In this document: positions 1 to 64,000 of the stretch, piece by piece
How the letters are laid out: each line of letters opens with the position of its first letter
How positions within the stretch are numbered: position 1 is the first letter of the stretch
DNA from: Amphiscolops sp. MND2022
Lineage: Eukaryota
Direction of reading: 5' to 3'
DNA: 64,000 nt
Assembly (NCBI GenBank): GCA_964187785.1
Contig: OZ076409.1
Span: 41,604,001 to 41,668,000 of the forward strand
Translations under genes and position numbers: made by a program
Notes under the pieces: model-generated
Seen by the model: only the letters and a program-made list of their open reading frames with translations
The model's database searches: none
Told to the model about the DNA's origin: nothing

Positions 1-1299
1 TTTCTCAGGCCCAGCACGCTGTATCCGATTTTCGTTTTTTCAGAGAACGGTGTTTTTGTATGCGACTTTTTTTAAATTCGTTTTCATCGAAGCCCTACTC
101 AATTTTTACAAACGAAACGTTTTGCGAGCGTAAATGACTCCTCAGCGTTTTCGGCACTATGCGACTTACCGGAGACCTCCATCAAAGAAGTTTTCGAAAA
201 ATTCCGAAAAATTTTTCCCCAATTTTGTTTTTTTTTAAAATTCAGTTAAGAAAGATGGGTTTTTTTGCTGTTTCCAGTTGGGGAAGAATGGTTTTCGAGA
301 CGTATGCGTACCCCTTCGGGTATTTTTTGGGGCTGTAAAATTGATGAAATTTTAACATTGTCCTTTTACCCTTGGTTGTCCGTATGATACCGTATCATAC
401 GGCAGTGACTGCTTATTTGGTTTTTTTTGGAAAGTTCACAACTTTCTTCGCAAGTGTTTGCGAAGCACGGCTTCGCCTCTGTGTTTAAATGAGGTCTTGT
501 AAATAATTTGTAGTGATACAATTCGATTTTTTTAATAATGAAAATCAGTACGTTGTTTCTTTCATTTCTAAACTTCTGAACAAAAGTTTTCAAAGTTCGT
601 TAGTAAACAGTACTGCCACTAGTCTCTCTAATTCGTTCATAGAACTGTGGGAACTCGTTTTTTCTACCGGCAGGGGTGGGCATCCACTATAGTTTTATCA
701 CTATTATTAAAGGTTTTTTGAAATGCTGAAAGATGTAAACAGCGTTGTTGAACGAAGGGAATGTTTTTTTTTTCAAAGAGGACCCGAGACAGCACTTTGC
801 TGTGTCAATTTGATAAGGTCCTGGTCTAGACCACCACGATTGAATGTTACTTACGACTTTTGAAAGTATTATCATTCGTTTTGGAAGAAGACTATCCAAT
901 TTTCCTCAGCTTTTCCGTTTAATCTATTAAATTTTTTAAAGCTGGTTAATTTTTTTAACCGGTTACCCTAGTTGAGACTGTTGGAACTTTTTGCATGCTA
1001 CAGGTCTGCATGCAGTGATTTTTCCATAAAACCTAGAAAGTTCAGTAAGATTCCGATGGTTACCCTCGGTGAATTACACAGCATTTTCCACGACTACACT
1101 TAATTATGAAAATAGTTCCCACTTCGTTACCGACACGATCATGTTTAATTCACAATTCGATTTCTCAACTACTCATCTGATGTTATCTCCGCTTCCCACG
1201 CTAATATGCATTTATTACGTGACTGAGGTTAATTTGTTTAAAAATTGCCAAAGTGTGAAAAGTTCAAGCAAGTTCGACCAGGGTTACATCTAGGCTGTA

Positions 1300-3041
1300 C
1301 AGTTGTGGATCAAATTGTTCGGCCACTACACAAAAGGCTTCAAAAAAAGTTTTGTTGAATACCAGACGAGTAACCCAGACGATGAATGACACTGGAAAGT
1401 CTTTTTGGAAACGAATTGAATTTTTTGAATTTACTCGTCGGGGATGGCATAAAATTCCTTCTCTATTTTTGCCCATAATTCGTGTATTGTCACAAATTTC
1501 GGGTGTAAACGGCGTTTTTGAGGACGTGCTATACATTCTCAATGAGATTGAGGTCATGCGATAAACGGGGATGAATCAGGAATGATTGCAATATCCTCTT
1601 CCAGAACTATTTTTAACGTCCTGAGATGACAAGGGGCGTTGTCCAGTTGTAGAAAAGTTGCCTCTTCCATTTATTGCACATTACACCGATCAAGAATATC
1701 CATGTAAATTTTATCATTCATGTCAAGTCGCACAATCGTACGCAGGCCAGAACTCCAAATCGCACCCCAGATCATCAATGTTTTGGATTTTTTTTGAACC
1801 ATTTGAAGCTACATATCGCAACTTGTAGTGCTCATTTTTGCCTGTTGGGCGTCGCACGTATTGCCTCCTTCGTGGCCTGAGCTCAAATATGACTCATCCA
1901 AAAATACCAATTTTTTGAAAACTTGGTCGGCGGTTTTCGCATATTGCTTGCACCATGCAACTGGCACCTGTCGGTGACTGTAAGATAATTTAGGGGATAT
2001 TCGACCATTGAGTCCATATTTTTGAAGGCGACGAATATACCCCCTAGTAAACAAATGACCATCTGCCTATCCTTGCTTTAGGTCTCTGGACGTAAATTTG
2101 GGGCAAATTTTTGACAAACTTTGCTTTTGGCGTAATTTTGATGCCCTTCTCAGGTTTTTAGTCGGCGCTATCGCAGAACGAGACTATAATAGTGGCCGTT
2201 TTTTATGAAAGACACGATGAAGTGACAGACTTTATAAGCTGTTAGCTTTTCGACAATCTACATACTACATTTGAGCTGTATAAAGTGCTAAGCCCATACT
2301 GAATTTAGTGCAAATAAAGGAGTCCCCTTCGACAATAACACAACCCATTCCGGATTTACCGCAAACTGAATATAACGAATTCCTGATATAACGTTTACCG
2401 GATATAACGTTTCTTGGAGATTTTTTTCATAGCTGTAAGAAGTGTAAAAAGTTAATCGTTTCTCATAACATCTAACACGTACTTAAATTCGGGAAAAACG
2501 TTTTCAAAATTTGGATATAACGTTTTCATTTCTCTTATAACGTTATTGGTTTTCCCCAAAATCTCACATAATTTGCGTTCAATTTATAGTTTTAGGGTCA
2601 GGTTTTTGGTGCTATAAGACTTTTTTGGAATTTCGAAAAATCTTTATTCAACAAGTGGTATTAAAACCACGTCCCCGGGTACACTTTTGTGCCTTGAGCG
2701 GGGCGCTGACTTGGGCCGTTCCCGGCTTGTTTGTAGCTTTAATGGTTCCAGACTTTTTTTATTTTTGAATAATGTCATTCACAGTATGACTTTGGCATAT
2801 CTAAAATTTTGGCGTGAAATTGGAAATTACTAAATTTCGCACTTCGAGAGATGTGGTTTTACCAAGCATAATTCAAAAATTGACTATTGTAAAAGAATAA
2901 GTGAACACGATGAAAACAGTAACTTATTAAAGCAAAATGGCTATAGCGTTTTGGTAGATTTTGCAATTGGCGAATAAACCTGTCTATTTCATTAACTGCA
3001 ACGTCAAAATGGCAGTGGCTGAAATATTTGTTCCACGACTA
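1300..3041 (-). mobile_element. Degenerate Tc1/mariner element, interrupted by a Helentron-like insert at 2155-2731
   Basis: Imperfect TIRs TA|CAGTTGTGGATCAAATTGTTCGGCCACT (1300) and AGTGGCTGAAATATTTGTTCCACGACTA|TA (to 3041). Minus-strand transposase remnants: N-terminal MLGKTTSLEVRNLV (~2870), WCKQY..LVFLDES (ORF 1809-2054), MIWGAI and DNAP motifs; many stops and frameshifts. Confidence 0.8.
2155..2731 (+). mobile_element. Helentron/DINE-1-like non-autonomous element (family A), atypical interior
   Basis: 5' TTTTTAGTCGGCGC; 3' GGCGCTGACTTGG-GCCGTTCCCGGC-TTGTT; inserted in a T-run with no evident TSD. Confidence 0.7.
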
Positions 3042-3924
3042 TATGATGTAGAATGAACAATGATTTTTTTTTGGTGAGAGCAATACGGTTATCAGGCAAC
3101 AGAATTGAAATAATTTTTCAATTTTATTTTCCGGTGTTGAGACTAAGATAGCTTCAGAGAAGATTCCCGCTGAGATACTGGCAAAAGGGCAGTCCAAATG
3201 TTCTCATTTCGCAATATTTTACAGAAACCTTTCATCGTAAAGATAACGATACAGAAACTTTGATTGATACTGGAAAATTCTTTTCGTTACTAAATCGAAT
3301 TAAGTTAGCATAGGGACAAAGCGCGACCTTTCAAGGATTTCCTGTTTTTTGTTTCAAAAATCAATGCAGCGTATGTTTGATCGTTTGCAAAGTTCTCGAT
3401 TGCAAAAGTGGTCTTGATTTCTATGGTTTCTATCAGTGATTGAACCGCTCAACTTAGATCAATTGCCTCAACTTACTAAAGCAATCAATGTTAGGGCTCT
3501 TTTCTGTTCTTTCCTTAAAAACATTAGACTAACCTTATTAAAAGTAAAACCTTCTATCATAACAGGAAGTTAACTTCTATTAGAGTAGTTTTCCGCTTGA
3601 ACAAAACATTGTTCACGCATTTTGACTATAATTATGTTCGTATTAAGTGTCTATTGATGACTCAAAACAGGAAACTGTTGATTTTTTCATCAAAAAAGCG
3701 TGACTGCATATGGAAAAAGTGTGAGCAAAGTTTGTATCTGAATCCTAAACTATCACCTTGAGAATAAGTTTAAAACTGAAGCTTTCTGGTTTGTATTCAA
3801 ATCTATTTTATAATATTTTCACTAATTTTCCAAAAAAAATTTGGGGGTTGGGTGAGGGGTTTTTTTTTGGGGGGGGGGGGACAGAAAAGAGCCAATGTTA
3901 GTAGTAATGGTTGTAATTTATTGA

Positions 3925-5067
3925 TTTTTAGTCGGCGCTTCATGGAGTGAAACGCGACTATTATAGTGACTTTTTAGTCGGCGCTTCATGAAGTGAAACG
4001 CGACTATTATAGTGACTCTTTTTTTTCTATCCACACGAACTGACCAAAATAGTTCTTAAAAGTTCTACAAAATATTATGGTGTCAAATTGCACCAATTGG
4101 CCTAGCGAACTGGACCAAAATGGTTTTACCTGTTTTTCCGCGTAACATACCATACCGGGCGAGACCAAAGAGTCCCCCCTTTCAATTTTTTTCGGCACTG
4201 CGAGACATTTTTTTCGGAATTTTTTTGATTTTTTTTCCTCAAAGGCCCCCCTGCATTTTTTTGATGTTTTGCGACAGAATGGATGTTGGAAAATTCCAAA
4301 GGGTTCCTCCTTTCAGTTTTTTTCGGCATTGTGAGATTTTTTCCCAAAAATAAAAATTTTTGTTTCCTTCAATTTTTTCATGTTTTGCGACAGAATGTAT
4401 GTTGAAAACCTCAAAGGGTCCCCCTTTCAGTTTTTCGGCATTGTGAGACTTTAACGCGCCAGGGGCTCGCGCTAGTGGGCCCCGGCGCGCCACTCGGTCC
4501 TTTTTTTAGTATGTAATTTTTTCAAAAAATTCGAAAAATTTTCGATTTTCGAGTACTGTAAAAGAATACTTGACACTTGGAAGTCTTTTTGCTATTTTTG
4601 AGCCTTGGATATGGCGCCGACTTGGGCCGGTCCCGGCTTGTTTTCTATCCACACAAACTGACCAAAATAGTTCTTAAAAGTTCTACAAAATATTATTGCA
4701 CCAAATGGCACCATTTGGCCTAGCGAACTGAACCAAAAAAGTTTTTCCTGTTTTTCCGCGTAACATACCATACCGGGCGAGACCAAAGGGTCCCCCCTTT
4801 CAATTTTTTTCGGCACTGCGAGACTTTTTTTCGAAAATTTGTTTTTTCTCCAAAGGGTCCCCCCTTCAACTGCGACAAAAATGTTGACAATTTCGGAAGT
4901 GTCCCCTTTTTAGCGCCCCAGGGGCTTGTGCTAGCGGGCCCCGGCGCGCCACTCGGTCTATTTTTTTTGCTTTTTCGATTTTCGAGTACTTAAATTGGCT
5001 CTTGGAAGTCTTTTTGCTATTTTTGAGCCTTGGATATGGCGCCGACTTGGGCCGGTCCCGGCTTGTT
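3925..5067 (+). mobile_element. Helentron/DINE-1-like family A, tandem/partial dimer
   Basis: Two 5' ends (3925, 3970) and two 3' ends GGCGCCGACTTGGGCCGGTCCCGGCTTGTT (~4642, 5067); internal AAAGGGTCCCCC / TTTTCGGCACTGCGAGAC modules. Confidence 0.75.
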
Positions 5068-5091
5068 ATTCATACCCTGATTCTTGTTCAG

Positions 5092-8000
5092 AATTGCTCA
5101 TTCGGCTGATGTGAAACACTTGCCAGATAAATTGTTCTGTGAGGCTGTCGAGGAAATGCGAGACTTGCTTGCTAAGCAGCGCACGGGACGAACGAAATCA
5201 GAAGAGAGGCGGTCAAAACCCAACCAATCCAAAATTGACGGTGACGTAATTGCTGACGTGCCTGTGGAAGACGAACCTGTAAAGGTACCTGAACAAGAAA
5301 CTACAAATGAACAAACCTGTGACGTAATTGGAGGCCTGGTTAGGGATAGCGCAGACGAAGAAAGTGACAGTGACGAAGGCATTTTGCCAATTCTTCCTTC
5401 TAACCTGCCGCCCGAAAAAGCTTTCGCCATGATCGGCAAGTTTTACAAATGGTATGACATTGAGGAACTGAAAGAACGGTACCACAACAAGAAATGCGAA
5501 GGTAATTTCCTTCAAAATCTGTTGTTTACTCTTAAAAATTTTAGAGGATGCGTTTTGGAGGATGCGCATTGGATGCTTGAAATACGCCCTCCATGTTTTT
5601 TATGGAGACCTGAATCTGCAGTAGTCATTCAGCTACGCTGCTGTAAAGTTATGAGCCTTAACTTCTAGAATTCATTGGTAGATACTGAAGGTTGTTAAGG
5701 AATCAGAATTGATCAATGTTGAAATCATGACGGAAATTAGGGAATTAGTTTCTCAGTCTCCTGTGAAGCAAATTAACTGTCCTTTGAAAAATTCATAATT
5801 AAGTTTTATAATTAAATTTTCTGTTTTTGTAGTTCTGATTTTTTCTGGTAAAATTTTTATGAATCTCTAAATATATTTACAATTTGACGCAATGCCAGAT
5901 TTTTGGTGACCATTCATTACATGGTTGATGACTTATGCATTTACGCCACACCTTGTTTGACCATCTGCCTGCCTTAGCACCATCATGCGCCTTGTTAGTA
6001 CTGAGTTGGCATAGTTGCCAAGTCCTCGAGTCTTTCTTGTTTGTCTAATCATCTGTTTCGTAAGTTTTTGTTGCATTTCTTTACATGAACGTGAAATAGT
6101 TTAAACTGAACTATATAGAAGCTGGAAAAGTAATTGCGCTCTTGCTGAAGTACAAAAATGGTCCTAGCTGCACACTTCAGTGCACTATGCCGTGCACTTC
6201 CTTTTTTTATCTTGATGTCTGTCACGCGTTTACGGTGAACTATTTACATATGCAGATATTATGCTAGAAAAATTCGCTAACTGAATCCACTGAAATGGCA
6301 TAGGAGGGGCTACCATTTAGTTTTCGCAAATAGTAATCTCAGCTTTTTGTTTTATTTCATAGGGGAGAATTTTCCTCTTTCCATGCATGATGGCGTCAGA
6401 AGTGTTGAAAGAGAAAAAGAATTGTCCTCGAGGACTTGCAAAGCAAAGCACTTCAAAGCGTGACAGCTCTTTGTTGTGATATTGCATCTTTATTTACCTG
6501 CTAAGCAATGCCATGCAAGTCACACCTGATCGCTCTATTTTATCAAGCTTAAAAAAGACCGCGTCGCCTCGATTGTGAAGTATAAATGATTTACTAGACC
6601 GTCTGTGACAGCTTCAGAAATCATGATTTCATACACCTGGACCGAACTAGGAAGTACTTGATATTTTGGGAAGAGACATGTCGTTTTTAGGCTTCAAGTT
6701 TAGCTCAGGAATACAGAAATTCTAAGTGGCTAAATTCCAAGTGACTGAAGAAATTTTTGTCTGTCTTAGAGGGTTTAAATTTTAGCCTAATTTCCTGCCA
6801 GTATCAATCATTGTAAACTCTTCACTTCAAGGTTTTTTACTGACATCGCAATTTTGGTTCTAGATCCTGCGAAAAAGCAACAACTGTCAGTCATCATGAA
6901 TGACCCTCTGTGCCAACCTGTAAAAAGAGATTTAGTGCTTGGAACATACAAAAACCTCTTCTGTCGGCGCTGCTATGTCTACGACTGCCCAATCCACCCT
7001 GTAGTACCCCCTTCTGGTCCTCAGGAGCCTGTGGTGACGTCATCAAATCACGAACCTTGTAGCGACCAGTGCTATTTACACTATTACAACTCCATACTTC
7101 CTGACAAAGTGGATACTCATGCCTCCAATTCAGGATGCTCTACTGTGACGTCATCGTGCTATGCTTCAACGTTCAATTCTCCCGTGAAATCACTGAACAC
7201 TCACGTCAAGAATGGTAAAAAGTTTGTGTCAAACAATGATGCGAGTGTCACTGCCCGTTTGAAAGAAGTGCAAGAGAAACTCTCAAATTTGACCAATATC
7301 AAACGGGACGCTGATGTTGAAGATTCCGAAAATGGTCATAGCGAAAACGCTATGCTCATAGAAGATAGTCACCCCTCTCAAGCTGAAAATGGTATAGCAA
7401 ATGGTGAGGGTGTGCGTTAATGCTAGTTATCTATTGAAGTTCCCTGAATCATGGAATATTCTGTCTGTGTCCTAGTGAATTTGGTGATCCCTTCCTTTCG
7501 AAAAAAAATTGGATTCATAAAATTTGGTGCAATAATTGCTTTGACGAGGTATTTTTTAGATAGTTTGTGCTTCAAGTATTCGTCATTTTCGAGGCTTGTC
7601 AAGCGCTAATGCAAATTGATTTTCGAATTGTAAAATATCAGTGTAAAAATGGAGGAACCTTTTTGCTTAAATATTTTTGCCTAACCGCCAAGTTTGAAAT
7701 CCAATTTAAGAGACCTTTTGTTCAATTTAAAAGTGGTTGAAAAAACTCATCGTTGTTGGAAAAGTCATTTCAACGGAACGCAATAATTATTTCAATCGCA
7801 CACCCTTAGAAAATGACGCTCATGCTTCGGAAAAAGAATCATCAGCTGTATCTTTTAAGAATGATTCACAAAAAAGGTTTTCTAAAGCATCTGAAGATGT
7901 TGACGCACGGCATTGGTTAGCTTCGGAATTAACGCTGCTCAACTTGTTGCAACCTCATCTGTCTCAAAATATCTGCGAACTGGCTGGTTGTCTTCCTTTC

Positions 8001-11000
8001 AAGACGTGCATCCAAGTCTACAACAAATTAGCCGAAGTGAAATTGATTAGGGAGAAAACGTCGAAACATGTTGTACCTGAACACGAAAATTCCATCTTTG
8101 AGGACTCGGATATGATGTCAGCAACCGACAGTGCATCTGAGAGCAGGGCTGATCCCAGTGGAAGCGATACTAGTTCCACCGCTAGAGGGCTCAAGGCCAG
8201 CAACGTCAGGAAACCAGTCTTCAAAAATACGGTTAGCCTGAAATTTGATGATTTAAGTTGTTTCAAGATTCGTTTTGTCAATTGAATTTCCTATAGTGCA
8301 GTCAGCTGTGTGCAAATTTCAAACCGCTTCTGACGGTTTTAAAATGATTGTTAGTTTTTTAAAAGTTTAAAATGTCTGCAATGACTGCATAATTTCAATC
8401 AGGCGGCAGTGTTTTGACGCTGATCTTTTTCTTTATAGTGTATTCTGGTTTTTAATTGAATTTCACTGTTTTTGAAAAATTTTAGATCAACAGCATTTCT
8501 AATTTTCAAGAACAGGTAAGCTTGACTGCCCAGTTTGATTTCCGATGGGAAAACGTAATTATTTACGACGAATGCTTCCGAAACTGCTTTGTTGCTCCTG
8601 GAGAAAGCAATTCATTTTAATCTTATAAAATTTTGTATGGTTATATCCAGCCTAGATGTAACCCTTAATGCTTACCAAAAATTGATTGGATTTTTTGTCT
8701 GTTGAACAACTTGTTGAACATTGTTTCTCTCGACCATGTTTCATATATAAAGTCAATCGTGTGAGACTGAGTATACAAAGACGAGACTGAGTATGATTTA
8801 AAGAGACTGAAAATTTAATTTATCTCTCCATCGCACATTGCAATTTCCATGTCATATAAGGATGTCTATTAAGTCTTCAAAAATCTAGGCTTCAGATCTT
8901 AATGGTTACTTTCCGAGAATTGTATGTTTTCCTGCCCATATATCATATATGAGAAAGGAACCCAAGACGAAACAGTATGAACTTTTAACGGTGCATGACA
9001 TTCCGTCCTATGCCATTTCAAACGTTCGCAATTTCATTCGTTCACACTTTCATCCCTTTGCAATTTCATCCTTCGGCAATTTCAACTTATCACATTTCCA
9101 CCTAATCAAGTTCAGGCAGTGTTAATTATGAAACCTCTATAGTTAACAAGACGGGAACGTCTAAAGTCGGCGCTATATCTAAGGCTCAAAAAGCGCAAAA
9201 AAAATTTTTTAATTTTGAATATTTTTTCTTTCAGAAAATGTCGCATAGTGCCGAAAAATGTAAAAGGGGGGACCCTTTGGGCTTTATCAACATATATTCT
9301 GTTGCAAAATATCAAAAAACTCGAAAGGGGGACTCTTTTGATACATTAAAAAAATTTTGAAAAAAAAGTCGCACAATGCCGAAAAATAATTGAAAGGGGG
9401 GACCCTTTAGTCTCGTCCGGTTTTGTAGGCTACGGTAAAATAGTAAAATATGAAAGGGGGGACCCTTTGCACTAATTTCCGCTGACCGGACATGGCCTTA
9501 TGCTAGTAGTTTTAGTAGTTTCGATTGTAAGAAAAGTGGCCCAATCAGAGTGAGATTGTAGTCTGACGAAAAAAAAAAGAAACAAAACTAGCCACTGTAA
9601 GTGTCGGGCACTTTTCTAGAAAAGCGCCGACTAAAAAAGAATCAAACACTAATTAATTTCCCTAATTTCCACATTATGAAAGGTGCTAATTAAATTTTAG
9701 TGTAAATATAGCGAAGCCGACTGAGTTGGAAATTATCTGCGTCAGTCAATTAGTTTTTGAATATTCCAATTAAATTTCAAAGGACCTGACCTGAGATGTT
9801 TATTTTTGTACGAAAGTCAAGTTAACCGTTTTAAGAGAATGATTTTATATCAAAAACGTTTCAAGATTACTGCTTTTTATGAATTCGGTTCATGAACATT
9901 TTCTACGGTGGATTCCCGAATAACATCAGAGCAAATAACAAAAACTAAATCAATTTCAAATAACATAAAAATAAAATTTAGTGGTCAAAAACTTTCACAT
10001 ATCAAAGGTATCACTGAAAAAAGTATAGAAATTACATACAAAATTTCGTGCGTTCAATTGTTTAAAGTTTTTAGTTAAAGTGCTTAAAGTGTTTTAAATA
10101 CGCAAAAGGACTATTGTGAAAATTTATCAAAATTACAGTGCCGAAAAATGAGTTATTTTCCGCCCCATATAACGGGGGAGGAAAATCATGATCTGTGTTG
10201 CGTTTTTTTTCCAAATTCTGCCAAATCTCCACGATCTCCATCCACTACATGACTATTTTATATAGTTACTTGACTATTTTAGTTAGTAAATTCTAGTCAC
10301 CATGGCGCAGTTGGTAATGCGTCCGCCTGGCAGACACTAGGTCGTGGGTTCGAACCCGGGCTGATGCGTTACATTTTTAGCGGAAAATATCCCAGTACTT
10401 AGCGGGCGTCTTGTTTAGTTTTGTTTGTCGAACAATGCTTTGTCGCGCATTCTCGATAATCAAGGTTCATGTGTAAAGCGTGTTAAAATGTTTTGAAGTA
10501 ATGGTGCCACCAAATACTGGGGTAGGCATTGAGAAATTATAAAGGTCTTGAAGCGGATGATGAACTCGCTTGTTTCTATGACGCCAAGTTTCCATGTTGT
10601 CTCAACACTTTTCAGCCCAAGACCAACTTGTTTTTCTCTGGAGATCAGGTAAGATAGCTCTTGCAAGCAATCCAAGTTGTTTCTTTTGTTTTTCCTCCCG
10701 AAATGGGAACAACAGCTGCAGAATTTAATGGTTCTGGAATGAAAATTTTTTGTTAAAAATTCATACAATACCTTCATTGCTTTTTCCGTTTGCTCTCTTG
10801 TTATCGAGTTAGCAATCGTCGAACAGTTGGGAATATTGTTGTCTGGGTAATCCCAGATGAATTAATGATATATTCGAATTCGTTTTTCTCAACGAAACGT
10901 TATTATAAATAATAAAAGACATCTTGAATTGAGTTTCCCAGATTTTTCATCCTCGGTTGTGACAGGTTTTCATTACCCCTTTATTGGGCAAGTTTCTAGC

Positions 11001-14000
11001 TATTGTGCAGGGTTTTCAGTTGCAAATTAGTCTTCTCGTTCTAATTTTGGGCCACTGATTTTCAAATTACTAAAAAAGATTGATGTTTTGTTAATCATCA
11101 TTTTGTAGCATTACGATGCCTCTTTCATATTTGTTTTGAATGTGTGAAAATTTAAGTGTAACTGCCCCTGAGTTGAAGTTAATGTGATTATACAGCCAAG
11201 TTTCTGATATCTTTTAGATGACAGAATCTAATCTTATATCTAAAGGCTGGCTTAACGACTGAGCATAAATTGACAACGAAAAACTGAATATAAATTTAGG
11301 CGCTGTCTAGTTAATATTGAGTACTGTAACTCCATTATCAGCTGATTGTTTTTTTTTTCGAGGTCCATTAGCGCCATCTTGTATTATTTGGATAATGTTT
11401 TAGGTCGGAATTACTGCAGTTCACCACAAGAAGTTGTTTGACCAGATTAACGTGCAGAATGGCAGGGCCATCAATTACACGCCATGTCTGCACGCGGATG
11501 AGGAGCCTGGCTCTGCGATGTGTTGCTCCAACTGTTCCTGTGTCAGGAAAAGCACCTTCTGTGAGAAATTCTGCAAGTGTTCACCTCTCTGTGAGCACCG
11601 GTTTCCCGGCTGTCGATGCAAGTTAGCCGCCCGCTTATAATTCTCATTGGATTCACAATTTTGTTGTTGCTCCAATAATTAAGCTGCCATAATTAAGCGT
11701 TAAAACGATAGCCGGAATATTATTGAAATCTGAATTATTCAACATTTTTTCTGTTCTATTTTCGTCTGATTCCGAGTACCTACTGAAAATTCAGATATTT
11801 TGCTCGGAAGTGAGTACAAGCGTGAGATTTAAATTTCTCAAGCTGCCGACAACATATCGTTTCTCGTGCGATGGAACGAGCGAATGTTCGTAATTATGCT
11901 TTCGTACCCCGAGTTATTGAGATAAAGCGAACGAGTGTTAATTGTTCGTTCGCCGAGAGCTTCACCTGCATTCAAATACATATTTGCTTTAGTCCGAGAT
12001 TTACTGATTGGGCTCATTTTCGACGCTGTGCGACTTTATTTTTGATTTCATGAATGTATACCCTTCGTTTTTTAGTCGGCGCTTCATGAAGTGAAACGCG
12101 ACTATTATAGTGACTTTTTTTCTATCCACACGAACTGACCAAAATAGTTCTTAAAAGTTCTACAAAATATTATTGCACCAAATTGCACTATTTGGTCTAG
12201 CGAACTGAACCAAAAGGGTTTTCCTGTTTTCCCGCGTAACATACCGTACCGGGCGAGACCAAAGGGTCCCCCCTTTCATTTTTTTTCGGCACTGCGAGAC
12301 TTTTCGAAAAAAATCCCCAAAGGGTCCCCCCCTGCATTTTTTCGGCACTGCGAGACTTTTTTTCGAAAAAAAATTTCCCCAAAGGGTCCCCCTGCATTTT
12401 TTTCGGCACTGCGAGACTTTTTTTCGAAAAAAAATTTTCCCCAAAGGGTCCCCCTGCATTTTTTGATGTTTTGCGACAGAATGGATGTTGAAAAATCCCA
12501 AAGGGTCCCCACCCTTTCAGTTTTTTCCGCATTGTGAGATTTTTTCCCAAAAATAAAAATTTTTGTTTCCTTCAATTTTTTCATGTTTTGCGACAGAATG
12601 TATGTTGAAAACCTCAAAGGGTCCCCCCTTTCAGTTTTTCGGCATTGTGAGACTTTAACGCGCCAGGGGCTCGCGCTAGCGAGCCCCGGCGCGCCACTCT
12701 GTCCATTTTTTTGAGTACTTTTTTCGATTTTCGATTTTCAAGTACTGTAAAAGAGAATACTTGACACTTGGAAGTCTTTTTGCTATTTTTGAGCCTTGGA
12801 TATGGCGCCGACTTGGGCCAGTCCCGGCTTGTTAAGTTTTCAATTGGTATATAATGAATGCAGAATGTCCGAAAATTGTATAGAAAATGCCTAACGCGGT
12901 GCAAGCTTGTCGAACTTTGCACGTAGAATTGTTTGGATTTTTTAATCCACGAAAACATTTAAAAACTGAACAAAAAGGCAAATTAATGCTCGAAAATTGA
13001 ATTTTGGAATTTTTGACTTTGAGGCATTTTGAGGCACTTTTACCGCGAAATAGTCATGTTTAGCATCAGTTGCGAACCAGTTTGATGAACGTTGATTTTG
13101 ATGTTTAGAGGCCAATGCAACACAAAGATCTGCATTTGTTTCCTGGCAAATCGAGAATGTGACCCCGACTTGTGTGGCAAATGTGGAGCCAATGATTACT
13201 CACACGTAGAGCCCGCATGCAAAAATGTTAATCTCCAGAGACAACTTCGCAAGCATATCCTCGTCGGTTAGTTCCAGTGCTCCCATAGTGCATTCTTGAA
13301 GAAATGTCTGAATGAGGCTTGGTTTCAATATTCATTATGAAACCAAGAGGACATCTCAAGCCGTCCTTATTTCTGGCTGGCGCGCATTTCATTGTCCTTT
13401 GCCGCTATTAAACAACTAAAAAGACTACTCTGCAGTTCCTATTAAGACTCAGAGGGGGCTCAAACCTTGGACGTTTTTGCATGCACTATCTTATTTTGGA
13501 TCTTGGAAAATCAATAGTTGGAGAGGGGTGACTCTTGAAAGGAACTGCAGAGTATTCAATTCAATCAACGACTAAAGCTTTTCATGGTCATTTCTAGAAC
13601 AGCGATATAATATTTTAGTTTTTTGAATCTCATTGTGGGTTTTACTATTTTGTATTAATGTTTCTGCGTGAGGAATATTATAATATATAATTCATTATAA
13701 TATAATAATGAAATGTTATTAAAACGCTGACCGGTAGTTTTTTCAGACCAAATATCGTTACACATATATATCGTCTCACTCAAGGAAAATATTTTTCTGC
13801 CGAGCGTTATCTTTCTCTAATTGACAAAAACCGATCGATTATTTAACTTAGATGATTGTTCACCGAGAGCTTAAACTGCATTTAAATGGGCATTAAAGCT
13901 ATCATTTTTTCTATAGGCAGTTTTTTCTTCAAAAAGTAAAGTTCCAATATTTGGATTTTTCAGATATTAGTTTTGCAATTCTACAATATTCAAAGAGTTT

Positions 14001-16295
14001 GACTGTCTTGAGTTGAAGCGTTTTCTTGTGGATATTTTTGAAATTTTTTTTCCACGTGGAAGTGATAGATATAGTTCTCTATTTCTATAAAGAGTTTTTG
14101 GACCATGTTTCTTGTTTCCTCCCCAGGTACACCGTGTTTCTTATATCCCCCAACATGTAAACAACTTTTATCCTTGAAAAAATGTCTTGGGCGAATGAAA
14201 GGTATAGCTATAAATATTAAGATGGTTGTCGCTAGAGTTGTTTCTACACTCGCAGCAAAAAATTATCGGGACTTTTTCTGGAAAAAAAAGCAACAATTCA
14301 CTCCTAGAACAAGCGAAAATTGTATAGGAAAGTCTGTTTTAACCCAAATTTTCTCCGCCATAAATTCAAATGAGCAACTTTTAACTGAATCATTGTAAAA
14401 GATAGGCTTATGTCGACATCACTTTTTATTGGACCGAAATTTTAGCGCAAAGGATGTCGACATATGAATTTTTCAACCTTGTTTTTAGTCGGCCCTTCAT
14501 GAAGTGAAACGCGACTATTATGGTGGCTTTTCTTTTTTTTCAATCCACACGAACTGACCGAAATAGTTCTTAAAAGTTCTACAAAATATTATTGCACCAT
14601 TTGGCCTAGCGAACTGAACCAAAAAGGTTTTTCCTGTTTTCCTGCGTAACATACCATACCGGGCGAGACCCCTTTCAATTTTTTTCGGGTCCCCCCTTTT
14701 AATTTTTTTTCGGCACTGCGAGACTTTTTTTGGATTTTTTTCCCCAAAGGGTCCCCCCTTCAATTTTTTTTGCTGTTTTGCGTCAGAATGGATGTTGGAA
14801 AATCCCAAAGGGTCCCCCTTTCAGTTTTTCGGCATTATGAGACTTTTTTTCGAAAATCTGTTTTTTCTCCCCTTCAACTGCGACAAAAATGTTGACAATT
14901 TCGAAAGTGTCCCGCTTTTAGCGCGCCAGGAGCTCGCGCTAGCGGGCCCCGGCGCGCCACTCGATCCATTTTTTTGCTTTTTCGATTTTCGAGTACTGTA
15001 AATTGACTCTTGGAAGTCCTTTTGCTATTTTTGAGCCTTGGATATGGCGCCGACTTGGGCCGGTCCCGGCTTTTTAAACATTATTACGCGCAGCGTTCTT
15101 AGTAGGTCTCAATCGTAATCCAGGATAAATTTTGTTTTGATTTTGATTCAGTCGTTTGTTATCGCTCCTGCTTCGCCCATCAACAAAGTGACTTCAAGCA
15201 AGGTGGCATGGTTATTTTGAAGAGGCATGTTTGGGGTAGAATTCGTGATTAAAATACCCGAAAATGGTTTCAGGTCGATCGGATGTTTCTGGTTGGGGAG
15301 CGTTTGCCAAGAACTCGATAGAGAAGAACGAATTCATTGGGGAATACGTGGGCGAGCTCATATCACACGATGAGGCCGAGAGGCGGGGCAAAGTGTACGA
15401 CCACTACCAATGCAGCTACCTGTTCGACCTCAACAACGAATTTTCTGTCGATGCCACTCGAAAGGTTCACCTTCCATATTCAACAAGTCCTTGTCAATCG
15501 TTTGTCTGCCTATGCGCCCATTAACTGCAACATTAAATATTGTAACACCCTTCGCAGTTTAATATAATATAAACTATTGACAGCGGTTGATAGATGCGAA
15601 AGTCGTCATTTTTCTTTGCATAACCTTTTTGTAGGTTCTCGCCAAGTTTTAATTCCAAAGTTTAATGAAACATTTTCTGCTGTTTCTGCTAATGCCAAAA
15701 TAAAGATTAAGCGATTTGAATTGCAATTAGCTGAAATGTTTATATTTCCGCCCATATTCCATATGGGAAGAGAGAATAAGTACTTGAAATGAACCGAAAG
15801 TGTCAAAATTATCATTTTTTTGGAACTTGTATTGGCTATGCTCGACCTTCACAGAAAACGGTGTCGCTAAAAAGATTCAGGGCAGAAAGTATCCAGGCTC
15901 TCTTGTGGTGTCTTGTTACTTGAATGGTTCAAACAATTCCTGAAAAGTTTCAATTGAATTTAGGTTCGACTTGAAATTCTTTGTGCACAACTTCAATTTC
16001 AGTTACCTATATTTAAATTTGATCTTCCACTGACCTTTGTTAATGAAATGCAATATGACTGATGAAACTGGTTTGATCGCGTTGAAAGTTATCATGCACT
16101 GTATTTTTGCAGGGAAACAAGATTCGATTCGCCAACCATTCAATGAACCCTAACTGCCATGCCAAGATCATGATGGTTAACGGGGACCACAGAATAGGAA
16201 TATTCGCCAAGCGAGACATTCTAGCTGGGGAGGAATTGTTCTTCGACTACAGGTACGGGCCTCCGGAAAAACTCAAGTACGTCAAAATGATATGA
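5092..16295 (+). CDS. EZH2: Enhancer of zeste / EZH1-2 histone H3K27 methyltransferase (PRC2 catalytic subunit), 5'-partial
   Basis: Inferred GT-AG exons 5092-5501, 6864-7403, 7810-8231, 11404-11621, 13109-13266, 15274-15464, 16113-16295 join in frame. Motifs: EELKERY (SANT1), [14 protein letters not shown] ([31 protein letters not shown]), SET ([49 protein letters not shown]). N-terminal exons not found in the window. Confidence 0.95.
9145..9638 (-). mobile_element. Helentron/DINE-1-like family A copy in EZH2 intron
   Basis: AACAAGACGGGAACGTCTAAAGTCGGCGC ... GCGCCGACTAAAAA, the reverse complement of the family termini. Confidence 0.75.
10153..10415 (+). mobile_element. Helentron-like family B element carrying a tRNA-like segment
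   Basis: Subterminal IR TATTTTCCGC / GCGGAAAATA; 3' end AGCGGGCGTCTTGTT; both ends homologous to 58869-59240. Confidence 0.6.
10296..10370 (+). ncRNA. tRNA-derived (pseudo-tRNA / SINE-head-like) sequence with Pol III A and B boxes
   Basis: A box TGGCGCAGTTGG (10303) and B box GGTTCGAACC (10347) at tRNA spacing; acceptor and anticodon stems pair poorly. Confidence 0.6.
11803..12010. repeat. Dispersed repeat family C (MITE-like)
   Basis: AAGCGTGAGATTTAAATTTCTCAAGC ... CGTTCGCCGAGAGC; related copies at ~26178, ~30040 and ~32757. Confidence 0.6.
12068..12833 (+). mobile_element. Helentron/DINE-1-like family A copy with expanded internal tandem repeats
   Basis: Family termini; about three tandem ~55-bp units CCCCAAAGGGTCCCCCTGCATTTTTTCGGCACTGCGAGAC at 12255-12460. 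Confidence 0.8.
13426..13554. mobile_element. Small TA-flanked MITE
   Basis: TA-CTCTGCAGTTCCT ... AGGAACTGCAGAG-TA terminal inverted repeat. Confidence 0.6.
14482..15075 (+). mobile_element. Helentron/DINE-1-like family A copy
   Basis: TTTTTAGTCGGCCC ... GGCGCCGACTTGGGCCGGTCCCGGCTTTTT. Confidence 0.8.
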
Positions 16296-17444
16296 CCTCC
16301 TCCTGGCCTGCACGTGATCTTAATCTGACATGGCCTCGTGATTCGATTGACCTCACATTTGCTGACTAGATATACCGCCAAGTGAAGCCTATCTACCAAT
16401 ATTACGTCCTTCAGCTGCTGTATTGAATCAATAGATCAGTTATAATGAGCAACTCTTGTTATTGATCATTTAAAACATTATCTCGTGCTATTTTTCATTT
16501 CAATTTGTATTTTTCATTCCACATTCTCGGTTTTGTGTTTGCTTTTTACTGAAACTTAAGTTTGTTGCCAAATTTTTATTTAATTAATTTTTTCCAAGTC
16601 TTGAATTCGCTGTCTTAATTGTTCAATTGATTGAATGCTTTCTTGTAAATCTAAATGATGCTCAATGATGACTGAAATGACATGAACTTTCAGATTTTAA
16701 TGCCGAGCCATTCGACCCTTAAAAACTAATGGTATCAACTTGTACATTATAGAAAAGCAAAGTATAGATGTCTTCTAATCTAAAAGTTAGTATATCTTAG
16801 CTCATTCTATTACTCTAAATAGTTGTGAACTATTAAATAAGATAACCGCGCGCATCTCAAAGTTTATAAATGTATTTTGACCGAACCTTTTTTTCAATCC
16901 AAATTTTTGCATTATAAAGAAAAAGGACAGTACAAACTTATTCAATTGCCACACCTTTCGGAGCTCTGAGGATTAATTGGTTATTTCCTAATACGTGAAT
17001 ATAAATTTATTTTGTGCTTCTTTATGATTATCAGGCGTCCAATGACATTAGATATGTATAGTACAAAGTATCTAGTATCTCCAATTAGCATCGACAGTAT
17101 CTGAAACCATAGAGCTACCCCAAACCGCATAAAATAAGTCCCACTCAGCAGTTTTCTAGGCATCGTATTTCACCACCTATTTGAAATTGTAAGACAGTTG
17201 AGAAAAAGCTTCAAATGGTTCTTTCTCTTTTCTTTGTTATATCAGATAATTGCAAAGATGTATTTTTGTCGGAAAATCTTCAGTGTCTACTTTTTGGCTG
17301 TTATTCTTGACGCCAACTGAGTTAAAAAGTGCGTGCTGTTATTCGCAAAAGTCATAAAGTTTTATTCTGATTCTAATTCTTGTAATACAATATCTCGTCC
17401 ATTTGCAACCTGCTCATAATATTATCCTTTCTATAATTCCTCAG

Positions 17445-20400
17445 AGAGGAAGTTCCTCTTTCGGCGACGTGGGTTGTGCGGGCCAGTGGTCTGAAGGTGG
17501 AGATGTGAACAAAGACCAAGGTGCCTTCCCCTCCGCCTCTCAAGGCACGAAACCCGCCCCTCTATTCGGAGGAGTCCCCTCTCGCTCCGATGCCGCTTCG
17601 TCATCTCAACTCCAGTCCAAATCATCTTCGTCAACCGACAATGCCGCCGTATCTCACCCGGCCGCCAAGAAAACTAAACTGGCTCCTTCTGCCCTCAAAA
17701 ATCCTTTCGAAGTTTTGTGTGAGTTTTATTTTGTCTTTTAAAATTTGTTTGTAGCTGGTTTGTAAATTCCAATATATACAGTAGCTACCAAAAGTTTACG
17801 CACAGCAATTTTTTTATCGAAGCGGCAAACACGAGACGACATATTTAGAATTGAATGCACATAAGTTTTTGAACTGAAGAAAAAAGTCAGTTTGAAACAA
17901 CTAATTTCTGGCCACAGCTGTTTTTCTGCAATTTGATATCCTCTTTATGGAGCCGAAAAATACTGATAGAAAACCTAGAACGTTGCATTGCTTCCAAGCA
18001 TCGACATTGAACCCAAATTTTGTTTTTGGAATTAGCAGAGAATGAGTTCTAAACTGTCACAGTATGAACGGCTGTCCTACAACCCTATCAGAGTCAACTT
18101 CCGTGCCCTCGTTTTGCGATGAAAGCGGCAAAATTCAAACCTACCCTGATGAAAATAACTTGAACGAAAAGTTAGGTAATGATCTGAACTTTTGGCAAAT
18201 ATGATAGTGGTTCTGAGCTTTCTATGGTAAAACTTGCACCTTTTGTTTCTGTACTGTTTTGACGTTGGGCGAACGCTATAAATGTCTGCATTTCCTTAGT
18301 TTTGACACCATTCATTATAAACAAATTTGATGGCAAATTCCGCGAATAACAATCAAAATAAGCAGTGTTAAAAATGCAAATCGGCGCGTTGGCCACAATA
18401 TTACATCAATAGGGCAACGTTAGCACAGTGTGTTAAGAAATCCGTGGGTTTGCACAAAAGTGTTTTTAAATGTAAATTCGTTTGAGAATTTGAAAAACAC
18501 TTGTTGTGAGTAAACTTCCCTACTGTATATTTTCAATTTTATAATGGGCGAATACCGTTTCATCGATTTCGTTTTTGAAAGCATCTACAGTTGAATCCGC
18601 CTGTTCGTATCACTGGGGACCGAATAAAATAGTACGAATAATGAGAAATGCGAATTATCCGGATGATACTACTTTGTTCGCCGCGAAATGGGGATGTCAG
18701 ATACATTGAACGAAGATCCGAATTAACCGGAGTTGACTGTATATGGCAGCCAAGAAAACGTAACTTTGTAGAGTTTTTCAATGAAAGCTTGGTTTAATTG
18801 TTCAAAAGTTAGCCCCTGTGGGCTCTGTCTTCTGACTGAAATGAAGGTTTTTTTGCTTCATTTTAGGTTCTCCAGCCGAAGACTCAAATACTTCGGAAGG
18901 AAAACAGGCTTCTGGCTCGTTCAAAGCTGTCAGCTTCCTCAAACCTTCAAAGCTGGAATGGGGCGCCTCTAGTGTATTTAAGACAGTGCAATCTAACTCA
19001 CTACCTCTCGCTTCCAAACCAGATGTTAGTGCTCTTTTTAAACCATCCCATTGGAATTTCATTCAAAGTGAATCACAGGAATAACGCGCTTAGAATACTG
19101 CATATATTTTTGGACAACTATCCATTCTCGCTAGGTTTTACTTTTGTGTCTTGTTTAAGTCGAATTCTTTCTCCAGTCAGTTTCTCAATCTAACCAGGGC
19201 TCCCAGTTGTGGCACAGGCAACCTCAACCCTGCTATTGGAGGGTATGTATCGCTTCAAATCTTTACTAAAGTCGAATTGAGTTTTTGTATCGTCGCGATA
19301 TTTAAACCCTTTTGAAATCTTTTTCCTAAACTTTTAATTAATTCTTGCACTGCCTTTCGTAGAGTGAATTCGTATTTCCAATTCTGTACCAGTTTTTTTC
19401 ATTGTCCCTGGATTTTCACGTGTTTCCACCCGATGCTTTACAATGCGTTAACAAGTTGAAAAAAGTCTTTTGACACTGCCAAAAACATGTTTTTCGCCAT
19501 CTCCTGCTGTGAAAAGATAAATTCGAGCTGTATATGAGCGTTTATACTTACTCCAATTTTTAGTTGTTTAACCCTAATTAACCTGGTAGTACTTTAAAGC
19601 AGCCTGCCATTTTTAGTCGGCGCTTTATCCTTTTAAGGAAAAATGCCCGACTATAGCAGTGACCATTTTTTAGTCGGTGCTTTTCCTTTAAGGGAAAAAT
19701 GCCCGACTATAGCAGTGACTGTTTTTTAGACGGCGCTTTTCTAGGGAAAAGTGCCCGACTCTTACAGTGGCTAGTTTTTTTTTCGTCAGACTACAATCTC
19801 ACTCTGATTGGGCCACTTTTCTTACAATCGAAACTACTAAAACTACTAGCATAAGAGGCCAAGTCCGGTCAGCGGAAATTAGTGCAAAAGGGTCCCCCGT
19901 TTCATTTTTTTACCTTTTTACGTAACCTACAAAACTGGAAGAGACCAAAGGGTCCCCCCTTTCATTTTTTTCGGCACTGTGCGATTTTTTTTTTCGAAAA
20001 TTTTTTAAGGTCTTAAAAGAGTCCCCCCTTCGAGTTTTTTGATATTTTGCAACAGAATGTATGTTAATGAATCCCAAAGGGTCCCACCTTTTCATTTTTC
20101 GGCACTATGCGACATTTTCGAAGTTTTTTTCAATTTTTATTTTGTTCCCAGTCGGGAAACAGTGATTCTCCAGTCATATAGAGCATGAAAGGCACACTTT
20201 GAGTGTCTCCAAAGTGTTTTCAAAGCTTTTCATGAATACGTCCTGAGCATATTTAGAAAACTTTGCGCTTCTTGAGCCTTAGATATAGCGCCGACTTTAG
20301 ACGTTCCCGTCTTGTTTGTTTTTAGTCGGCGCCTTTTCCCTTAAGGAAAAAAGCCCGACTCTTACAGTGAGTAGTTTTTTTTTGTTTTTTTTTCAGTTGA

Positions 20401-23400
20401 CAATCTCACTCTGAGTGGTCCACTTTTCTTACAATTTTTGTTCATCTTTCATATTTGTTCATCTTCCATCTTCGACCCAGCCGGAGAGCGTGGGTTCGAT
20501 TCTCGCACTAAACCATAAATTTTTTAATGCTTCCAAAAGTACAGGTGAAACCAAAAGGTCCCCCCTTTGGGTTTTTTTCGGCACTATGCGACTTTTTTCG
20601 AAAATTTTCGAAATTTATCAAAGGGTACCCCCTTGAAGTTTTTTGAAGTTTTCGGTTTGTAGAAAACGTTGAATGAGCCTGAATGGCCTCTTTTTGAGTT
20701 TTTCGGCATTGTGCGACCTAAAAAATACTTTTTTTCGAAAAAAAAATCAAAATTTTTTTTTGAAAAAAAAATTTTCCAAATTTTTCCAATAGTTGTTCCT
20801 TGAATATTTTTGAGCCTAAGATATGGCGCCGACTTGGGACGTTCCCGTCTTGTTTTTTCTTCAGAATACAATCCTCACACTGATCGGTCCACTTTTTAGA
20901 AACAATGCTGAAACCACCTAAGGCGCCCAGTCCGGCAAAGGGGCCAAGGCAAACTTAGTGCAAAGGGTCCCCCTTTCATTTTTTACTTTTTCAAGGTAAC
21001 ATACAAAACCGGACAGGACTGAAAGAGTCCCCCCTTTCGATTTTTTTCGGCACTGTGCGACTTTTTTTTCGAAAAATTTTTTGTCGCCAAAGGACGCCCC
21101 CCTTTTATTTTTTTACTTTTTAACGTAACCTACAAAACCGGATGAGACCAAAGGGTCCCCCCTTTCAATTTTTTTCGGCGCTATGAGACTTTTTCGAAAT
21201 TTTTTTTGTCTCCAAAGGGTCCCCCTTTCAATTTTTTTTTGATATTTTGCAACTGAAAGGATGTTGAAAAAGCCCAAAGCCCCCCTTCTACATTTTCCGT
21301 CACTATGAGACTGTTCAAAATAATCATTTTTTTCGACAACTTTTTAATGTCTCCAAAGGGTCCCCCTTCAATTTTTTTGATATTTTGCAACAAACTAGAT
21401 TTTCAAAAAGCCCAAAGGGTCCCCCTTTTACAATTTTTGACATTGTGAGATTTTTCGAAATGATCATTTTTTGTCATAAAAATTGTTTTTTTTCAGTTTT
21501 TAAAAATTTTGCGCTTTTTGAGCCTTAGATATAGCGCCGACTTTAGACGTTCCCGTCTTGTTTCAATTTCTGATTCCGTTTGCCAGCAGCCCATATTCTC
21601 TAGCACAGTTTTTATTCAACAGTTCATTGATACCTAGATTGGTTTGAATGGCCCAAGCATTAATTAAAGTGAATTTGTCTCCAAAACTGAGAAAAAATAA
21701 TTTTTGCACAAAAAATGTTCACTTTTTTCTAAATTTCCGTTTTTGGTAAAATCCAGTTTTTTTCGAAACAATTTTCACCCATAGCAAAAACCAACCCCAT
21801 ACACGTGCACAACATGTTCTTACGCAACAAATCCCAATAATATTCAGTTGTTACTACAAGCTACGAAGTGCGGAACTGCCGCGAAGCGGCGGTACCGGAA
21901 AAAGAAACCAAAATTCTGAAGGAAGGAGCGCGCGGCGACAGGGGCTCACCAGACTAAAATGAAAGCCCAATGCCAGACCTTTCAAACACGCTATAGTTCG
22001 TTTCTCTGGTACGCGTAGTTGTTGAGATATTAATGATTTAAAATTTTTAATCCGAATTTTTGAAAACTTTTTTGCAAAAACGCTCAGGTCACTTATGGTT
22101 AAAGCTGAAACTGAGTTGTTTTTAGAGAAATTAATGGTAAAAATAGCAACCACGGTGACTCAAAAAACGCGATTTCCTCGCCGACCAAAGTGGAAGAGTC
22201 GGCGGCGCTCACTTCAGAAGAAGCCCATGCTTCAAGTACCTCGACTGGCGAAAGGAGTTCAAAGATGGGCATTTCTGACTCATTGTTCGGTGCTAACTCT
22301 GCATCCACAAGCACTGCTTTTTCATCTGTCAACGAAAGTGGTGGCTCTTCTAATGATACTTCAAAACTGTTCATGTTTGGACAGAACTTACAAGACAGAG
22401 TAGTTGTGCCAACTGGTGCTGAATCCTCAAAAGTCGAATCATCTGAGTCCGCAAAAGTGGCCGAGACAAGTTCCGCTGAACCCAAGAAGACGGTTGCTGG
22501 AGGAGACTTGAAGCCGACACCTGTTTTTGCTGGCTCCTCAAATGAGTCTCCTCTCATTTTCAAGGAAGCTGGCGAAAAGACTGAAAGAAAGGGAGACAAT
22601 GTTTTCTCAACTACAGTGCAGATGCAAACTGGGGAAGAAAATGAAATAACTGTTCTTCAGGTAATTCTTTCGGTCTCCTATTCAGTCTCTGAATCATAAC
22701 ACATAAATCGCGATTAAAAGTTACCCATGTTTCAGTTTGGAATTGAACTAAGGATTCTTTTCTAGCAAGCAGTTCAATGAAATGGAAGATTTTTTTTCAG
22801 TTTGTATTTTCCTATTTTATCGGAGCGATTGCTAGAAAAGAATCCTTAGTTCAATTCTAGTTTTCTTACTTTGAAATTTGAATATTGCGGAAATCAAGTT
22901 TCTAAAACTATTCAATTTGCTGACGTTTAACTTCCTCAATGGTGTTCTTGATTTATTGGAATCGGAAGAATTAATGAGAAACAAAAATGCCCTGAAAGTT
23001 ATCGAGTTCCAAGTTTTGCCTCAAAGTTGAGATTCTTCCGGTTTCAGATACAAGCCAGACTTTTCCAATATGATTCCTCCGTAAAGAATTGGAGAGAGCG
23101 AGGAAGGGGTGTTTTGAGGCTGAACGAATCCAAATTCGCAGGCAACGGAAAAGCGAATGATGTTCAGAATTCCGCTAGAATACGTTAGTGGCATCTTTCT
23201 TCTGACAGAACACAGTGAAGAGCGCTCGACGGTGGAAAATGAAAGATTATTTCACTTCTTATTGGGAAAGAAAAATAGCCATTATTTTTGCAGACTTATA
23301 TGATTGTTTCTGTGGGAGTGGGAAATGCATAATTTCAGTTGTTCAAATAGTTGAAAACAAACTATCAATGACCGACCTAGCTTCGAAGCTACGTTTTCAA

Positions 23401-26400
23401 CCCTTTATTTGAAGGTTTTTCACCAATTAGAATGGAAAGGTGTTTAATTTGAAACAACTAACTATTTCAAAATAGAGCCTGAGTAAGTTTCCCAAATATC
23501 ATTGTTTTTGCAACGATCCATTAGTGAATCAGTTAACAAAACTGGCTTTTTAACGACTTCTTCAAAACTGTTTTAGGGGATATCTCTTTTTATTAAATGC
23601 AAAAATAGGGACTGATATCGGCTAATAACACAACTCCGCATGGTTACAGTTTTTCATACTAGCAGCGATTTGTACTAAATATCAAAAACCACTTTAACCT
23701 TTTTAACAAAAAAAAACTAAAATTCGAAGTGACAACGACGAAGGACCAAAATATTTTTGATGAAAACAACACGTGACTGTTTCACTGTTTTCGAATTGTT
23801 GATGGTTCTTATTCGGGAGCAGATTTGATTGTAACTGCTTTTGACAACCTAATGCTATTTTGGAGGACGGTCCTTGCTCTTGGCTTCTTCAAATCAACAG
23901 GCGGCATTTCTTGGAATGGAAGTGGCTCGTAATTTTTAGTGTTTTAGTGATGCGAACACATGCTACGTATCAACTGGTGCTCAACACTAAATTATTTGCC
24001 GATCAGTTGTTGGAGAAGGCGTCTGACAAAGCCGTCAAACTGAGCTGCTTCAATGAGGAGAATACAGGAATGGCTCTCTACACTATCAAGGTTCATTTCA
24101 TCATCGCTCCACGAGTGTGAATTAGTTTTATAAAACATCTCAAAAATGAATTTTTTGGTTAAATATGCTTATTTCAAAGTTGCCTGATTACGGAAAAACC
24201 TGGAGCAAAAGTTACTCCTCTGATTTCTACCAAAATTACAGTGAAATATTTTGAAACCGAATGAAGATTTCAAATGACATCTCACATGGTGGTGACGGAG
24301 TATAACCGCACGATAATAATGCCGAAAAAATTTATAGCAGAACCGAAATAAATTTTTGGTTGTGATTGTCGCTCCATTCGATAGTGAGGTTTGAATGATG
24401 AAACTATTATGTAACTTTGTAACCTCTCAATTATGTAACTTTCTAACCGGTCGGATTAAATAAATACAAATTCTTTTATAATACCATTCGGTCACAATAT
24501 CGAGCGGCTAAAGTCATGACTACCTCACCGTGGTAATTTGAGGAATTTTGAAATGCTTCCATTTTTATTACGCAATAAATCAAAACCTCCAATGATCATT
24601 TTTTGAGTTTGAAATATATAATTCCGTTGAAACAAATTCTTACAATTTTGTAATTGGTGTCTCATTCCAAAAATTTTTGAGATTCGCTTGGTTAGACGTG
24701 ACTTTTGTGATTAACACAACATGTATGTTATAGTCTATACGATAGCCTGACGATTATATTCTAACCACATTTTATGAGCGAAGACCTTCGAACGTTAATG
24801 CGAACCGTGGGTGAGATGCAGTGAATTGTCGTGTATAAACTTTTTCGTGTATCGTGTATTTCGTGTATTTGCAAAAACCGTTACGTGTATTTGTGTATTT
24901 TAAAAAATCGTGTATTTTCGTGTATCTTCGTGTATTTTTTCTGAAAAATAAAACTTCGAAAGTTTGAATTTCAATTTACTCATTATAAAGAGCAATTTGA
25001 ACCAAAATTTCCAAGTTTTTTGGTGACATACGGTTTCTTCTATTTGCGCAACGGATGTTACATTGGGAAAATAGCCTTTTGACTGCTCCTGAGCTTGCAG
25101 AAATGGCTAAGACTTCCTGGATCAATTTTTTGAACAATACTGGCACATTTTTTGCGTCCCAAATGGAAATGGATCAACCGAAACGGGACCAGAGTTCAAA
25201 TATTGAGACATCAATGTCTTCCAATCGCTAGCGCGAGATGAACTCATAACGGCAAAATCCGATAATTTGCGTAATTTTGAATGTGTATGAGGCACGTCAA
25301 TAACATCAGGGGTATCTGTATTAGATTCTACATTTTGATCCAAAAACTGGAAAAACTGGATAAATAGTATCAAAGATCATAGAATAAAGACTGAATGGTA
25401 CCCAAAAAAGCACGGAAAAACTTACATTCGACAATAGTGATAGGCAAGGCTCGTTTCGCGCAAAGATCTTTTGCGATTGATTTCTCAACTGCAGATTGTT
25501 TTGAGTAAACAGGCTTATCTGTGGTAAGAGAATTTTCTGTTACTTTGATCGTGCCTTGTTTTGTAGGCCCAATGACATTTCTGGTTTGTTTCAGATGTAA
25601 ATCAGGTTCTTTCGGATGTAGCTGTTGATAGTGCTTTAATAAATTTCCCTTCGTATTTTTGCTATACTGACAGCTTTTTTTGCAAATTCGACAAATTGCC
25701 GGTTTACCTTTCGTAAATTGCTCAGGTATTATAAATAGAGAATCGTAATTTGCACGAGCCATTTATCTGAAAAAGAGATTAAGTTAATATTCATAGACCG
25801 TATAAGGTGTGAAAGGCTATGGCGTTAATATTAATGACGCGTGAATGCCGTTTAAATGAATTGCATCCTGCACAAATTTCAGCCAATGAAAATTCAGTTA
25901 TGTAATTCATACAATTCAGTTCATACGCTCAACTGCCACATTCACATGCTCAATTTAATTATCGTGTATATTTCAAAAAATCGTGTATCGTGTAGGTTCG
26001 TGTAATAAAGAAGCAAAAAATCGTGTATCGTGTACAATTCACTGGTGAGATTTGAAAGTTTTCATTATTTCTGCGATAGCATGAATAATATAGAATCCGT
26101 AAGGAGTTGTTTCAACCGAGTATCAGACGAATATGTTCGTTAACCGGGTACCTACTAAACAAGATGCAAACATTTTCTTCGGCAGTGCGTGCATATAAGC
26201 GTGAGATTTAAATTTCTCAAGCAGTCAACGACACTTAAGTAGCGATGAAGCGACTGAGTGTTAATTATGCATTCGTACACCGAATTAATTGAGATGATGC
26301 GAATGAGTGTTAATTATTCGTTCGCCGAGAGCCATTCAGAGTAATAATGGTTCGTCCACGGAATTCAGCGACATAAAAATTAGGTTCGTAGCATGAGTGT

Positions 26401-29400
26401 ATTTATGAAAGTTTTCGAACTTTTCGGAAAGACGTGCCTGAAAGGAAAGGTTTCCCGAAGAGCCAAAATTACAAAAAAGTTTTCAATTTTCGACAATTTT
26501 ATGCAAGTTTTGTTTAACTTGATTATGCAAACGAGTTCAGTGACCAAAATATTCAACCCTTCAGCATTCTTTTTCAATTGGAGAAGAAAAAGGCTTCGAA
26601 TGGACCAAACATTCGTATAACGTTTCCGTTGGCATAAATTTGTTGGCTAAAATCGAGCCCTCAAAAATATGTTGATGTAAAATAGTTCCGGGTAGAATTT
26701 ATCCCGGTGCTCAGCGGACATCTTGTGGATGCTTTTTGCGAGTAACTTTTTAGTCGGCGCAGTTTCGTTCTCTATCTGTCACTCTAGTGCCTTTCTTTAT
26801 AAATTTCAAAATTTTCACTAAATGGCTCCATGGCAAAGTAGTTTGAGCGTTGAATCTAAGGGACCCACATTCGAATCCCGTTCAGGGTCAAAAAAACTTC
26901 CCAATCGAACTATAGAAAATGCGTTTTCGGATAAAGCGTATGCAGTGATTTAATCTGGATAAAACGTCAAAAAGGTCTGAAAATCCGTTTGTTTTGCGTC
27001 TTCCCGGACGGAAATTGGGGGGTTCGAGTCTAGGCAACGCCGAAAATTTCATCTTTCAAATTGAATTAAGCTTTCTCCTAATCTCTAGAAGACATTTAAA
27101 GGCTCCTCATTAGGGTCAACTGATTATTTCATTTTTTCATGGAACTAAAAGACAAAAGGGTTGGTTTATGCTTCGGCATTGTTCGGCTTTTAGTGATTTT
27201 TTTCCAAAGGCTTGCCTCTTTGGTTTTCTTTTCTTTGGTTTCAAAATGTAAAACAAAAAGACTGAAACCCAAACCAGTGACCTGCAATTCTATATTTATT
27301 TTCAGGTTGACAGATTAGAATTTAAACTGGCACATTTTTTGCGTCCCAAATGGAAATGGATCAACCGAAACGGGACCAGAGTTCAAATATTGAGACATCA
27401 ATGTCTTCCAATCGCTAGCGCGAGATGAACTCATAACGGCAAAATCCGATAATTTGCGTAATTTTGAATGTGTATGAGGCACGTCAATAACATCAGGGGT
27501 ATCTGTATTAGATTCTACATTTTGATCCAAAAACTGGAAAAACTGGATAAATAGTATCAAAGATCATAGAATAAAGACTGAATGGTACCCAAAAAAGCAC
27601 GGAAAAACTTACATTCGACAATAGTGATAGGCAAGGCTCGTTTCGCGCAAAGATCTTTTGCGATTGATTTCTCAACTGCAGATTGTTTTGAGTAAACAGG
27701 CTTATCTGTGGTAAGAGAATTTTCTGTTACTTTGATCGTGCCTTGTTTTGTAGGCCCAATGACATTTCTGGTTTGTTTCAGATGTAAATCAGGTTCTTTC
27801 GGATGTAGCTGTTGATAGTGCTTTAATAAATTTCCCTTCGTATTTTTGCTATACTGACAGCTTTTTTTGCAAATTCGACAAATTGCCGGTTTACCTTTCG
27901 TAAATTGCTCAGGTATTATAAATAGAGAATCGTAATTTGCACGAGCCATTTATCTGAAAAAGAGATTAAGTTAATATTCATAGACCGTATAAGGTGTGAA
28001 AGGCTATGGCGTTAATATTAATGACGCGTGAATGCCGTTTAAATGAATTGCATCCTAGGTTCGTAGCATGAGTGTATTTATGAAAGTTTTCGAACTTTTC
28101 GGAAAGACGTGCCTGAAAGGAAAGGTTTCCCGAAGAGCCAAAATTACAAAAAAGTTTTCGATTTTCGACAATTTATGCAAGTTTTGTTTAACTTGATTAT
28201 GCAAACGAGTTCAGTGACCAAAATATTCAACCCTTCAGCATTCTTTTTCAATTGGAGAAGAAAAAAGCTTCGAATGGACCAAACATTCGTATAACGTTTC
28301 CGTTGGCATAAATTTGTTGGCTAAAATCGAGCCCTCAAAAATATGTTGATGTAAAATAGTTCCGGGTAGAATTTATCCCGGTGCTCAGCGGACATCTTGT
28401 CGATGCTTTTTGCGAGTAACTTTTTAGTCGGCGCAGTTTCGTTCTCTATCTGTCACTCTAGTGCCTTTCTTTATAAATTTCAAAATTTTCACTAAATGGC
28501 TCCATGGCAAAGTAGTTTGAGCGTTGAATCTAAGGGACCCACATTCGAATCCCGTTCAGGGTCAAAAAAACTTCCCAATCGAACTATAGAAAATGCGTTT
28601 TCGGATAAAGCGTATGCAGTGATTTAATCCGGATAAAACGTCAAAAAGGTCTGAAAATCCGTTTGTTTTGCGTCTTCCCGGACGGAAATTGGGGGGTTCG
28701 AGTCTAGGCAACGCCGAAAATTTCATCTTTCAAATTGAATTAAGCTTTCTCCTAATCTCTAGAAGACATTTAAAGGCTCCTCATTAGGGCCAACTGATTA
28801 TTTCAATTTTTCATGGAACTAAAAGACAAAAGGGTTGGTTTATGCTTCGGCATTGTTCGGCTTTTAGTGATTTTTTTCCAAAGGCTTGCCTCTTTGGTTT
28901 TCTTTTCTTTGGTTTCAAAATGTAAAACAAAAAGACTGAAACCCAAACCAGTGACCTGCAATTCTATATTTATTTTCAGGTTGACAGATTAGAATTTAAA
29001 CTGGCACATTTTTTGCGTCCCAAATGGAAATGGATCAACCGAAACGGGACCAGAGTTCAAATATTGAGACATCAATGTCTTCCAATCGCTAGCGCGAGAT
29101 GAACTCATAACGGCAAAATCCGATAATTTGCGTAATTTTGAATGTGTATGAGGCACGTCAATAACATCAGGGGTATCTGTATTAGATTCTACATTTTGAT
29201 CCAAAAACTGGAAAAACTGGATAAATAGTATCAAAGATCATAGAATAAAGACTGAATGGTACCCAAAAAAGCACGGAAAAACTTACATTCGACAATAGTG
29301 ATAGGCAAGGCTCGTTTCGCGCAAAGATCTTTTGCGATTGATTTCTCAACTGCAGATTGTTTTGAGTAAACAGGCTTATCTGTGGTAAGAGAATTTTCTG

Positions 29401-32400
29401 TTACTTTGATCGTGCCTTGTTTTGTAGGCCCAATGACATTTCTGGTTTGTTTCAGATGTAAATCAAGTCCTTTCGGATGTAGCTGTTGATAGCGCTTTAA
29501 TAATTTTCCCTTCGTATTTTTGCTATACTAACAGCTTTTTTTGCAAATTCGACAAATTGCCGGTTTACCTTTCGTAAATTGCTCAGGTATTATAAATAAA
29601 GAATTGCAATTTGCACGAGCCATTTATCTGAAAAAGAGATTAAGTTAATATTTATAGACCGTATAAGGTGTGAAAGGCTATGGCGTTAATATTAATGACG
29701 CGTGAATGCCGTTTAAATGAATTGCATCCTGCACAAATTTCAGCCAATGAAAATTCAGTTATGTAATTCATACAATTCAGTTCATACGCTCAACTGCCAC
29801 ATTCACATGCTCAATTTAATTATCGTGTATATTTCAAAAAATCGTGTACCGTGTAGGTTCGTGTAATAAAGAAGCAAAAAATCGTGTATCGTGTACAATT
29901 CACTGGTGAGATGTGAAAGTTTTCATTATTTCTGCGATAGCATGAATAATATAGAATCCGTAAGGAGTTGTTTCAACCGAGTATCAGACGAATATGTTCG
30001 TTAACCGGGTACCTACTAAACAAGATGCAAACATTTTCTTCGGCAGTGCGTGCATATAAGCGTGAGATTTAAATTTCTCAAGCAGTCAACGACACTTAAG
30101 GAGCGATGAAGCGACTGAGTGTTAATTATGCATTCGTACACCGAATTAATTGAGATGATGCGAATGAGTGTTAATTATTCGTTCGCCGAGAGCCATTCAG
30201 AGTAATAATGGTTCGTCCACGGAATTCAGCGACATAAAAATTAGGTTCGTAGCATGAGTGTATTTATGAAAGTTTTCGAACTTTTCGGAAAGACGTGCCT
30301 GAAAGGAAAGGTTTCCTGAAGAGCCAAAATTACAAAAAAGTTTTCGATTTTCGACAATTTTATGCAAGTTTTGTTTAACTTGATTATGCAAACAAGTTCA
30401 GCGACCAAAATATTCAACCCTTCAGCATTCTTTTTCAATTGGAGAAGAAAAAAGCTTCGAATGGACCAAACATTCGTATAACGTTTCCGTTGGCATAAAT
30501 TTGTTGGCTAAAATCGAGCCCTCAAAAATATGTTGATGTAAAATAGTTCCGGGTAGAAATTATCCCGGTGCTCAGCGGACATCTTGTCGATGCTTTTTGC
30601 GAGTAACTTTTTAGTCGGCGCAGTTTCGTTCTCTATCTGTCACTCTAGTGCCTTTCTTTATAAATTTCAAAATTTTCACTAAATGGCTCCATGGCAAAGT
30701 AGTTTGAGCGTTGAATCTAAGGGACCCACATTCGAATCCCGTTCAGGGTCAAAAAAAACTTCCCAATCGAACTATAGAAAATGCGTTTTCGGATAAAGCG
30801 TATGCAGTGATTTAATCCGGATAAAACGTCAAAAAGGTCTGAAAATCCGTTTGTTTTGCGTCTTCCCGGACGGAAATTGGGGGGTTCGAGTCTAGGCAAC
30901 GCCGAAAATTTCATCTTTCAAATTGAATTAAGCTTTCTCCTAATCTCTAGAAGACATTTAAAGGCTCCTCATTAGGGCCAACTGATTATTTCAATTTTTC
31001 ATGGAACTAAAAGACGAAAGGGTTGGTTTATGCTTCGGCATTGTTCGGCTTTTAGTGATTTTTTTCCAAAGGCTTGCCTCTTTGGTTTTCTTTTCTTTGG
31101 TTTCAAAATGTAAAACAAAAAGACTGAAACCCAAACCAGTGACCTGCAATTCTATATTTATTTTCAGGTTGACAGATTAGAATTTAAACTTTGTTCACTT
31201 TTAGGGAATCAAGAGCTTTATTTTTGAGTCATGAAAAGCAGTTAATTCGAACAGATTTCCAGTCAAAATGCATGAACACGATTCTAATTGAAATTAACTT
31301 CCTCTTATGGAAAAAGATTTCACTGTTAACCTGGACACAGTTTGTAGAAAAAAACTGGTTTTTTGATAATTTCAGTTGGGAAAGGCTTTTTGCGTCCCTT
31401 TTGTAAATTTTTGGGAGATTTTTTTTCATAAAAACAACCTTTTAGCATAATTCAAAGACGGCGGCTTTTGAGCCTTTAGCTGGGCGCCGACTTAAGACGT
31501 CCCCGTCTTGTTTTTAAGTTAGAATTGAACTATTCGCGTGATTTGCCTGCCTTTTTAAATTATTTACAAGTGTTACTCTAACCTTTGAATAAATGAGAGA
31601 TGACGTTTTAACGTGAATTTGATTTCCAGATGTAAAAATGCTACATTTACTTCAGTTTTTAGAGATATTCAATTGTTTAAATTCCTTTTCTAAAATGTTG
31701 CGATCTCCAATGTGAATCAAAAAGGTCCTTTCGAGTTATTTGATGTGCTTAAAAAGTTGAATTGCCCTTTATCGCGAAGCTCTCACGCTTTCATGACTGC
31801 GCAAGTTTAATATTTTTCCCGTCCGATGAATTTGAGGATCATCTTTTCTTTTGTGACTTGAAGTTCGTAGTGACGCCAAAATTTAATGGATTGTTTTTTA
31901 AAGCAAATTTCGGTTTACCATTTTTTCTTTGAATTTTGTTCAAACAGTAGCCTTTTCCAAAACCCTTCTATCTAAAAATGTTCTAAAAAAGATTAGCTAC
32001 TGGCATGACTTGGGACAAAAATTTCCTACTTCAAGAAATTTTCATGTTTTGAACATATTGAAAAAATCTTAGCCATTTGTTAGAATCAATGCATTAAATT
32101 TGGCGGTAACGGACTTAATGACGTTTCAGGGATCTGCTGCGGACATCGATGCCTTGTTTGTTCATCTGAAGGAAAGAATTGACAGATTGAAGCAAAAGTC
32201 TACTCAGGAAAATGAGCCGAGCAGTGACGAGGACCAAACACGGTTGGAAAACAAAAAACAACCAGAAAGAAGTGCGACTGTGGACGAAAAGAAAGAGGAA
32301 CCGCAAACCAATTCATCAACCAACTTGGGTACAGACGAAACTTCCAGTGGCGCTGATAGTTACTACAGATCAACGACCCCCTCGGGCCATTCTCTAGATG

Positions 32401-32456
32401 AGAACAGTAGGAATACTTCCCCTCCATTGTCTAGTAGTGAGGAAACCAATTTTTGA
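17445..32456 (+). CDS. RANBP3: Ran-binding protein 3-like (RanBD/PH fold, FxFG motif, NLS); start codon uncertain
   Basis: Inferred exons 17445-17718, 18867-19024, 19181-19242, 22126-22660, 23048-23183, 23948-24090, 32130-32456. Motifs: NLS-like PAAKKTK, FMFGQNLQDRV, RanBD TGEENEITVLQ-IQARLFQYD..WRERGRGVLRLN..RILMRT..LVLNTKLF..EKASDKAVKLS. The first three exons are less certain; a possible ATG-only exon ends at 17217. Confidence 0.85.
17779..18525. mobile_element. Non-autonomous Tc1/mariner-like element in RanBP3 intron
   Basis: TA|CAGTAG..AAGTTTACGCACAGC and GTTGTGAGTAAACTT..CTACTG|TA imperfect TIRs. Confidence 0.55.
18588..18739. mobile_element. pogo/Tc1-type MITE
   Basis: TA|CAGTTGAATCCG ... 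CGGAGTTGACTG|TA. Confidence 0.6.
19610..21563 (+). mobile_element. Array of three Helentron/DINE-1-like family A units
   Basis: 5' ends at 19610/19667/19722 and 20319; 3' ends GCGCCGACTT..GACGTTCCCGTCTTGTT at ~20316, ~20854 and ~21563. Confidence 0.8.
22740..22857. repeat. MITE-like inverted repeat
   Basis: Perfect 29-bp IR GAATTGAACTAAGGATTCTTTTCTAGCAA (22740-22768 / 22829-22857). Confidence 0.7.
24819..26044 (-). mobile_element. Internally deleted hAT DNA transposon
   Basis: 11-bp TIR CAGTGAATTGT/ACAATTCACTG; 8-bp TSD GTGAGATG / GTGAGATT (exact GTGAGATG after the copy ending ~29905); subterminal TCGTGTA repeats; BED finger ORF and hAT C-terminal remnant VLAISASSGAVKRLFS (~25070-25120). 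Confidence 0.9.
25139..31190. repeat. Tandem triplication (periods ~2187, ~1674, ~2188 bp) inside the last RanBP3 intron
   Basis: Near-identical units start at 25139, 27326 and 29000 with ACT junction microhomology; unit 2 lacks the equivalent of ~25870-26381. Confidence 0.9.
25370..25762 (-). pseudogene. hAT transposase N-terminal fragment with BED zinc finger
   Basis: AICRICKK..NTKGNLLKHYQQLHP, then ALPITIVECKFFRAFL. Identical ORF at 27557-27949; frameshifted copy at ~29231-29623. Confidence 0.8.
30607..31515 (+). mobile_element. Family A Helentron-like element with distinct interior (5' part duplicated at 26746 and 28421)
   Basis: TTTTTAGTCGGCGC ... GGCGCCGACTTAAGACGTCCCCGTCTTGTT. Confidence 0.65.
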
Positions 32457-33269
32457 GAGTAGCGAGAAGCGAATCGTTGTTGAATCTTTTGATGTACCAG
32501 CAGTCGGAGTTTGTTTATCATCCCTGAAGTTGTTCTTGTTAAGTTGCTACCATGTTTGTGACACCGACTGTATGATGTAGAAGTTACTGTTTTCTTTGTA
32601 GAAGATGGTCAGTTGAATTGATAATGCATCTGATGGAATACTCTTGTCTTTTATTGCTCAAGAAGGTTGTGTATTTATTATTTCTGCTTTAGCAGGAATA
32701 TTATTGAAATCTCAAAATGTCTACTTTTTTCAGTACAATTCTTGGCACGATTCTGTTCGGCAGTGTCTATAAGCGTAAGAATTAAATTTCTCAAGCTGCC
32801 GACGACAATTCAATTCTTGTGCGATGGAACGAGCGAGTGGTAATTATGCATTCGTAAGCTGACGTCATTGAGATGAAGCTAGCGAATGTTCGTAATTGTG
32901 CTTTCGTTGCGCCGAGTTATTGAGATGAAGCAAATGAGTGTTAATTATACTTTCGCGGAGAGTTTCGCCTGCATTCAAATAGATATTTGCTTTAGTCCGA
33001 GATTTAGTACTATTACTACTAAAAGACTGAATTGATTCTGTTATACGGTACACATACCGAACCGATCCTTTCGGTTGACACTGTCAATCACAAAACTTTG
33101 GATCATTCTCATCATAGACATTTATTTATACATATGCTTACATATTGGTAAACAACATACACTATGGTACCAAAAAGCTAAGTACAGCTGAATTTTTTGA
33201 ATTTTTTTCAAGTCAAAAAAAAACATTTGTGAACAATTTCAATCAGTTACCGGAAGTTGTGCTTCGAAA

Positions 33270-34803
33270 ATGGTTAAACCGCTTGATTCATTTTTGGTTT
33301 GCAAAATTGTTACTCTTCGCGAGATTGGGTTATCTTACAATCAAATCAAAGAGAAATTGGGTTTGAAGTCACGATCAACAGCACAGTCAGCTTACAAGCG
33401 CTTTTTGAAAACCAGTTCTTATTCTCCAAAAAAACCACCAGGAAGACCGGAAAAACTTAGCAAAAAAGACAAAAGATTAATTATAAGAAGCGTCAAAAAC
33501 GATCCCAAAACTACATTACAAAGAATCAGGGTAAAGTATAATTCTTTTGCAACCTCAAAAAGTGTCTCAAGATCTACAATTCGGCGAGTTCTGAAGAAGT
33601 ATGGGCTAGTTTCTAGAGTGGCGGCTAAAAAATTTCAGCTCAATAAAAAACAACGAACAACGAGGAAAAAATGGTGCTTGCGAATGTCCAAGAAGCCGCT
33701 CGGTTTTTTGTCCAGCCTTGCACTCACTGAAAAAAGTACATAGTAAAAAATTTTCAATTTTGGGAAGGAAAATCTTTCACTCGTATTCAGGTTTTTTTCC
33801 ATCAAATTTGCTAACTGGAGTCGGCGAGCAACAGGCGCTGTAGCGTAGTGGTTAATTCCAATGGGTGGCATCCCGAAGACACGGGTTCGATTCCGCGTAC
33901 GGCCCAAATATTTTACGATCGTCAAACATACACAGAGTCCGCAAATAGACGAAAATTTTCAGCAAAAAAATCGGAAATTTTCAAAAAAAATCTCAAAGTT
34001 TCGGAATTTTCCTAATTTTTTTATCGCAACACCAAACGGCCCCTCCTACAAACTTTTCGGCACTGTGAGACAATTTTTTCTCAACACCAAAGGGTCTCCC
34101 TTCGAAATTTTTCGGCACTGTGAGACAAAAAAATCAAAAATTTAGAAAAAAAATCGCAGATTTTTGTAGTACTCTACTTTTGCTATTCTTTTTCTCATGA
34201 AGTTTTACATAATAATCTTGGCTGGATGGAAAAGGATTCTGGGAAAATGTGGTTTTCACTGATGAAACTCGTGTGCGTCTGAACAGTGACGGTATTGTAA
34301 GAGTTTTCCGAGAAAAAGGATCGCGTTTCCACTCAAAAAATATTCAAGGGCAGAACACTGATAAACGCTCGCTTATGTTCTGGGGAGCTATTCGATCGGA
34401 TGGCAGGAAGATGCTAATTAGATGCCCGGCAACACTCAATAGCAGCGGCTATGTCGAAATTCTTGAAAAGTATGACAGAAATTTGCACCTACCGGACATT
34501 GTTTTCCAGCACGATAATGCCCCAATTCACAGAAGCAGAGAGGTTTCCAACTATCTAAGTGAAAAGAAGTGGGATGTGCTCGAATGGCCTCCGTATAGTC
34601 CTGATTTGAACCCCATGGAAAATATTTGGGCTATACTGAAGAAATCCCTGCAAGGACAAACTCTAACGTGGGAAAGTTTGGAAGAAACAGTGATTGATAT
34701 TTGGAACAATATCAGTCCCGAAATTATCCGAAATATGTACGCATCTTATGAGAGTCGCCTCGTAAAAACTATAAAAAACGATGGAAATATGATTGGTTAT
34801 TAG
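33270..34803 (+). CDS. Tc1 transposase, two segments 33270-33702 + 34235-34803 (333 aa when joined)
   Basis: HTH, PGRP hinge, VFTDE, FWGAI, FQHDNAP, WPPYSPDLNPME with 34 residues between the second D and E. Removing the GT..AG segment 33703-34234 gives ..KKPLG|FWENVVFTDE in frame. Confidence 0.9.
33834..33906 (+). ncRNA. tRNA-like sequence inside the Tc1 intervening segment
   Basis: A box TAGCGTAGTGG (33841), B box GGTTCGATTCC (33884); imperfect stems. Confidence 0.55.
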
Positions 34804-35111
34804 TGTGTTTGTCTCCTAATTTGATTATATTTTTTTCTGTTTAAATTTCAAATTTTCCTCTCAGTTTTTAAAAATTCAACAGGTGTACGTAGCTTTCTGG
34901 TACCATAGTGTATGTTACTTTGCCTTATATCGAAATTGCATCAGTTAGATACTTTTCGTAGCTAGAGAATAGATCGTTTCACTGACAGTATTTATGTTCT
35001 GGAAAGATACTTTTAAATAAACTTCTTTGTTTTCTTATTCAACCAAGAATATAGAACATGACGCAGTCAGCAAATTGAAATTACCAAGAATATTTCAACA
35101 AAACAAAGAAA

Positions 35112-37355
35112 ATGACAGAAGAAAGTAAAATTGAAGTACCAAATTTCGAAGCCACATCAGACGGAAAGAAGATATTCACACCGAAACAATGGCTCGAAAG
35201 ATTTCGGCAATATGCGAAAAGGAAACACAAAATGGACATCACCGAATTGATACGGGGAGCCGAAATGACACAAACCGGTTGGACCGGAAAAGACGCCGAA
35301 ATCCAAGAAGACTTCATATGGGGAATCGGCCCCGAAGCTCTATACCAAATGACACGAGCGGAGTACAAAACCGAACCAGACAGAATAGCGGTAAAAGATC
35401 TAATCCGACTGTTTAACGAATATTTCTTACCAAAACGAAACACATACCATAACCGCGGAGAATTCTTCTGGACAAAACAGACTGAATCCGAAACACCTGA
35501 GGATTTCTGGCGGAGATTAATAGAGATAGAGAAAGAATGTGCATTCGAAGGAATAACAGCCGAAGATTTACTCATTTCAAAATTTATGACCGCAATTACG
35601 GACACGAAACTCCGAGACAAATTAATGAAAGAGAAGAAACTTGAACTGAAGAAAACAATCGAAATGATCAAACAAAACACGTACGAAAGAAAGAATCGGA
35701 AAAACACCATACCGGAAGCTTTGATATCAAACCGAGAAAAAGAAATAAAAGAAGAACCAATACAAAGAATGGAAAGATCGGACACAAGACCGAAAAACAA
35801 ATTTATAAACGAAAAACCTTGCAGATTTTGCAACGCACCGAACTGGAATCCAACTCACAAATGTCCGGCATTAGGAAAACTCTGCAATAACTGCGGAAAG
35901 AAAGGACATTTCGCACGCGTATGCAAACAAAGAGAGAACTACAAACGCAAGGTACGTAATGTGACCGAAGACGAGTCCGAGATAACTGGAGGAGAATCCG
36001 ACGAATCAGAAACGAGCATAAACAGAATTGAAAGAATTAACAGAATTACCGACAGAAATAAATATCTTACAACAACAGTGAAAGTGAACGGAATTGAAAA
36101 AGAATTTATAGTGGATACCGGATCACCGATTTCAATAATGCCTGCAGACGAAAACATAATGAAACAAACCGAAATACAGAAAGTCAAACACCGGTATCAA
36201 GATGTGAACAGAAATGAAGTAAAATTTCGGGGGAAAATACCGGCGGATGTCGAATACGAAAACAACAAACAAAAAATGCAAATACTGATAACGGAACGAA
36301 ACATTACACCACTACTCGGAATGGACTGGATGAAAAAGTTCAAATTAACAATCGGTAATATCCGAACAGAAGAAAACAATCAATCAGAAAGGAAAAGAAT
36401 AATCGAGAAATTTCCAGATTTATTCAAAAACAACACTACAATAAAAGATACCGAGATAAATATTCAACTAAAACCGGGACACTATCCGATGAAACAGAAA
36501 GCGAGACCAATCCCACTACACCTACAAGAAGATGTCGGGAAAGAATTGGAAAGATTAATAAAAACCGGACATCTGGAGAAAGTAAAACACGTGGACGAAG
36601 ATTGTTTTGTTTCACCGGTAGTAATTACGGTAAAGAACGACAAATCAGTAAAAATTGCACTGGACTCGAGAAAATTAAATGAAAGCTGTATAAAGATTCG
36701 ACCACACATGCCGAACATGGAAGAACTGCTAAATCAAATTTCGGTAGAGATCACTAGAGACCGAACAAAAGAATTGATGATGTCAAAAATCGATCTTGAT
36801 TACGCATACGGCCAAATGAAATTATCAAAAGAAACAAGCCGCCAATGTGTATTCGCAATAACCGGAGAGAAGTTTAGCGGATACTACCGATTCAAGAAGG
36901 GATTTTACGGTCTCGCAGATATACCGACAATCTTCCAAGAGAAAATTGATCGAACTTTAGAATACTGCACACCGGCATGGCTAGATGACATAATAGTGGT
37001 GACCCGAGGCGATCGGAAAGAACACGAGAAGAAATTATTCGATGTATTAAAGAAATTGGAAGACGCGGGTTACCGAGCAAGCGAACGGAAATCCGAATTC
37101 TTTCTAAAAAGCACAAAATGGCTGGGACACGAAATTGATGAAACGGGAATAAAACCGAACAAAGAAAAAGTAAAAGCAATTTTAGAATTGAAACACCCGG
37201 AAAATCAAAAGCAACTAAAATCATTCCTCGGCGCAATACAATACCTTGCAAATTTCTTACCGAGACTATCGGAAAAAACTGACAGACTCCGAAAACTCCT
37301 AAAAAGGATTCGGTATGGAACTGGGGAAAACAACAAGAAGATTTCAACAGCATAA
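35112..37355 (+). CDS. Gypsy gag-pol part 1: gag zinc knuckle, aspartic protease, reverse transcriptase
   Basis: CNNCGKKGHFARVC, FIVDTGS, KIDLDYAYGQ, WLDDIIV; frame breaks near 37305. Confidence 0.9.
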   Translation: MTEESKIEVPNFEATSDGKKIFTPKQWLERFRQYAKRKHKMDITELIRGAEMTQTGWTGKDAEIQEDFIWGIGPEALYQMTRAEYKTEPDRIAVKDLIRLFNEYFLPKRNTYHNRGEFFWTKQTESETPEDFWRRLIEIEKECAFEGITAEDLLISKFMTAITDTKLRDKLMKEKKLELKKTIEMIKQNTYERKNRKNTIPEALISNREKEIKEEPIQRMERSDTRPKNKFINEKPCRFCNAPNWNPTHKCPALGKLCNNCGKKGHFARVCKQRENYKRKVRNVTEDESEITGGESDESETSINRIERINRITDRNKYLTTTVKVNGIEKEFIVDTGSPISIMPADENIMKQTEIQKVKHRYQDVNRNEVKFRGKIPADVEYENNKQKMQILITERNITPLLGMDWMKKFKLTIGNIRTEENNQSERKRIIEKFPDLFKNNTTIKDTEINIQLKPGHYPMKQKARPIPLHLQEDVGKELERLIKTGHLEKVKHVDEDCFVSPVVITVKNDKSVKIALDSRKLNESCIKIRPHMPNMEELLNQISVEITRDRTKELMMSKIDLDYAYGQMKLSKETSRQCVFAITGEKFSGYYRFKKGFYGLADIPTIFQEKIDRTLEYCTPAWLDDIIVVTRGDRKEHEKKLFDVLKKLEDAGYRASERKSEFFLKSTKWLGHEIDETGIKPNKEKVKAILELKHPENQKQLKSFLGAIQYLANFLPRLSEKTDRLRKLLKRIRYGTGENNKKISTA

Positions 37356-37360
37356 AAGAA

Positions 37361-38746
37361 ATGTTCACCGAAGAACCTTGCCTGGCACATTATGCAAAAG
37401 ACCGAGAAAATATAGTTACAACCGATGCAAGTAAAACCGGACTTGGCATAACCTTATGGCAAAAACAATCGGACGGAGAAATAAAACCGATAGCATTCGG
37501 TAGCAGATACCTTAACGATAGCGAAAAAAACTACTCAATCGGAGAATTAGAATTACTCGCAGTTGTTTGGGGACTAGAAAAGTTCCGATTTTATTTATAC
37601 GGAAAGAAAGTCTTTTTATACACAGAACACCAAGCACTTGAACCTTTGATTAAAAGAAATCGATGCAATAGACAATACAGCGCAAGACTAACAAGATGGT
37701 TAGATCGGCTTGCGCACTTTGATATTGCCATTCAACACATTGCAGGAAGTAATCTGATTTTTACCGACTTTCTAAGTAGAAATCCGGTAGAAAGCGCATC
37801 AAACGAAGACGTATACGACGAGCAATACGTAATCAATATTCTTTCCGAGCACGCCGAATTAAACGTAAAATACGGAACGCTGTTCGCCGACCAATCACAA
37901 GCCGCACCGGAAAGAAATAAAACAACCGAAGAGCATTCTAACAACCAATCACATCAAAATAGAATATTCGAGAATAACCGAGACGTGAACAAAATGAACA
38001 AACAAACGAACAGCGCACCAAATAAACGCCAACGAAAAGCTAAAACGGAAAGTTCAATCCGATATCTAAATTCCAATTCAAATCAAAATTCAAACTTGTT
38101 AAACAATTTACCTTTATTTAAGAACGAAATGGACAGAGATTACTTCCATTGGGGCGCGACGGCCGAAATCATGGAGATAATCCGAAGACGCAGAAAGAGC
38201 CCAGAAACCCTCAGACTCGTAGAAAGACGATTGGAAATTTCCCGACCGGGAACAATGCGCCGGAAATTCGACATGAACGCGCAAAGACAGATCTGGGTCC
38301 CCTCTAGACCGAACAAAAGAAGTCGCCAAGAAATAGCTGAGATAGACGGCGAATTGCTGACAAGAGCAAACAGATTCGGTGGGGGTTACCAACCATTAGA
38401 GGAAAGAATGGAAGAAACCCAAGAGACACCACAACCGGAGATGGCCGAAGAAACCGAACAAGAAAGTGAGGGCGAAAGCCAAGTAATCCGGGGCGACAAC
38501 TTTCCCATCGTAGACCTAAAAGCATACAATACCGAGGGGAAAGAGGCCCAATTCATTCAAATCAACCAAATCATCGAAAAAACAACCGGAAATCAAAAGA
38601 ACACCGAAGAAACAATTAAAAAAGCTGAATTCAACTTCATGCTCGATCTGAAGACGCTGATCGCAAAATCATGCGTCCCGAGTACGGGACGCAATGAGGC
38701 GAGGCGAAAAGAATACGGCTCCAGAACACTACCGAGCAAACTTTGA
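37361..38746 (+). CDS. Gypsy pol part 2: RNase H plus long spacer
   Basis: VTTDASKTGLG, YSIGELELLAVVWG, YTEHQAL, DFLSR. Confidence 0.85.
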   Translation: MFTEEPCLAHYAKDRENIVTTDASKTGLGITLWQKQSDGEIKPIAFGSRYLNDSEKNYSIGELELLAVVWGLEKFRFYLYGKKVFLYTEHQALEPLIKRNRCNRQYSARLTRWLDRLAHFDIAIQHIAGSNLIFTDFLSRNPVESASNEDVYDEQYVINILSEHAELNVKYGTLFADQSQAAPERNKTTEEHSNNQSHQNRIFENNRDVNKMNKQTNSAPNKRQRKAKTESSIRYLNSNSNQNSNLLNNLPLFKNEMDRDYFHWGATAEIMEIIRRRRKSPETLRLVERRLEISRPGTMRRKFDMNAQRQIWVPSRPNKRSRQEIAEIDGELLTRANRFGGGYQPLEERMEETQETPQPEMAEETEQESEGESQVIRGDNFPIVDLKAYNTEGKEAQFIQINQIIEKTTGNQKNTEETIKKAEFNFMLDLKTLIAKSCVPSTGRNEARRKEYGSRTLPSKL

Positions 38747-40286
38747 GAAACTAAACAATAAGTGGGGACTGACATTCAACGACGACCGAATTGTTGTACC
38801 CGCTGAATTGAGAAAGAAACTGCTAGACACGCTGCATTTCGGACATGCCGGAACTACCAAAATGTCAGCCGAGGCCAAAATCTTCTGGTGGCCAAACATG
38901 CTAAAGGAAATAGAAGATAAAACAAAAAACTGTGTGGCCTGCATGTCATCGGGTAAGAACTTAAAATACCAACTACCGAAACAAAATTTTGGGAAACTAA
39001 AAACACTAACCGAACCGGGACAAGAAATCCAAATTGATTTTTCGAGAAAACTGAACAATAAAAATTTGAACGGCGACCATCAAATCCTAATTGCAATAGA
39101 TAGATTCAGCAAATGGCCAACGGCAAAAATTTGCAAATCCTCGGAAACTAAAGAGGTAATAAACTTTCTGAAACAAAATTTTAATCTGTACGGACTACCA
39201 GAGAAAATAAAAACGGACAAAGGTGGAGCGTTCGTTTCGAAAGAATACAAAGAATTTTGTAAATCGAAAAACATCGAAATCGAATATAGCACACCGAGAA
39301 TGCATACCGGCACGGGAGCAGTAGAACGCGCGATACAAACATTGAAAAACCTCATAATCGCGAACCTAGAGGATAAAACATGCCTAACCGAATGTGTAAA
39401 TAAAGCATTAAACGTAATGCGATTTACAATACATACGGGATTAAAAATAACACCGTTTGAATTACATCACGGCCGGAAACCACGAACCGAACTAACAAAT
39501 ATAATAAAAGATGGAAAAACTTTCCTTTCTAAATGGTCGGAACTAACTGTTTCAGCTAACAATCGACCGAAAATACCGATCTACGTAACCAGAAATGGTG
39601 AGGGAGAGGTATCAAACCACCTGATCATGGCCCGAACAAAAACGGAAGAAAAAGCTATGACCGAAAAATCACCAAAGAAGAAAAATCCGGTTGGTAAATA
39701 CCCTTTTCAATTCTTCGAAAAAAACCATAATAAGAAACCACTTGAAGGCAGATTTCAAAGAAAATTACAAACGGCAATAAGTGGTACGGAACACACCGTA
39801 ACCACTGATACCGGAAAAATAATCCACCGAAAATTTATTTCGGAACCGATTATATTTCAGAAAGACAAGAAGGCAACACCGAAGATCGGAGACAACATCA
39901 ACCCAAAAAACCGACATTGCCTGAGGGGGGTCGATGGAAAATACACCCAGTGGAACGAAATCCTCAGGGATGTATTGAACGGAAAGCTGAAAATTGTACA
40001 AAATCAACGGGCCGAATCCGACTCTGAGAGTGAGGAGGGTGAAATCGAGGAGGAAGAAAGCGATTTCGAAAACCACGACACCTCAGAGAGGAACGGAAAA
40101 TACAAACCCGTAACAACATCACCAGAAGATGAATTGAATCTTCATACGGACGGTGAGATAAATCCGGGTGAGAACCAAATAAATAATAAAATTACCGAAA
40201 ATGAAAAAATAAGACGGTCAAACCGTGAAAGTAGACAACCGAACAGATACGGGGGGGTTACATACACAAAAAACTTTTGGATATGA
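38694..40286 (+). CDS. Gypsy pol part 3: integrase with long C-terminal tail
   Basis: HHCC (LHFGHAG..CVAC), IQIDF, KTDKGGAF, VERAIQTLK, TPFELHHGRKPRT. Confidence 0.9.
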   Translation: MRRGEKNTAPEHYRANFEKLNNKWGLTFNDDRIVVPAELRKKLLDTLHFGHAGTTKMSAEAKIFWWPNMLKEIEDKTKNCVACMSSGKNLKYQLPKQNFGKLKTLTEPGQEIQIDFSRKLNNKNLNGDHQILIAIDRFSKWPTAKICKSSETKEVINFLKQNFNLYGLPEKIKTDKGGAFVSKEYKEFCKSKNIEIEYSTPRMHTGTGAVERAIQTLKNLIIANLEDKTCLTECVNKALNVMRFTIHTGLKITPFELHHGRKPRTELTNIIKDGKTFLSKWSELTVSANNRPKIPIYVTRNGEGEVSNHLIMARTKTEEKAMTEKSPKKKNPVGKYPFQFFEKNHNKKPLEGRFQRKLQTAISGTEHTVTTDTGKIIHRKFISEPIIFQKDKKATPKIGDNINPKNRHCLRGVDGKYTQWNEILRDVLNGKLKIVQNQRAESDSESEEGEIEEEESDFENHDTSERNGKYKPVTTSPEDELNLHTDGEINPGENQINNKITENEKIRRSNRESRQPNRYGGVTYTKNFWI

Positions 40287-40849
40287 TGTTGATGAATTAA
40301 AATTGTTACAGGTATCACCGAGAGATGGAACAGTCGAAAGGAGCCGCCGAAACCACTGACGAAGCCAGCCGACTTCATTCGAGAAAACACCCCAACACCG
40401 GGAACCTCGAAACAGTAACCGAAAGGAACTTAGAAGGGAGGAAATGTTATACGGTACACATACCGAACCGATCCTTTCGGTTGACACTGTCAATCACAAA
40501 ACTTTAGATCATTCTCATCATAGACATTTATTTATACATATGCTTACATATTGGTAAACAACATGTGTTACTTTGCCTTATATCGAAATTGCATCAGTTA
40601 GATACTTTTCGTAGCTAGAGAATAGATCGTTTCACTGACAGTATTTATAATCTGAAAAGATACTTTTAAATAAACTTATTTGTTTTCTTATTCAACCAAG
40701 AATATAGAACAGATTCTAGTCAAGACTGAATTGATTGAGTCAGAAATTGATTCTAGAAAGAAATACTTGATGACATTTACATGTACAGATTTTTTAAACA
40801 ACAGATTTAAAGGCGGTATAAACTGGTACAGTGCTTAATCGTGCGCTAA

Positions 40850-41800
40850 ATAATGATTAAACAGGAGTGTATTGGTATTCCAGATATGATTCTATTATCA
40901 ATGAAAGATTAAAGCAGAAATGATAGTGTGCCCCGGAGGGGCCTATTTTCATAATTGAAAAACTATATCGGCAACGCTAAATTTCAGAGGATTGCTGTGG
41001 CGATCAACTATTTGGATGATGATTTGAGAATCAAGTTTGGTCGTTTGTCTGGGAAGCTCAAAATGAAACTCCATAATTGATGCACCAAGTATGTTTTTTT
41101 GGCGAAGGCCCATTACAAATATCACAACATAATTGACAGCTTATAGACCTCTTTATTTATTATCTTGGTATTTTTTCCTTCAAAGTTTCGTGGATCGGCT
41201 GTAAACAGCGGTGAGATTTCTGTAACTCTGCTGCATCTAATAACCAAGAAACGTTTTATCGGCAACGACATTTCCGGAGTCATTATGGATCATCCATAGT
41301 TGTTTGTAGCCTGTTAGATTTTTTGCACGATTCTGTCACTTGGATTTAAGAAGAGCATGATACATGTTCGAATTTCTCAACTCACTATTGTTGGGCCTTA
41401 AGTAAGGCTATCTCTAGATTAGTTGGATAGTTAGTGATGACAAAAAAACCGCATTTGTGCAGAAAAAAGCCATGGTGAGCAGTCAGATCTCGGTGAACTT
41501 GAGAAAGTCAAACGACAGCTTCAAGCTGACCATTGCTTGACTACTTGGATGCAAATTTGGTACTATTGGTCGCTATGGGGCGATAGTATCCGAAAAGGGG
41601 CACTGACTTAGAAAAGCAGAATTGCTGGTTCCGGTGTTGAAACGGGAGAATTGGGAATCTTTCGACAGTTTTATACACTTCGGTTACGTTTTGGATGATT
41701 TTGTGGGTATGCGTATCCAGATTTCAATTACAAAACAAGTAGCATGGTCTTTAACAAGGAATTGTTTTTTATACAAAAAACTCTAAAAGACGGCAGTTTA
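40850..41800 (+). pseudogene. Possible highly decayed LTR-retrotransposon pol relic
   Basis: Scattered FQR..NYLDD (~40980-41020) and RNase H-like fragments; no open frame. Confidence 0.3.
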
Positions 41801-44800
41801 CTTTTTATCATCCAATGAAAAAATTTATTAGATTCCCGCACTTTAAAAAAACCGACAGAAAATAAACCAAATTTACCCTTTTCTGTCTACAAGAGGCACC
41901 TCCCGGTTTTTCGAAGATCTGACAGTATTCGATTTCCACAGTTTGTCCATTTCGAATTTGAGAAAGAGTTGCCTCTCCAGAGTCGAATTATTCGGAATCG
42001 AAAATTGCAACTAATTTCCAGGGTCGAATTATTTAGGATCGAATTTTACAGGGCACAATAGCAATGGCATAATATGAATGAAGCTTTCACTTCTTTCGAT
42101 GCTTAATAAAATCAAGTCACAAATCGATCCTAGATAATTTTGCACATTTTTCGATCCTACATAATTCGACTCTGCACAGCAATCCCTTGAGAAACAGTGA
42201 TTCCAAAAGTCAGATGTATTTTTGGCCTTGAGATAATTCCCTTGTTTAAAAATGGTGCCTTTTTGAGAAAACTTCCAATTTGCAACTAAATGAAGACGGA
42301 TATAGCCCAGATATAGGTTTCTGAGCAAAATTCAAAGAATAACCTCTTTCAACCTTGAATCAAGCTGTTCTCTAAATTTTAGAATCCGTAATAAAGTTTT
42401 TGCTCAATTTTTCATTTTTCTTCCGCAGAAATTTGTTAGAAATTAGTGGCGGAAAGAACACTACGTTGACATCGGTAGAAGGAAAACGCCCATTTTGACC
42501 AAGCAAACAGCCGAAAAACTGCTGGACTTGTAAAAGAAGGCTTGCAATAACAAAATGGCAAATTTGAAGGACTGTTTACGCTGTAATTCCTATTTTTGAT
42601 GACATTATTTCGAAATTCAATTCTGTTTCTAATTTTTTGGAGTCTAGTCACTTCCGTAGTGATTCTTTCAGTCTATCGGAAGGTGTCTCGAAAATGCGTG
42701 ACTTTTTTGAACTGTTTAATTTCAAAAGAACTGTCTCTTGTAATATAAAGACAAAGGCTCTGTGGACTTATTTGTGGCGTATTGAGGAGTTTTAGCGGCA
42801 CAAAATTAAAAAATTTTTCTCAATTTGGATTAATTTAAATTTGATGGTTTTTTCAATATTTTAGTTTCAGGATTGGTTTTTCCAGCGGTTTTTACCATGG
42901 AAGTTTATTTAACTGCTACGAAACACTGTATTTCAGTCACCAGAGAATGATCACGTTCAATTTTTTTCTCGAAAATATGGAACTTCTTTCATTTTCAATT
43001 ACAAAATATAAATGTTTAATAGAAGCGATAAAGTCAGCAGTTTTCTCTTCTCAGACTGAAATATGAAAGAAAAGTTAAACAACATGGTTCTGTTCACCCA
43101 CCGCTCCACCCATCGGATTCAAAATGCATCGTTTGTAATTTTTTACCCGTCACTAATGTGAAATTGTTTCAATGTTTAAAATAGCTTTGTAATAAAAGAC
43201 AATTTTCTCATTTTTATTGAAATAACTGTTTAATGACGCGGATGGACATTGTTTCGTGGCTTCATAAAGCGAAAGATGGTGAACATTTTCATGCAGTATA
43301 AAAGAATCTTAAATTGCCGAAAAAATGTGAAAATGTGTAATCAGTATGGTTTGAGTTCAAACACTTAAAAATAACTCCTATTAGTCGAGAAAAAGATAGC
43401 AACGGAAAGAAATAAACACAATTTTACAACTTAGTATTAATAGGATTTCCCTAGTCGAGAGACAATTTTCCTGTCTAGTTCTCGTCTGTGAAAAAGACGT
43501 CTGTATTCTTGTAACTAGCGTTTACAAACATTTTTTCGTCTCATTTCATTCCTTGTTTTAACATTTCGTCTCATTCAGCTCATAGAAATCCGGTTGTTTA
43601 GAAAATCGCCTAATTAAATGGTTTATCAAAATTGGATTTTTCGAAGAGATGGTCGGTCAGTTTACCTCAAAAAAGGCTCTGCAAATAAATTGTTATTGAT
43701 TTATGGTTTTGGAGAAAAGATTCAAACCGATCAAGAGGTATTTCAGAATGTAAATTTCCCAGGATTATGAATTCATAGAGTTTCGTCACTTTGATGTCCA
43801 GGATTTCAAAAGACGCCATCCTTTTCAGATTTTTTTTCACTGTGAATGACCATTACACTAAATGGAACCTTTTTTAGCTGAAAATAAAAAACAAAATGAG
43901 AACACTTTATTATAATCCAAAACATTCGAAGACTTTGCACTGACAGCGCGGAAAAAAATTTTAGTTTTGTAATTCAAAAATGTGAAAAATGAAGGGTTGA
44001 ATTTTTTTGTCTGTTCAGACCTTAAGCTCATAGTCGATTTTTTGTAGCAGTTCGACGCCTCCGTGATCCTAAGGGTTGATATCGGCAAAAGCACCTTTGT
44101 CAACTAACAAAAAACTTTTCTTCACTGGGGCATTTGAGGTCCGTGACCGCGTCTAATCTTAAAAACGAAAACCATCGGGAGTTATCGTAACAAAACGGCA
44201 CCTCTGGTCGATACTGCTGCAACATTTTACTTCCAGATTTTAAAAAACAAGGAAAACTACTTGAGACGGATGACAAACAAATTCATATAAAAGTTCCCTA
44301 CGACCCTGTCATGTTGAAAACATGACGAAATTCAACGCTGATGTCAACGACACCATCACGAAGCAAGATGAAAACTAATATACACAAGAGTGACAAGCTA
44401 CATGAAAATGAAGAGGTGCAATCAACCACTTTCCTTTATAAAACAAACTCAAGCATTTTCATATACACCAATTTGCATTAGTTTAACAAGTGTCATACCC
44501 GATTGAGGAAACATACAATGCTGTAGTAACCTTAACGCAATTATTTAGTTCGTGATAGCCATTTTTATTAGTTAGTGATTCATGTAACGATGGCAACGCG
44601 CCGTCACCATATTTCATTGCCACGCTGAAATAGACGCAAATTGCGTAATTAGCAACCAAGGTGCAAATTAACACCAATTTAACACTGTCACAATAGTTGT
44701 CAAAACGGTCACGTGACATTGGAAAGCTTGATAGCAGGTGCAAAAGCGCAACCATTAACATTTGCTACTTCATAACGTACAGTTGATAACCACATTGCTA

Positions 44801-45345
44801 AATTGAAAACTGATTTCTCTCCTACAATCAACCAGAATGTCTCGTAAATACTTCATTACTCAATTCATTCTTAACACTTCTATTTCGTATTTATAGTAGT
44901 AACAAGGTCTCAAAGTTCGGAAGCGATCAACACAAACCAAATAATATGGATTACTACAGTGACAATGAAAGCGATATTAGCATTCCCGAGTGTAACTCAC
45001 GTGGTGTGACTAATGACATTGAAAATGCAAACGTGTTTGATCTCGAGCGAGATCATTAAAGGGTCAGATACGACCAAAAATTTATCGAATGAATAATCAA
45101 ATCAGAGAATTGACTACGATAGTTTAAGCACTCGCTGATCAAATTACCCCCACTAAAACAATTTCGGAACGAAATACCTCTATGAAAAGGGAAAAGAATA
45201 CGCATGATGTTGTTTACCAAGACACATTGCGTGATCCTGACAAACCCAGAGGGCTTTGCCGGCAATTACCCGCGCTTTTACAAAAAAAATTGTTATATAT
45301 TCCACGCCGTTGGAAGTTTATAAAAATTCATCCATGTCAAAATTT

Positions 45346-45845
45346 CAACAAGGCGCGAACGGCCCAAGTCGGCGCCCGAATCAAGTTTTTGGTTTAGTGC
45401 GAGCCTCGAACCCACGTAGTCCTCGCAACCAAAGCCGGAAATCCGTGTTAACCACTAGGCCAAGTGGTAGTGACAGTGAGCAGTTAGTAAGTTATAGAAA
45501 TGCTCATACAAATCTGTCAGTTCGCTAGATTTGGAAAAAAACTCGCTTATAGCGCAATATGTTCGAACCTCCGCCGTAGCTGAACACAATTTCCGCCAGA
45601 TTTAACGTCAAAAATATGGGTAAAGCGCCATATTTTCGAACCCTAATCAAATCTTCAGTGAAACGCAATTTACTTCGTTTATAACGTCGAAAATTTGGCT
45701 TAAGCGTGCCGGATAGGCTTACTGGTCTTTGCTGTATGTTTTCTCCATCTGTGCTCGGTAATAGCGGACAGATCCAAGCTACTGGAGAAAAACAACTAGG
45801 CACAGTAAGAATCGTGCTTTCTCTCCAGACACGCCGGCTAAAAAA
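45346..45845 (-). mobile_element. Diverged family A Helentron-like copy with tRNA-like segment
   Basis: AACAAGGCGCGAACGGCCCAAGTCGGCGC ... ACGCCGGCTAAAAA; minus-strand A box TGGCCTAGTGG and B-box-like GGGTTCGAG. Confidence 0.6.
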
Positions 45846-46142
45846 GGACAATCATCGTAAATTTCTGTGCACAAAAATTGGTTCTCCATCAGTGAAGTTA
45901 TCTGAGAAAATAACAAACATGGCTAACAAAAATAAAATGGATGGCTTTAAATTAGGAAGAAAAAACACATTGAAACGACTTTAGAATTGAGAAACCTCGA
46001 ATCATCGCACCAGCTGCTGAATTTGATTCATGGCAGGTTCATGCGTTTTATTCACCAAATCGAGAACGTATTCTGAGGATGCTAGTTTAATTAATAAAAT
46101 TGCATTTCATTGTTATCTTTGTTCAGATCTCCAATCTTATTA

Positions 46143-46612
46143 ATAACAAGACGGCAACGTCTAAAGTCGGCGTTATATCTAATTCTCAAAAAGCCCAGTT
46201 TTTAAAATATGAAAAACTCCTGTTTTCGAACCTCCGCCTCCTTCTTAATAAACCGCAATATACTTCGGATATAACGTCAAAAGTTCGGATATAGCGCTTT
46301 ACTCAGGATATTAGGAGGATGAATTTCAATAAAATCGAAGGAGGGACCCTTTGGAGACAAAAGAATACGAAAAAGTCGAACAGTGCCGAAAAAAATAAAG
46401 TGAGCTATAGTCTCGTCCGATTTTGTATTTTACGTTAAATATGGAATAAATGAAAGGGGGAATCTTTGCACTAGTTTACATGCGTCTCCGCTTGCCTATC
46501 CAGTAATTTCGTAGTTCTGTAAAAAGTGTCCACTACGCATACATTCTGTTATCTGACGAAAAAAATAGAAAAAAAATACCACAGTTTTAGTTGCACTCAA
46601 TTTCTACTAAAA
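46143..46612 (-). mobile_element. Diverged family A Helentron-like copy
   Basis: AACAAGACGGCAACGTCTAAAGTCGGCG end and internal modules shared with 9145-9638. Confidence 0.6.
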
Positions 46613-47042
46613 ACACTTTGTTTGTTCAGCTATAGCTAACTCTATTCGAAAGTAACAAAAGGTTTAAGGGCATCAAACAATTCAGTCTTAAGAATTATTT
46701 GTCGATAACACTCTGATGTTGATGTCCAAACCAAACTAGTTCAGACGATTTCTGAGAAGGTCGTCTGGCGTCGGTATTCGACAATTTATTAACTCGATTC
46801 CCAAACGCTCGTAAAAATTGGCCTCAAGAGTAAATCTTAAAAAATCTACTCGCGCTTGAGGTTATGCTAGAGATCTGAAGATTCAGCTTCAGATTGTAAC
46901 CGGCAGAATGCTATTATCGAGAGCACTTGTTGAATGTTTTCAAGTTTTGAATATCATCGGTCGGTTGGTTTGAATCAGCACATTTTGAATCCAAATATGC
47001 CCGAGGAACGAGTATCACATTGAAGTGTTCATTCGTCCTTTA

Positions 47043-50000
47043 TTTCAACTCATAATTTGATTTTTGTCGCTTCTGAATGAAAGAATCATGAACAAGTTGT
47101 GAGATGTACAGTTAATCTGGGAAAGTTTCATTGATACTCATACGTTTTGTTGTTTTGTTTGTCAGATCAAATTAATTCAAATTGCAATTGTTATGCCATA
47201 TTACAACTGAAACGATACGAATCAATAATAAAAGAGATATTCAATCAACACCATTTTTCTCTGGGCTCCTGCTAAGTACAACCTTCAAAAGGTTTTATGC
47301 CCAAAAAACATCCCTCCCGTCAAACTGATTGCTGAAAAAAGGAAAAAAGCTTTCGTTATGGAAAAAATAATTCAGGAAAATATCGTTCTCGGACTTTTCA
47401 GATTTTGGAAGACTTCGCAACTCTCCAGTTCGTGGGACCTTTGTGACAACGACACCCTCTTTCAGAAAAAAACTTTATAGATTAGAACTCTGAACTACTG
47501 TATTAAAAAAGTCAAATATTCATGAGGTGAAAAGAAATAAAAATGTTTTGTTAGAGATATTTTGCGAGATATTGATGAACCTTGACCCAAATTAGAATAA
47601 AAAACATCATTGCCTGAAGTTTTAACAGAAAAAAACTGTTGTCGGCTAATTTCATTGTTCATTATCATTGAGACACAATTTGGACGGGATCTTAATGCGA
47701 AGCGATCGAACTTAGATAAAATAACTTGAAATCCATTATATTCTTTCCTTGAAGTGCTTACTTAGGACTATGCGCGCTTGATTGTTGTGATTGTCTGCCG
47801 CTGTTTTGACTGGTTTCTCTTGTTGTCTGTTTGACTTTCTGTCTGTTTGTGTGTTTGTTCGAAGATTGTTTGATTTTGCTTGAGTGTTGAAAACAACTTG
47901 TTTGTATGATGGCTGAAAAGTTCGATAGGTGACTGGTGATTGTAAGTGAAGACATGTTGTGTTTCGTGGAAAAGAAGAAGACTTCGTTTATTTTCAAGAA
48001 CAGTTGGAGGCGAGGATGTATAAGATGAAGCTGTTGTAAGTGTTGGAAATGAGTGTGACTGTGAGGATTATAGAACAGACGTTAAAAGAGCGAAGGGTGT
48101 CATGAAGCTAAAGCGAAGGCCAAAGATCGAGCTGAGAACTTAATGGAGGATAGGAAGAGGATGATATGATGTGAAACGGTACAGGCGTTGGACAAGAAGA
48201 ATTTCCTGTACTTGAGACATTACAAGGGAGATGGTACTAGAGCGTGGCAGGTTCTCTGAGAAGTACAGACGTTTGAAAGGCCTAGATTGCAGTTCTTGAT
48301 AGAAAAGTCAACTAATTTGCGGATAGAGTATTCAGAAACTGTTGGTGAATATTTGACAAGAGCTGAAGAATATCAGTACGAGTTGAAGCAAGTAGGAGAA
48401 GAAGTAACGGAGAAGATTTTAACATCATTGATAATGAAAGGAATGCCGGAGGAGTTCGATATCTATGTTACACTTGTGAAGTTCAGCAAAGAGAAAAAAG
48501 GATTTGACGAGCTGAAAAAGGGCCTAGTAAATTTTGAAAGCGACAGAAGAAACGAATCAAAGTACAACCATTCCGAATCGGCCCTTTATTCCGGTGCGAG
48601 GCAGTTTGTTGTTGAATGCTTCAAGTGCCATCAAGTTGGTCACAAAATGTCTGACTGTAAACGGGAAGAAAATAGGAGAGGCCCGACTAGAAGTGTAATA
48701 TGTTACAAAGGTCAAGGAAAGGGACATAATGCAAAAGACTGAAAAGTAGATGAGAAAAAGAACCTAGTAGATCAGGGACAAATCAAATTCAAAACTCAAG
48801 AAAAACGATTCCAGTGTAATTAGTGTAAGAGAGCCTGTCACACTGAAGAGTTTTGTTTTGAGAAGAAATGTCGAGAAAGAGCGAACTTTGTTAAGAACAA
48901 GGACCAAATTGCAAGATCGAACAGAGGAGGAACTCAGTTTGTTCACTTATGATGTTATGGACTTGGAAGATCAGCGAAGATTTGTGATTGATTCTGGTTG
49001 TAGTAATTACAAGATCAAGACAGGGATTTGTTCACTTCCCTGGATGAGACACGGCGGTGAATATGAGTGTGCCAATAAATCGAGCTCCAAAATAGAGGGT
49101 ATTGGTACAGTTGAATTCTTCGCCCAACAGAGGGATGGACGGAAAGCGAAGATCACGCTACAAGATGCTCTTTTTACTCCTGAAAATGGCTAAAACTTGC
49201 TATCATTAGCCCCAGTTAAACAGTCAGTTGCAACGTTGCATTTTGCCGATACAGATGAACTGGTAACCAAGAACGGAACACAGTTTTAATTGGAACCAAG
49301 CAAAAATCTGTTCATCTGGCGAATGGTAACTAATCATGATCTAGAATGCAACAAAGTGAAAATGTCAGATGAACACTGTTTTGCCACAAGTCTACTAGAA
49401 CAATGGCATGAAAGGCTAGGACATTTCAACTTTCTAGATGTAAAACGAATTCGCCATCATGTAGACGGGATGCTTTTGGAAGGAAAGGCAGTCGAGGAGG
49501 TTTGTGAGACATGTGAAACGAACAAACCGAAACCCAGAGTTGTTCCTGAAGATCTCACGACCAGGTCCACAGAAGTAATAGAAATAATACCCATCGATAA
49601 TCTAGGTCCGATTGCTGAGGAGGCGATCGATGGGCACAAGTATGCAATTGGATTTGCAGATACTTTCGCGCTCTCTATCAGTGTGTACTTTATGAGGAGT
49701 AGGGAGGATTGTTTGGAGAAATTCCAAAATTTTCGCGCGGACATCGGGAAACCAAGATTGATAGTTTTGGATGGAGCAACGGAGTTTGTCGCTCCAGACT
49801 TCGAATAGTTTTGCTGAAAGGAAGGAATAAGACGTGAGACAGACATCGGCACCGTACAACCCAGAGGAAAATAGAAAAATTGAAAGAACTTGGGGAACTG
49901 TCATGACAAGGTGCATGTTGGATCAGTCTGGTTTTAGCAAAGAGTATTGGTCATTTGCCTTGAAGTATGGTTTTTATGTGAAAAACTACTGTTTTCATTC

Positions 50001-52089
50001 AGGATGACACCGTATGAGAAATTGTTTGGAGTCAAACCTGATAATTCATTTATCCGCACGTTTGGGTGTAAAGTTTATGCCTTTGTGGAGAAACCGTACA
50101 GGAAGAATATGGACAAAACTGCGAAGAGATGTCTTCCTAGGGTTTTCAAGAGAATCCAAAACTTACGTAGTTGGAATTAAGGATAGGGGAAAATTGAAAA
50201 TCATTAGAACGAGGATTGTAAAGATCAATGAAAAAGAATGTATTTTGCCAGTAATCAAGTTAACGATATTGCCGGACCGTCAATAGATGTCTATCATGAG
50301 TGAAATCTTAACCAAGATAATGCAACCAAGAGTGTATAATGATGGTCAACTAAGCAATCCATTTTAGACACTCCTAATGAACACTCAACGTAATTGCAAC
50401 CAAGAAATAAAAGAAATAGCCGTACAGAGGAAGTTTTGAGCTACAGTACAGAAACGGAAGAAACAATGATAATAAAGCAGGCTATACCAAACTCGACACA
50501 AGAGGCGTTACAGGAACAACACTGGCGGCAAGCGATGGAGGAGGGACTACACTTTTTGAATCAAAACAATGTTTGGACATTAGTTAGTCTACCTAAAGGT
50601 AAGAAAGCGAAAGGTAGTCGTTGGCATTTCACAGTCAAATATGGTCCTGATGGTGAAATCAAGAGGTACAAGGCAAGGTTCGTAGCCAAGGGATTCAGCC
50701 AGAGAGAAAGGGTGGAATAAAAAAAAACCTTCTCACCTACAGCTCGTCTTTCAACTGTGAGAGTTCTTTTATGTCTTGTAACTCAGAATACCAGGTAAGT
50801 GAAACAACTAGACTTTAAAACAACGTATTTGAAAGCCAATATTGAGGAGGAAATCTACTTGAAGCAGCCATAAGGATTTGAAGTGTCGAGTAAACAAGAT
50901 GTGTTGGTTTGTAAATTACAAATGAGCTTGTATGGATTGAAGCAGTGCGGAAGAAACTGGTATTTCGCTTTGATGAAGTACATCGAAAGCAAAGATTTGT
51001 TGCATGAGTGCATGATTGTTGCTTGTTTGTGCGGATTGTTTATTGTGATTTCTCTCTGTTGTATGTGTGTGGGTGGATGACATCATTTACTGTGGTAAGA
51101 GTGATTCCTTTCTGAGTTCGATCAAGGAGAAAGTGATGAAAGTATTTCGAGTGAGTGACTTTTGTGAGCTAAGTTGGTTTTTAGGCATGAAGATTGATAA
51201 AAAGGGTGGTTCAATTAGTATCAGTCGAAAAAAGAACATCACGAACATACTTGAAAAGTTTGGAATGAGTGATTTTAAGGTCACAGTAACACCCATGTTA
51301 GAAAAACAGAAGTTGTGCAAAGTATCTGTCCTGTGATTGGTGAACAACACTGGATAGCGGCTAAGCATGTTCTTCGGTACCTCAAAGGAACTGCGAAAGA
51401 CGGACTTGTGTATAGTAGAAGTCCCGAAGGCATTTGTTTGGAAGGATATTCTGATGCTGATTGGGCAGGTAACGAAGATCATAGAAAGAGTGCGTCTGGC
51501 TACTGTTTTAGATTGAGTGATAAGTCTGCGTGTGTAAGTTGGTCAAGTAAAGTTCAGAGTAGTGTGGCGACAGTGAGCATGTTTGTTTGTATGTTGACGA
51601 TCAAGCCAGCATAGCGCTGAATAAGCACGCGAAGCATCATGGAAAAACAAAACATTTTGCTAACAAACTACAATTTATATGTGATTTGTGCAAAAACAAA
51701 ATAAGAAAATAAAACTCGTTTACTTGCAGACGAAAAAACAATCAGCAGATTTGTTGAAGAAACATTTGGGAAGAATAATAACCAAAACATGTAGATGTTT
51801 TTTTACTGGGATGCCAAACGAAAAAAGCAGAAGCTCCGAATGGCGGGGGTTTCAACTCATGATTTGATTTTCGTCGCTTCTGAATGAAAGAATCATGATC
51901 AAATTGTGAAATGTATGTTTAATCTGGGAAAGTTTTTTTGATGCTCATATGTTTTGTTTGTCAGATCAAATAAAGTCAAATTGCAATGGTTATGCCATAT
52001 TACAACTGAAACGATGCGAATCAATAAAGAAAAAGATTTTCAATCAACCCCATTTTTCTCTGGACTGCTGCCAATTACAACCTTCAAAA
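47043..52089 (+). mobile_element. Decayed Ty1/Copia LTR retrotransposon
   Basis: Direct repeats ~47043-47290 and ~51850-52089; PBS-like GGTTTTATGCCCA; G-rich PPT; order gag (CFKCHQVGHKMSDC) - PR (IDSGCS) - IN (WHERLGH, CETC) - RT (YKARFVAKGFSQ, SLYGLKQ, WVDD) - RH (YSDADWAG); many stops and frameshifts. Confidence 0.92.
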
Positions 52090-52364
52090 TTTTATAAAAG
52101 AAGACTATATTGCTGATTTTTTTAAACAAATCAGCGTCAGCGGAATGAAAGTTATTCTACGAGAAGAACCGGGGTTGCACCATGAAAAAGTATTGCGCAT
52201 CATACCAGTAGAACGGTTCCGATGATAATAATAGCCAACTGATTAGAAACTGGTGTCCAGATTGGACCTACAAGTTTTCTAACAGGAAAAACCTTTGTTG
52301 GAAAATCCGTCGGCAATCCTTTCAACTGAAAGATAGTCCACAGTCATGTCAATTTTTGTTGAAG

Positions 52365-52858
52365 GAAGCCGGGAACGGCCCAAGTCGGCTTCATATCTAA
52401 GGCTCGAAAATATTCAAGGACCAACAATTGGAAAACTTGGATTTTTTTTCAATAAAAGTATTTGGTAAAAAAAAGTCGCATGTTGCCGAAAAACCCAAAA
52501 AGATACCCTTTAGTCTTTTTAAACGTTTTTTACAAATTGAAAAATTCAAAAAATTCAAGGGGGTACCCTCTGATAGAATTCAAAATTTTCGGAAAAAATG
52601 TCGCATAGTGCCGAAAAAAACCGCAAAGGGGGGACCCTTTGGTCTCCCTTCTACTTTTGGAAGCATTAAAACTTTGTGGTTTAGTGCGAGACTCGAACCC
52701 ACGCTCTCCTGTTTCTCATACGCCAGAAAATCCGGGTTTACCTCTCGGCCAAGAAGTTGAACAATTGAACAAAAAGAGTGGACCGATTGCGTTGAACTGA
52801 CGAAAAAAAATGGCCACTGTAAGAGTCGTGCTTTTTCTTCTAAAACGCCGGCTAAAAA
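52365..52858 (-). mobile_element. Family A Helentron-like copy with tRNA-like remnant
   Basis: AAGCCGGGAACGGCCCAAGTCGGC ... ACGCCGGCTAAAAA; similar to 20319-20854. Confidence 0.7.
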
Positions 52859-54266
52859 TGAAACGCATACCCATCATTGAGGACAAAAAATAAGGGTTCA
52901 AAAGTTTAAAAAGTTGGTCAATGTCACAAAGTGAAATTTGCATCTGAAAATCAAATGGCACTAGGTTTCGCTTGGCTTCGCCTAAAAAACTCAGTAAGCT
53001 TCATCCAATTATTTAATTTGTGAATTTGAATTTTTCATCTTCATACTTGATTTTATCCCACAAAAAGGCGTTCTTACTGAAAGATACTTCCGTCTCGTAT
53101 TCAATTACTTCGGGAATAGGACTAGACTCAAAATACTACAATTAAAGGTGAATGCTAATTCAGCGGAAAAAATGGTTCATTGGTTTTGAAGAAATTATGA
53201 ACTTTTTCGATAATTAGGCTTTCCAATTATGTGATTCCCTTTTCACATTGTTTCTTACCTCATAATGGCGCATTCAGTTCTTTGGATATTCAGTATTGTC
53301 AGCAGAATATGTACCCCGCCTACTACCCCGCCATAGCGACTTTTCGGGACAGCTGGCGGATATTTACTAGGCACTAGGGGTGAAATTTTGCTGTATCAAT
53401 TCAGTTGTTGAGTTTATAGTCAAATTCATTGCTTCTATCCTAGGACAATGCATGATATCGACGAGTATGTCTTACTGTCCGATAACGAGCTCCGTTATCA
53501 CGCCTGGAGGTGTGTGAATTCAGTTGGTTTACAAAACTCATTGTTGCTTTGTGTCATTGTTGCTTTGTGCACAGTTCGTTTCGGATACAATCGCTCAGCA
53601 CTTTCATATCATGCTATAAATTTTATGGGCGGAGAGCTTTCTCATGTTTTTCTTGAGGTTAAATACCCGCAGACAAAAGTTTCAATTGATTGTTCGAAAC
53701 ATGGAACCCTGAGAGTATCTTTGAAACTGGTTTTTTTGTTTCAATTATAGATTATAGATTCACAGTTGCCGCCAGTTAGCTCTTCGAATGATTCGTTCAT
53801 CCTCATTAACCTTTTTGATGATATAAAAACCTCAATAGCAACGATTTTCATATAAATACTCCAAATACCTGTAGATCAGTTTGATAATTAAAATTTTCTT
53901 CAGCTTTTGATCTTGTCTAGTTTTGCTGATTTACAGCAAAAACATAGTTTTTGAAACCGTGTACATACATCTGTTGGTTGGATTGAAAGACTACCTTATA
54001 CGAAAGTGTTTCAAAATCGTTTTCCAGCGCTTTTTCGAAAGATCTTCCAGTTTTTTGCATTCAAATACCAGAAAGTTGGAAATGAAAAACTTGAAGATAT
54101 TGATTGCATGCTCAAACAGCGTTTTGCAATTTTGAAATATCGACTTTTTTTCAATTCTTACTTAAGTCAATTGACTATGCCCCTTGCCAACAGGTGACAA
54201 TTGGTAACTTTAAGACAACAAGACAATTTGATAATTCCTATCTTGAGTGTGCTTTTGCCATTGGAA

Positions 54267-57200
54267 ATGAACTTCACTTCAGAACATACTACCACTGTTC
54301 TTGCAGAGGAGGGTGTGGTGACAACGGAGCCCCCTCGCTTCTATTGGCTATTCGCACTGGCTCTAGGTCTGGCAGCCATGACTGGCAATGGTCTCATCAT
54401 TTTGATCAACATCCTCAAAAAAGTCGCCCGGAACTCCACGAATATCATCATCACTAATCTGGCCGTTGTTGATTTCTGTAAGTAATCAAATTAGTTTTTG
54501 ATTATGTGAATTTCGGTAATTGGCCAATGTTTGTGTAGTTTAACCTTCTCAAATTGTGGCTCAGGAAAAATAAGGACATTGTCAATGAAGGAAAATGAGC
54601 AATGAAACTTAAGAAAAGTATTTTGAGTCAATTGTTATTATCCAAGAGTTTGAGAAGTCTGTTATCTGTGTGTAGACATTTTGCTAAAAATTTGGATTCC
54701 TTCAGCCAATCTTTATTTTTTTCATTTCTGAGTATTGAGAGAATGGAGACATTTCGGTTGAAGGTTCGCTTCAGAAACGATTCCCGAGTTGACCCTGCAT
54801 TCAAGTCTTTTTACGAATGGTAGTATGAAGTCCATGATTGAGACGACAGGCCTATTATTGCTTGAGGGTCAACCTGGGTAGCTATCGCATCAAATAAACG
54901 TATCTTTTTCGTAGAAAAGTTCAGCCAATAATATGGGTGCGCTTTAAGGCGTGTACAGCAAAAAGTGCTAGGACACATAAAATCACTTTAAGGTTACAGT
55001 TTTCTCTTGCTGTTTAGATTACTTCTAATAAATTGTATTTTTGCAAATCGACTTGATAGTACAGTGACTTACTTAAATGGATCCTGTTTTAGGTTTTTTC
55101 GTTTTTGAGTGATTAACTAAAATCTTCAAAATCTGTTTTCAGTGAGTGGAGCTGCACTGATATTCTCCACCGTATTCCCTCAGATTCCCAAGCCTCCGGG
55201 GGTGGGAGTTTTGGCGCAACTCTATTGCAGGGTCTACTTCTCTTTCTACTATCTCTGGGCCCTTCTCAACATGTCAGTCATGAACCTGTTACTCGTAACC
55301 CTCGACAGGTATTATGCAAAGGAGAAATATGCTACACACGTTTTTCATATCCCCTTGAACATAATCACGAATAATAAAATATCAGAAGCAATATTGTAAT
55401 TTAGTTATAATTCAATTATAAATTTAGTTATTACTAAAAACAAGCTAGGCTCTAGAAAAAAAATATTTAGAACTGAAATATGATAGTATATTTTCGTGTT
55501 CGGAACTGTATTAGTGTATAAACTAGTTTTTATCTAATTCTTGAATTGCTTTCACAATAACAAAGAAACTTGAAATCATTAAAAAGCTGAGTTTTCTTGA
55601 CGTTTTGATTTTGTCAAGTTTGGTTTAAAAACAACCGCATATTTTTCACGTGGTTTCTAGATATTTGAGTGTGGTGGCCCCCATCTTCCATAAACACACA
55701 TTCAACAAAGGCACTTTTCTCATTCTGCCTATCTTTTCAACGTGGGTCCTCGGTGGAGCAGGTAAATAGTTTTGATGTTCCTTCGGTTAAAATACCCGAG
55801 AAACATTCTTTTTCATGATTCATCTCCGAATTCATAATCAGCATTACCGAACCCTCTTCCGCATTTCAGGGTGCAACCCTCTTTTTAAGCGTGAAATAAG
55901 GAAATGAAAGCAAAAATTTCATACTTTTCTTATCAATTCCCATCAAAAACCGACCTTTGGAACTTTGACTTCGTTTCTGTTGCCTTTTAATTGCTACAAA
56001 ACGAGGATATTTTAGCGACGTCATACATTAACTTTTCGTGGATCACAACTGAAGACTTTTGTGTTCTGGATCCGAATTTGCCGCAACACTTCTTCCTGTG
56101 GGGAGGAATGTGGGCTCTCTTCGCCATGCTGCTCATCCCGACTGTGCTCATGGTGATCGCGTATGCCCGTATCAGCTACAAACTGGCTATGATGCCCCCT
56201 GAATCTCAAGGTTAGTTTTTTAACCTCCATGCCTCCAGACATCACTACTGAACAAATTCGAAAAATTTTCAGTTACAGTATAGTTGATACATTTTAACAC
56301 AAAACTGGGGCTGGAAATGGAATCATGACGTACGTTTTTTTTCAAGATTTCAATGGTGTGTAAAATTATAGACAATTCTCAACAATACTACTCTTTCAAA
56401 TATCAAAGGGCGAAGGTTCGAGATATATGAGTTCCCTTCTTTGGAGTAAGCAGCATACAATGCTTTGTGACGATGCAAACAATGTTTATACTGAACAAGG
56501 TGCCTGCAGAGCACTGGAATATTTCCGTCTGAATTATTTTCACACATCGTTTCAAGTCTACGAAACTTGAGCCTAGAACAGAAAGTTCAGAAAACACTGA
56601 AAAGTTCGACACTTTTTCGGTTTTTTATTCAATTTATGCCCTTTTTTCAGATTGCTCCTTTTTAAAAAATACCAATGAGCAAATAGGTTTAAAAATTTAA
56701 CAAGCTAAAAAAAACAGAAATACAAAAAAAATAACTTTTCCCAATTATAGCTTTCACTAGTTTAGGCACTTTTTCAGAAAACAGCTCAAGTATTTCCAAC
56801 TATACATATGCTACGACCCTAGTTTTGGTGGTTGAATTGCGTCGAAGAGCCTATATCTTTTGAGATCTTCGGAGTATAAAAATTGGAACATCGCAAAGTG
56901 TCGAAAGTACGACTGAAAGTGAAGTTGATCTCTCATATCAAATATGGGCAAAAATGTTTTATTGTTTTTTTCCACTTTTGTGAGTAGTCTCATCGTCGAT
57001 ATGATAGACCATCCATTGTATCATTAAAGGAAGACGCTGTCAGAAGAGAGTGACGTTTTCTTGTTTTGTGGCTGTCATTCTGTTTTTCGCCTGCTGGGTC
57101 CCTGGTTGGGAATTTCAGTTAAATTAATTTTGTTGCAAAATTATCGAGTGAATATCAAACTAGTTACATTGAGATTCTCATTAGTTTTTCATATACTTTC

Positions 57201-57632
57201 GTGAATTCTTCATTTTGGCAGATAAAATACAAAAAAAAACTATTTTTAGTCGGGTAAAAACTAAATATTTTTAACCAAAATCCCTCAGCTGGTAAAATAA
57301 CTGTGAATGTTTTTTGTTTGAGCAAAGGAAGCAAAATCAATTGGGGAAACTTTCAAAAGTAATATTTTTACTACAAAAAACAGCCAATTAAATTTTCTCA
57401 ACTGGGGTGAACAGATCGAGTGTACTTCTTTCTCTACAACCTCAACCTTCCTTCTCTGGACATCCGTCTCTATTCGTTGGGTTACTACACTGTAATCAGC
57501 ATTGGCAACGTGAACAGTTCTGTGAACCCTATTCTGTTTGGAATTTTCAACCCAAACTACAGAAACGCGTTCAAGCGAATGCTTGGAATGGGAAAGTCAA
57601 CTCAAAGTACGAAAGAAAAGACCACTACTTAA
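54267..57632 (+). CDS. Class A (rhodopsin-like) GPCR, ligand unknown, ~321 aa
   Basis: Inferred exons 54267-54477, 55143-55308, 55661-55761, 56016-56210, 57030-57104, 57415-57632 join in frame. GN (TM1), NLAVVD (TM2), C3.25, DRY, W (TM4), IP..Y (TM5), CWVP (TM6), NSSVNPILF and helix-8 NYRNAF. Confidence 0.9.
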
Positions 57633-58868
57633 TGGAGCAAAAGTATAACACACCAGGCCAGAAAAACCAAATGCATGCTCACAATGCATGTATGACTTAC
57701 AACAAAACTTGAAATGAGTCAAACAAGAAACTTGATGGCTCAAATATTCCCTTAAAAATTGAATGAAAACCTATCTTTTCCTGTATTAGTTCTACCGATA
57801 TTGAAAATTTCAGTCTTAAACCTATCATATCTACCTAATATCGTTTAATTTACCTCCTTGATATAAGACTTCGAGTGGTTTCAAACCTGTCAGTGTGACA
57901 TCATTGCGCTCTACAGTAGACTTACTTACGCCTGAGTCAAGCGCAAAACTCATAAATAAAATAAATGTTCCCATACTATATACTTCTGCTATTCTCACTA
58001 TCTTTTGACAGACAAAATGGGAGAATTTGCAATTATACACTACAGTACCAAACACATAAAGGCACCTCGAAACGCAGTTGAAAGTTTTAGAAGTGCATCA
58101 TTGTTTTTGATATCATTTGACAAAAAAGTCTACGAAACAAAATATCACAAATATGGACCAAAATTTCAGCGATGATTTTTGCTTCAAAAACGAATAATCA
58201 GACCTAATTTGCAGTTTTGCTTTTCTGAATCGGCGCCCTTCTGGATGCAATCTCCCCATAGCAAGAATTAGAAACGTTTCACCAGTTGACACTTTTGTGA
58301 ACTTTCCTTTCTTGAAGATTGAAGAATTCTCATTCTGTAACAATTTTGGTTTTGGTTCTTGAAGAACATTTTCAGTAGAAGAATTGAGATGCTAGATTTT
58401 CATTCCATTCAGAAACAAAAACTATCATCACGTTTGATAATTCGAGACACTTTTGCTGCTGTGCCTTTTTATCAAATGAATACTTGAAGTTATCACGTTT
58501 TGAAACTTTTTGCTTGAGTGTTTCAGGAAATCTAAAATTAACTTTCATCCCTCGTCCATCTATTCTGACGTGGAAAAACTACTGGTCTTAGATATAATTA
58601 AGGTAATTATTTATAGATATTAATTTAGGTATTAAATTAGGTACCTAATCAATACTTAAATTAGTATTAAAGATATTAAGTAGGTAATTTGATACAGGCT
58701 ACCGATTAGTATTAAGCCAATCATTTATACAACTTTAATTTTTAATATTTTTGTAGAGAAAAACCTTATCACAATTTTTACGAGTGATAATCCAGTCAAA
58801 AAACCATGGCGATAGTAGAATGCGAGGTGTGTTACAGCAGATCATTCTATTTAAGAAACATGAAAAAA

Positions 58869-59240
58869 AAACAAGACGCCCACTAAACACCGGTATATTT
58901 TCCGCCCTCTTCGCTTTCGCCAACTGAGCAATAGCTATTTTGGGAGCGGGGAATAGGATCCAAAGAATAGGATCTAAAATTGAGTGATTTTTGATCTTAT
59001 TCTCTTTAGATCTTACTCCTGATTTTAAGTCCTGAAATTTTAGATCTTATTCCGTTTAGATCTTATTCTCTTTTTTTTTACTTTAGATAATATTCCCATA
59101 AAACAGTCAAGTAATAAAATAGTCAAGTAATTAAAATATTCAGGTGAGTAGGTGAGTCAAATTTGGCAGAATTTGGAAAAAACGCATCACAGATCTTGAT
59201 TTTCCTCCCCCATTGAAAATGTGGGGTCGGAAAAGAATAA
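58869..59240 (-). mobile_element. Helentron-like family B copy with short tandem repeats inside
   Basis: AACAAGACGCCCACTAAACACCGGTATATTTTCCGC end; other end matches 10153-10280; interior GATCTTATTC repeats. Confidence 0.6.
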
Positions 59241-61979
59241 TCCCGTTAACAACTTTATCACTGAGTTCCATTCTAAAATATACTATTACTGATTTCCAAG
59301 AAAATCAAAACTTTCTAGACTTAAGGCTAAAAACTCTTCGTCTTTTGAACATACTCAGAGGTTGCTTTTGAGGAAGTTCTGGAAACATAGAAAGTGCGAA
59401 AAGCATCAATAGATGCCTCTTCAGTGCTAAATCAGCTTTCTTACAAACGAAAATATAAACAAGACGCCCGCTGTCCAGCAGGATAGTTTCCGTCCAAACT
59501 GTTCTTGCAATAACATATTTTTGAGGCTTAAAAGAAGCCATTGCACTATCAAAACGCATAAAACTTTGATGAAACAAGTTTTGATATTTCTTGGAAAAGG
59601 TCATCCCATTTCAGAAGACAACACACTGAACACCTGCTTGTTTTGTTGTCGACCTGTGTGGATACCAAAACCTAACCCACCAATTTGTTTCATATAATGG
59701 ACGGAAAGTCATTAAAAACGTCAAAATTTGGAAAGTTTTGTCTTTCTGACAAATTTGCGGTCACTTGAGGAACTTTTTAAAGAAACTGCAGATGTATTTT
59801 TAAATGCCTATTGGATACCGGTTCCAGTCGTTCTTGAATGACAAAATTGCTCAAAAAATTGCGGTAAAAATGTCTACTGGATAACGCATTTGTTCGTCGT
59901 TGGAAGTTTTCATTCTTCCAGCAATGGAAACTTCTCAAAAAGACAGAACTTTGTATGAGAAACATTGAAATCAGATTTTTTCTTTTCAGACTCATCAGGG
60001 TCATTTGTGAAGTCTTTTTCAAGCGAAATCGTGCAGCTCATTTCCAAAAAGCATACCTCATAGCTAGTTTGTTTCTTTTTGAGTGTTTTGAGCTGTCCTA
60101 ACCACCAAAAACTTTCAAAACGTGTTCACGAACCGTAGGAAAAACGACAAACTAGAAGGATTTGGGTTTCTATGTTTTGGGGAGAAATTGAGACATGTTT
60201 TTAATGACATCTTACGTTCATTTTTTCAAAAAGTTAGCTGGACGATATATTCAAATGTTAATCAATAATTCAAAGTTCTAATTCACTAAAAGTTTTTCAA
60301 ATTTTCAAAAAAAAAACAGTTCAAAAACGAAAAAAATGGACTTTTCTGACTTCTTGGTTACTCTGGGGACCTTTTGAAGCTATTTTCGAACATGAAACTG
60401 CAATTGATTTTCAACGTCTACTCTATTTTGCTTGCTGTTGAATGTTTTAATTTTTGTAATATACCAACTTTACGAAAACTCCAACATTATTGGTTTTCTG
60501 GAAATTTTTGGATTTTCGACTCATTTGGGTCATTCTCAGATAGTGTTTTTACCTAGAAAACTACAAAGTTTTCCTTCAAAAAGCGTACGCATAGCTTGAT
60601 AAATCGTCTGGAGATTTCGGACATACTAGTTATCGAAAACGTTCACAAACAATCACTTAACTTTACAAGTAAAAAGAAAATCTGATACACATTTTTGGTT
60701 AATATTAAGACATTTTCCAAACACAAATCAGCAAGTGCCTCACACAAAAGCCAACTGGATATCAAAGGCATTTTTTGTTGAACTTTTCAATTATTCTTAT
60801 CCTGAAAACGTTATGAAGAATTCACAGACTTTGCACATATTTTTTCACTTCCCGACTCACTTGTGACGTTTTGAAGTACCTGATGTAAAACACTGTACAT
60901 TTCTCCTCAAAAAACGACACTACATACCTGATTTGTTCACTTTTGGTTGTTTTGTACCTTCTTACTCATAAAAAATCTTAAAATTGTACTCAAATAACAA
61001 GAAGATGAAAGATAAACGGGGCTTTTCGACAAATTTTGTGTCAAATTAAAGCACGTTTATATCAAAAACCTGCTTTTATCCTTTCAAAAAGCTTACTGAA
61101 CGACACAATCAGTTGTTGTTGAACAGTTTCAGAGTTCTAGTTTATTAAAATGTTGAAAATTTATAAAAATTGCGTTGGAGAATCAAAAATTGTAAAAATA
61201 AGTTTTTTTTTACTATTTTGGAAATTTTTCGTACAAAACAGCATTTATCTCCCCGAACAAACCTATTGGACAACGAATTCCCTAGTTGCTGAACGTTTTC
61301 AACTTTTTGATTTATGAATTCTCTTGAAACTTTGACGAAAGTTCCTTTCAAACGTGCAGAATCGGATTATTTTGAAAATTTTGTCATTTTTGATCGCAAT
61401 TTGAGCGTTTTTCAATAGAAAACTGCAATTATTTCTTGACGACTTGACGAAAGCCCTTCGGACCACGAATTGTTTCCTTGTTGATTGTCTTCAACTTTCT
61501 AAGCCACCAAGTTTTTCGAAAAACAGACAAAAATTGCACGAAAACTTTAAAAATCTGGTTTTGGAATTTTTGTCAATTGCGGCCCTAGTGTCAAGTCACG
61601 AAATCTATCGCAAAATTGACAAAAATTTCTAAAAACGATAGTAAAAACTAATCAGTTTTTACTTCTTTTGGGGTCATTTTTGAGTCTTTCTGAGGTCATT
61701 GGGGTCAACAAAAAAGTCCGAAAACCTCCAAAAATACATACCGCAAGATACTAATTTTACGTTAGTTGAATTCTATGGGTGAAACGCTTTATCTTGAATA
61801 TAAATTTGGTGCTTGGCAAATTTTGTAAAAAAACCGTTTGAATTAAATATTTAATTATTTTCTTTTTCCTAATGAAATTTGGACAAAAATAAAAATGGAG
61901 GAAATCCCTCCTAAAAAAGGACCCTTTTGTGAAGTAGTTTTTCGAAAAAAAAACAAGCTTAGTTCTGAAAAAACTCATA

Positions 61980-63680
61980 CACTATGGTATCAAAAAGCGA
62001 CGTACAGCTGAAAATCAAATCTTATTCAGTTTGTGAAGAACTTTTCATTTTCATTCTCAACCGGAAGTGAAATCAATCACTCTTGATTTAAACATTGTTG
62101 AAAATGGTCAAACCATTGGATTCATACGTTGTTTGCAAAATCGTTACACTTCGGGAAAGGGGTTTATCAAAGAGATTAAAGAAAAGTTGGGCCTTAAATC
62201 TCGATCGACAGCTCAAACAGCTTATCAGCGTTTTTGAGAACGAACTCTTATGTGGCGAAAAAACCTCCAGGCCGGCCAGAAAAGCTCAGCAAAAAAGAGC
62301 GAACACTAATATTTTGAAGAGTGGAAAAGACCCAAAAACAACATTAGAACGAGTAAGAGTACTGCAAATCTTTTTCAACGTCAACAACAAGACGTACAAT
62401 TCGAAGAATCCTGAAGAAGTACGGAATTGTTTCTAGAAAAGCCGCAAAAAAGATCAACTTGAACAAAACACAAAGACTGATCAGAAAACGTTGGTGCTCG
62501 AGTATGGTGAAAAAGCCCCTTGGTTTTTATCCAGCTTCAATTTTCCACCGAAAATGAGAAAAAGATTTGGAATTTTTTGAAAAAAAATAATTGAAAAAAA
62601 TCTCAAATTGCCGGAAAAACCAAAACGAAATAAAAAGTTTCATCAAATCAATCAATTTCACAGTGAACTGATAGCCCTTTTGATGGCCCTCCCAATGATA
62701 CAAAACGGGAAAATCGAACGTCGGCACTAACCTAAGGCTCAAAAAGCGCAAAGTTTAGAAAATCTGCTAGGGACTTTTATGAAAAGACAAAAAACTTCGA
62801 AACACCAAAATATCACAAAATTTGCAAGGGGACCTTTTAGTCACAATCGGTTTCGTATGTTACGTTAAAAAAGGAGAAATGAAAGGGGGGACCCTCTGCA
62901 CTACGTTAGATGCATTTTCGCTGCCCAGATTTGGGTGATACTGTAAACTTGAAGAATGTTGTTTTTTTTTCACTCGAAATTTTGCATTTTCGTTCTGAGT
63001 TTTGGTTGGATGGAAACTAGGCTTCTGGGAAAACGTCGTATTTTCAGACGAAACTCGTGTGCGCTTGAATATTGACGGCGTTGTGCGCGTGTTCAAGAAA
63101 ACTGGTCGTCGCTTTTGCCCCAAAAACACCCAAGAACTAAGCACAGGCAGAAGATCTATGATGTTTGAGGGGGCATCAGATCAGATGGCAGGAAAATGCT
63201 ACTTAAATGTCCAGCAACACTTAACAGTTACGGATAATTGGAGACTTTAAAGCAATACGATCGACATTTGATCATACAGGAATTGGTGTTCCAGCAAGAC
63301 AACGCCCCAGTACACAAAAGTGAAGTTGTTCGCAATTTTCTAGCCCGAAAGCAACGGGAGGTGCTGGATTGGCCAGCTTACAGTCCTGACCTGAATCCTT
63401 TTGAAAATCTTTGAGCCATTTAAAAAAAAATCTTGCGAGGTCAGATTGTTAGCTGGGAGATTTTAGAAGAAAAGGTTATGGAAGCGTGGAACAACATAAA
63501 CCCTGAAGTTGTTCGCAACTTGTACTTATCGTATGGGAATCGCCTGGTGAAGGTAATCAAAAACCATGGAAGTTTGACGGGATTTTGATTTATGATTTAT
63601 TTCAGCAAATGTTTCAAAAACTCTGTTCTGAGTTTTTTTTAAAAAAAAGTTGGTGTACGTAGCTTTTTGATACCATAGTG
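61980..63680 (+). mobile_element. Tc1 transposon related to 33160-34910, transposase pseudogenised
   Basis: TA|CACTATGGTATCAAAAAGCGACGTACA ... TGTACGTAGCTTTTTGATACCATAGTG|TA; MVKPLDSYVVCKIVTLRE, VFSDETRVRL, QQDNAP, WPAYSPDLNP with frameshifts and a stop; intervening segment 62523-63020. Confidence 0.92.
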
Positions 63681-63846
63681 TAAATGGGCTAAAGATATGC
63701 AATTGTAAGAATGCTGATCTTTAGGATGCATTGTAGAAATGTTTTATTCTACACCTGAGAAATTCTATCAACAGCAAACACATTCAAGAGAGGCCTTTCA
63801 GTGATATATGAAGAACAATTATACCTTTGAATATCCGCCTACTAAA

Positions 63847-63868
63847 TCTCTCTCTCTCTCTCTCTCTC
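63847..63868. repeat. (TC)n microsatellite
   Basis: About 11 TC units. Confidence 0.9.
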
Positions 63869-64000
63869 TAAGATAAATAACGTTGCAACAAATAGGTATT
63901 CTGAATAATTTCAGGAAAGGTGTGTATGAAAACCCTGAAGAGTCCCAAAATATCGAAAAATCCTTTGGTCTTATGTATTTTTGCAAGTATAGTAAAATGA

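What the first reader, a model, noticed from the sequence alone, without database searches (positions are those of the whole stretch)
33703..34234. Tc1 transposase split by a stem-closed GT-AG segment: candidate structured 'cargo' intron
Seen: a 532-bp segment starts GTTTTTTGTCCAGCC and ends GGCTGGATGGAAAAG; removing it restores an uninterrupted 333-aa DD34E ORF. On the sense strand, 33704-33717 pairs with 34220-34233 over 14 contiguous positions, and every non-Watson-Crick position is G-U, so the first and last G face each other. The donor (GTTTTT) is weak and the acceptor has no polypyrimidine tract. Both ORF halves are intact and the element sits in a young LTR. Known: structure-closed ends occur in euglenid non-conventional introns and transposon-derived introners. 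Inference: the segment is removed from the transcript (or DNA) with help from the stem, giving the transposon a bay that tolerates foreign cargo.
Basis: partly seen in the sequence, partly recalled or inferred. Interest (0 to 1): 0.85.

Follow-up and report, generated by a model that had tools for sequence, protein, structure and literature searches.

The report
Stem-closed intron in a Tc1 transposase
Two distantly related families of a jumping gene in this animal carry the same insert in the middle of their transposase gene, with short complementary ends kept while the interior is replaced; it is likely an intron that must be spliced out to make the enzyme, likely helped by its two ends pairing.

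Summary
In detail: a 532-bp GT…AG segment with a 14-bp WC/G·U end-stem splits a 333-aa DD34E Tc1 transposase between its DNA-binding and catalytic halves. It is no one-off insertion. About 296 filled junctions exist in the genome, against 0 empty. A second family, 72% identical in protein with saturated synonymous sites (pS 0.77, pN 0.16; exon 1 omega about 0.09), has the segment at the same phase-1 site with the same 12–13-nt arms and an unalignable interior. Segment-bearing copies form one clade among unsplit relatives. So full-length transposase was likely made from segment-bearing templates, that is by splicing; no RNA could be tested. GT and AG stay fixed while the stem's register shifts, which favours the spliceosome. 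The stem is likely needed, but shows no two-sided compensatory change and is out-competed in family A's exonic context. The 'cargo bay' is mostly ordinary intron turnover. Verdict: a real, likely transposon-derived, structure-assisted intron in a recently mobile Tc1; a new variant of a known kind.

The parts
33160..34910 (+). Tc1 (DD34E) element, family A, with ~40-bp imperfect TIRs and TA target duplication (33158-33159, 34911-34912)
33270..33702 (+). Exon 1: 144 codons plus 1 base, paired-type DNA-binding half
   Evidence: (PF01498 E 7.7e-14)
33703..34234 (+). Inferred phase-1 GT-AG intron (532-bp deletion derivative of an ~890-bp form)
33704..33717 (+). 5' arm of the end-stem, overlapping the donor
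33834..33906 (+). tRNA-like piece in the interior of one A subfamily (A/B-box resemblance recalled; not called by ARAGORN or Rfam)
34022..34137 (+). Two units of an abundant host dispersed repeat inside the segment
   Evidence: (families D5, D8)
34220..34233 (+). 3' arm of the end-stem, next to the acceptor AG
34235..34803 (+). Exon 2: DDE catalytic half to the stop codon; first in-frame Met is residue 192, after D153
   Evidence: (PF13358 E 1e-20)
33039..40711 (+). Host gypsy LTR element: 5' LTR 33039-35058 (interrupted by the Tc1), gag-pol ORFs, 3' LTR 40445-40711, 5-bp target duplication
61976..63682 (+). Decayed copy of the second family (B1), 70% identical in DNA
62523..63020 (+). Family B segment (498 bp) at the same codon position, same arms, different interior, CTAG acceptor

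Best explanation
The segment is likely a spliceosomal GT-AG intron, likely gained once by a small inverted-repeat insertion in the ancestor of two Tc1 families, whose 12-14-nt complementary ends likely pair in the pre-mRNA and help define an otherwise weak pair of splice sites. Shown: position, phase, GT and AG, and both arms are shared by families A and B while synonymous sites are saturated and the interiors cannot be aligned; no empty copy was found. Inferred: (1) the gene is transcribed and the segment is spliced out to give 333-aa transposase (about 0.88); (2) the spliceosome does the cutting, because the junctions follow GT and AG while the stem's register against them shifts between families (1 nt beyond the stem in A, 3 nt in B); (3) the stem is needed rather than inhibitory, because a needed element would be purged of breaks at each founding of a new active lineage, whereas a pure brake would not; it would loop out an interior full of repeat debris; (4) unspliced RNA would give a DNA-binding-only product (157 aa in A, 194 aa in B), a possible repressor.
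For: 296 filled 5' junction matches, control 4; 0 empty junctions exact or degenerate with 1 mismatch. 60 of 60 family A loci have the filled 5' junction, 56 show both ends. 42 of 48 distinct A copies and 11 of 43 B copies give a 333-aa ORF on GT-AG removal; 31 of 48 A copies show TA on both sides, 47 distinct left flanks, mean 2.4 differences per 999 coding bases. A vs B: 72% aa, pS 0.77, pN 0.16; exon 1 omega 0.09; exon 2 dN 0.19 with dS saturated; fixed differences between B subfamilies pN/pS 0.48, 0.35, 0.2 on small counts. Segment clade SH-aLRT 100, unsplit relatives 46-57% identical outside it; a TIR-flanked intact unsplit relative exists elsewhere (L185). Arms align between A and B better than 2000 of 2000 shuffles; the adjacent 50 nt do not (103 and 1102 of 2000). 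Arms lie in different reading frames in A and B, so not a protein constraint. Third positions near the junction are no more alike than elsewhere (14 of 25 vs 114 of 241), so no recent conversion. Stem probability 1.0 in B2 with up to 200-nt flanks. Host donors read by eye are degenerate (T at +3 in 10 of 27).
Against: No RNA evidence. No two-sided compensatory change: A vs B2 differ by one A-U to G·U change and a terminal pair; the other G·U change is in the decayed B1 subfamily. Only two independent intact lineages. In A the end-helix falls from probability 1.0 (segment alone) to 0.0 (window copy, 30-nt flanks) or 0.01-0.67 (longer copies), displaced by a hairpin over the donor; forcing it costs about 8 kcal/mol. 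A stem over the donor would be expected to block U1 (recalled). No free donor element with these ends was found, so the transposon origin is geometry only. Other GT/GC-AG pairs near the ends also give stop-free ORFs (2 in A, 5 in B).
Confidence: 0.6

Rival explanations
1. An ordinary spliceosomal intron; the arms are conserved as linear signals (or relic inverted repeats) and pairing is irrelevant or merely dampens splicing, as a P-element-style throttle.
For: No two-sided covariation; helix displaced in family A context; host donors are degenerate, so a T-rich donor may need no help; intron retention gives a DNA-binding-only protein, as in P elements (PMC7776569, passages).
Against: Conserved blocks are 12-13 nt, reach well beyond splice-site dinucleotides, are complementary to each other, and survived saturation; a neutral relic should have decayed like the flanking 50 nt.
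Confidence: 0.18
2. Structure-guided, non-spliceosomal or hybrid removal (SOS-type: AKAP17A/CAAP1/RTCB), with the arms acting as the paired inverted repeat.
For: SOS splicing is triggered by pairing of inverted repeats irrespective of sequence or interior and can cooperate with the spliceosome (PMC12779559, parts 1-2 and passages); the stem buries the donor.
Against: SOS cuts are imprecise, rarely GU-AG and leave indels, and were shown with 54-nt Tc1 repeats; here the arms are 12-14 nt, GT and AG are fixed in both families, and protein length is 333 aa in both.
Confidence: 0.12
3. The segment is a disabling insertion; all copies are non-autonomous passengers moved by an unsplit master absent from this assembly.
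For: Unsplit relatives share the TIR motif; within-family singleton changes are neutral (7 synonymous, 33 non-synonymous on 226/773 sites); only 113 and 121 of about 3,500 candidates were scored.
Against: Would need two independent insertions at one site with identical arms and unrelated interiors, or strong purifying selection on a dead gene; no full-length stop-free unsplit match among the 120 and 132 listed; a second public assembly lists family A only as catalytic-half ORFs of at most 184 aa among 15 of 82 members shown.
Confidence: 0.07
4. The segment is excised precisely from DNA (somatic or programmed).
For: Inverted-repeat ends and a short direct repeat at the junction.
Against: 0 empty junctions in the assembly; an excised copy would be expected to spread.
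Confidence: 0.03

Closest known systems
Intron-bearing Tc1 elements (Minos; mollusc TLEWI)
   Same: Tc1-type transposase split by a spliceosomal-type intron; Minos has two exons and a 60-bp intron (PMC2874221, passage).
   Different: Here the intron is 0.5-0.9 kb with conserved paired ends and a turning-over interior; TLEWI are low-copy, DD36E, mostly without TIRs (bioRxiv 10.1101/656579, parts 1-2 of 4), whereas this clade is DD34E, TIR- and TA-flanked, with hundreds of young copies.
Introner / TE-derived introns (Micromonas IE type)
   Same: Short inverted repeats at the ends; in family B the geometry fits a donor carried by the element and an AG taken from a 3-bp target duplication (PMC11282704, parts 1-2; PMC9860276, passages).
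   Different: Single site only, spread by its host transposon; no free family or second insertion site found; ends are old and apparently under selection, not merely young.
Euglenid conventional/intermediate introns
   Same: GT-AG borders plus a stem joining the ends (PMC4770533, passages).
   Different: Animal genome; stem includes +1/+2 and lacks the CAG/CTG +4..+6/-8..-6 register; no compensatory series.
SOS splicing (C. elegans, human)
   Same: Paired inverted repeats around a dispensable interior inside an exon (PMC12779559).
   Different: SOS is imprecise and rarely GU-AG; here the restored frame is exact and conserved.
P-element IVS3
   Same: Retention would give a truncated DNA-binding product (PMC7776569, passages).
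   Different: Different superfamily; regulation there is by an exonic silencer and piRNA, not an end-stem; regulation here is untested.

Membership tests
Tc1 (DD34E) transposon | DD34E triad, paired-type HTH and DDE_3 domains | tested here: met
Tc1 (DD34E) transposon | TIRs and TA target duplication | tested here: met
   TA on both sides in 31 of 48 copies, one side visible in the other 17
U2 spliceosomal intron | GT and AG ends restoring a conserved frame | tested here: met
   one decayed B1 copy (L076) has a changed donor
U2 spliceosomal intron | Spliced transcript and lariat | not testable with these tools
   no RNA holder listed
U2 spliceosomal intron | Branch point and pyrimidine tract like host introns | tested here: inconclusive
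   T-rich tract upstream of the 3' arm by sequence; the 50 nt before the arm are not conserved A vs B; no quantitative comparison with host introns was made
Introner element | Similar introns at many unrelated sites | tested here: not met
   all 30 loci lie in the Tc1; of 14 off-family matches to the 3' arm, 3 are Tc1 relatives and 11 have no partner arm
Introner element | TIR at the ends | tested here: met
   12-14-nt imperfect inverted repeat
Introner element | Target-site duplication supplying a splice site | tested here: inconclusive
   2-, 3-, 5- or 9-bp readings all fit; one site cannot decide
SOS-spliced insertion | Imprecise, mostly non-GU-AG junctions | tested here: inconclusive
   sequence conservation points to a precise GT-AG junction; no reads
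SOS-spliced insertion | Dependence on AKAP17A, CAAP1, RTCB | not tested
Euglenid non-conventional intron | Non-canonical borders with CAG/CTG pairing at +4..+6/-8..-6 | tested here: not met
   borders are GT-AG, register differs
TLEWI | DD36E, no TIRs, low copy, 3-6 exons | tested here: not met
   DD34E, TIRs, about 296 junctions, two exons

The most novel reading that the evidence does not exclude
A still-mobile DNA transposon depends for its own transposase on structure-guided excision: a 12-14-bp end-stem, not linear signals, defines the intron (SOS-type or SOS-spliceosome hybrid made precise by fixed GT and AG), so any interior is tolerated and the element has turned a host anti-transposon repair pathway into its expression step.
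Probability: 0.15. Interest if true: 0.88.

Novelty: new variant of a known kind. Interest (0 to 1): 0.6.

Why it matters
It is a datable intron gain caught inside a multicopy element, where the inverted-repeat ends, usually treated as decaying relics of the inserting element, appear to have been kept by selection. With hundreds of natural length variants (42 to 908 bp) it offers a ready test of whether end-pairing is required for splicing of a transposon-derived intron, and of whether SOS-type or spliceosomal chemistry handles it. If the stem proves dispensable it is an ordinary intron in a Tc1.

Tried and rejected
No RNA holder was listed for the element; this is no evidence either way. Free MITE/introner donor: pattern for the 3' arm outside family B gave 14 matches, none a paired non-Tc1 element; only one arm variant was tried. 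Further lineages with other arms: 8 matches, 6 B-type copies with one arm change and 2 chance. Protein-level constraint on the arms rejected (different frames). Recent gene conversion rejected. Internal restart of exon 2 rejected (first Met is residue 192). A spliced 333-aa A or B protein was not among 96 hits of 330 aa or more (best 59%); weak evidence, as those gene calls ignore introns. tRNA-like interior piece: no ARAGORN call, no Rfam match at E<=1 in 3 loci, 13 copies, all in the Tc1. EZH2 homologue search found nothing. End-pairing and pyrimidine content of host introns were not quantified, which leaves open how rare such a stem is among this animal's own introns. Earlier-findings look-ups gave nothing relevant. 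Paper searches (listings only, unless cited as read) showed no report of a conserved end-stem intron in a mobile Tc1; the library lacks most subscription papers, and bioRxiv supplements were not seen. PMC12130899 was searched for six terms and gave nothing relevant.

Full report
Observation. The 532-bp segment, its ends, the 333-aa DD34E ORF after removal and the 14-bp stem (11 WC, 3 G·U) are as described. Exon 1 holds the HTH domain and exon 2 the DDE domain, so the segment sits in the linker, in phase 1 of Gly145. The stem is beyond chance (1 of 3000 shuffles by length and by energy) and strand-biased (7 contiguous pairs on the antisense strand). The element spans 33160-34910 with TA on both sides, in the 5' LTR of a gypsy element whose LTRs differ at 5 of 266 positions.

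The family. A genome search with the segment gave 150 candidates, 40 scored; all 30 loci returned lie within the same Tc1. A search with exon 1, which is blind to the segment, gave 144 candidates. All 60 loci of these two searches (they overlap) have the filled 5' junction; 56 show both ends, and 4 lack the right end within the locus. After removing duplicates, 42 of 48 A copies give 333 aa on GT-AG removal, with a mean of 2.4 differences per 999 coding bases and 47 different left flanks: a very recent burst. These loci were top-scoring hits, so they are biased to intact copies. A junction pattern covering both families found 296 filled sites (control 4); of 19 of these fetched, 18 were Tc1 and 1 was chance. 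The empty junction was found 0 times, exact or degenerate with one mismatch. Interiors run from 336 to 908 bp in A, mostly by internal deletion; the window's copy is one such derivative.

A second family decides the matter. The decayed Tc1 at 61976-63682 has a segment at the same codon position. Its family (B) has 11 intact copies among 43 examined. One A copy against three B copies: 72% amino-acid identity, pS 0.77 (saturated), pN 0.16; exon 1 omega 0.09; exon 2 dN 0.19 with dS unmeasurable (NG86). Fixed differences between B subfamilies also lean synonymous (pN/pS 0.48, 0.35, 0.2; 58, 22 and 5 changes). Singletons within A are neutral, as expected once copies have inserted; that class 2 elements evolve neutrally within genomes and under purifying selection across transfers is stated in PMC12400950 (passage). 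Quick IQ-TREE trees put all segment-bearing rows in one clade (SH-aLRT 100) among unsplit lineages 46-57% identical to A, with an open polytomy at their base. Unsplit relatives in this genome gave no full-length stop-free match among 120 and 132 rows (113 and 121 of about 3,500 candidates scored); an intact, TIR-flanked unsplit relative occurs in a metagenome contig. The simplest reading is one gain before A and B split, followed by long selection on both halves. Exon 2 cannot restart usefully (first Met is residue 192) and unspliced readings stop at 157 aa in 40 of 42 intact A copies and 194 aa in 8 of 11 B copies. Hence full-length protein was likely made by removing the segment from RNA. 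This is inference: no RNA run was listed.

The stem. Between A and B only the ends align: both arms beat 2000 of 2000 shuffles, the neighbouring 50 nt do not (103 and 1102 of 2000); a decayed third lineage (L178) has a third interior with the same arms. The arms are in different frames in the two families and third codon positions near the junction are as diverged as elsewhere (14 of 25 vs 114 of 241). Against a structural role: there is no two-sided compensatory change; and with exon flanks the family A helix is displaced by a hairpin across the donor (probability 0.0 for the window copy at 30 nt or more of flank; 0.47-0.74 at 30 nt and 0.0-0.01 at 120 nt for two longer copies), while family B keeps it (1.0 for B2, 0.76-1.0 for B1). 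In B the first G pairs with position -4 and TAG hangs free; in A the helix runs +2 to -2. That the junctions follow GT and AG, not the helix end, argues for the spliceosome over a cut-at-the-stem mechanism.

Host context. Reading 27 candidate introns of EZH2 and chaperonin genes by eye, boundaries from frame continuity only: T at +3 in 10, apparent GC donors in 3, AAG acceptors in 2.

Origin and cargo. Family B's geometry fits an introner-type insertion (element-borne GT, AG from a short target duplication; PMC11282704 parts 1-2, PMC9860276 passages), but several duplication lengths fit and no free element was found. Interiors contain units of an abundant host repeat and, in 13 A copies, a tRNA-like piece found nowhere else by that search. 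This is tolerance, not evidence of selected cargo.

Comparison. Introns in Tc1-type transposases are known but called rare (Minos, PMC2874221 passage; TLEWI, bioRxiv 10.1101/656579 parts 1-2 of 4). End-paired GT-AG introns are known in euglenids (PMC4770533 passages); pairing-triggered excision of transposons from animal mRNA is known as SOS splicing (PMC12779559 parts 1-2 of 13 and passages), but is imprecise. My searches listed no report of a conserved end-stem intron in a mobile Tc1. That a stem over a donor usually hinders U1 is recalled, not from a call. My guess at the host taxon is also recalled and untested, and nothing rests on it.

Verdict. Real feature; removal from RNA about 0.88; spliceosomal intron with a needed stem 0.60; ordinary or throttled intron 0.18; SOS-type 0.12; dead passengers 0.07; DNA excision 0.03. 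New variant of a known kind; interest 0.6.

Noticed in passing
L098 (G000:C7) and L238 (G000:C1): Two decayed B copies at different places carry a 42-bp segment consisting of little more than the two arms: a natural minimal hairpin.
   Followed up: partly
L121 (G000:C1:83453062-83454402): An A copy whose 336-bp segment is in frame; the search reports a 465-aa open frame with no stop, so it could be translated unspliced.
   Followed up: no
window 5081-16292: EZH2-like gene (MCSS, CXC, SET exons); three of four introns read have T at +3.
   Followed up: partly
L211-L222 (chaperonin CCT genes): Degenerate donors, with apparent GC donors in 3 of 23 introns read by eye; unverified by RNA.
   Followed up: partly
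window 25139-31051: Three to four near-identical tandem blocks spaced 1.7-2.2 kb, with a small C2H2/BED-like zinc-finger ORF on the minus strand.
   Followed up: no
window 48260-51611: Decayed copia-type LTR element (gag, integrase-associated and RT matches).
   Followed up: no
window 4000-21600 and elsewhere: Very abundant dispersed repeat in both orientations; pieces of it occur inside both the A and B segments.
   Followed up: partly
G000:C4:35254000-35268000 (L230, L231): Cluster of five decayed B-type copies sharing a one-base change in the 3' arm.
   Followed up: partly
L061-L079: B1 subfamily amplified after acquiring shared frameshifts, so non-autonomous copies are also mobilised.
   Followed up: partly

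Follow-up and report, generated by a model that had tools for sequence, protein, structure and literature searches.

Introns within the transposase genes of Tc1/mariner elements have been described before. As set out in the available parts of the respective reports, the Minos element carries a 60-bp intron (PMC2874221), six Tc1/mariner families of Sclerotinia carry GT-AG introns of 124-276 nt (PMC4188875), and the TLEWI elements of bivalves are low-copy DD36E elements without terminal inverted repeats (TIRs) (10.1101/656579). In introners of the Micromonas pusilla type, according to the accessible text of two sources, the TIR adjoins a 3-nt duplication, with the donor coming from the element and the AG from the duplication (PMC11282704; 10.1101/2022.06.06.494994); excerpts of the former also describe nonconventional introns of euglenids, the ends of which are joined by a TIR-based stem (PMC11282704). 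For fish (AC)m-(GT)n introns, complementarity of the ends has been proposed, in the accessible portion of that work, to bridge the splice sites, replacing recognition of the pyrimidine tract by U2AF2 (PMC4691745). Searches of the open literature, which includes few subscription journals, yielded no account of the Tc1 clade considered here or of any Tc1 intron whose terminal stem is conserved, and the available part of PMC12130899 does not mention Tc1, acoel or Harbinger. For the interruption shared by the two Tc1 copies analysed here we propose, with a probability of about 0.6, that it arose a single time as an intron, the source being likely a short inverted-repeat transposon, that its removal would fall to the spliceosome, and that a stem formed by its ends is predicted to aid in the process.

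The window, i.e. the whole 64-kb stretch of DNA that was analysed, comes from an animal, includes an EZH2-like gene among numerous repeats, and contains both copies (Table 1). From repeat motifs and a GC content near 37% (36.7% in PMC9911081) we tentatively suppose the animal to be an acoel flatworm; searches with an EZH2-like exon matched no named relative. Their DDE domain, N-terminal HTH, and TIRs with TA duplication are those of Tc1 (DD34E) elements; both have 27-bp terminal inverted repeats and TA flanks, with the TIRs of copy 2 matching at 26 of 27 positions. The two halves of copy 1 match Pfam DDE_3 (E 1e-20) and HTH_Tnp_Tc3_2 (E 7.7e-14), and the DD34E spacing, i.e. 34 residues between the second D and the E, was confirmed by a hand count in the copy 1 translation. 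As originally predicted, copy 2 is interrupted by 498 bp with GT..AG ends, the break falling in phase 1 within the Gly codon of KKPLG/FWEN, exactly as in copy 1, and the exons of the two copies do differ at many positions (69.5% and 67.5% identity). Removal of the insert from copy 1 gives a single open 333-aa DD34E frame in which the junction has the same spacing as in uninterrupted relatives; the reading frame of copy 2 is disrupted by several frameshifts and stops.

Table 1. Positions, in window coordinates, of the two interrupted Tc1 copies, their parts and an abundant dispersed repeat.
Feature	Position	Strand	Remarks
Tc1 copy 2 (family B), decayed DD34E	61980..63680	+	27-bp TIRs, TA each side
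Copy 2 exon 1 (DNA-binding part), frameshifted	62104..62522	+	
Copy 2 interruption, putative phase-1 GT..AG intron, 498 bp	62523..63020	+	
Copy 2 TTG, putative left copy of old TAG target duplication, synonymous change at Leu position	62520..62522	+	
Copy 2 left stem arm, 13 nt, donor GT included	62523..62535	+	
Copy 2 intron-nested piece (78-85%, diverged) of the window's abundant dispersed repeat	62696..62922	+	
Copy 2 right stem arm, 13 nt, purine-rich, at place of pyrimidine tract	63005..63017	+	
Copy 2 TAG acceptor, putative right copy of old target duplication	63018..63020	+	
Copy 2 exon 2 (DDE catalytic domain), decayed	63021..63589	+	
Tc1 copy 1 (family A), intact, TA each side	33160..34910	+	within one LTR of gypsy-like element
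Copy 1 exon 1, HTH_Tnp_Tc3_2 (Pfam)	33270..33702	+	run-on protein is P0162, on 71 contigs
Copy 1 interruption, putative GT..AG intron, 532 bp	33703..34234	+	
Copy 1 stem arms	33704-33717 and 34220-34233	+	
tRNA-like piece in copy 1 intron, weak	33835..33906	+	ARAGORN at lowered threshold only
Copy 1 piece of the dispersed repeat found in copy 2, opposite orientation	34032..34127	+	
Copy 1 exon 2 (DDE_3), open to stop	34235..34803	+	
Dispersed repeat	3925-5070, 9139-9644, 12069-12835, 14482-15077, 19609-21566, 46138-46492, 52359-52862		

The gypsy-like retrotransposon that hosts copy 1 (33039-35058 and 40445-40711) has LTRs that are 97-99% alike, which implies a recent insertion of copy 1; its other LTR has TG where the target of copy 1 has TA. 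Elsewhere in the window, tandem duplications of 0.7-2.2 kb at 25139-31190, 99-100% identical and including two identical zinc-finger-like ORFs, reflect either recent duplication or an assembly artefact, and decayed copia-like retrotransposon ORFs were recognised by eye at 48260-51614. A third Tc1-like fragment, on the minus strand at 1566-2147, is distant (27%) and decayed and has no insert at the corresponding site. The very abundant dispersed repeat contains short tandem units, has a start motif that its copies share, and resembles what we take to be a Helentron-type non-autonomous family.

Copies 1 and 2 belong to two multi-copy families, A and B, respectively. A query of exon 1 extended in frame to its stop codon matched 47 proteins, all on ENA contigs between 20 kb and 1.3 Mb long. 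Family A includes a 65-member cluster, and its exon 1 sequence identical to that in the window and its commonest exon 2 occur on 71 and 86 contigs, respectively, counts to which several assemblies or haplotypes may contribute; the clusters of family B have 177, 26, 7 and fewer members, such that the families comprise dozens to hundreds of variants. Among the 105 exon-1 proteins listed, with up to 15 members per cluster taken from the matches listed, 73 get as far as the break, and all 73 read into the insert and none into exon 2; the other 32 stop or shift earlier (29) or belong to an uninterrupted family (3). KKPLG and FWEN occur together in none of the 421 proteins collected, and the protein searches found no empty alleles, i.e. 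insert-free copies of A or B. The 96 matches of at least 330 aa (best 59%) include no full-length protein from either family, although such absence is weak evidence.

Searches with exon 2 revealed uninterrupted families on long ENA contigs, with the sequences KKPFSFWQN, KKSAEYWYS and KKGAGFWYS; at least three such families, apparently from the same assembly as judged by shared or similar contigs, have neither the insert nor the Leu-Gly target. Relatives on metagenome contigs comprise eight loci (best 56%; L003-L008 29-36%), two of which (L001 and L002) have no insert at the junction, the terminal repeat of the uninterrupted L001 being similar; no relatives were found in prokaryote genomes or viral contigs, and one sequencing run matched over no more than a 36-base AT-rich piece, a chance hit. 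In a tree of a hand-picked representative set of 20 exon-2 proteins, A and B fall together in a single clade (100/99) amid nine uninterrupted relatives and five outgroups, and a single change therefore suffices to explain the presence of the insert. Removal at the RNA level combined with vertical inheritance is very likely.

The divergence of the two families provides a clock. Copies 1 and 2 agree at 31 of 82 fourfold-degenerate sites, pS is 0.752, i.e. saturated, and dN is 0.22; purifying selection has acted on both exons from the divergence of A and B onwards. Since this selection followed the gain, we infer that the insert is removed for the elements to work. Saturation at synonymous sites also makes an unalignable interior the expected outcome. 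The prediction that the interiors do not align holds for the core (490 of 2000 controls as good) and fails for the flanks, where positions +16..+85 of the two introns align weakly (10 of 1000 shuffles and 13 of 2000 window segments as good) and positions -86..-17 more weakly still (65 of 1000 and 41 of 2000), as expected for one ancestral intron. Thus the proposal that position and terminal stem were kept while the interior turned over is retained, without the need for a special mode of turnover. The commonest dispersed repeat of the window has left pieces in both introns, oriented oppositely, and insertions have therefore added to the interior; peptide run-ons suggest that the piece in copy 2 is common to other B copies. 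In one B subfamily (P0221, P0375-P0384) an ATG-started frame of ~50-70 codons lies in the 3' part of the intron and continues in the reading frame of exon 2; at 62870-63020, where that subfamily is open, copy 2 is closed by stops. No tRNA was found in the window by ARAGORN at default settings, and no match to Rfam covariance models (group I/II introns, other RNAs) reached the gathering score there.

With respect to the boundaries, the cut registers that yield the same protein number 9 in A (-2..+6) and 12 in B (-5..+6), and in each set GT..AG is the sole canonical register, the removal of which restores the frame, as for a U2-type intron. No other in-frame GT or AG site is common to both copies, and family A, which is without two bases before the AG, has retained the AG despite this adjacent 2-nt indel. 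The Tc1 acceptors have 3 and 4 pyrimidines in 12, compared with 6-10 in 12 for five host introns; the right arm occupies the place of the host-like pyrimidine-rich 3' end, and a U-rich block weakly common to both Tc1 introns lies further upstream than the host tract, 25-50 nt before the AG. A pyrimidine-rich 3' end is a usual, though not a universal, feature of U2-type introns. Six host introns were mapped at 8516-23947, in the EZH2-like gene and a downstream gene (three supported by tblastn against EZH2 homologs and three by an open frame alone; five were scored), and four of the six donors begin with the weak GTT, which makes the Tc1 donor GTTTTT plausible and hints at relaxed 5' splice-site recognition in the host animal. 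Use of GT..AG by the spliceosome is predicted and appears likely.

The terminal arms are identical at 22 of 24 positions between the copies (binomial p ~6e-8 at 0.38, for positions picked after they had been seen), a conservation shown to exceed the neutral level by far. They form a predicted stem of 13-14 bp, and the original prediction that the ends pair using G-U is borne out by the duplex of the first and last 20 nt, at -19.6 (copy 1) and -18.0 kcal/mol (copy 2), which was equalled by none of 5000 equally spaced window pairs for either copy and by 2 of 2000 dinucleotide shuffles for each; the ends of the five host introns do not pair (-0.3 to -6.4). Each stem has three non-Watson-Crick pairs, all G-U on the sense strand, and for this reason the antisense duplex is weaker (-14.1 for copy 1, -9.4 for copy 2). 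Two of the G-U pairs are common to A and B, one distinguishes the families and one varies inside B, where the family arm states were read from peptides and DNA was that of copies 1 and 2. Of the two G-U changes proposed at the outset, that from A-U/G-U does separate the families, whereas the G-C to G-U change varies within B (in-frame run-ins AGWK 13/15, VGWK 1/15, as in copy 2, and DGWK 1/15), and the G-U evidence for structure is weaker than had been claimed. No pair is altered on both sides, i.e. there is no double compensatory change. The arm pair is absent elsewhere in the 64-kb window (loose matches 66 vs 58.8 expected), a longer inverted repeat inside the arms was not significant in three of four tests (96, 196 and 214 of 500; 9 of 500 in the other), and folding of the whole region is no better than that of shuffles (z +0.93, +0.70).

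Predicted folding differs between the copies. For copy 2 the stem forms in full context (0.88-1.0); for copy 1 it forms in the isolated intron only, its probability being 0.02 in exon context, where a predicted 9-bp hairpin of exon end and donor beats it by 3.7 kcal/mol. A weaker local hairpin is possible at the same place in copy 2. This hairpin of the Lys-Lys-Pro codons with the donor, seen in both families (33688-33711 and 62510-62528), is a possible switch against the long-range stem. The preference of copy 1, which is from the intact family, for the local donor hairpin, together with the lack of double compensatory change, counts against a role for the stem, and since the stem covers the U1-pairing bases of the donor it could hinder instead of help. 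Nonetheless, on balance we consider a working stem fairly probable.

The register of the arms bears on the origin of the insert. In family B the 13-nt arms run from the donor G to the C before TAG, and the exon ends in TTG, which would differ from TAG by a synonymous change within the Leu codon; a transposon bearing repeats of 13 bp and duplicating a 3-bp TAG would give exactly this layout. Family A has lost two bases, the register of stem to AG is 3 nt apart between the families, and a match of 3 bp can arise by chance. A 5-bp CTAGG duplication fits equally well, and its near-palindromic nature would account for the pairing across the boundaries, which had been pointed out in the original prediction and is found in copy 2 (5 bp) and not in copy 1, where G+1 faces G-1. 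The proposed old target site duplication thus fits as TAG (or CTAGG) in exact register with the inverted repeat, a putative trace of one old insertion, and not as a 9-bp duplication of the L-G-F codons, which was rejected because it would put the inverted repeat out of register by 4 nt. The 64-kb window contains neither a free copy of the presumed parent element nor any similar copy outside the two Tc1 elements. An origin of the insert from a transposon is slightly more probable than not.

Taken together, these observations are compatible with the following scheme. The same break is fixed in A and B and missing from their sister families, consistent with one gain before the split, and the selection on both exons since then would require removal of the insert. 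We envisage that an element with 13-bp inverted repeats entered CTA-GG with duplication of the 3-bp TAG, such that its first bases provided the GT and the duplication the AG, family A later dropping two bases before the AG. The arms may have been kept since the stem replaces the missing pyrimidine tract, or since it tunes the amount of transposase; it would bring two weak splice sites together, or act as a brake on splicing. Unspliced RNA would encode a DNA-binding-only protein (157 aa in A), which, speculatively, might act as a repressor. The middle, which consists of repeat pieces and an unalignable rest, would be a neutral spacer.

Other readings of the arms need to be weighed. The insert may be a spliceosomal intron that is old and otherwise ordinary, its conserved ends serving as splicing signals bound by proteins, with their complementarity a relic of origin and the stem unformed or irrelevant; we regard this as unlikely. 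The lack of double compensatory change, the alternative folding predicted for copy 1, the shared U-rich block and the purine-rich right arm, which is presumably enhancer-like, speak for it, but it does not readily explain why the arms are conserved over matching lengths, exactly at the pairing positions, with mismatches that are all sense-strand G-U. A tentative further reading, to which we give rather little weight, is that a successful transposon lineage has in its transposase gene the remnant of another transposon, of which just the paired ends are kept because SOS splicing by the host, or a stem-guided, U2AF-free spliceosome, cuts it out, the insert being a defence scar that is becoming an intron and an expression switch of the element.

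SOS splicing itself (AKAP17A, CAAP1, RTCB), which is triggered by inverted repeats and independent of the spliceosome, might remove the insert, alone or with the spliceosome; the stem would then be the removal signal, and the element would rely on host anti-transposon repair for its transposase. In the available text on the process, paired inverted repeats are needed, not their sequence or interior (PMC12779559), which fits the kept arms and free interior. Such repeats, with predicted pairing of 13-14 bp only, are present at the insert ends within an exon, both Tc1 splice sites are weak, cuts sliding over the registers given above keep the protein, and about one third of 598 near-arm cut pairs leave the frame open. 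However, the same text describes cuts that are imprecise and rarely GU-AG, and the repeats tested in Tc1 were of 54 nt, with no minimum length given there (PMC12779559). The conservation of GT..AG in A and B, a junction length equal to that of uninterrupted relatives, the yield of the exact protein from only 9 and 12 of the 598 cut pairs, and the conservation of arm sequence beyond pairing make SOS splicing an improbable route.

The original prediction had raised, as an alternative, a site-specific mobile element that targets this Tc1 codon, with separate entries in A and B and arms that are its DNA terminal repeats. The agreement in register between the inverted repeat and a short duplication, and the unrelated cores, would be compatible with such an element; however, A and B are one clade for which one gain is enough, so that site targeting is not needed, and no empty alleles were found. 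The uninterrupted families, apparently in the same assembly, lack both insert and target, and the arms are absent elsewhere in the window, imperfect with a strand bias, and adjoined by weakly shared sequence, such that this reading is very improbable. That the insert simply stays, with A and B moved by the transposase of uninterrupted sister families or with the halves acting as two proteins, scarcely merits credence, for although such sisters exist, L001 has a similar terminal repeat and one B subfamily has the ATG-started frame into exon 2, selection on both exons after the gain was strong, the frame of family A contains two stops and lacks an ATG before the first catalytic Asp, and the split codon is still Gly in A and B. 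Ribosomal bypass, a mirtron and DNA-level excision were dropped, given the conserved GT..AG, the 500-nt gap, the short stem and the lack of empty alleles.

Tc1 introns, introners and stem-bridged introns are each known; their combination, with a clock, is unusual. The saturated synonymous sites between A and B provide a built-in neutral control against which the terminal inverted repeat is nearly frozen, and the hundreds of family copies in one assembly would be a ready mutational series. The families thus offer natural tests of whether transposon terminal repeats are still needed after becoming an intron, and of whether inverted-repeat-triggered splicing is a route to stable spliceosomal introns.

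Compared with the described systems, as far as the available parts of the sources go, the A/B families share with Minos, the Sclerotinia families and TLEWI the GT..AG interruption of the transposase gene of an element that targets TA; unlike TLEWI, they are DD34E, multi-copy and have TIRs, and thus are not members of that group. The portions available on Minos, Sclerotinia and TLEWI describe no conserved terminal stem and no transposon-derived intron; the A/B intron is ~500 nt. Like SOS inserts, the A/B insert has paired inverted repeats at its ends, lies in a coding exon and has an interior of no apparent relevance (PMC12779559), whereas SOS inserts, in that partial account, have longer repeats and are removed imprecisely and rarely at GU-AG, the A/B arms being short and GT..AG conserved. 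The euglenid introns, from the excerpts available, have noncanonical ends, whereas those of A/B are GT..AG in a host with spliceosomal introns. In the fish (AC)m-(GT)n introns, as portrayed in the accessible text, simple repeats lie near the boundaries, whereas A/B have a unique 13-14 bp stem over the splice sites, with a predicted function. The proposed layout of TIR and duplication, with mRNA length unchanged, would in family B be that reported in the available text on Micromonas introners. Those introners, however, occur as numerous similar introns across numerous host-gene sites, whereas the A/B intron occupies one old site inside a transposon and has spread as its cargo, with interiors that no longer align and arms retained long after mobility.
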